A stretch of 64,000 bases of DNA. Origin: Schmidtea polychroa (taxonomy: Eukaryota). A model generated the notes under the pieces. It did not search any database, had not been told where the DNA came from, and was given only the letters and a program-made list of their open reading frames with translations. Position 1 is the stretch's first letter; every line of letters begins with the position of its first letter. Of the stretch, positions 1 through 64,000 are shown piece by piece. A program made the position numbers and the translations under genes. The stretch spans positions 1,240,001 to 1,304,000 of the forward strand of contig CM097885.1 of assembly GCA_044892525.1 (NCBI GenBank), read 5' to 3'.

Positions 1-13438: not shown

Positions 13439-15480
13439 ATTTCAGACTAGGTGGTATTAATTTTTGGGTTGGTTTTGGGATTTCGCTTGTGTCCATGGAT
13501 ATTTTTATTCCAACAAGGGATTTAGGTTTATTACAACTACAACATTTAGAGTTGGTAGCATTATTTTTATTTTTAGCGTTATCTGCTCCATTATCAGTTG
13601 CATTAATTACGGGTAAGTTGTCTATCAGAGCGATGGCGTTTTTGGGATCATTAGAGAATAAGGATGAGTTGGACTGAAGGTTTTCGTTAAGGATAAATTT
13701 TTCGTTTAAAGGGGAGAGTTTATAAGAAATAGGGTTTATGAAAGAATACTCAACGTCATCGGTTACAGAGTTTCTTTGTATAGAAGCCTCTATGATATCA
13801 TGAGAGTCGTTATGGCTTACTGAGTCTATGGAGATGTGAGAGTTAGTTGTTTCGACGATAGAAGTATCGTTTAATGGAGAAGGTTTGAAGTATATGGGAT
13901 TTTTTTCCATTCATTCTGTTTATCTGGTCGAGTTGCCTAAAATAAAGGTAAATATTGGAGCTATTAAAGATAATTTTATCGTAGTCTGGAGGCTTCAATG
14001 GTACAGCGTCTTTTGCCTCCTGGCTTTTGTGATATTTTTCTCTTCTTCTCCATTGAGAACCCACCGAAAAAAGAAAAAATCAAATTTTATTTTATGCAAT
14101 TAACGGGGCACATGGCCAAGAAGGGGAGATGTTATCTGTAGCTTTTAGTTCAATAGACTGGATGTTAGAGTGTAATACTCCTACATCAAAACGTGGTTTT
14201 TCCTGAAAACTTCAGTCCTATTTGGAGTCTGGGATCCATTCTGAAGCTCCTGGCATTGGCTCATTCACATTTACAGGTAAGCATCATTGAGCAGAGTAGG
14301 GATAATCATGGCTAATCACAGACTTGATCAGCCATGGCTCGTATAGATGCATCTGGCATTCATTCATTCAGGTTAGTTTATAAGGAGAGGTAGACAAGTC
14401 CATCCTCTGTCTGGTGAGTATATGTCATTGAATTCTCATTGAATTCTGAGGAGGCATTCCAAACAGATCGGACAGATTTCGCAGTTATAGTAATTGTTAG
14501 GAGAAGCAGTTAAGGCTTCTGTCTGATTAGTTTACATGCCATTATGAGCACTAAAATCTTTCGTTTAAATCTATCCTTAATAGGATAGAGTTTATAATAA
14601 ATAGGGTTTATGAAAGAATCCTCAACGTCATCGGTTACAGAGTTTCTTTGTATAGAAGCCTCTATGATATCATGAGATTCGTTATGGCTTACTGAGTCTA
14701 TGGAGATGTGAGAGTTAGTTGTTTCGACGATAGAAGTATCGTTTAATGGAGAAGGTTTGAAGGATATGGGATTTTTCATAGAGTCATTATCCATATTAGA
14801 GTGTGAAAGGTGGTTAGAGTATTTCTTTGAGATGTTGGACTCATCTTTAATGGGAGTTGAAGTAATATTTGGGAGATAGAGATTATCAAGATTAGTATTT
14901 GATGAGGCACTGCTCGATAGTTGGACATCATCGCAGTCTTCATCATCAAGATCACAGGTATTAGTTTTATTGGTAGGAGGGTTTAAGTAAAAAGGAGTAT
15001 TATTATCCGACGAAGCTTTAAGGACTGGAGTGATAGGAGTTGTAGCTGAGATTGAGAGTATTGGCCTTGACAAGGTGTTTGTTGTCAAAAAGTCTCTTGA
15101 TAATCGAGCAGATGAGATAACAGGTGTTTTTTTATGAATATTTCTATTATAATAAGATTTTGATAATTTAATATTAGAATTAGTGAATTTAAAAGATTTT
15201 AATATTTTATTTAGGCTTGAAGGTTTAATGGTATTCATCTTTTTAGGTGAATTGGGGATATCGCGGTTATGGTCTATAAAGGTGGTGATTGGTTTTGAGA
15301 AGTGGGATAAAAGATTAAAGGCTTTTTAATAGTTTTAACGTTGACGAAATTGTCAATATTTAGAGGAATGATAGGTTTAGAAGAGTGAGATCTTAAAGGA
15401 TAGAGAACTAACGGTTTTATGATAACGGGTTTATTTGAAGCAGTGGTGTTATAGGGCTTAATAAGGATAGAGTAAAGGCT
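13439..15480 (-). mobile_element. Fragments of NeSL/Utopia-like non-LTR retrotransposon family B (N-terminal ORF pieces and probable 3' end)
   Basis: 13439-14390 is near-identical to 49620-50570; ORF 14510-15238 overlaps the peptides of 47286-47603 and 49046-50092. Confidence 0.8.
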
Positions 15481-15489
15481 AACTCGTAG

Positions 15490-16550
15490 GGTATTTCAAT
15501 TTACGTTGTTCAATTTTCGTTAATTTCATCATAGGTTTCCTACCCATTTTATAATAAAAAGGAAGAACTAAATCTAAACCCATGAACTGTTGATAAGATT
15601 TAGATCCGTCAAAGTTATTTACAAGTAAAAGACCAGCAAGTTAAAAGACCAGTCAGTAAACTGCAATAATTTATTTTGAGGGAAAGTGTAAAGAGTTGTT
15701 CCTAATTGATTACGTTTACATAATATTTCATGTTTTTCCAGTGCGTGTTTGTACCTAAACCCATTCAAACACCGATGGCACCATAATGATTGTATGCGTG
15801 TAGGACAACTAGTGTTGATACCACAATTCAGTAACCTATTTAAATTACTTATAGCAACGTAATGGAAATTGTTTCCTTTATTTAATAGTAATAAATTAAT
15901 TACAGTTCCATTTAAAACTTTGGAACGATGTATAATATCTAAATGTGGATGTTTTAATACATAATTATCAGTTAATTATTTGCTATTATCATATGAAAAA
16001 ACATTAATTATTAAACCCGAATTTTTAGATTCAAATTTTTCTAATGTCTTTTAATTTCATAGGTAATTCTAACGGGTCGTATACTAAGTCTATACTATAC
16101 TAAGTATACTAGCATAACTACTAACTTCATCATATTTTAAAATAGCTAAAATGCTATATAAAACATGAATCATCAGTGTTTTTTATATTAATTAAACGAT
16201 ATTTATTTTTTAGATAAGTAGGTGTTTCAATGAAACTCCTACCACTTAATCTACTTAACATACTTATTTTTGTTATGGTGAAATGTATTTCAGTAATATT
16301 TTTTATATTCCAACTGCTTCCTAACTCAGTAATATTAGTAATTTTCTCATTTAATTCTTTAATGCCTTCATGAGATATTACTAACCTTTATTTACCCGTC
16401 TTTTTCAAATTCGTTTGTTATTCCGAATTGAATTTTGACGGAGCCTAATTCGTTAATAATATCTCGTATTTTATTATTAGTTGTTCAGGAAATATTATTT
16501 CTTTTATATTTAAGTCGCTTGTATTTAAGCTTAATATTTGATGTGTAATT
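15490..16550 (-). pseudogene. pPolB N-terminal fragment with internal deletions
   Basis: Reverse-complement match to 20090-20756 plus 23046-23600, without the hAT insertion. Confidence 0.9.
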
Positions 16551-16609
16551 TTAGCAATAATTTAGCAATGAATCAATTGGATTGACTCATGGTTTCGCGG
16601 GCTCACATC

Positions 16610-17364
16610 TCTCAACTATCCACCTGGTAGTAAAGTTGAAAAGCTGTTATTAACACACGAAGCGATGCGGATGATCTCATTGCTGTTATACTCAATAAGG
16701 AAATTGTGTGCTTAGATAGACCAATGAATATTGGACAAACCGTACTTGATTTATCTAAACTTCGCATGTACCAGTTTCAATATAAAGAACTGCAGATTAT
16801 AGAGAAGAATTCAATTGTCAAATTAATATCGTAGCCGGTGACACAGATTCCTTCTTTCTAGAGTGTAAAAATGTTGATTTACGCTTACAACTATATCCAA
16901 AAATGATTGAAGATGGACTCTTAGATACTTCAAATTATCCAGTGACTGATTCATTTTTCTCAGATAAAATTTGTTCTGTAATCGGGAAATTCAAGGATTA
17001 GAATAAAGGAAATCAATATAAAGAATGGGTGTTTCTTCGTCCCAAGTGCTACTCACTCCAAGGCGATAAAACACTCTAAAAGCCAAAGGAATAAGACTTA
17101 CAAATTCTAATATCACCCATGAAGCTTATAAAAAAAGTGTATACTGATGGTGGAACAGTGAGCATCCCATAAAAAAGAATAGGAAGTGTCAATCATCAGT
17201 TGTATACTTTCATGACAGAAAAACGAGCTCTCCAATGTTTGGACGATAAAAGGTATTGGTACAATTGTAATGAAAGCTATGCCTACGGTCACTATAAGAT
17301 TCGTCACATGCATATTGCAACTTCTATGTCTAGAAATGAATGCAAATCGAAACAAGCACTTTAA
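16610..17364 (+). pseudogene. pPolB C-terminal fragment, second family
   Basis: Peptides PPGSKVEKLLLTH, CLDRP, AGDTDSFF, WVFLRPKCYS and DDKR. Confidence 0.9.
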
Positions 17365-18019
17365 CAATTAAATTTATGTGAATAATAAAATATATATTGT
17401 GAATTATTTGACTTCGTTAATTAAAATATGTTTTATCATTTAATAATTCATTTGTCCAATTAATTTAGATAATTAGTTTTAAGTAAGAATTATTATTTAT
17501 CATGAAAAACTTTGCTTTGTTTTGAAAAATTAATGCCCATTTTATTTTAAATTAACACAGCTTTATTTTATGATAATTACTAATTAAAATTTTATTCAAA
17601 TTGAAATATTATTGTTACAATTTACACTCTTGTTAGAATATATTAAATGTAAATGTAAAATAATAAAAATAAAAAAAAATAATAATAATAAATAAAAAAA
17701 ATTAAATAAAAAAATTTAAATTAAAAAAAATAATAATAATTAGTTAAATAATTAATTAAAAATTAATTAAAAATTAATTAAAAATTAATTAAAAAAATCA
17801 GTTAAATAACGTAAGTAATTAAAATAAAATATTAATAATTAATTAATTAATTAAATGTAATAAATTGAAAATTAACTAAAGTAATTAATTAAAACAAAAA
17901 ACATAATAAAATAATTAATTAATAAATTTAAAAAAAAATTAAATAAAATGATTCGATTGACCTATATTTGATCTGGACATTGTGATGACTTGAAAGTGTC
18001 CTGGAGTCCTCACTATATA

Positions 18020-18522
18020 GTACAACAGTTTATACGGTAAAACTGTGGAAAACTTGAAAAAAACGTATAAATTTGAGATTATGCAACAAAAGCAAAAGAT
18101 TGATAACTTATTGTAGTCATCCTATGTTTCGTCGTAGCATCAAGATTGCGGATGATCACATTGCTGTTATACTCAATAAGGAATATGTGTGCTTAGATAG
18201 ACCAATGTATATTGGACAAACCATACTTGATTTATCTAAACTTCGCATGTACCAGTTTCAATATAAAGAACTACAGAGTTATAGAGAAAATTCAATTGTC
18301 AAATTAATATCGTAGCCGGTGACACAGATTCCTTCTTTCTAGAGTGTAAAAATGTAGATTTACGCTTACAACTGTATCCAAAAATGATTGAAGATGGGCT
18401 CTTAGATACTTCAAATTATCCAGTGACCGATCCGTTGTTCTCTGATGAAATTTATTCTGTAATCGGGAAAGTTAAGGATGAGAATAAAGGAAATCAATAT
18501 AAAGAATGGTGTTTCTTCGACC
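18020..18522 (+). pseudogene. pPolB fragment, second family
   Basis: Peptides NSLYGKTVEN, LDRPMYIGQTILDLSKLRMY and AGDTDSFF. Confidence 0.9.
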
Positions 18523-20756
18523 CATCAGTTAAATTTTAAATAAAAATTAATTTTTTTTTAATGACTGTTAGGTTAATAATTAAGTAATTGGTTTAATTTT
18601 AGAAGACTTTGAAATGCATTTGACTAAATAATTTTTTTCAATAATTTTCTAAGAATATTTACACATTGATGAACTTTTTTAAAAAAACATAAGGTAAGAA
18701 ACCAGTTAACCTTATCAAGAACTTTAAATTTACTTGATAATTTACAGAAATAATATACAAATTTTAATTTACAGAAATAATTTACAAAATAATAATACAG
18801 AAATTTATGATTAAGTTTGCTTTTATGAACAATCAATATATATCATCTCCAGTTAGGTATTTGATAGGTGAAATATTTGTAGTAAATAATAAGTTTATTA
18901 TGTCTTTGTTACATAACTCGACTTTAGCGTCAAAATGTGTTTTTAAAATAAATTTTAATTTTAAAATACCGCAATGTAATATATTAATTTTTTCCTACCC
19001 TTCCTTGATTTTGATTGGTTAGAATTTGTTCCTATAAACAATAATAATCTATAAACAATAATAATCTATAAACAATAATCAATCATTAGTCACATTTAAC
19101 AAATAATTAACCTTTAAAAATGAATTCTTTAATAGAAAACGTTATGAATGTTCGAGAAAAAATTCAGGAATTTGGTAAAATTTAATTTATTTATTAATTA
19201 ATTTATTAATTAATTTAGATAATATTAATGAAGACAATTTAAAATCGAAGATTAAAGGAAATTTGAAAAGAAAAAGTAAACATAATTTTTAATTTATTAA
19301 TTTAATTAATTAATAATTTAGGTAATACGAATAAAGAGAAAAAATATGTCAATGTGTCAATAAATCGAAATGAAAATTTACAATGTAAGTTTTGATTACA
19401 TTTTATAATTTAAAGGAAATTTAATATAATTTTTTATTTAAGTAAATGTTAATATTTTTAATTTAGTAAATTTTTATTTTTTAGTAAATAAAATTTGTAA
19501 AATAATAATAATTTGCAAATTTTTGCGTAAACATTTATTAAAATCTTTCATTTAAATTATATATTTTTAATAAATTTTTATTTTATAGGTATACTTTATC
19601 CAAATTATTGTTCATCGAAAAAACATGATAATAATTGCCATTCTATAATGGAGAATTACTACACGAAAAAATATTATAATAAAACTTATTTTATATGTCC
19701 CGTATGTAAGACTAGTGACCCTGTAACATATAGCGTTTTTTATAATAAACATAAAAATCATTTAGATAGGTTTAATTTTAAAAAAGATAGTGTTTTTAAA
19801 AGACCCTCAACTATAGAAAAAAATAATACAAATAAAAAAATTAAATTAGATACTTCTTCTTTTGAATCCCAGGTCGGATTAGAGGTTGAATCCCAGGCTG
19901 GATTGTCTTTTGTTGAATCCAATGATGGATTGGTTGTTGAATCCCAGGACGGATTGTCTTTTGTTGAATGCCACGTCGGATTGGTTGTTGAATCCAATGA
20001 TGAATTATTCACTTCCTTTGATTCTTGGGATGGATTTAATATAATACAAATAGGTGGAAATGTATCGACAGTACAAAGAGATTTAAGAGGTACCCATCAA
20101 ATATTAAGCTTAAATACAGCGACTTAAATATAAAAGAAGTAATATTTCCTGAACAACTAATAATAAAATTACGAGATATTATTAACGAATAAGGCTCCGT
20201 CAAAATTCAATTCGGAATAATAATCGAATTTGAAAAAGACGGGGAAATAAAGGTTAATAATATCTCAAATTATGCAAAGCCTTTAACTGCATCATTTTTT
20301 GATCAAGGCATTAAGGAACTAAATGAGAAAATTACTAATATTACTGAGTTAGGAAGCAGTTGGAATATAAAAAATATTACTGAAATACATTTCACCATAA
20401 CAAAAATAAGTAGGTTAAGTTGATTAAGTGGTAGGAGTTTCATTGAAACACCTACTTATCTAAAAAATAAATATTGTTTAATTAATATAAAAAACACTGA
20501 TGATTCATGTTTTTTATATAGCATTTTAGCTATTTTAAAATATGATGAAGTTAGTAGTTATGCTAGAAATAGGACATCGAGTTATAATTTATCTGACTTA
20601 GTATACGACCCGTTAGAATTACCTATGAAATTAAAAGACATTAGGAAATTTGAATCTAAAAATTCGGGTTTAATAATTAATGTTTTTTCATATGATAATA
20701 GCAAACAATTAACTGATAATTATGTATTAAAACATTCACATTTAGATATTATACAT

Positions 20757-23037
20757 CAGGGGTGCCCACTAATATTTCTAGGAGTGCTACATTCACATCC
20801 AAAATGTGTATGCGATCTACGTTTTTAATACTTACATAATATTTACCTACAATGCAATAAATTCATCACAATAGAACAAATATATGTCAAAATATGGAAA
20901 ATTAAACTATGTAACTATTTATTATAAAAAAATGTAACTTAGGAAATCAAATTTAATGAAAATTATTGTTATATAGAACTTTTCGATGTTGATGCTCTAC
21001 ATTGGGTTGAATCCACTAGATTTTTGTAGTTTGGGATATAAGTGCTAAGACAACTTCTTAGGCTGGATTCCAAATGGTCATCTGTTAATGTTGCTCGGTA
21101 CTTTGACTTAATAATTTTCATATGTGAAAATGCAGACTCACATAAATAAGTTGAACCAAAAAAAGATACTAAATTTTCGAAGCATTTTTTCAAGTTTGAA
21201 TATTTATCCTCTGATAGATATTTCCATACATTTGGTTCGGAAGATCTTGATTTAATGAAGATATCATTTTGAAGTGTGATTATTTCCATTTCAAGTATAG
21301 GGATATCCATTTTAAACAAAGTTGAAATTGAATCTGCAACAATTTCTGGCTTTATTTTTGGATTAAACGGAAAGGACATAAATGCAGCCACAATTTCAAG
21401 TTTCTTGAAGTCTTGAAAACGTCTCTCGAACTCTAAAACCAAAATTTTGATCTGTTCGGCATATCTCGTAATATTAAAGTTGACATTTTCAGATTCTTTT
21501 AATTGTGACAAATTATTTGGAAAATAACTTAAATTTTTGTCTTTTAATTTTGGTAATAAGTAAATGAAGCTTTTGTATAAATGCAATGATTGAACTTATC
21601 ATATCGAATATCAATTTATCCTTACGATGTAAGTCGAGATTTAATTCATTCAGAATTGCAGTAATATCTACTAAAAATGCCAAATCCAAGAGCCAAACAT
21701 CATCTTCCAATTGCTTGAACTCATCACCTCTTGGGGCAAGGAACAACTTAATCTCAGAAAGCAAATCTCTAAATCTTTGTAAGAATTTTCCTCTACTTAG
21801 CCACCTTACATCTGAATGCATCAGTAATTCAGCAGGACCTTCGCTATTACTTTCTTCAATTTGTAATTTGAAAAGTCGTCTCTGAAGACTTCTTGCACGA
21901 ATCGAGTTAGCAATTTTGAATGTTATTTCCATAATATCTCTCATATTCAGAATTTTAGCACACACGGCTTGTTGATGAATAATACAGTTGTAGGAAAGAA
22001 AATCTGGGAATTCACAATCATTCCTACAATATGCTATAAATCCGTTGTGACGCCCTGTCATAGCTGGTGCGCCATCTGTTGTTATTGATACAAGCTTACA
22101 AATTTGGAGCTGAATGCTGTTGGCATAAGCTTTAAAATTCTGAAATATATCCTCACCTCGAGTTTTACTTTTGAGTGGTATAATTGTTAATAATTCTTCC
22201 TTCGTAGAAAAATCTTTAAAGACCATTCGAATAAAAATTATAAGCTGCGAAATATCAGCCGCATCAGTTGATTCGTCTGCTTGCAATGAAAATGCAGTAC
22301 AATTTCCTATGTCTAACATTAACTGATATTTTAAATTGGTACTTATTTCTTGGACTCTTCGTGTAACTGTATTACGGGACAATTGCATATCAGTAATAGC
22401 AGAAATTATATCTGATTTATTTTTAAAATCACAAAATAATGATTCTGCCGCTTCTAAAAATGCTTCTTTTACAATTACTCCATCACTAAAAGATTTCTTA
22501 TTTTTTGCCAGAATGTAGCTTACTCGGAAAGATGCAGCTGTAGCTGACTTTGATTTGGATGCTAGCTTCGTAAAAAATGACTGTTGAAAAAAAATGCATG
22601 TTTTCAGTTCCATGATTTTAGACTTGCGTAGTTCACTGTCAAGTGGATAATCAACTGCAAAATTCTTATGAATTGTCTTGAAATGCCTTTCCAAATTCCC
22701 TCTTTTTGGTAATGAAATAGTAGCTTTACAAATTAAGCAACAACATTTACCTTTAATCATTACAAAAAAGTACTCCTTCTCCATTTCTTCGCTATAATGA
22801 TAAGTCTTGGCTTTTCTATTTAGCATTTTTTATTTAGCATTTTTAAACAAAATTAATTTAACAAAAAAGCTTAAGAAAATTTTTCACTTTGTTACACAAA
22901 AATTTAAGCATAAAACAGAAATTTTATATAAAATCTAAATTTATATAAAAAATATTTAAAAAATATTTATGAAGATCTACTAAAAAATCCTTCGCGATCT
23001 ACCGGCTAGATCGCGATCGAACTTATGGGCACCCCTG
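20757..23037 (-). mobile_element. Buster-type hAT DNA transposon (2281 bp) inserted in pPolB
   Basis: Perfect 12-bp TIR CAGGGGTGCCCA; 8-bp TSD TTATACAT (20749-20756 and 23038-23045). The empty site is present in the other pPolB copies. Confidence 0.97.
20969..22826 (-). pseudogene. hAT transposase (GTF2IRD2/EPM2AIP1-like), one frameshift near 21550
   Basis: BED-like CLIC...HFKTIH, QADES, TTDGAPAM, CIIH, VRWLSRG and STYLCESAFS motifs spread over two overlapping ORFs. Confidence 0.95.
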
Positions 23038-26000
23038 TTATACATCGTTCCTAAGTTTTAAATGGAACTGTAATTAATTTACTACTATTAAATAAAGGAA
23101 ACAATTTCCATTACGTTGCTATAAGTAATTTAAATAGGTTACTGAATTGTGGTATCAACACTAGTTGTCCTACACGCATACGTTCATTATGGTGCCATCG
23201 GTGTTTGAATGGGTTTAGGTATAAACACGCACTGGAAAAACATGAAATATTATGTAAACGTAATCAATTAGGAACAACTCTTTACACTTTCCCTCAAAAT
23301 AAATTATTGCAGTTTACTGACTGGTCGAAAACAGTAACTCCTCCTTTTGTAGTTGATGCCGATTTTGAGGCTATTTTACCTTCTGATAATGTTCATTTCC
23401 AACGACACATGCCAATATCTGCTGGTCTTTTACTTGTAAATAACTTTGACGGATCTAAATCTTATCAACAGTTCATAGGTTTAGATTGCGTCGAGAGTTT
23501 TTTAAGTGCTATAGAGGATATAGCATTAAATAAGTTTCTTCCTTTTTATTATAAAATGGGTAGGAAACCTATGATTAAATTAACGAAAATTGAACAACGT
23601 CAATTTGTTAGTGCATCTGTTTTTTATCTTTGTATGAAATCTATCGTTGATCCTGTTAGAGATCACGATCATTTTACGGGGAAATACTTGGGTGCAGCTT
23701 GTAGCACATGTAACAAAAATAAGAAAATAAATAAAATTTTGCCTATCGTATTTCACAACTTGAAGGGATACGATATGCATCATATACTTAAATACGGATT
23801 AAATAAATTTAAAAATTGGACTTTAGGTTGCATCCCAATAACGACTGAAAAATTTATATCTTTGATTGCGCATTTAGGCAAAAGAATTGATTCTTATCAA
23901 TTCATTGATTCTTATTAATTTGTTAATGATTCTTTAGCTAAAGCAGTCAAAACTTTGAATTCTTAGCTTTTTACTAATTCTGTTTTTTCTGGTACTATAG
24001 TTTCTGAAAAAGGAATCTTCCCTTATAATTTCGCTACATCTTTAGATATTCTCCAAACTACTTATGAATTACCACCAATCTGGGAGGGTGTTACTGTGCT
24101 TTAGTATGAAAAAGCTCAGGAGATTTGGGTAGAAACTATTTGCCTAATTTTATTAGATTATATGATGATCTACTTAAAACTTGATTGTTTTCTTTTGGCT
24201 GATTTCTTTCATCAGTTTCGGTTGAAATCTATTGCTCACAATAGATTGGAACCATTGAATTATTTCGGAATTCCAGGTATGTCTTGGTCTTCTGCATTAA
24301 TGTCTTTAAATGAACCAATTGAGCTCATAACTGAAAACGAAATGTTTAGCTTTTATGAGGGTGGAATAAGAGGCGGTATTACTTTTGTGAATTAGCATTA
24401 CGTAAAAACCGATGAGAACACCGAGTTACTTTATATAGATATTAATAATCTTTATGGTTGGGCTTTAAGTCAATCATTACCTTGTGGTGAATTTAGTTGG
24501 GTTCTTGATGGATTTGATTTAATAATGGATGAAAGTAGGAATTTAAATCTTGATTCTTTGTCTTATGGATACACTCTTGAAGTTGATCTTGTAATTTCTT
24601 CTGAGCTAAATGAGAAGTTGGATAATTTCCCTGAAGCTGCTGAAATATTGGGCATGTAAGATTAAGTGAATTAAATATTGGAGAAAATGTTGGAGAAATT
24701 GTTGGAGAAAATGTTGGAGAAATTGTTGGAGATGAATTTGATGAAAATGTTGGAGAAGATTTTGGAGAAGATGATATCGATATCGATGACGTTATTTTGT
24801 CTGATGAGGACTAATTTTATTAAATAAAAGTTTATATATATACATTTGTTATTTTTTTGGTAAATATTTATGTTTTTTATGTGTCTAGTTAATGTTTATA
24901 TGTTTTGTTATGTGTCTAGTTATTTTTATGTGTTGTATAATATTTGGTTGATATATTATTATTATTATTTTTATTATTATTTCATAAACATTTCCATTAA
25001 AAATTACCATTGAAAAATATTTCATTAAAATTTCTATTAAAAATTATTCATAAAATGTTATTTCATAAAAACTTTCATTAAAAAATTTCAATTGTTAATA
25101 AATTTAAAAATCTTACTTTAATTTACTTATTTAACTTTAATTTTTTACCATTGATTACTTAATTTTAAAATTTGGACCTTAATTAATTTTAATTTAATTT
25201 TTTAGAACCTTAATTTAGTTATTTCTGCCGATGAGAACACCGAGTTACTTTATATAGATATTAATAATCTTTATGGTTGGGCTTTAAGTCAATCATTACC
25301 TTGTGGTGAATTTAGTTGGGTTCTTGATGGATTTGATTTAATAATGGATGAATGTAGGAATTTAAATCTTGATTCTTTGTCTTATGGATACACTCTTGAA
25401 GTTGATCTTGTAATTCCTTCTGAGCTTCATGATAAGTTGGATGATTTCCCTGTAGCAGCTGAAAAAATGAAACCTGCTGGGTCTAAGGTTAAAAAATTAT
25501 TATTAACTCATCTTCCAAAATCTAATTATGTGATTCATTGGAGATTATTAAAATTATATTTGGAACTTGGTGTTAAAGTAACACGTGTAAATAGGGGTGT
25601 AAGATTTAAGCAATCTCCAATTTTTAAAAAATATATAGATACAAATACAGAATTAAGGTCAAAAAGCATAAATAATTTAGATAAAAATTATTATAAATTG
25701 TTAAATAACAGTTTATACGGCAAAACAGTTGAAAATTTAAAAAGAAGAATGAATCTTCGTCTTTGTACAACTGCCGGTAAATAAGTAACATATTCTTCAA
25801 AGCCGACTTTTAAAAAACTATTAAAATAGATGATAATTTAATTGCGGCATTAGTGAATTCAGATTCTATATGTTTAGATAGACCAAGTTACATTGGTCAA
25901 TCTGTACTTGATCTATCTAAACTTAGAATGTATGAATTACAATATATTATATTGAATATAAGGATCTAGAATCATTTCGCAATGAGTTTAATAATAAAAT

Positions 26001-26658
26001 TAATATCGTTGCAGGTGATACAGATTCTTTTTTCCTCGAAGTCATTAACTGTAAACTTGAGGTTCTTTTACCTGCAATGATTCGAGATAATTTATTAGAT
26101 ACTTCCAATTACAATAGTTGTCATTCCTTATATAGTAAGAACTTTGATTCAGTCATTGGAAAGTTCAAAGACGAGAATAAAGGTCTTAAATATAAGGAAT
26201 GGGTTTTTCTTAGACCTAAATGTTATAGCTTGTTGGGTGATGAGGAAACAAAAAAGGCTAAAGGTGTAACATTGAAAGGTAGTGACATAAAACATCAGTC
26301 ATACCTGGATTGTTATAACACTAACCAGATTTTTTCGGTTCCTCAGACTAAAATAACAAGCAAAAATCATCAAATTTTTACAATTAAAAATACTAAAATA
26401 GCACTAACTAACAAAGATGACAAAAGGGTTTGGGTGGGAAAAAATACTAGTCTTGCATATAGGCATGTAAGATTAAGTGAATTAAATATTAGAGAAAATG
26501 TTGGAGAAATTGTTGGAGAAAATGTTGGAGAAATTGTTGGAGATGAATTTGATGAAAATGTTGGAAAAGATGAGGAAGAATTTATTGAAGATGTTGGAGA
26601 AGATTTTGGAGAAGATGATATCGATATCGATGACGTTATTTTGTCTGATGAGGACTAA

Positions 26659-27773
26659 TTTTATTAAATAAAAGTTTATATATATACATTTGTTATTTTT
26701 TTGGTAAATATTTATGTTTTTTATGTGTCTAGTTAATGTTTATATGTTTTGTTATGTGTCTAGTTATTTTTATGTGTTTAGTTAATTTTTTATGTGTTGT
26801 ATAGTATTTGGTTGATATATTATTATTATTATTTTTATTATTATTTCATAAACATTTCCATTAAAAATTACCATTGAAAAATATTTCATTAAAATTTCTA
26901 TTAAAAATTATTCATAAAAGGTTATTTCATAAAAACTTTCATTAAAAAATTTCAATTGTTAATAAATTTAAAAATCTTACTTTAATTTACTTATTTAACT
27001 TTAATTTTTTACCATTGATTACTTAATTTTAAAATTTGGACCTTAATTAACTTTAATTTAATTTTTTAGAACCTTAATTTAGTTATTTGTGCCCATTCAT
27101 TACTTTAATTTAAAATTTTGGACCTTGATTTACTTTATTTTAATTTTTTAGAACCATTATTTACTTTAATTTAAAAATTTGAACCTTACTTTACTTAGTT
27201 GAGCCCTTAATTAACTTTAATTTTAAATTTTGAACCATTATTTACTTTAATTTAAAAATTTGAACCTTAATTTAGTTATTTGAGCCTATTCATTACTTTA
27301 ATTCAAAAATCTTAGCCCATAATTTACTTTAATTCAAAAAAATCTGAACCTTGATTTACTTAAATTTAATTTTTTAGACCCATCATTTACTTTATTTTTA
27401 AAATTTAGACCCATAATTTGCTTTATTTTAAAAATATACTATGCGTTTTTAATGTAAACCACCTTTTCTATTGAAATTCTCATGACCAAGGAGACCCCTT
27501 CACTGTAGTCTGAAAAATCCATGCTTTTTTATTGAAGACTACCTTTTTCTATTGAAATTCTCAGGACCAAGGAGACCCACCCAAATAATATTTATACTTG
27601 GCTTGTTTATTGAAAAAAAATTTTTTGTATTTTAAATCCCAGAAAAAATACATTGGAGCGTACGGCAACAATTATGTATTCAAAAAATGTCTACGGCAAA
27701 AATTATGCAATCAAAAGTTTGCAACATTTTTACCCCCCCCCCTATTTCTCCCGCGGGCCCCTAACTACCTATT
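26659..27773. repeat. Right terminal region of the pPolB element, ending ...GCGGGCCCCTAACTACCTATT
   Basis: Reverse complement of 62960-63912; subterminal AT-rich repeats are shared in inverted orientation with 40710-41270. Confidence 0.85.
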
Positions 27774-28500
27774 CGCGCATCAGAAAAGATGCAATCCAGC
27801 AGAGTATTGTTTTCAAGACAACCATCTACTGGTTTCAATCCCTTCTGTGCATTCGAATCCCAACGGCAACTACTTACTTTTGCCACTAAGATCTTATTAA
27901 GTGTCCTAGTTAACACTGAGTTAACGGAAAAAAAATAAAAATCACCTGAATTTTTAGGGGTTTCTACTTTTAGGATTAATGAGGTTCGTGCTGTCTTTTA
28001 AGGTCATGAAATATGTCTGGAAATGGGCGTGGGGCTTGTGGGTTCTCCATCGCCTGCTCCAGGCCCATCTCCTTCATCCTGTCTTCTAACTCTTTAAAAA
28101 CTGCTTTATATTTTTTTATTATCTAGGTGCTTGCGAATAGATTCCTTTGAAAGTTCCAACATCCAAGGTGAAGTATTTCTAGAAGGTGAGAGGAAGACTG
28201 TAACGATTTTTAAGGTGAAGTGGAGCCATGAAGAGCTCTTCTTCATTACTTTAGTAATAAGCAAGATTTTTTGTATAGTTTCCTCAAGATAGTCTCAATA
28301 CGTAAGGTGCGATGGGCTTTAGATATATGGACTCCACGTCCCCTCAGCGTTAAGAAAGGTAAAAAGCAATATTCACAGACAAACTACTGTTCCACATCCC
28401 TCTCCAGTTTTGTAGTGTTGTTATTTCCTGTCATTTCATATTTATTTTGTTCGTGGAAGTTCATTCGTGTTGGATATCCTCCAACATGATACCCAACTGG
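27774..28500 (-). mobile_element. R2-like retrotransposon 5' part, internally deleted, cut at the RT D-A-R codons
   Basis: Manual translation: C2H2 finger FVCEYCFLPFLTLRGRGVHISKAH, Myb-like EEELFMA...KESIRKHLDNKKYK, RT ARTSLILK..P..GDF..VNSVLTRTLNKIL...QKGLKPVDGCLENNTLLDCIFSDAR. Confidence 0.85.
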
Positions 28501-28919
28501 CCAACAAGTAAAAATAGTAAAAGGGGACCTCACGAATGAAGTGGTGTGGGGAATAAAGAACAAAATGCGACGAGGGCTAATATATCAATAGTAAACTTTA
28601 GTAGTCAAATAAAAAAAATTTAAATTTGAACTTTTAGTTCATAAAACTTCATATCTTAAAAAAAAACAAAAACAAAAAATATTTTTAAAACTTTAAAAAT
28701 TAAAACTGTACTGTCATTCTTGTCATCGCGGGATTGATGACATTTTATAAGCATATAATAATAATAGTAATGATAATAATAATAATAATTATAATAATAT
28801 TAGTAATAATAATAATAATATTAGTAATAATAGTATTAATAATATTTCAACTAAATACTAGGCAACACACAAAATTTAACTAGAACAAAAGTAAAGATAA
28901 AAAATTTATTCAATAATAT

Positions 28920-30700
28920 TCTTCATGATCTGTTAATATGACCTCTTCTATAATCATCGGTTTCTACATCAATTTCTATTTGTTCATTTTCTCCATCGGT
29001 TTCTCAATAATTAACCTTATATAATCTTACATGTCCATATGCAAAACTAGTATTTTTCCCCACCAAAACCGTTTTATCATCTGCATTTGTAAGAGCTATT
29101 TTTTTATTTTTTATTGTATATATTTGATGATTTTTTGATGTTATCCTTAATTGTGGTATTGAAAAAATTTGTTTTGTATTGTAAAAATGTAGATATCACT
29201 GATGTTTTAAGTCATTACCTTTCAATGTTACTCCTTTTGCTTTTTAATTTCATCTTCACCTAACAAACTATAATATTATGGCATAAGAAAACCACATTCT
29301 TTATATTTAAGACCTTTATTCATATCTTTGAATTTTCAAATGACAGAATCAAGGTTCTTACTGTATAAGGGATGATTTGGGTTATAATTTCAAGTGTCTG
29401 GAAGGTTATCCCTAATCATCATACATTATTTAATAGTAAATTGTTCCTATAATAATCAAAACTATTCATAAAATTGTTGTTGCTAAATCTTATTCAAATT
29501 TTACTTATAGGTTTCCTACCCATTTTTTAATAATAAATGTAAGGTTAAATCCTCTACAGCACCTAACAGTATTACAAAATTACAAACTAAAATTTAATAA
29601 AACTTTTTAATAAATTTAATAAATTAAAACTTTGATTAGCATGCATCCAATCAAAATTTAATAAATGAAAGTATTTAATTATCTAAATTTAAAAAATGTC
29701 TAATAAAAATAGCACTAATATAAATAGAAAATAGTACATCTGTTATTGGAATGACATGTAAACCTCCTGTTCATTACCTTCAATATAATATGTAATATTC
29801 GAAATATCCTATTGCTTATTCTTTTAAGGTATTTATTTTTAATTATCTCTATTGATTTTTGGTTGGAACAAGTTAATTTAAAAGCCTAATCAAAAGTCTA
29901 TCAATATTGCAATGTTCAACAATGTCCTTGAATAAATTTACTGTATAAGGAATGATTTGGGTCATAATTTGAAGTGTCTAGTAGGTTATCTCTAATCATC
30001 ACAGGTGAAAGAATATCAAGAGAAAAAATTTTAATTTCCAAGATTAATTGATATCAATGTCCCCCAGCAACGATATTAATTATATTACAATATATTTTTG
30101 TAACTCTTCATGATGCAGCTGATATATTCTAAGTATCGATAGATCAAGTGCAGATTGTCCAATGTAACTTGGTCTATTTAAACATATAGAATCAGGATTT
30201 AACAATGCTGCTATTAAATTATCATCGATTTTTATTGATTTTTAAATGTAGGTTTTGATGTATACGAGACTATAAAACTTCTTCCGCTTAACCTACTTAT
30301 TTAATTATTTCAGTGATAGTGAAATGAATTTCTGTTATTTTATTAATTAACAAGCTACTTCCTTGTGATTTTTTAATACTTGTGATTTATACTTGTTATT
30401 TGTGAAATTCTTTTTTAGATTTTTTCATTTTTTCATTTTATTCCCTAATTTCTTCATCGAAAAATGTATCAGTTAAAGGTTTTGCATTATTATACGTAAC
30501 CTTATTCGTTAATGATATATTAATTTATCTATTAGTGATTCAGGAAATATTATTTCTTTAATATTTAAGTCACTAGTGTTAATACTTAATATTTGGTGGT
30601 AACTCTTAAATCACTTAGAACAATTGGTAAATTTTCTCCTATTTTTATATTATTTAATAGTAAATTGTTCCTATAATAATCAAAGTTATTCATCAAATTG
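28920..30700 (-). pseudogene. Highly degenerate, deleted pPolB copy (third variant)
   Basis: Reverse-strand similarity to 25800-26480 (DDK, KAKGVTLKG, LDRPSYIGQS) and to the N-terminal region. Confidence 0.75.
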
Positions 30701-32036
30701 TTGTTGCTCAATATTAGTCAAATTTTTAAAATTTTATAAAAAATTACAATCTAAAATTTAATAAAAACTTTTAGTAAATTTATTAAATTAAAACTTTAAT
30801 TAGCATGCATCCAATCAAAATGAAAATATTTAATTATCTAAATTTAAAAAATGTCTAATATAAATAGAAAATAGTATATCTGTTATTGGTATGACATGTC
30901 ATTACCTTCAATATAATATGTAATATTTGAAATATCCTATTACTTATTATTTTAAGGTATTTATATTTCATTATCTATATTATTGATTTTTGGTAGGAAC
31001 AAGTTAATTTAAAAGTCTATCAATTCAGTATTCAAATTGATATTATTTGGGATGAAAATAGAAAATATCTTGGAGAAATTCTTCGATTAATTAATAAAGA
31101 CAAGTATTTTAACTAAAAACTTTCATTTATCAACTGCGAAAAAGATTGTAAAATTAAGATAGTTGAAGGTAAAAAATCTAAAATTCAGATACTTATTCAA
31201 GGACTCAAGATAAATGGAGTTATAATTAAACCAATTTGGAAAATTAAAAATGTCTATGAATAAATTTATGAATAAAATTTGAGTTTTTTATTGTTATTTA
31301 AAATATATTTTAAAGAAATCTATAATTTGGTTTATAAAATTATTAGTTGTCTGTAAAGTTAATATTTGACTATAAAATTAAGATTTTTAATTTGTCTATA
31401 AAAGTTTAATGTGGACAATATATAATTAAAATACTCTAAAATTATCATAATAATTAATAAAATGGAATAAAAAAAATTTTGCATAGGATATGCTCTTATA
31501 AAAAATTTTATCAATTCAAAAATATATGTAGCATAAGATAAATCATTTAAAAAAATTTAAATAAATTATAATATATAAAAAAATCCAATTAAAATATTTA
31601 TAATTCAAAAATATATAGCATAAAATAAATCATTTAAAAAAAATGAATTAAAATTCAAAAAAATATATACATTTGTTTTCATCTTTTTCTTTCTTGTTTT
31701 TCTTGTGTTTATTTTTTTCATGAAAATTTTCTGTCAAAGTTTCATGAATATTTTAAGCTATATTTATCTAAAAAAAATTTTAAATTTAATTCTTTAACAA
31801 AAAGATTATATATTTACCATCGTTATGAAAGAGCTTTATTTCGCCAAAAATCCAGAACATATGAAAAATTAATGAATAAACAACAATAAAATACAAGGTA
31901 CATGATATAAATCTTTATTTATAGTAAACGACAACGTCTAACTAAATGATCATAAGCAGATAAGCACGGAATACAGTTAAAGTAGTCGAATTCGTGGATT
32001 CGATAATGGTTCGACTTCCCAGAAACTACTACTATT

Positions 32037-32180
32037 CGCATCGGCAAAGAGAGTGTCCAGAAACCCTTTCTCCCAGCGTGTTCCTGCCACTGGGATTACC
32101 CGATATTTGCTAGACTTTTCATAGAGTTGCATAGGTTTCACGAAAGTATAGCATGAAGTGTACCACAGCGATGAATAGGG
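32037..32180 (-). pseudogene. Diverged R2-like RT fragment ending at D-A, abutting an (AAT)AGTAGTAGT terminus
   Basis: IPVAGTRWEKGFLDTLFADA aligns without gaps to KPVDGCLENNTLLDCIFSDA; upstream TLHAILS resembles TLNKILV. Confidence 0.6.
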
Positions 32181-33179
32181 TTGTATAGTTTTTATTTAAA
32201 AAATAGATTAAATGAATGAAATTGAAAGGAAATGAAAAGTTTAATTAAAAAGGAAATTAAACAAAAACTAAGGTTGGTGGATTTTAAAGATGAAGCAAAT
32301 CAAGTATGGAGAAAAGTATTATGTAGTGTCCACATAATAATAATCAAGTTTTTTTTACATTTATTAAATGGAAGAGTCGTTTGGATTTGCAGTAAAATAT
32401 AATAACGTTGACCCAAACATATTGATAAAAACAGCCGAACTTAAAAACCTAAATGAATTTCAACAAGTAAAAACTGCATCTCCTAATAGGAATATGTACA
32501 AGCACCCTTAAAAGACTTAAATTAGATCCTAATTGTTCTAGTTTTTATAGATATGACATTCCATTAGAATAGTATATAGTGAGGACTCCAGTGCACTTTC
32601 AAGGTCATGGAATATCAAGATCAAATATAGACCAATCGAATCATTTATTTTTTAAATTAACATTTTATTTAATTACTTCTTTTTAAATTTTTTCTTTTTA
32701 ATTTTATTAATTAATTATTTTATTATGTTTTATTTTAATTTATTACATTTAATTAAATTATTAGTTTATTAATATTTTATTTTAATTACTTACGCTATTT
32801 AATTATTATTATTATTATTATTTTTAAATAATTTATTTATTTTTTAATTTAAATTTTATTTAATTACTTCTATTTAATTTTTTTTCTTTTAAATTTTCTT
32901 AATTAATTATTTTATTATGTTTTTATTTTAGTATTATTTAATTTATTTATTTATTATTATTATTATTATTTTTTTTTAATTATACATTTACATTATATTC
33001 TAACAAGAGGTAAATTATAACAATAATATTTCAATTTCTAATTAAAATTTTATTCAAATTGAATAATTACTAATTAAAATTTTATTCAAATTAAAATATT
33101 ATTGTTATAATTTAACTTTTGTTAGAATATAATGTAAATGTAAAATTTAAAAAAAATAATAATTTTAAAAAATAAAAGG

Positions 33180-33914
33180 TCAAGGTCAAGGTCAATGTCA
33201 AGGTCAAGGTCAAGGTCATTTTTTTTAAATAAGTGATCCTGAGGGCCCATACTTTTTTTCATCCCAAAGATTTATGTTCCCGCCAACAGATTTTATTGAT
33301 CGATAGCTCATCGTAAAGCCCAGTGCAAGACCTTTAAGTTGAATTAAAGATTCCTATCATCCGATGACTCATCATATTTTTAGAACAAAGACAATGACTC
33401 ATTAAGGTAATTCTATTTTTAGTAATAAAGACATCCATTTTTAGTAACATTTGAATCTATTTTTAGTAACATTTTTGAACAAAGACAATGATTTAACCGA
33501 GGACTCATCGTTTTTAGAACAATGAATCAGCCGGTGACTAATCAGATTTTAAGAACGATGACTCATTCGATGACTCATCAAAATTTTAGAACAAAGACAA
33601 AGGCTCACCCAATGACTCATCACATTTTTAGAACGATGACTCTTCATAGTTTTAGAACGATGATTCATACGGTGACTCATCATATTTTAAGAACAAATAT
33701 AATGACTCATCATTATTTTAGAACGGTTACTCATTCGATGACTCGTCAAGGTCATTCTATTTTAAGTAACAAAAACATCTATTTTTAGTAACATTTCGAT
33801 CCGATGTTTAATTATCGATAATAATTTAATTTATCATTATTATTTGAAAAGATATTAACCCCCGCGTGGAAGATGTTATTTTCAAAATTATTATTATTAT
33901 TTTCAAAGTTCTAT

Positions 33915-34012
<98 letters not shown>

Positions 34013-34455
34013 TGCAATTATTCATAAAACTTAATTTCTACATCAATTTCATGATTTTCAACATTTTCATCATTTGCATGAATATTTTAATAATTTTCAA
34101 TATTTTTAATATTTATTTACTATTATTATTATTTTAAATTATTATTTTTACAGTTATTTTCAAAGAATTATTATTATTATTTGCAAAGTTCTAATTATTA
34201 TTTTTTTTAGAAGTTTCATTATTATTATTTACTTACATATTCATAAAACTTAATTTCTACGTCAATTTCATGATTCTCAACTATTTCATCATTTGCATTT
34301 TTTAATAATTATCAATATTTTCATAATTTTCTACATTTTCAATATTTTCACGATTTTCATGATTTTCAACATTTTCATGATTATTTCAGGAACTTTTTCA
34401 TCAAATGTTGTTCAAAGTATTATTTTCAAAGAATTATTTTTAAAGTTTTAATCAA

Positions 34456-34519
<64 letters not shown>

Positions 34520-34566
34520 GAAAAACCTAAAATATTTTTTACACATACATACACAAATCATTAAAC

Positions 34567-34617
<51 letters not shown>

Positions 34618-35700
34618 GCAAATATTAGTCAAAAACATAAAATATTTTTACACACACACAACTCATTAACAGTTATTATTATCAATATTAGTGAAAACCT
34701 AAAATAATTTTTACACACTAAGTTATGGGGTAGAGAATTATTATATGTTTGCAGTATTCTGTGTTTTCCTTTACAAGAAATTTTTGATAAGGAGCGAATA
34801 ATTCAATTTTACATATACATTCTATATACACATACATTGTTTAACATGGGTGTATATACTCCTAGTCTATCCGACAAGATATTCTGTCCCCCTATGGGTA
34901 TTGCTAGCAAGGGTACTACTCACATTCAACATGTCGCAATGGTATATTAATTAAGGTTAGTAAATAAAACTTATAACACATACTATTTTTAATAATATTT
35001 AAACGATAAAAATCAAGACAAGAGAGGACAAGGCAAAGTTTATGCATTTAGTATTGCCAGGCCTAATGAGCAGTGACCAAATATCTGTGCCTGAAAGACA
35101 CGGTGGATATTTGTTCGCGTCCACAAAGGTCGTGGAGTCAGAAGAACCTGGGCATTATAGTTTTCTGTACGGAACATTACGCCTAGCATGGGTAGTCAAC
35201 TACCAGCACATTCGAAACGTATAAAATTACATTACAAAATACATGCGTCATTGGCACTATGACCAAATTAATTAATGTTTTCACTAACAACAATATATAT
35301 TTACAGAGGCCTCCCACTAGTTGGATTACAACCGCCCATCACGACGATCAGCTTCTAAATATATATTAATTAAGGGATAAAGAGCACCCACCCAACCCTA
35401 TTATATTTAATTTACAAAGGGTTTCTCGCTCTTCTGCTGGTAATCTATCTCAAAATTATTATCTCCATCGGGGCATTTGATATTGATTTCATGGAATACA
35501 TCTTGCAAATTGGACGTATTTCATAGTTTCTGATGCTGCGTCAACTTTCATTGCTAACATTTGTATTGCTTTAAAAGCAATTAATTTACATTATCTAACA
35601 TTTTATCGTCACAGGCTTGATAAATTAGGCAACTGTTATTTGTGGTATACTTTATCAATATAATTTCTTATCAATTCCCACCATAAAACACAGATACCTA

Positions 35701-35778
<78 letters not shown>

Positions 35779-37830
35779 GAATTAATTCATGTCTTACATT
35801 AATAATAATATTCTTCAGGAATGACGAGTACTTTACTTAATTGCTAAAACGTCGATTTTTCCCATTTTTCTTGACCTTTGTTGAAAGAAAGTTTACATAA
35901 TTTAAGTCTGATAAGTAAACATTCATGTTGAAGGACACCCACAATCAGCTAATTTATTTAAAAAATCCAGAACATAACTCCTTTAGTGTTTCACTATTTT
36001 TTCTGGTTCATCTTCTTCATAATCATATAAATCATTTTCTTCATTACTAAGTAAAATAATTAAAATATTGTAGTAAATTCTTTATTTACTTACTTTATGG
36101 ATACTAAAACGAAAGAAATAAAGTTATATCAAAAGTATATTTAAATAATTTAAATTTAAATAATTTAAATTTAGTTATTTAAATATATTTAAACAATTTA
36201 GTTATTTAAGCATATTTAAACATTAATATTATTATATAGTATAATTTTATATAATTTTATATAATATTATAATTTTATATATTCTAAATTTAATAAATAA
36301 AATTAATTAATTATAATTAATTAATAATTTAATAATAAAAAATTTATAATGAAGATTCTTTGAATTAAAAAATATTCTGTTAGTATTTCCAGGCAGAAAA
36401 AAACGAATTCAATAATTAAAATCTTAATTTTCAAGTTATATATTTAGGGTTGTGGCCAGAAGTTAATCGCCATCTAATCATTTGTTTTCAATTTCGCTCA
36501 TTTTTGTTCAAAACATTCAGGTGAGTTGTTATCTGAAAAGTTTCTTTGAGCTCAGTTTTGTTAAAACACTCACGGTATTTTTGAGGGACGTGACACTGGA
36601 AATAAATTAACAATGAGTGGTCATCCATACATGTTGTTGGTCTGAGCTATCGATTTATTTTAGAAATAGGTATATTAAAAACATTTAAGGTATCATTCAG
36701 TAAAATAATATAGTATTTTTTAGTTAATTTATAAATAACAGTATTTTGATATATTAATAAAGACCATATACTCCGAGTTTATCCGACAAAATATTCTGTC
36801 CCCTTATGGGTATTGCTAGCAAGGGTACTGGTCACATTCAACATGTCGCAAGAGTATATTAATCAGTTAGAAATTCTTAGGTAATTTAGTGAGATGATCA
36901 GAAATTCGTGAATATTTTAAATGTAACTTTACACTAATGTCAAGCGACTAATTTATTGGTTAACTTTGTAGTCATTTAAAGCAAAACTTAATTTATTCAT
37001 CTAATGTTCGTTACAATAGTTAATAATATGAGAAAAATATGGTCATTATTCATTGATAATTTTAAATTCTTTATCATTTGTAGTAAATTTGATTGAGGCA
37101 AAAATAATTAAAGGAGTCATAATAGAAATATGGTTAGAAATAGAAATAATTTTAGACCTTAATTTACTTAATTGAAATTTTAGACCTTAATTTACTTAAG
37201 TTTAAAAATATATACCATAATTTACTGTAATTGAAAAATTTGGACCATAATTTACTGTAATTTAATTTTTTAGAACCATAATTTACTGTAATTGAAAAAT
37301 TCGAGCGACTAATTTATTGGTTAACTTTGCAGTCATTTAAAGCAAAACTTAATTTATTCATCTAATGTTCGTTACAATAGTTAATAATATGAGAAAAATA
37401 TGGTCATTATTCATTGATAATTTTAAATTCTTTATCATTTGGAGTAAATTTGTTTGAGGCAAAAATAATTAAAGGAGTCATAATAGAAATATGGTTATCA
37501 TTTAACCAATTAAGGGGCTTATTAGTTAGAAATATATATATTATAAAGTAACAATTATTTTCTAATTTAATTAGATGATCATTAGACGTAATATATCTTT
37601 GCGAGAAATTTATAATGTTTGAGTAACCAAAACATGGATATTTTGTGCGATAAATTTATGAATATTGGTTAATTTTGTTATTTTTAGTCATTTAAAATAA
37701 TATTTAGCAAAGGTAATTTAGCAAAATATCATTGTAAGATTTATCCACCCGATAACAATATTCCTTCAATAGATTAACTGATATTCAACCTATTTAATTT
37801 CTGGAAATATAATTAAAATCATAAATTTCC
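33180..37830. mobile_element. Third, diverged copy of the fold-back element arm (same orientation as the left arm)
   Basis: 33230-33400 resembles 355-520; 34500-37135 and 37300-37830 resemble 2300-5180. Confidence 0.85.
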
Positions 37831-38236
37831 TTCAATAAAGTTAAATCAAAAACGCAAGAGACGCTCAAGCAAATCAAGAATTAAAAAATAAACACATTGC
37901 AGAAACAGAATTTATATAAAGTCAAACCCTGACTCCTACAACAGGTTCAAGTCTAAATAAAATTCAATCAAAAGCAATAACACTAGTAAGTAGGACTCCA
38001 ACCCACTTTCAAGGTCATGAAATATGTCCAGATCAAATAAAGGTCAATTGAATCATTTATTTTTAAATTAACATTTTATTTATTTACTTCTTTTTAATTT
38101 TTTCTTTTTAATTATATTAATTAATTATTTTATTTTGTTTTATTTTAATTACTTACTTTAGTTAATTTTTAATTTATTACATTAATTAATTTCTTAGTTT
38201 ATTAATATTTTATTTTAATTACTTACGCCATTTAAA

Positions 38237-38312
<76 letters not shown>

Positions 38313-38949
38313 ATTATTATTATTATTATTATTATTATTTATTTTAGTTATTTCTTTATTTTTTCTTAAATTTTACATTTACATTATATTCTAAAAAGAG
38401 AGTTAATTATAACAATAATATTTCAATTTGTATAAAATTTTAATTAGTAATTATTCAATTTGAATAAAATATTTATTAGAAATTATTTAATTTATTATAA
38501 AATAAAACGCTGTGTTAATTTTAAATAAACTGGATATTAATTTTTTGGAAAAAATAAATAAATAAAATAGTCTAAAAGATTAAATTATGGTCTAAAATTT
38601 AAAATTTAAAAATTGAAAATTGAAAATTAAAAACTAAACTAATCAAACTAAATCAAACGCTATAACCTTAATTCAAGAATTCACTAAAGTAGATCAGAAG
38701 ATATTAATTATCAAAATGTAACAAAGACTCTGAAATTCATCAATTTCATCTAATGACCTGGTGATATTCAATACCATTCTCAAGAATGCTAAAGTCGGGA
38801 ATTCTTTGAATTTAACAATTTCATCTAACTATCCGGCGATATTCGATCCGATTCTATAAAGTATTTATCTTTGTAGTTGAATAAAAGTTTATTGTTGATT
38901 ATAGTTTATCATTAATTATTTTTTTGTTAGGGGTGTTAAAGAAAATACT

Positions 38950-39375
38950 TGACTGATTCATTTTTCTCAGATAAAATTTGTTCTGTAATCGGGAAATTCA
39001 AGGATGAGAATAAAGGAAATCAATATAAAGAATGGGTGTTTCTTCGTCCCAAGTGCTTCTCACTCCAAGGCGATAAAACACTCTAAAAGCCAAAGGAATA
39101 AGACTTACAAATTCTAATATCACCCATGAAGCTTATAAAAAAAGTGTATACTGATGGTGGAACAGTGAGCATCCCATTAAAAAAGAATAGGAAGTGTCAA
39201 TCATCAGTTGTATACTTTCATGACAGAAAAACGAGCTCTCCAATGTTTGGACGATAAAAGGTATTGGTACAATTGTAATGAAAGCTATGCCTACGGTCAC
39301 TATAAGATTCGTCACATGCATATTGCAACTTCTATGTCTAGAAATGAATGCAAATCGAAACAAGCACTTTAACAA
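38950..39375 (+). pseudogene. pPolB 3' end, second family; part of a duplication of ~16945-17950
   Basis: Near-identical nucleotide copy, with GKFKDE, WVFLRPKC and DDKR. Confidence 0.9.
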
Positions 39376-39904
39376 TTAAATTTATGTGAATAATAAAATA
39401 TATATTGTGAATTATTTGACTTCGTTAATTAAAATATGTTTTATCATTTAATAATTCATTTGTCCAATTAATTTAGATAATTAGTTTTAAGTAAGAATTA
39501 TTATTTATCATGAAAAACTTTGCTTTGTTTTGAAAAATTAATGCCCATTTTATTTTAAATTAACACAGCTTTATTTTATGATAATTACTAATTAAAATTT
39601 TATTCAAATTGAAATATTATTGTTACAATTTACACTCTTGTTAGAATATATTAAATGTAAATGTAAAATAATAACAATAAAAAAAAATAATAATAATAAT
39701 AAATAAATAAAAATTAAATTAAAAAAAAAATTAATTAAATAACGTAAGTAATTAAAATAAAATATTAATAAATAATTAATTAATTAAATGTAATTAATTG
39801 AAACAAAAAACATAATAAAATAATTAATTAATAAATTTAAAAAAAAATTAAATAGTAGTAATTAAATAAATTTAAAAAAAAAATAATTAGAAATGATTCT
39901 ATAG

Positions 39905-41390
39905 ACCTTGTTTACCGAATATAGAAGTTTAAAATGTAGACCATTGATTACTTTAATTTAAAAATGTATCCCTTAATTTACATAATTTCCATCTAAAATT
40001 ATTTCAAAAAAATTTTTTTTCTAAAATTGTCATTGAAAAATATTTCATAAAAGTTTTCATTTAAAATTTTCATTGAAAAATATTTCATAAAAATTTTTTT
40101 TAAAAATTATCTTAAAAATTATTCCATAAAAATTTCCATCTAAAATTACTTAAAAAATTATTTCATAAAAATTTTCATTAAAAAATTTCAATTCTCAAAC
40201 ACCTTCTATTATTTTGTTAATAAATTTAAAATCTTACTTTAATTTGCTTATTACATTACTTATTTAAAAATTATTACTTTAATTTACTTATTTAAAATAT
40301 TTGACCATTGATTACTTAATTTAAAAATTTGGACCTTAATTAACTTTAATTTAATTTTTTAGAACCTTAATTTACTTTAATTTTAAATTTTGACCCTTAA
40401 TTAACTTTAATTCAAAATTTGGACATTAATTGAAAATTTTAGACCATACTTTTCCATAAAATTGTCATTGAAAAAATTTTCATTTCTCAGGCGCCGTTTA
40501 GTAGGTGGTTAGGAGCCCGCTTCAAATGCAAGCCGTTTTTTTGCTGCAACATTTGATTGCGCAATTGTTGCAACTTGTTTTTTTTTCTATTGAAAATACT
40601 TGAAAAAAAATAATCGTAGCTTACTGTACAACAAAAAAAATGAGTTGCAACAATTGCGTAATCAAAATTTGCAGCAAAAAAAAGTTGCGCAGACCCCCTC
40701 CCCCCCCCCTAAAATTTTCAATTAAGGTCTAAAATTTTCAATTAAGTAATTAAGGTCTAAATTTCTCAATTACAGTAAATTATGGTTCTAAAAAATTAAA
40801 TTACAGTAAATTATGGTCCATATTTTCAAAAACAGTAAATTATGGTATATATTTTTAAACTTAAGTAAATTAAGGTCTAAAATTTAAAAGTAAAGTAAAT
40901 TTCAATTAAGTAAAGTAAGGTCTAAAATTTTCAATTAAGGTCTAAAATTTTCAATTAAGGTCTAAAATTTTCAATTAAAGTAAATTAAGGTACAAATTTT
41001 GAATTAAAGTTAATTAAGGGTCAAAATTTAAAATTAAAGTAAATTAAGGTTCTAAAAAATTAAATTAAAGTTAATTAAGGTCCAAATTTTTAAATTAAGT
41101 AATCAATGGTCAAATATTTTAAATAAGTAAATTAAAATAATAATTTTTAAATAAGTAATGTAATAAGCAAATTAAAGTAAGATTTTAAATTTATTAACAA
41201 AATAATAGAAGGTGTTTGAGAATTGAAATTTTTTAATGAAAATTTTTATGAAATATTTTTCAATGACAATTTTAGAAAAAAAAATTTTTTGAAATAATTT
41301 TAGATGGAAATTATTTAAATTAAGGGATACATTTTTAAATTAAAGTAATCAATGATCTATATTTTAAACTTCTATATTCGGTAAACAAGG
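39905..41390. repeat. Inverted pair of subterminal repeats (~39905-40445 and ~40920-41390) enclosing an element terminus at 40500
   Basis: CCTTGTTTACCGAATATAGAAG at 39905 versus CTTCTATATTCGGTAAACAAGG ending at 41390. Confidence 0.85.
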
Positions 41391-44276
41391 ACTAAATTAA
41401 GTAAATAAAGGGTTAAATTAAAGAAAATTATGATTATAATTATAATTAGATTTAAAGATTAATTACCTTTTCATTTAACACTACAGTGTTAATTCTTACC
41501 ATTTTAGAATAATATTTTTTATCAAAGTTCTTATCTTGATTTATTTAATTTTAATTGAAAGTAATGACGAAATAGAACGTGTTGTCTTCAATTTTAATGA
41601 ATTAATTTGAAAAATTATTTAGATAAATATTTGTGTTTAAGGTATTCCTTAGTAATATTTTTTTAGAGTTGATGGTTTTTGTGAATTTTTATCATTTTCA
41701 TGAATTTCATGTGGATAGAATGAATATTTAAAAATTTTAAGTTAGTTCTAAGATAAATTTAATTAATTTCTTGATAATTGGATGCATTTTTATTGATTGG
41801 TTTTTTAATTTTAAATAAAAATTATTTTTAATGAGAGTTAGGTTAATAATCACGTGATAGGATATGACTTTGTAATAATATTTTTTTTCATATATTTTCT
41901 AAGAATTTCATGTAGATTTATTTAAAAATTTAAAGTTTTAATGACGATTTTAATTGAATTTCTTGATAATTTGCTAAATTTTAAATAAAAATTAATTTTT
42001 TTTTAATGACTGTTAGGTTAATAATTAAGTAATTGGTTTAATTTTAGATGACTTTGTAATGCATTTGACTAAATAATTTTTTTCAATAATTTTCTAAGAA
42101 TATTAACACATTGATGAACTTTTTTAAAAAAACATAAGCTAAGAAACCAGTTAACCTTATCAAGAACTTTAAATTTACTTGATAATTTACAGAAATAATA
42201 TACAAAATTTAATTTACAGAAATTATTTACAAAATAATAATACAGAAATTTATGATTAAGTTTGCTTTTATGAACAATCAATATATATCATTTCTAGTTA
42301 GGTATTTGATAGGTGAAATATTTGTAGTAAATAATAAGTTTATTATGTCTTTGTTACATAACTCGACTTTAGCGTCAAAATGTGTTTTTAAAATAAATTT
42401 TAATTTTAAAATACCGCAATGTAATATATTAATTTTTTCCTAACCTTCCTTGATTTTGATTGGTTAGAATTTGTTCCTATAAACAATAATAATCTATAAA
42501 CAATAATCAATTATTAGTCACATTTAACAAATAATTAACCTTTAAAAATGAATTCTTTAATAGAAAACGTTATGAATGTTCGAGAAAAAATTCAGGAATT
42601 TGGTAAATTTTAATTTATTTATTAATTAATTTATTAATTAATTAATTAATTAATTTAGATAATATTAATGAAGACAATTTAAAATCGAAGATTAAAGTAA
42701 ATTTGAAAAGAAAAAGTAAACATAATTTTTAATTTATTAATTTAATTAATTAATAATTTAGGTAATACGAATAAAGAGAAAAAATATGTCAATGTGTCAA
42801 TAAATCGAAATGGAAATTTACAATGTAAGTATTGATTACTTTTTATAATTTAAAGGAAATTTAATATAATTTTTTATTTAAGTAAATGTTAATATTTTTA
42901 ATTTAGTAAATTTTTATTTTTTAGTAAATAAAATTTGTAAAATAATAATAATTTGCAAATTTTTGCGTAAACATATATTAAAATCTTTCATTTAAATTAT
43001 ATATTTTTATTAAATTTTTATTTTATAGGTATACTTTATCCAAATTATTGTTCATCGAAAAAACATGATAATAATTGCCATTCTATAATGGAGAATTATT
43101 ACACGAAAAAATATTATAATAAAACTTATTTTATATGTCCCGTATGTAAGACTAGTGACCCTGTAACATGTAGCGTTTTTTATAATAAACATAAAAATCA
43201 TTTAGATAGGTTTAATTTTAAAAAAGATAGTGTTTTTAAGAGATCCTCAACTATAGAAAAAAATAATACAAATAAAAAAATTAAATTAGATACTTCTTCT
43301 TTTGAATCATAGGTCGGATTAGAGGTTGAATCCCAGGCTGGATTGTCTTTTGTTGAATTCCAGGTCGGATTGTCTTTTGTTGAATCCAATGATGGATTGG
43401 TTGTTGAATCCCAGGTCGGATTGCCTTTTGTTGAATCCAATGATGGATTGGTTGTTGAATCCCAGGTCGGATTGCCTTTTGTTGAATCCCAGGTCGGATT
43501 GGTTGTTGAATTCAATGATGGATTATTCACTTCCTTTGATTCTTGGGATGGATTAAATATAATACAAATAGGTGGAAATGTATCGACAATACAAAGAGAT
43601 TCAAGAGGTACCCATCAAATATTAAGTTTAAATACTAGCGACTTAAATATAAAAGAAATAATATTTCCTGAACAACTAATAATAAAATTACGAGATATTA
43701 TAAACGAATTAGGATCCGTCAAAATTCAATTCGGAATAACAATCGAATTTGAAAAAGACCGGTAAATAAAGGTTAATAATATCTCCAATTACGCAAAACC
43801 TTTAACTGCATCATTTTTTGATCAAGCCATTAAGGAACTAAATGAGAAAATAACTAATATTACAAAGTTAGGAAGCAATTGGATTATAAAAAATATAACA
43901 GAAATCCACTTCACTATAACAAAAATAAGTAGGTTAAGTAGATTAAGTGGTAGGAGTTTCATTGAAACACCTACTTATCTAAAAAATAAATATTGTTTAA
44001 TTAATATAAAAAACACTGATGATTCATGTTTTTTATATAGCATTTTAGCTATTTTAAAATATGATGAAGTTAGTAGTTATGCTAGAAATAGGACATCGAG
44101 TTATAATTTATCCGACTTAGTATATAACCCGTTAGAATTACCTATGAAATTTAAAGACATTAGGAAATTTGAATCTAAAAATTCGGGTTTAATAATTAAT
44201 GTTTTTTCATATGATAATAGCAAATAATTAACTGATAATTATGTATTAAAACATCCACATTTAGATATTATACATC
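40500..44276 (+). mobile_element. Left part of a pPolB element: terminus AGTAGGTGGTTAGGAGCCCGC, subterminal repeats, and 5' part of pPolB (ATG at 42548)
   Basis: The terminus matches 62960 (AGTAGGTAGTTAGGGGCCCGC) at 19/21; 41975-44276 is near-identical to 18530-20756. Confidence 0.85.
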
Positions 44277-44323
44277 CCAAAAACGCCATCGCTCTGATAG
44301 ACAACTTACCCGTAAAGGCCAAG

Positions 44324-46450
44324 AATTCAAAGTTTTGACTGCTTTAGCTAAAGAATCATTAACAAATTCATAAGAATCAATGAATTGATAAGATTCAATT
44401 CTTTTGCCTAAATGCGCAATCAAAGAAATAAATTTTTCAGTCGTTATTGGGATGCAACCTTAAGTCTAAATTTTAAATTTATTTAATCCGTATTTAAGTA
44501 TATGATGCATATCGTATCCCTTCAAGTTGTGAAATACGATAGGCAAAATTTTATTTATTTTCTTATTTTTGTTACATGTGCTACAAGCTGCACCCAAATA
44601 TTTCCCCTTAAAATGATCGTGATCTCTAACAGGATCAACGATAGATTTCATACAAAGATAACAAACAGATGCACTAACAAATTGACGTTGTTCAATTTTC
44701 GTTAATTTAATCATAGGTTTCCTACCCATTTTATAATAAAAAGGAAGAACCTTATTTAATGCTATATCCTCTATAGCACTTAAAAAACTCTCGACGCAAT
44801 CTAAACCTATGAACTGTTGATAAGATTTAGATACGTCAAAGTTATTTACAAGTAAAAGACCAGCAGATATTGTCATGTGTCGTTGGAAATGAACATTATC
44901 AGAAGGTAAAATAGCCTCAAAATCGGCATCAACTACAAAAGGAGGAGTTACTGTTTTCGACCAGTCAGTAAACTGCAATAATTTATTTTGAGGGAAAGTG
45001 TAAAGAGTTGTTCCTAATTGATTACGTTTACATAATATTTCATGTTTTTCCAGTGCGTGTTTGTACCTAAACATATTCAAACACCGATGGCACCATAATG
45101 AACGTATGCGTGTAGGACAACTAGTGTTGATACCACAATTCAGTAACCTATTTAAATTACTTATAGCAACGTAATGGAAATTGTTTCCTTTATTTAAAAG
45201 TAGTAAATTAATTACAGTTCCATTTAAAACTTTGGAACGATGTATAATATCTAAATGTGGATGTTTTAATACATTATTATCAGTTAATTGTTTGCTATTA
45301 TCATATGAAAAAACATTAATTATTAAACCCGAATTTTTAGATTCAAATTTCCTAATGTCTTTTAATTTCATAGGTAATTCTAACGGGTCGTATACTAAGT
45401 CAGATAAATTATAACTCGATGTCCTATTTCTAGCATAACTACTAACTTCATCATATTTTAAAATAGCTAAAATGCTATATAAAAAACATGAATCATCAGT
45501 GTTTTTTATATTACTTAAACGATATTTATTTTTTAGATAAGTAGGTGTTTCAATGAAACTCCTACCACTTAATCTACTTAACCTACTTATTTTTGTTATG
45601 GTGAAATGTATTTCAGTAATATTTTTTATATTCCAACTGCTTCCTAACTCAGTAATATTAGTAATTTTCTCATTTAATTCTTTAATGCCTTCATCAAAAA
45701 ATGATGCAGTTAAAGGCTTTGCATAATTTGAGATATTATTAACCTTTATTTCCCCGTCTTTTTCAAATTCGATTGTTATTCCGAATTGAATTTTGACGGA
45801 GCCTTATTCGTTAATAATATCTCGTAATTTTATTATTAGTTGTTCAGGAAATATTACTTCTTTTATATTTAAGTTGCTGTATTTAAGCTTAATATTTGAT
45901 GGGTACCTCTTAAATCTCTTTGTGCTGTCGGTACATTTCCACCTATTTGTATTATATTTAATCCATCCCAAGAATCAAAGGAAGTGAATAATCTATCATT
46001 GGATTCAACAACCAATCCGACCTGGGATTCAACAAAAGGCAATCCGACCTGGGATTCAACAACCAATCCATCATTGGATTCAACAAAAGGCAATCCGACC
46101 TGGGATTCAACAAAAGACAATCCGTCCTGGAATTCAACCTCTAATCCGACCTGGGATTCAAAAGAAGAAGTATCTAATTTAATTTTTTTATTTGTATTAT
46201 TTTTTTCTATAGTTGAGGGTCTTTTAAAAACACTATCTTTTTTAAAATTAAACCTATCTAAATGATTTTTATGTTTATTATAAAAAACGCTATAATGTTA
46301 CAGGGTCACTAGTCTTACATACGGGACATATAAAATAAGTTTTATTATAATATTTTTTCGTGTAATAATTCTCCATTATAGAATGGCAATTATTATCATG
46401 TTCTTTCGATGAACAATAATTTGGATAAAGTATACCTATAAAATAAAAAT
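44324..46450 (-). pseudogene. Inverted pPolB copy (N-terminal and exonuclease part) with an empty hAT site
   Basis: ORF 44466-45371 reads through HLDIIHRSK to DADFEA, DHDH and FHNLKGYD. Confidence 0.93.
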
Positions 46451-46482
46451 TTAAATAACGTCATCGATATCGATATCATAAT

Positions 46483-49400
46483 TCAAGTTATATTTGAATA
46501 ATTCAAGTTATAATCGCTATAGAAATTTTGATTATAATTACCTTTATTTCTATTATTTATAATGTGAATCTTACGAGCTGGGCAGAAGGATTTCCACGAG
46601 GCATTGAATAGGTCTTTGCGTGTTTCGTCTGTAGTCCTAGCTTCTTTATTTCCATTATTAAGAGTGTGAATCCTACGATCAGGGCATAAGGATTTCCACG
46701 AGGCTTTAGATAGGTCTTTGGATGTTTCGTCCGTAGTCTCAGATTCACTGTAAAGAGGTCTGGCAGGATGGGCATTACTGTTCAGGTCTGAGGAAGCATT
46801 CGCATATTTGTTCGAGATCTTCCTAGCAGGACAAAGTCTGCTGTTCATCATTTCACGAGTGTTCGGTGTCATGGTTTTAGGAGCGTTTCTTCCAAGTCCG
46901 TCAGGAGGAGCTGTAGTAGGATTATGGATTCCAGTTCTAGAAGGGAAATTAGATTTTGTAACATAAGGGTTTTTCTTATCAGTATCTCCAGGATTGGAGC
47001 TTCTTCCATCCATAGCTGCTTCATTGGTGTAGACGGCCGATTTCTGCCCAGTGCTATTAATGATATATAGCAGTATTTCTGCTAAGCACTGGGTAACGGC
47101 GGGTAACAAGTAATTGAAAGGATTTAGATTTTGAAGATGCATTATAAAAATTTTTTCTGCTATGAATGTTATATAGGAGTGATTCTCCTAAGCACTGGGA
47201 AACGGCGGGAGTAATCTTTTGACAATTTAAATAATTAGTGTACATTAAAGAAATATTTTTGAGGTAAAAAGGGGTGCAGTTAAGGCTAGAGATTATCAAG
47301 ATTAGTATTTGATGAGGCACTGCTCGATAGTTGGACATCATCGCAGTCTTCATCATCAAGATCACAGGTATTAGTTTTATTGGTAGGAGGGTTTAAGTAA
47401 AAAGGAGTATTATTATCCATAGTGTCCGACGAAGCTTTAAGGACTGGAGTGATAGGAGTTGTAGCTGGACTCCTTCTCCTGGTAGTATTCCTCACTATAT
47501 CTGCGTATGTTTTTGATGTAGCTTCTTTTGCATTCATTCTGTTTATTTCGTCTAAGTACCTAGGATATAGATAAATATTGGAACTGGGGCATAATTTATT
47601 CATAATCCGAAGGCTTCAATGGTTATACGTCAGCTGCCTCCTGGTTTCTCTGATAAAGTTCTCTTTTTCGCCTTGGAATTGCCACCCATTTCTGCGCAGT
47701 GCTAGGAATCTTATATGGGAGTGATTCTCCTAAGCACTGGTAAACGGCGGGAGTTATATTGTAACGATTGTTTTTGGAATCTTGCATGTAATATTTTTAT
47801 GGAAAAGAGGTGCTAGGAAGTGATTCTCCTAAGCGCTGGGAAACGGCGGGAGTAATCTGGTAATAAATTGAGTTTCATTTTCCTAAACTTTTAATTTTTC
47901 TATTTCTTTAACCTTTTTATAGAAAACTTTATTATCCTTTTCTATATTTGAAAATTTTACATTATTAAAAGCGAAAATATCATTAATACCGCAATTTTGA
48001 TTATTAATTACCGTTATTTTAGCTTTCGGATAATTTTGAAATAATAAATATGGCATTTTCATGCTTTTCCTTGTCATCGGGCGAGATTTTTTTCCAATCG
48101 GCCAGTGTGATTCCATCAAGTCCTGGAGCAGTGTTTTGGAGTTGTGAGAAGATTTATTATTTAGGATCTTCGTTATCTCCTCTTTAGGTTTTGTTTTATA
48201 TTTGAATCTTTTAATACAAAGCAGTTCATTTTTAGTCCAGGTTTTTTTATGGACAATGTCTGCTGGTTTTTTAATTTTCTATTTTTTCCATTTCATTAAG
48301 GGCTGTTTCATGGTCCATATTGTCGTTATTTAAATTAGTTATTAAACCTTTAATAAGTGGGAGGTATTTTTTAATATTATCGTCAGGTATTTTGTAGGTA
48401 AAATAGTTTTCCTCAACAGTTCTGATATTTTTTTGCATAATAGTAATTTTAGGAATGGTTAGTTTAGTATTCTTTATCAGGCATTGGATGAGGTGGCACA
48501 CAAAAAAGGCAACTGGGATATTCATATTTTGTGAGTGTAATTGCGAGTGGTGAAACGATTTTTTGCAGATCAAGAATGGTATTCAGTATGCTATTAGCGA
48601 GAGATAAGTGTATGGAGTGGCTATCGTCAAGTAAAGAATCTATTATAACAGCTAATTGTCTCCGCTTATCAAGATAAAAGAAAAACCAGTTGTCTTTGCC
48701 ATTTGACATTGGCATAATAATTTCGTTCCACTCTGCGAAGTCTTTGAAGGGGAAGGAGGAGAAGAGGTTTTGTAATTATGCTGGATTAGAAAGTTATCAA
48801 CATAAGGGTCAACAAAGATGGTAGATTTTTTCATGGCGAAAGAGTAAACGAATGCCTTTATTGTGTGCTGGGACCATCAAGCTGATTCCTCATACACGTT
48901 ATTTGTGAATAAGCAATCATTTGGTATTTCTCTACTATAGTTAAAATCAAAACCATTTAGACATTCTTCATCTGATGAAGTTTGTTTCCCTTCCTTTGTG
49001 TTTCAAGGTTATCTGCAATCACCTCCTGGGTGTTTAATACATTATTCATAATATTATAGTCATAATAATATTGTTAGTATTTGGTGGTATTGGGTGGCGT
49101 TGAGCTATATGATTGATAATGCCATCTATTGGGACCCAGCTCCTACATGCACAGTATATATCGGCATTTTTATCAATAATTCTATTTCTATGTTTTTTTG
49201 ACATGTGCTCCCATACACATGCCAATGGAGTGTCCCAATTCCACGTCGTAAAGCATTTTTTGTAGTTCTTATTGTGGCTATTACATGTGAGGTGATTATT
49301 TTTGTCGATTTTAATAAATATCATTTTGAGGGTATCTTTATCATTTTGTATTTCATGCACATATTGTTCGACATGTCTGTAAATGTCTTTGTGCGTAACC

Positions 49401-50600
49401 GGATATATTACATAGCGTTCGTCATCACCTTTGCATTGGCCGCAGTCTATGATGGAGTGTTCTGTGATAATTATGTTGTGTCTTTCAAGTGCGTGCTTAT
49501 CCAATTTTTCCCTATTGTAAATGGAAATCGCTCCACAAAAAGGTGTGCGTAAGTGGTGTCTGCATCTACATTTCCCTCTGGAGTTGAAGTAGTAGAGGTT
49601 AGGATCTTGCATGTATAGTGATTTCAGACTAGGTGGTATTAATGTTTGGGTTGGTTTTGGGATTTCGCTTGTCTCCATGGATATTTTTATTCCAACAAGG
49701 GATTTAGGTTTATTACAACTACAACATTTAGAGTTGGTAGCATTATTTTTATTTTTAGCGTTATCTGCTCCATTATCAAATGCATTAATTACGGGTAAGT
49801 TGTCTATCAGAGCGATGGCGTTTTTGGGATCATTAGAGAATAAGGATGAGTTGGACTGAAAATTTTCGTTAAGGATAGATTTTTCGTTTAAAGGGGAGAG
49901 TTTATAAGAAATAGGGTTTATGAAAGAATGCTCAACGTCATCGGTTACAGAGTTTCTTTGTATAGAAGCCTCTATGATATCATGAGAGTAGTTAAGGCTT
50001 ACTGAGTCTATGGAGATGTGAGAGTTAGTTGTTTCGACGATAGAAGTATCGTTTAATGGAGAAGGTTTGAAGGATATGGAATTTTTTTCCATTCATTCTG
50101 TTTATCTGGTCGAGTTGCCTAAAATAAAGGTAAATATTGGAGCTATTAAAGATAATTTTATCATAGTCTGGAGGCTTCAATAGTACAGCGTTTTTTGCCT
50201 CCTGGCTTTTGTGATAAACCTCTCTTCTTCTCCATTGAGAACCCACCGAAAAAAGAAAAAATCAAATTTTATTTTATGCAATTAACGGGGCACATGGCCA
50301 AGAAGGGGAGATGTTATCTGTAGCTTTTAGTTCAATAGACTGGATGTTAGAGTGTAATACTCCTACATCAAAACGTGGTTTTTCCTGAAAACTTCAGTCC
50401 GGTTTGGAGTCTGGGATCCATTCTGAAGCTCCTGGCATTGGCTCATTCACATTTACAGGTAATCATCATTGAGCAGAGTAGGGATAATCATGGCTAATCA
50501 CAGACTTGATCAACCATGGCTCGTATAGATGCATCTGGCATTCATTCATTCAGGTTAGTTTATTAGGAGAGGCAGTTAAGGCTTCTGTCTGATTAGTTTA
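46483..50600 (-). mobile_element. Tandem 5' fragments of NeSL/Utopia-like family B (low-complexity N-terminus, zinc fingers, Ulp1-like domain)
   Basis: ORF 49046-50092 has Cys/His fingers homologous to 60236-61720; 48464-48715 is Ulp1-like; ~102-bp coding repeats at 46560-46740. Confidence 0.8.
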
Positions 50601-50619
50601 TATGCAATTATGAACACTA

Positions 50620-53160
50620 AAAATTAATTTAATAGATCGGAGTAAGAAGACTCCATTTGTGATTTTTGTAGCGATCAAATATTATAAATTATATTATATT
50701 AAGGATTGAAAGGATGGGTCCAAGGAAGAGGAGGTTTTTAAAGAATAGGTGGTCCGGTGAGTATATGGTTATTGTTGCTATCCCAGGATTCTAGAGTACC
50801 GATTACTGGGGCTGAGATAGTAGTTTTAGTTTTATAGTATTTTTCAATATCTATGGCCAGGTATGTGTATTTAATATAGTTATTCTTAACTGCATTTTTA
50901 AAATTTTCTTTTTGTTCATACGGGACTTTTATATACAGTAGATGAATGTTTTTATTTTATTAGAAGATATGGTTTAAGAGTTGAATTTACTCCATGAGGT
51001 GAAATTTCGATATCTAGGTGAAAGTTAAAATAAGAGAGACATTCGCAGACCGCTTCGAGGACACGGGAGTGTTTATTTCTGCGCGCATTAATTTTCGCAG
51101 GGCAATGGTTGAATATGTGGGCCTGTGTTTCGGGGTCTGAGTTGCATTGCCTACAGAGGATAGATTTTCTACATTTAAATCGATGAGGTGTGAAATTTCA
51201 GCAGGTTGTTGCGAGCCCTAACAAGGAAGAAATATTGGGCGTCGCTAAGTATATCAGATTTGAGGAGGAAGTCAGCAATGCTGCTATCAGTGATGGATTT
51301 GGCAATATAACCCTGATATGTTAGGATCGTCCATTTTTCTGCGTGTATAAAGCTGATGATGCAGTGCAGTTCAGAGGAGATGTCCTTCATGTTATGTTCA
51401 TTAAAGTAATTAATTTCAAGTTGGTATTGGTCTTCCATAAGCGCGATTTTTGCGTGTATGCCATATTTCCTACGAAGCAGATCGAAAGATTTTTTGAATT
51501 TCGAAAAGATAGAATGAGTTGGAAAGGCTTTAGAGATGTTACCATTAATCCAGGACATTACCTTGGCCACGTGCTAAAGCAAGTTCTGAGAGGATAAGAT
51601 TACGAAAGGCTTTGTATGATATATTCGACTATTGCAGCGGTAAGTCCGAGTCCGCCCATTTTTATAGAGGCGTATAGGAAGTTATTGTTAAATTGCAAGA
51701 GTTTATCCCCCAAAGAGGTTTTTATCATTTTTCTTATCTTATTGTCAAAACCTTTTTGGAGGACACAGTCTTTTATGATGGTATCTTTAAGAGTATCTAG
51801 TATATTATGGAGAATTTCACAATTACGGAAGAGAAAGATCAATCGGGAATGTATGAATATTTGAAGGCATTAATCTTCTGAGATGGGTGAAGATGTGAGT
51901 TTAGGATTTTTTCGGTATCGTTAATAGCGAATTCAAGTCTTTCATCAATATTGTGTCTTTTCTTATAAGCAAAGTCTACTCCTAGATATCATCTACTTTT
52001 GGAATGGCCTCATTATATAGTTTAATTGGTTGGTGGTTATTACTGTCATTTAAGTGGAAATAACCAGATTTCGAGGGTTTAAATTTTAGATATATTTTGA
52101 ATATTTTGAATATTTTGAATAACCAGATTTCGAGGGTTTAAATTTTAGATTGGCTAGTGAGGCAAGACGGATAGTTTCAAGGAGAGCAGAGGTGATTGAT
52201 AGGTAAGAGTCTGAGATCAATACGATGTCATCCGCGTATGCTAGGATACCAATATTCATATCACCAAATATGAAGGGGTGAGAGATTAGGATATTTTTAT
52301 TAATATAGTCGATAGAGAGGCAGAAAAGAGTCATGGAGAGTGGACATCCTTGTTTCACTCCTTTTAGGATGGGAATTGAGGGCGATTTTTCTCCTTCGCA
52401 GTCGAAGATTGTTTATCAGCCCAATGGTGTTAGGGTGTAACCCTATTGTAGAAAGAGTATGCCAGATGAGGTCGTGTGGTAGAGAGCCGAAGGCATCAGT
52501 GATATCCAGCCAGACAATATGAAGGTCAGATTTGTTTCGTATGGAGGCATCCTTAATGAGTTGAAGGATAAGATTATGTTCAGCGCATCCATCGGGGGTG
52601 CCGATTGCTTTCTGATTATGAAGTTATTAAGAAGTGAAGTATTCATGATGGAGATCGGTCTCCATGAGCTGGCCTCGTGGCTTATCTCATTCTTACCGGC
52701 TTTGAGGATGAGTTTTGTCCTGAAGGTTTTCCAAGTAGATGGGCAGAGGGAGTTCCTTTGGATGTTATTACATATAGAGAGAAGAAGTTCGAAATCTGGT
52801 GATATCTTTTTCCAATTGGCAAGTGTGATAAGATCTAAGCCTGGAGCGGTATTGTCAAGATTGGAGAAAATGTATTTGATCTCATCAGTATCAAATGGAG
52901 TAGGGGAGTAATTTTCTGGGAAGGAGCAAAGGAGGTTAATAGAAAGCGGATTTGAGGTGACTAATTCCCCTGCAAACAGTTTGAGAATATTGGTCATAGT
53001 GGGTTTTTGAAAATTACATTCGTTTTTCAAGATCTTAGATATCTCCTCCTTTGGGTCAAATTTGTATCTGTTCCTTTTAATAACTAATAATTCGTTGTCT
53101 AGTTTTTTTTCTCTTATGAATGATGTCAGCCGGTTTTTTATTATTGTATTTTAAGGCATT
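50620..53160 (-). pseudogene. RT, zinc knuckle and RLE endonuclease of NeSL/Utopia-like family B (frameshifted)
   Basis: Motifs APGLD, SWRPISI, WLDITDAFGSLPH, KQGCPLSM, AYADD, CRQC..ETQAHIFNHC, VPYE and GTLESW. Confidence 0.92.
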
Positions 53161-53249
53161 AATATTAACACGAGAAAAATTTTTTCGAGAAAGACTGTGG
53201 TAAAAAGAATGATATCTTTTTCGTAATTATTAGGTTTATTAGGCATTTC

Positions 53250-53345
53250 TTTTTTGTAGGTTTCTTTTTCATAGGTTTCTTATTCGTAGGTTTCTTATTT
53301 GTAGGTTTCTTATTTGTAGGTTTCTTTATCGTAGGTTTTTTTTCC
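53250..53345. repeat. 15-bp tandem repeat GTAGGTTTCTTATTT
   Basis: About six degenerate units between two retroelement ORFs. Confidence 0.8.
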
Positions 53346-56006
53346 ATACAATAAAAGTTCTCAACACAAACACAGTAAGACAAGCCAATAAAAAGTGGTA
53401 ATAAGTAAAATATCATCACAAACTAATAAAAAGTGGTAAAAAATTAAAATGTCATCACGATACTCATAAATCAAAACAGGCCATCACAAGGCTTTAAAAA
53501 GTTCGTACGATAAATATAAAAAGGATCACAGCAGACGCCAACATACGATCATAATAAACAAGAGAAGATCACAATCTCCAAAAAAGAAGGCCTCAACACG
53601 GCTCATAGAAGCAAATTAAGTCATTACAAGGCTATCAGAGGGAAAAGGTCCAATGAACGCTATCATCAAATTTTTATCATTATGTGAAAGGATTCCAAAA
53701 TATTAAATGAAAACCAAGTTATTATAGTATAGATATATTATAGTACATTATAGTATAGATAAAGCATTCAATGTATAAATATATTCTAATTTACATATTA
53801 AATATTAGGGCAGTATTAAAACCTTATGGTGTAATATGGTACAGTATAAATACATTACAGAATAAGTATAGTAAATAATATTAGTTATCAATTAATGTGT
53901 TTAAAATGTGGTCCATATAGATATTGTAGCTCGCTGTGATCGCTGTTATAATGCATTTCCTAGCTAATATGTTAATTTCCCTATCAGTCAATCCTATATC
54001 TCTTAAGGGTTTATCATTGTTGATATCCCAGGTTCCTAAAGTTCCTACAACAAGTGCATATAGTGTAGTTTTATTTGCGGTGCCAGTTTCAATAGCCTAA
54101 TTTCTATATTTCTCAAAATTGTTATCTCTAGCGTTATTAAAATTTTCTATTGTGTCATATGGTACCTTAATGTCAAGTAGGTGTATTTTTTTGTTTCTAT
54201 TTGAGGTTATAATTAAGTCAGGTCTTAGTGTAGTTATTGTTCCTGGTGGTGCTCTTTCTGTGTCGACTTTAAAGTTTTTGGAAGTTAGATATTTATGCGT
54301 TATTTCTAATACTCTATTGTGCTTATTTCTCCTAGCATTTTGTGTTTTGGTGCAGTGGTTGAAAATATGTGCCTGCGTTTCCCAGTCTTTGCTGCATAAT
54401 CTGCAGAGTATGTTTTGGTTCTCTTTGTGCCTATTTATTGTATAATTAAGACTGAGCATGTTATTGCTTGCTTTAATTATGAAGTAATATTGATTGTCGG
54501 TAAGAACAGTTGATTTTATTGGGTATGCAGATAAGTTATTGTTTCCTATTGTTTTTGATATGTGTCCCTGGTTGATAATGTCATACCATTTTTCAGCATA
54601 CCATCTACTTGTTATATTATGTAATGTTGAGGATGTGTCTTCTATGTTATTCTTATCTATATAATTAATCTCGTTGTTGTATTTTATTTCTAGGTTAAAA
54701 AAGCCTTTAATAAGTATTATTTTGCATTGAATATTGAATTTTTCGCGGATTCTCTTACATGATTCCCTACAAGATTTACTATTTATGTCCCCCTTACAGT
54801 CTGCATTAAGCCAGTCGAGGGCATTATTAATGTTGATTTCCTTATTAAATGACCTGATTTTGACTATCTCTATAAGTTCACTTAATAGAAAATTTTTCAT
54901 CTTAATGTCGTCAGAGTTAAATATTCTAATAAATTGAGTGATACTTTGGATTAGGTATTCATCAATGGATGGTGTGATACCTAATCCTCCTAAAGAGCAG
55001 TTCGCATAAATAAAGTTATTATTAAGATTTTGGTGTATGTCCATTAGTTCATTTTTAATTATTCGTTTAATTTTTTGGTCATAGCCTAGTTGTTTTTCTC
55101 TATTTTGTACTATTTTATTCCTATTGCAGTCTAGTATCATATGATTGATTGTGCATGTTCGCAAAGGAAAAATAAATCGGGAGTGTATAAAAGTTTTATA
55201 TGCATGTAGTTTCTGTGCTGGATGTAGGTCAGAGGTAAAGATCATATTTGCGTCTTCTAGTGCCTTAGATAAAATGTCGTCAATGCTGTGTTTTCCTTTT
55301 TCACCAAAACCTACGCCTAGGTATCTATAAATTTTATCGCTATCTATAATCGGGATCTTTTCATCGTATATTGTTATTGGGATATCAGAATGATTTTTTT
55401 TGTAGTTGGAAATATCCGCATTGGTTTGGTCTGAATTTTAGCTTAGATCTATCGGTTAATTTGATTATATGTTCTAGTATCATCTTAATGTTATCCCTGG
55501 AGTCTGATATTAGAACAATATCATCCGCATACGCCAATATGCTGACATTATATTCACTAATTATTAAAGGGAATTTATTTAATATATCCTTAAGTATGAA
55601 ATCTATTGCCAGACAAAAAAGTGTCATGGACATTGGGCATCCTTGCTTAACTCCGTTATGTATTTCTATTTCGCTAGTGAGCTGCCCTTCACAGTCATAT
55701 TGTGTTTTACAGTTGTTATATAGGTCTTTAAATACGTTTAATGTGTTGTTGTTAATACCTAGATCTATCAATGTTTGCCAAATTAGTTTATGTGGGATGC
55801 TTCCAAAGGCGTCCGCTAAGTCAAGCCATATGATGTTAATATCTTTATTATTGCGAATTGCTCTTTCTTTTACTAGTGTGAGGGTTATATTATGTTCAGA
55901 ACAACCGTCAGGTATACCTATTGTTTTTTTGTTGATACTGATGAGGCCCCTTAATTTTACCCATTCAAGAAGTCTATTGTTTATTATAGCTGAAAAGATT
56001 CTATAG

Positions 56007-59000
56007 CAGTGATGTACAACACAGTCGCCACATGTGGCGAGTGGGCTATGTCCTTGTGGCGAATGTAGCATTTTTTTTATGTTTTATTTAATACTTCAAT
56101 TCTATCCATAATACAAAGTTGTAACCAAAACATAAACAAAGACAAATTTTTATTTTGTAATCTTACATGCTAAGAAATGCTCATGGCAGATCCCGGTGTG
56201 TCAAATTTACGTACACATAGTGTCATGGGATTGTTTATTAAGAACTAAAATTTCGTTTTTAATTAATTTAGGTGTTTTCAAATAAACTAAAGTAATTTAA
56301 ATGATTATTATTGTTATTTACCTGCATTGCCGTTGTTTACAATTGGGTTACAATGAAAAAAAAGGAGATAGCTCTACATTCTACAAAAAATATATTAATC
56401 TACCTCTTTCCTCTCATTATACTATGTAGCAACTCAGTCAGTAACCGTATACCTGTCGTATACCGAAAAACACTATGTTAGCGTTATGAATGTAATAAAT
56501 GTAGACAGCAATACTTTTCTGTAAATTTATATATAGACTGCTTTTTCCAACCAATGCACTATGTTCCAACTAACATTACGTACGTACACATAGTGAGACA
56601 GTAGGATGTTTTAAGTATCTGCACTCTCATTCATATTTATTATTGTTTAAGTTAATTCCTAATTTATTATAATTTTGTTACAAGTAGTAAACAGAAGAAA
56701 ACAAAAAAAAAATTTTTATGCCAAAATGTGCTTTTTATCTATTTGTGATTACACTTTATCTATTTGTGAAAACGCTTTTTTAAAATTTAAAAACAAATGA
56801 CATTTTCATCAAAGTAGGCGTTTTTTTGGTTTGTTTTCCCGTTGTATGAATTAGTCTCATGTTTGTTTTTGTTAAATAAACAACTAACGTGCGACTTTAA
56901 ATATTACATATTATTCTTTTGAAATTATATTAAAATTATTTCACCGTAAAAAATGGATAAATATTTAAAACGACATTCCGATACTGATAGTTCAGCTAGG
57001 CAAGAAGAAGCAACTGGTTCAACTCAATTAGAACCCAAAAAAAGAGATTGGAAAAAGGTTTGCCGCAAATTTAATGGTAAATGGGAACTAGAATTTGCTG
57101 TAATGGAACAAAACCAAAAAACTGTATGTATATTGTGTAACAAAACTTTTAATGACAATAAAGTGGACAGCATAAAAAAGCATTATCAACAAATGCATAG
57201 TGAATTTGATTGTAAGTTTCCTGTCGGCAAGCAAGTTAGAACGAATGAAATAACTCGCTTAAAGTCAAAATTAGAAGGACAGCAATCTTTTTTTAAACGG
57301 TTTTTAACTACATCCGAACTTATTACTTTGGCTAGCTACAAAACGGCTTGGATTTTAGCTCAAAAAAGAAAACCCTTTTCGGATGGAGAACTAATCAAAG
57401 AGATTGTCCTGTCTATTATGGAAATTTTACTTGAAAATTATGAAGAACCTTTGAAGAAAGATATAATGCAAAAAATAGAAAACATGCAATTGAGTCACCA
57501 AACTATTGCTCTTGGAATGCAAGACTTGATGAAAAACATCAATAAGCAATTGCTCCAACATTTGAAAAGTTGTATATGTTTTTCTTTAGCATTAGACGAG
57601 TCATGTGACATCCGAGACACTGCTCAGTTAATTTTTTGGATACGCCTGATTTCAAAAGACTTGGAAATATATGAAGAAATGTTGACAATCCGTGGAATGA
57701 AAGACCGTACTAGAGGCGTAGATATTTTTGAAATTTTCAAAAGTGTCGCTGAAGACTTTCAATTAGATATGACGAAATTAGTTTCTGTCACAACAGATGG
57801 TGCTCCAGCGATGCTTGGACTAAAATCTGGATTTGTCGGTATTTTGAAACAACAAACACACGTATGCTTGGTCGCTTCTTTCCACTGCATGATACATGTG
57901 GAAAATATATGTGCTCAATTATCTGGAACAGACATTTTGAAAAATATGATGGATTTAGTTGTTAAAGTTGTTAATTATATTCGTAGTAGTGCTACAAACC
58001 ATCGTCAGTTTCTGGAGCTTTTAAAGGAAATTGAGGGCACTGAATTTAAAGATCTGCTATATTTTACAAATGTTCGGTGGTTAAGTCGTGGTAAAGTTTT
58101 GGAACGATTTGTATCATTATTAAATCCCATCCGAAATTTCCTTCAAGAAAAAGAAATGCTTATCAATTTTTCTGAAATAGAAAATAAGGAATGGCAATGC
58201 GATTTAATTTTTCTCACTGATATAACGTTACATATTAATGAATTAAATTTAAAACTTCAAGGAAAAGGAAAGCTAATATGTGATTTGGCACAGTATATAC
58301 GAGAATTTGTCTCTAAATTAAAACTTTTTGTGACACAGTTAAAAGATTATGATTTCACGCATTTCGATAATATGGAAAAATATAAAGAAGATACCAATTT
58401 TAATATACAGCGTTATGTCGGATGGTTACAGAAACTACAAGAAAAATTTGAAGAACGTTTTATTGATGTTGAGAAATTTAGACCTGCTTTTCAACTGATG
58501 CAAGATCCTTTCCATTTTGACATCACCAATTCTGAGTTGTCTAAAGATATCGCGAATTTGCTAAGTTTGGACCGACGTGATTTTGAAGCAGATATGCTTT
58601 TACTTCAAAGTCAGATCAATTATTCTAGAAACGATGAATCTATTTTAATGATGTGGACACGCCTCTTAAAGTCAAATGAGTTTGTGGTTCTCAACTCAGC
58701 TATTGCGAAGCTATTGAGTATGTTTGGAACAACTTGGGTTTGCGAATCTACTTTTTCAGCTGTAACTTTCATAAAATCAAAATACCGATCCAATATTAGT
58801 GATGAAAATTTGGAGGCAGAATTTAAATGTGCAGTTAGAGTGAGGTTTACACCAGATTTCAAGGGTATTGTGCAAGAAAAAAATTGCCAAGCATCACATT
58901 AAATAATTTTTGTATTTTGTGTTTAATGTTATTAAAAAGACTTGTGTAATTCCTAAAATTGATTAAAATAAAAAACTATTATAAAACATTTTGTTTTAAA

Positions 59001-59076
59001 TTTATTTTAATGTGGCGAATGAAAATTTCTAAATTGACGATTGTGGCTACAATCAAATTTCTGTTGGACACCGCTG
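56007..59076 (+). mobile_element. Buster-type hAT transposon (3070 bp) inserted in the family A RT
   Basis: Imperfect 15-bp TIR CAGTGATGTACAACA / CAGCGGTGTCCAACA (12/15); 8-bp TSD TTCTATAG (55999-56006 and 59077-59084). Removing it rejoins the RT frame. Confidence 0.96.
56953..58902 (+). CDS. Intact hAT transposase, 649 aa
   Basis: Uninterrupted ORF with BED-like CILC...HYQQMH, ALDES, TTDGAPAM, CMIH, VRWLSRG and TTWVCESTFS. Confidence 0.96.
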   Translation: MDKYLKRHSDTDSSARQEEATGSTQLEPKKRDWKKVCRKFNGKWELEFAVMEQNQKTVCILCNKTFNDNKVDSIKKHYQQMHSEFDCKFPVGKQVRTNEITRLKSKLEGQQSFFKRFLTTSELITLASYKTAWILAQKRKPFSDGELIKEIVLSIMEILLENYEEPLKKDIMQKIENMQLSHQTIALGMQDLMKNINKQLLQHLKSCICFSLALDESCDIRDTAQLIFWIRLISKDLEIYEEMLTIRGMKDRTRGVDIFEIFKSVAEDFQLDMTKLVSVTTDGAPAMLGLKSGFVGILKQQTHVCLVASFHCMIHVENICAQLSGTDILKNMMDLVVKVVNYIRSSATNHRQFLELLKEIEGTEFKDLLYFTNVRWLSRGKVLERFVSLLNPIRNFLQEKEMLINFSEIENKEWQCDLIFLTDITLHINELNLKLQGKGKLICDLAQYIREFVSKLKLFVTQLKDYDFTHFDNMEKYKEDTNFNIQRYVGWLQKLQEKFEERFIDVEKFRPAFQLMQDPFHFDITNSELSKDIANLLSLDRRDFEADMLLLQSQINYSRNDESILMMWTRLLKSNEFVVLNSAIAKLLSMFGTTWVCESTFSAVTFIKSKYRSNISDENLEAEFKCAVRVRFTPDFKGIVQEKNCQASH

Positions 59077-62000
59077 TTCTATAGGATGTATCTAAGATAG
59101 CAAGAGGTCTCCATGAAGATATATCATAGCTTAATTTCTCTTTATGTGGTTTAATTATTAGTTTGGTTTTAAAAAATTTCCAATTATCTGGAGTTTTTAT
59201 GTTACGGATTAAGTTATTGAAAAGGGCGCATAAGAATGTGAGGTCAGGGTCATTTATTCGCAAGTCTCTAGGTTATTTTGTCGGTGCCTGGTGCTGAATT
59301 TAGGTTTAATTTCTTAATATTATTATTAATTTCATTGATTGTTATTATCTTATTAGTTATTTGTTCTATGTCATTGTTATTTTCAATAAGTGGTAAATCT
59401 TCAATAATAATTAAATTTTTTTTAAAATTGTTAGTAATTTTTTCGCTAGCTGGTGGTTGTACTTGGGTAACATTATTAAATATTTTATTAATAGTTATTT
59501 TAGGCTTTTCAATATAGTTATTTCTTATTTCATATACAAGATCAGCTTTTTTAATGTTTTTTCTTATATTAATAATAAAATTAGGTTTAGGGTATTTGTT
59601 TGGAAAAAGAGCATTATGTATCTTAGATATCTCATTTAATCCTAGTGTTGGGGTAATATCATTGTTATCTATTTGTATGGTGAGATTAGTGAGGAAATTT
59701 CTATATTTATTAATGTTGTCATCAGGTAGTCTGTCAATTAATATTTTACTAATAATTTCTCTTAATTGTGATCTTATTTGGTTTATCGTTGGTATGGTAA
59801 AAATTTCTCTATTGTTATTTAGACAGAGTGCAAAATGGCAAATATAGAAACTGGACTCTTGTATGCTGCAAGTTGGGTATTGTAGTTCAGTTATTGTTAT
59901 AGATGTTGGAGATATTATATTTTGTAAGTTTAGGATTGTACTTAATATGCTATCGGCAATTAATTTGTGTTTAAGAGTGCTGTGTCCACACGTCGGATCT
60001 ATCAGAGTAGCTATTTTTTTTATTTTGTTGAGGTAAAAAAGTGACCATGTGCTATCCTCAATTTTAATGGGAAAGAAAATTTCGTTCCATTCAGGGTATT
60101 GGTGGAAAGGGAATGTTTCAAAAAAGGTTTTAAATTTTTTTTAATAAGAGCAATGCCTATGAAGCTATCTATTATAATGGTTGTATATTTTTTGACAAAA
60201 ACAAGTAGGTACAGTTTAATTGTATGTTGATTTAGTCAATCTAAATTTAGGTCACAGTTTACTAGTGGTATGTCATCAGGAATTATATTGTTATCTTTCT
60301 CTACTGGTATGACACCTATGTGCTTATTGAAATGGTCTAGTTTGGTGTGTGTTTCTATTGTCATGCCGCGGTAACACGTAATTTGGTTGGTATTGCATAT
60401 TTTGGTTTTGTGCTTTGTTTTAATATGTTTGTCAATCTCATCTTGCGTTGATCTGATGGTAAGTTTGTTTATACATGGTTTTCTTAGTGTTTTATTGTTG
60501 CAGTTTATGGTACCTTCTTCATTTATTGTCAAGGTATGTTCTTTAAGCTTAATGTTATTCATTTCTCTAGATAAAGGTACCGCTAAGTCTTTATGGGTTT
60601 GGTTTATGTGTTCGTTAATAGTATTCAGTAAAAAGTTACATTTAATATTTGTATTTCGTTGTGAGCATAAAACGCAGTGGAAGGTGTCATACTTGTTTAT
60701 TTCAGTTGTGTGTACTTCTAGTCTATGTTTTAATTGGTCTTCTAATCTAGTTGCGCCTATCTTACCTTTACAGTTAGGGTAAAAACATGTTAGATAGCCA
60801 TCGCTTCTTAATTTAAAAATTGGTTCTCTTAGTGTGCGTAATGTTACTTTATTGGGCTTTAGAACTGGGGTGTTTATTTTTTCAGTTTCGTTTGTTTCTA
60901 GTATTGGTTGGAGATCAGTTTTATTTATAATGGGGGTAGCATTAGTACACGTAGTGTTGATGTCATCTTTTGGGGTGGGGATTATTATGTTATTATGTGT
61001 TATTGTGGTTGTTTTTCCTACTATATCTAGGTTATTTACGATTTTAAAAGCTTCGTATGTTTGCGTATTCATGTATGAGGGTTTAGTGTCATAGATATTA
61101 GTATTGTTACTTATTATGCTTATTTGCGTGTTTGTAAGTGTGTTTTCAAAAAGATCTATACTTGAGTCTATTTGTGCTTGAATATTTGTTTTATTAGAGC
61201 TAGGGTTGATTGTGTTCACAAGTGGGCTATATGAGATAGTTTCAGTCGTTGTTTGTAAAATAGGTTCAGAGGTTATAGAGGGTTCAGAGTCAGAGATTTG
61301 GATATCATCAATATCCGGCTCAGCAGTTTTAGTTGAGGATTCAGTTTTGTCATAAATTATTTCATTAGGTGGTATAGTAGGTTCCGCGTTGGAAGTAATT
61401 TGGTGATTTATGGCAGTATTCGGGTTATCATAATGGACAAGATCGTCAGGTACTATATCAGAATCAGAGTCGGATGGGTTATTGCAATCAAGATCTACGT
61501 TATGATTATGGTATGAATCAGGATTACCATTAAGGTCAAGATCAACATTAACTATTTCAGTATCGGACTCGTCGGTGTTATTGCTAATAGAAGGTAAGCC
61601 AGATAATTCATTAGAAAAGTTATAGCATATAAGGTCTTCATTCACATCATCATGATCATCTAAGTCAATTAGGTTAGTTGTTTGGTCATTTAGCGCAATG
61701 ATATTCCCTAGCTGGTTCAAGGGTCTTTTATTAATATGGTCATATGTCGATGGGATAGATTCAGAAAAATGTGGTCTTCTGGAAGTATTTACATTGTTTT
61801 TAGGTATGATTTTTTTGGAGATAGTTGGGTTGGGATTTGAGAGCTTAGTTTAAGGTTCGGTGTAGGATTATTGGTCGTAGTTGGTCTATTCTGATAGAGA
61901 AGGTGTGGAGCGTTATCTAAGTTGGTTTTGTTATGAAGTGCTTCGTATCTATTTTTTAGTTTCGGATTTGTTGTTACATTAAAAAAGGGTTTAGTAGTGC

Positions 62001-62414
62001 TCGGTTTATCTTTTGGTTTGGGGTTGTTATCAATATACACTTTTTATATATTGGTTTGTCATCATTTGATACTAAATTTGATATGGTGGATTGGTTAGTG
62101 CGAGCTAAAAACTTTTTTCTTGGTTTTGGTATTGGTTTTGTGGCGGGCGTCTTTTGGTGTGGGGATTCTATCGGCGTGGTTGTATTAGGGGGTTGTGGTA
62201 AATCGGTATTTGGTTGTGGCGTTATCGGTTTGTTTAACGGTTTGTTCCACTTTACTAACTGTGCCTTCACGGCTTCGTGCTAGGCCAGTGAGCTAATCCT
62301 CTCATCCCTGCATTCTTCAATTCTTTTAAACCAATCACGTTTCGCAAATAGTATCATCACCGACTGGGATGGTACACACAGCCCCCCCCCATTGTTTACT
62401 CTTAATAAATGATG

Positions 62415-62959
62415 AATATATGTCGTCAGCTGACATTACAGGGAACTCTTCCCCATCAGCACTTACCGTTTTCTTAGTGACCATCCATTTTTTCTGCTTA
62501 TTGTCCGATCGTGCTATAATGGAGGCACTCTTACTTGAATTTACACAAAGACCATTTGAGGCCAGTTCATTTAAAATTGTTGTTAGCAGTAGTTCTAAAC
62601 CCGCTTTGGTTTCACTTACTATAACTAAGTCATCGGCGTACGCCAAAATGGGATAGGTAATTCCTCTCAACTTGTAGCCAATAACAGTTTCATATACTTT
62701 CTGGATGGCGAGATCAATGATATTGTTGAACAGAGCGGGTGAAAGCGGGTTACCCTGTTACACTCCTTTGTTTAAAGTTCCCCCAATGCCATCGACAGTT
62801 GTTGTAGCATTACTATAGCTCTCTTTAACATACCTTTATAGCAATTCGGGATAACCCGCTTGTTTCGCTGCTCTCAAGATACTATCATGATTAATAGAAT
62901 CGAAGGCCTTTTTCATATCGACAAAGGCAATTGCAACATTCTTAAATTTAGTTCGCGCA
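62415..62959 (-). pseudogene. R2-like RT fragment beginning at the A-R codons
   Basis: ARTKFKNVAIAFVDMKKAFDSINH, GV*QGNPLSPALFN and LAYADDL; it breaks off just before the expected KYLG motif. Confidence 0.9.
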
Positions 62960-64000
62960 AGTAGGTAGTTAGGGGCCCGCGGGAGCAATGGGGGGGGGGG
63001 GGTAAAAATGTTGCAAACTTTTGATTGCATAATTTTTTCCGTAGACCTTTTTTGATTACATAATTGTTGCCGTACGCTCCAATGTATTTTTCAGACTATA
63101 GTGAGGGGGTCTCCTTGGTCCTCAGAATTTCAATAGAAAAGGTGGTTTACATTAAAAACGCATAGTATATTTTTAAAATAAAGCAAATTATGGGTCTAAA
63201 ATTTAAAAATAAAGTAAATGATGGGTCTAAAAAATTAAATTTAAGTAAATCAAGGTTCAGATTTTTTTTGAATTAAAGTAAATTATGGGCCTAAAAATTG
63301 AATTACAGTAAATTATGGGCTAAGATTTTTGAATTAAAGTTATCAATGGGCTCAAAAATCTAAATTAAGGTTCAAATTTTTATATTAAAGTAAATAATGG
63401 TTCTAAAAAATTAAAATAAAGTAAATCAAGTCCAAAATTTTAAATTAAAGTAATGAATGGGCACAAATAACTAAATTAAGGTTCTAAAAAATTAAATTAA
63501 AGTTAATTAAGGTCCAAATTTTAAAATTAAGTAATCAATGGTAAAAAATTAAAGTTAAATAAGTAAATTAAAGTAAGATTTTTAAATTTATTAACAATTG
63601 AAATTTTTTAATGAAAGTTTTTATGAAATAATTTTTTATGAATAATTTTTAATAGAAATTTTAATGAAATATTTTTCAATGGTAATTTTTACTGGAAATG
63701 TTTATGAAATAATAATAAAAATAATAATAATAATAAAAACAATAATAATAATATATCAACCAAATACTACACAACACATAAAAAATTAACTAAACACATA
63801 AAAATAACTAGACACATAACAAAACATATAAACATTAACTAGACACATAAAAAACATAAAAATTTACCAAACAAATAATAAATGTATATATATAAACTTT
63901 TATTTAATAAAATTAGTCCTCATCAGACAAAATAACGTCATCGATATCGATATCATCTTCTCAAAAATCTTCTCCAACATCTTCAATAAGTTCTTCCTCA
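62960..64000 (-). mobile_element. Terminus of a pPolB element (AGTAGGTAGTTAGGGGCCCGC...) and the last codons of pPolB; continues beyond the window
   Basis: Reverse complement of ~26570-27773, including the DDIDIDDVILSDED* tail (stop near 63913). Confidence 0.9.

Follow-up and report, generated by a model that had tools for sequence, protein, structure and literature searches.

An R2-clade copy interrupted by a long-armed Maverick/Polinton-like element: very probably a single insertion spread by segmental duplication rather than R2 targeting

Does a self-synthesising DNA element seek out R2 retrotransposons, or do several copies of one insertion give this impression? The question is raised by a window of 64,000 nucleotides (C1:1240001-1304000 of a 781 Mb assembly), in which two arms carrying sequence of a DNA polymerase that is protein-primed and belongs to family B (pPolB) end at the same base of an R2-type reverse transcriptase (RT) gene. 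A preliminary description of this DNA had read these junctions, together with a third one supposed at 32036, as the work of an element that targets R2.

The terminus of the first arm (arm A), AATAGGTAGTTAGGGGCCCGC, was located at 27753-27773 on the minus strand by pattern match and direct reading and forms a right-end type junction, designated j2. The terminus of the second arm (arm B), AGTAGGTAGTTAGGGGCCCGC at 62960-62980, opens a plus-strand stretch with subterminal repeats (62960-64000) and forms a left-end type junction, designated j1. In the window the 21-mer terminus pattern has three matches (27753, 40500 and 62960), compared with none in each of 100 shuffles. Both termini are abutted by CGCGCA on the plus strand, i.e. 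TGCGCG on the RT strand (27774-27779 and 62954-62959). Accordingly, the plus strand reads ...cccgcgggcccctaactacctatt|CGCGCAtcagaaaag across 27773|27774 and ...aaatttagttCGCGCA|agtaggtagttaggggcccgcggg across 62959|62960. On the minus strand, the open reading frame (ORF) at 27761-27997 finishes ...NNTLLDCIFSDAR|IGS, the R2 flank right of 27773 finishing ...LLDCIFSDAR, and the ORF at 62836-63090 contains ...|ARTKFKNVAIAFVDMKKAFDSINHDSI, the R2 flank left of 62960 starting ARTKFKNVAIAFVDMKKAFDS. When the 1011-aa ORF of an intact relative (L057) was employed in tblastn, 27773-27997 corresponded to its residues 363-437 and 62416-62958 to its residues 436-616. Since these ranges meet, the two R2 halves are neighbours, and the duplicated hexamer accounts for their overlap of two codons.

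Uninterrupted relatives of the target were searched genome-wide with the 400 nt left of 62959 as query; 40 of 44 candidates were scored and 30 places were read. An element terminus stands upstream of the match in four of these 30 R2 places, and the other 26 run uninterrupted through the insertion site. The sequence ...cctttctga TGCGCG aactaaattt, with a single TGCGCG, is present in 21 of the 26 (L047-L067); 10 identical copies from small contigs and 11 others make up this number. Because the hexamer is double at the insertion and single in the 21 empty sites, the locus represents a real insertion of the element into an R2-clade RT gene, with a 6-bp target-site duplication (TSD) of TGCGCG. The earlier observation that CGCGCA stands at both termini and that the joined flanks rebuild an RT frame is thus borne out by the sequence itself, by the overlap in tblastn and by the empty sites.

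The 5' part of the interrupted R2 copy (27774-28446, minus strand; tblastn, ORF) covers, in the numbering of the intact relative, residues 9-162 and 363-437 and has a private internal deletion of approximately residues 163-362. The 3' part (62217-62959, minus strand; RVT_1 at E 1.7e-12, ORF, tblastn) covers residues 436-616 and 713-769, carries the FVDMKKAFD and YADD motifs and is truncated downstream. As judged by tblastn, the copy is without residues ~163-362 and without everything past residue ~769; it is a dead remnant, and no intact rDNA unit surrounds it. The intact 1011-aa relative matches the R2Bm structures 8gh6 and 8ibw with E-values of 1e-117 and 2e-115 over residues 30-988, and it further matches 9nl2, 9nl3 and 9dou, all annotated as R2 proteins. 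Collinearity with the R2 clade is accompanied by a C-terminal zinc motif and a restriction-like endonuclease, both motifs being judged by eye: a C-terminal Cys/His motif and a KPDL... region, which we take to be nuclease-like, are visible in the intact ORF. By this protein comparison the interrupted RT family can be assigned to the R2 clade, and the matches to the R2Bm structures agree with the preliminary description in that a pPolB element with AG(T)-type terminus and 6-bp TSD interrupts an R2-clade RT. The 10 identical R2 copies lie on the small contigs C730 and C714 at a spacing of 16.5-17.6 kb. The rDNA unit has a period of 11.6 kb (genome-wide LSU rRNA search, four candidates scored), and, judged by repeat spacing, these copies would fit R2-bearing rDNA units. 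An LSU rRNA fragment is also present in the window at 12827-13476, in a region that holds many R2 copies as well.

Arm A (19432-27752, plus strand; PF03175, repeats, tblastn) consists of a terminus-facing pPolB gene in pieces, followed by subterminal repeats. Its pPolB pieces, all on the plus strand, comprise N-terminal (~19531-20748 and 23055-24389), middle (24402-24644 and 25206-25784) and C-terminal parts (24653-24814 and 25936-26658), PF03175 matching 25206-25784 at E 2.3e-13 and the further pieces being mapped by tblastn. Compared with arm B, arm A has an extra 1,864-bp internal duplication, seen as repeat families D3, D5 and D13 with a spacing of 1864, and in addition a nested hAT transposon (20749-23046, minus strand; hAT dimerisation domain, zinc finger) with the 8-bp TSD TTATACAT and inverted ends CAGGGGTGCCCA..., which neither arm B nor the copy at ~45.2 kb contains. 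Arm B runs past the window to approximately window+67081 and carries a pPolB remnant on the minus strand; its inverted subterminal repeat families are I7, I16, I9 and I25, and family I14 flanks the 40500 match. The two arms form inverted repeats with 89-96% identity over ~4.1 kb of arm B, and in both of them pPolB reads towards the terminus. Pfam and tblastn detected no integrase, capsid, ATPase or protease gene in either arm. As previously described, the same pPolB 3' end is found at both junctions in opposite orientation, in the form of subterminal repeats and then a terminus-facing pPolB.

In a simple insertion the order would be j1(+), element, j2(-), but the window presents j2(-), 35 kb and j1(+). 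The preliminary description had already remarked that this order is unlike one simple insertion, and the 27773 type indeed precedes the 62960 type by 35 kb. The reversal is explained by one duplicated block ending within the window and another one beginning there. Genome-wide pattern searches with at most one mismatch located j1 at four places (C1:326232 (-), 346907, 484657 and 1302948) and j2 at seven (C1:392909, 600471, 908103, 972328, 1055996, 1199812 and 1267760, all on the minus strand). All of them are confined to C1:0.33-1.30 Mb; most junction copies are direct and one is inverted. A junction look-alike with three mismatches at C3:30449883 has a different hexamer beside the terminus, and a j2 look-alike at C1:266295936, with three mismatches in 26 nt, did not turn up among the 40 candidates scored, out of 80, when the 727-nt R2 flank was the query.

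All 11 junction places derive from one insertion that was copied by segmental duplication. In maximum-likelihood trees of the R2 flanks, comprising 31 rows for the 3' side (R2-C) and 26 rows for the 5' side (R2-N), with L001/L046 and L002/L045 being the same places entered twice, the flanks that bear a junction fall into a single clade (support 100/100); the stems of this clade measure 0.074 and 0.084 and its tips at most 0.009. End-to-end alignment (99-100%) of the 727 nt right of 27773, deletion included, is confined to the seven j2 places, and the match to any other R2 copy breaks at query positions 488/503 (40 of 80 candidates scored). The R2 sequence stops ~0.7 kb from the junction, and collinearity of the flanks extends far beyond. 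Of the seven j2 places, five have the stretch 31750-32330 at a distance of 3,977-3,996 bp from the terminus and one at 7,043 bp, and near the remaining one it was not found; moreover, 28816-38000 is collinear with C1:1060106-1069173 (17.9-kb right-flank query, one candidate scored). One 192-aa frame, with residues 1-5, is common to the six local pPolB fragments; residue 6 is where the remaining 144 matches that were scored begin. Taken together, one clade, a private deletion, a flank collinear beyond R2 and the same broken pPolB establish that the junction copies have a single origin.

The path of duplication was more complicated than simple tandem copying would predict. Five of the seven j2 places are without an upstream j1, no partner j2 is present within 41 kb downstream of the window's j1, and in the 124 kb examined no further terminus is recognisable at up to five mismatches besides the five known matches. 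By its coordinates, the pair C1:346907(+)/392909(-), 46 kb apart, would be the best candidate for the undivided arrangement. Block order in such a repetitive region rests on the assembly, and it could be argued that the insertion is real, but that its multiple copies and the order of j2 before j1 are assembly artefacts. The region is dense with near-identical repeats, tandem arrays and palindromes, and copy number and order are known here from the assembly alone. However, the copies differ from each other in a tree-like manner by point changes and indels, which collapsed or expanded reads of a single locus would not do. AAATTT versus AAAATT, TGCGCG versus TGTGCG and AATAGG versus AGTAGG distinguish individual copies, and identity among the copies over the terminal 1,174 nt is 93-98%. 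We therefore regard an origin of the copies in the assembly process as improbable. The junction copies also provide dated markers for the duplication history of the first 1.3 Mb of the chromosome-scale contig C1, a region with rDNA debris.

A third junction with R2 had been proposed at 32036, but no RT signal is found there: Pfam remained blank, as did tblastn with two R2 proteins at E 1e-3. The 581 nt around this position (31750-32330, minus strand) have eight full-length collinear copies with 99-100% identity, only in C1:0.60-1.27 Mb, and a relative at C2:77447299 (72% identity) aligns over query positions 215-460 and reads through the supposed break at 294/295. The stretch is part of the duplicated right flank and not an element end, and the LDxxFxDA resemblance at 32036 is best taken as chance.

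How the element sits elsewhere in the genome was addressed with a 441-nt query across j2, which yielded 41 matches when the best 40 of 1480 candidates were scored, a procedure that could miss rare R2-flanked copies of low similarity. Seven matches cross the junction, one contains R2 only and 33 contain the element only, one of the latter being an extra short piece. Element-only matches are 81-97% identical to the query, and 31 of the 33 start at query positions 221-234, the terminus being located at 228; one of the remaining two starts at 259 and the other covers only 230-302. At places on C1-C4, alignment of the terminal 1,174 nt sets in at query position 3. Among the first 30 terminus-pattern matches on C1, eight are R2 junctions and the other 22 share one flank, ...caggcgccgttt, representing an amplified junction that lies partly in 4.4-4.6-kb tandem arrays. 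The third terminus-pattern match of the window, AGTAGGTGGTTAGGAGCCCGC (40500-40520, plus strand), is placed between inverted subterminal repeats and belongs to another amplified junction, which is unrelated to R2. Three complete relatives (ref1-3) possess perfect but unrelated 6-bp TSDs (AATTAA, CTACTC and GATATC) in AT-rich flanks. Together with TGCGCG, four independent TSDs are available, which all differ, and no target preference is seen among them.

These data speak against a site-specific R2 parasite that recognises ...TCTGA TGCGCG AACT... and for which the 11 places would be independent hits. Such a parasite would explain that all 11 lie at the same base; the three-mismatch look-alike at C1:266295936 might be counted as a further hit, and targets are plentiful, given the many R2 copies and the LSU rRNA fragment at 12827-13476. 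Yet the junction flanks are one clade on long stems, and the junction copies have in common not only the private deletion but also the flanking DNA 4 kb away and the broken pPolB. Of the 30 R2 places read, 26 are uninterrupted, 33 matches among the best 40 of 1480 candidates carry the element without R2, the relatives have unrelated TSDs, and the supposed third junction at 32036 is not real. Independent insertions in different target copies, as characteristic of an R2-seeking DNA element, were not observed. The preliminary description had itself named diagnostic variants shared by all R2-flanked copies as an argument against targeting, and this is what was found: one clade with the private deletion of residues 163-362, and other copies of the terminus in unrelated flanks. 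Repeated junctions at the same base do not reveal R2 targeting, because one insertion was copied, and we consider independent hits by an R2 parasite very improbable.

The family to which the inserted element belongs is large. A 192-aa pPolB fragment retrieved more than 10,000 first-look candidates, and the best 150 scored matches have 95-100% identity, with open frames whose length reaches 1,380 aa. A hand count in the 144 non-local matches gave ~41 outward-facing (-,+) pPolB pairs 6-31 kb apart and no (+,-) pair. Wherever the terminus and pPolB listings match the same place, termini lie ~2.0-2.2 kb outside the pPolB fragments, as exemplified by a 15.4-kb element at C2:100731312(+) / 100733417(-) / 100744119(+) / 100746692(-); other places with terminus and pPolB are C3:67853362/67855949, C1:268742163/268744817, C1:227738138/227740286 and C1:198375108/198377340. 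From these match coordinates, from which the two-pPolB architecture of family members is derived, the same pPolB-bearing arm at both ends appears to be the family norm. The presence of the same pPolB 3' end at both junctions of the window would follow from this, as each family arm carries an outward-read pPolB. In 16 pPolB pairs the open frame has the identical length in both arms, truncated pairs included (e.g. 727/727, 822/822, 922/922 and 1008/1008), and two pairs show the terminus motif at their centre of symmetry; the arms of one element thus appear to be kept alike.

Two separate elements in opposite orientations at the same base of two R2 copies, with one junction surviving from each, are likewise very improbable and are not needed, because the family normally has a pPolB-bearing arm at each end: although both junctions show the same kind of end and the termini differ at base 2 (AATAGG at 27773, AGTAGG at 62960), the same end on both sides is the norm of the family, AGTAGG is also found at two j2 places (392909 and 1199812) and the A/G difference therefore arose after duplication, the R2 halves fit as one copy with the two-codon overlap, and the distance to other R2 copies is equal for both halves. 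Of the two alternatives considered previously, two independent insertions can thus be dispensed with, and one palindromic insertion that was later rearranged comes close to the data, the rearrangement now being specified as segmental duplication of one ancestral locus, not as targeting.

We therefore consider it very likely that a Maverick/Polinton-like element with long arms inserted once into a decaying R2-clade copy and that the locus was subsequently duplicated segmentally. In this scenario, the R2 copy would already have been located outside rDNA when it was cut between the codons for ...SDA and RTK..., with duplication of the 6 bp TGCGCG. The inserted element would have possessed very long inverted arms, each composed of the AGTAGG... 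terminus, ~1.1 kb of subterminal repeats and an outward-read pPolB. Later, the locus together with its surroundings would have undergone repeated segmental duplication within the first 1.3 Mb of C1. The window would accordingly show, in this order, one copy's right end (27773) with the right flank, then other material, and after it the left flank that leads into the left end (62960) of another copy. We infer that integration was carried out by an rve-type integrase, supplied from the centre of the element or in trans, and that the arms were near-identical at the time of insertion; the order of the duplication events is given with the same reserve. The attractive notion of a self-synthesising DNA element in pursuit of R2 fails, the case being an example of how target specificity can be mimicked when one insertion is multiplied by segmental duplication. 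The history of the R2 insertion is ordinary; the element family itself stays of interest, and its long-armed architecture with two polymerases is the part worth following.

Two candidates were evaluated as guides to the undivided element. A complete, very young Maverick lies just right of the window (window+67472-82493). Besides six small ORFs it contains genes for pPolB, a double jelly-roll capsid protein (PF21738 at 2.4e-25), an ATPase of the A32 type (Pox_A32 at 1.1e-8) and an rve integrase that has a PLA2-like domain; its rve gene at window+78018-79286 is the only one nearby. As the centre of the inserted element it was rejected for now: it has its own inverted repeats of 99.8% identity, and its capsid gene is 99% identical in 96 other scored places, whereas the arms have diverged by 4-11% from each other. 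Against this rejection, pPolB arms and capsid genes adjoin more often than by chance in both listings, e.g. at C1:97902359/97916930/97924325. Since the polymerases of the young Maverick and of the arms have only 25-34% identity, the young Maverick was treated as a separate element. The complete relatives ref1-3, 13.4-15.6 kb in size with the terminus AGTAGGTAGTTAGGAGCCCGC and mostly composed of two inverted arms, were rejected as template for arms A and B, as blastn found only subterminal repeats (~70-89%), without polymerase, in common with the window. BED-zinc-finger ORFs are present in both arms of ref1.

What kind of element, then, would carry a polymerase at each end? We tentatively suggest that the family might be a polymerase-only, palindrome-shaped offshoot of Mavericks with two outward open pPolB genes in arms of ~5 kb or more at thousands of places; this would fit a copy-back (snap-back) genome that is replicated by its own polymerase, restores one arm from the other in the manner of adenovirus-type genomes and borrows an integrase. 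Provided that the arms are truly homogenised, this family could serve as a natural system in which to follow the maintenance of the ends of protein-primed linear genomes inside an animal genome. A keyword search of the open-access literature returned no description of polymerase genes in both arms or of R2 targeting. Polintons/Mavericks as such have already been reported in planarians, according to PMC8532177 and the preprint 10.64898/2025.12.11.693146.

Among known systems, R2 retrotransposons as represented by R2Bm enter the comparison through the interrupted gene, which is collinear with R2Bm over almost its full length; here the R2 copy is the target of the insertion and not the actor. Ginger1 is a site-specific eukaryotic DNA transposon with CCGG/CCGT targets, as stated in PMC2836005. 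DDE/rve-type integration chemistry and a short TSD of fixed length would be common to Ginger1-like transposons and the present element, but the latter differs in having no target preference across its four TSDs. The palindrome-shaped elements ref1-3, which lack a polymerase, have the same or a similar terminus, and the pPolB family is distinguished from them by long open pPolB frames in both arms.

The closest likeness is to Mavericks/Polintons, for which PMC8097293 gives perfect 6-bp TSDs, (AG)3/(AGT)2 end motifs and terminal inverted repeats (TIRs) of 46-1,447 bp, and PMC10748475 describes elements 13-25 kb in size whose TIRs measure 100-1,500 bp and whose TSDs measure 5-8 bp. The inserted element shares with them the 6-bp TSD (TGCGCG is doubled at the insertion, and three relatives have perfect 6-bp TSDs), inverted ends with an AGT-type motif, both ends starting AGTAGGTAGTTAGG..., and a protein-primed family B polymerase (PF03175). 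Judged from sequence, it would be counted among the Mavericks by termini, TSD and pPolB only. In contrast to them, its arms measure at least 4-5 kb, with a whole pPolB each, compared with TIRs of 46-1,447 or 100-1,500 bp in these two sources; a pPolB gene in each very long arm falls outside the Maverick range given there, and the element has two polymerase genes that face outward.

Genome-wide, both arms of the Maverick-like family inserted in the dead R2 copy were compared through the frames around their pPolB matches. Pairs were counted by hand as (-,+) matches 6–31 kb apart among 144 non-local scored matches to a 192-aa fragment, and among these scored matches 16 of about 41 outward-facing pairs displayed equal open-frame lengths in both arms (examples: C2:132856273/132865980, C1:109911700/109922595 and C3:39186342/39194635; C1, C2 and C3 are assembly contigs, C1 being that of the window). 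Truncated pairs were likewise length-matched between arms (727/727, 822/822, 922/922 and 1008/1008). These equal frame lengths, truncated pairs included, suggest that mutations are common to both arms of one element, and the likeness of the arms would reflect either homogenisation or recent palindrome formation. Two pairs carry one terminus motif each, at most about 150 bp from the centre of symmetry, i.e. at C1:84530313 within the pair 84523965/84536036 and at C1:87516348 within the pair 87510765/87521675. Such a central motif could be the mark of head-to-head monomer joining.

Endonuclease VII (PF02945) gave matches in four copies of the N-terminal region of the arm-type pPolB, located at window 44466–45803 (-) and, in fetched genome loci, at L031:659–1435 (-), L033:1793–3061 (-) and L034:7659–9161 (+). 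As these matches, albeit weak (E 7e-4 to 7e-3), cover identical profile positions in all four copies, they suggest that the polymerase is preceded by a putative, fused HNH-type nuclease domain.

Concerning further copies of the R2 junctions, two left-end junctions with the 3' part of R2, at C1:326232 (-) and C1:346907 (+), stand face to face at a distance of 20.7 kb, with the R2 3' flanks inside the pair. This pair is an inverted segmental duplication; the other copies are direct. A look-alike of the right-end junction with the R2 5' part, TTTTGATACGCG|AGTAGGTAGTTATG, with 3 mismatches in 26 nt, lies at C1:266295936–266295961 (-), at the opposite far end of the contig. Known from a pattern match, it is the sole remaining candidate for a second R2-type flank.

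Directly downstream of the R2 3' fragment resides a second non-LTR element distinct from R2 (window 54097–61849 (-); RVT_1 at 55385–56083, zf-RVT at 54097–55437), which possesses zinc fingers at its N-terminal end and whose RT is interrupted by a hAT transposase gene (650 aa; 56950–58902 (+)). A eukaryotic LSU rRNA fragment at window 12827–13476 (-) (model positions 2389–3399, 420 bits) shows that rDNA debris is present in the region. The third terminus match, AGTAGGTGGTTAGGAGCCCGC (window 40500–40520), is flanked in the window by inverted subterminal repeats (family I14, 99%). It is invariably preceded by one flank, ...caggcgccgttt (22 of the 30 places read), and recurs in tandem arrays with a period of 4.4–4.6 kb (C1:982278–1009523 and 1212479–1221419).

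To the right of the window, a complete young Maverick occupies window+67472 to 82493 (L031/L032), its ends being 99.8% inverted repeats. It encodes pPolB (931+512 aa, one stop between), an A32 ATPase, an rve integrase with a PLA2-like domain and a DJR capsid protein, whose gene is both intact and 99% identical at 96/96 other scored places (the best of 3,244 candidates). The direct repeat of ~430 bp on either side (67051–67476 and 82436–82874, 92%) exceeds what a 6-bp TSD mechanism explains.

Finally, ref1, one of three complete terminus-bearing relatives, comprises 13.4 kb and lacks a polymerase. Both of its arms contain a BED zinc-finger ORF (PF02892, E 8e-12; L037:3603–4577 (-) and L038:77–1051 (+)), which is read outwards in each arm, as is pPolB in the family under study.
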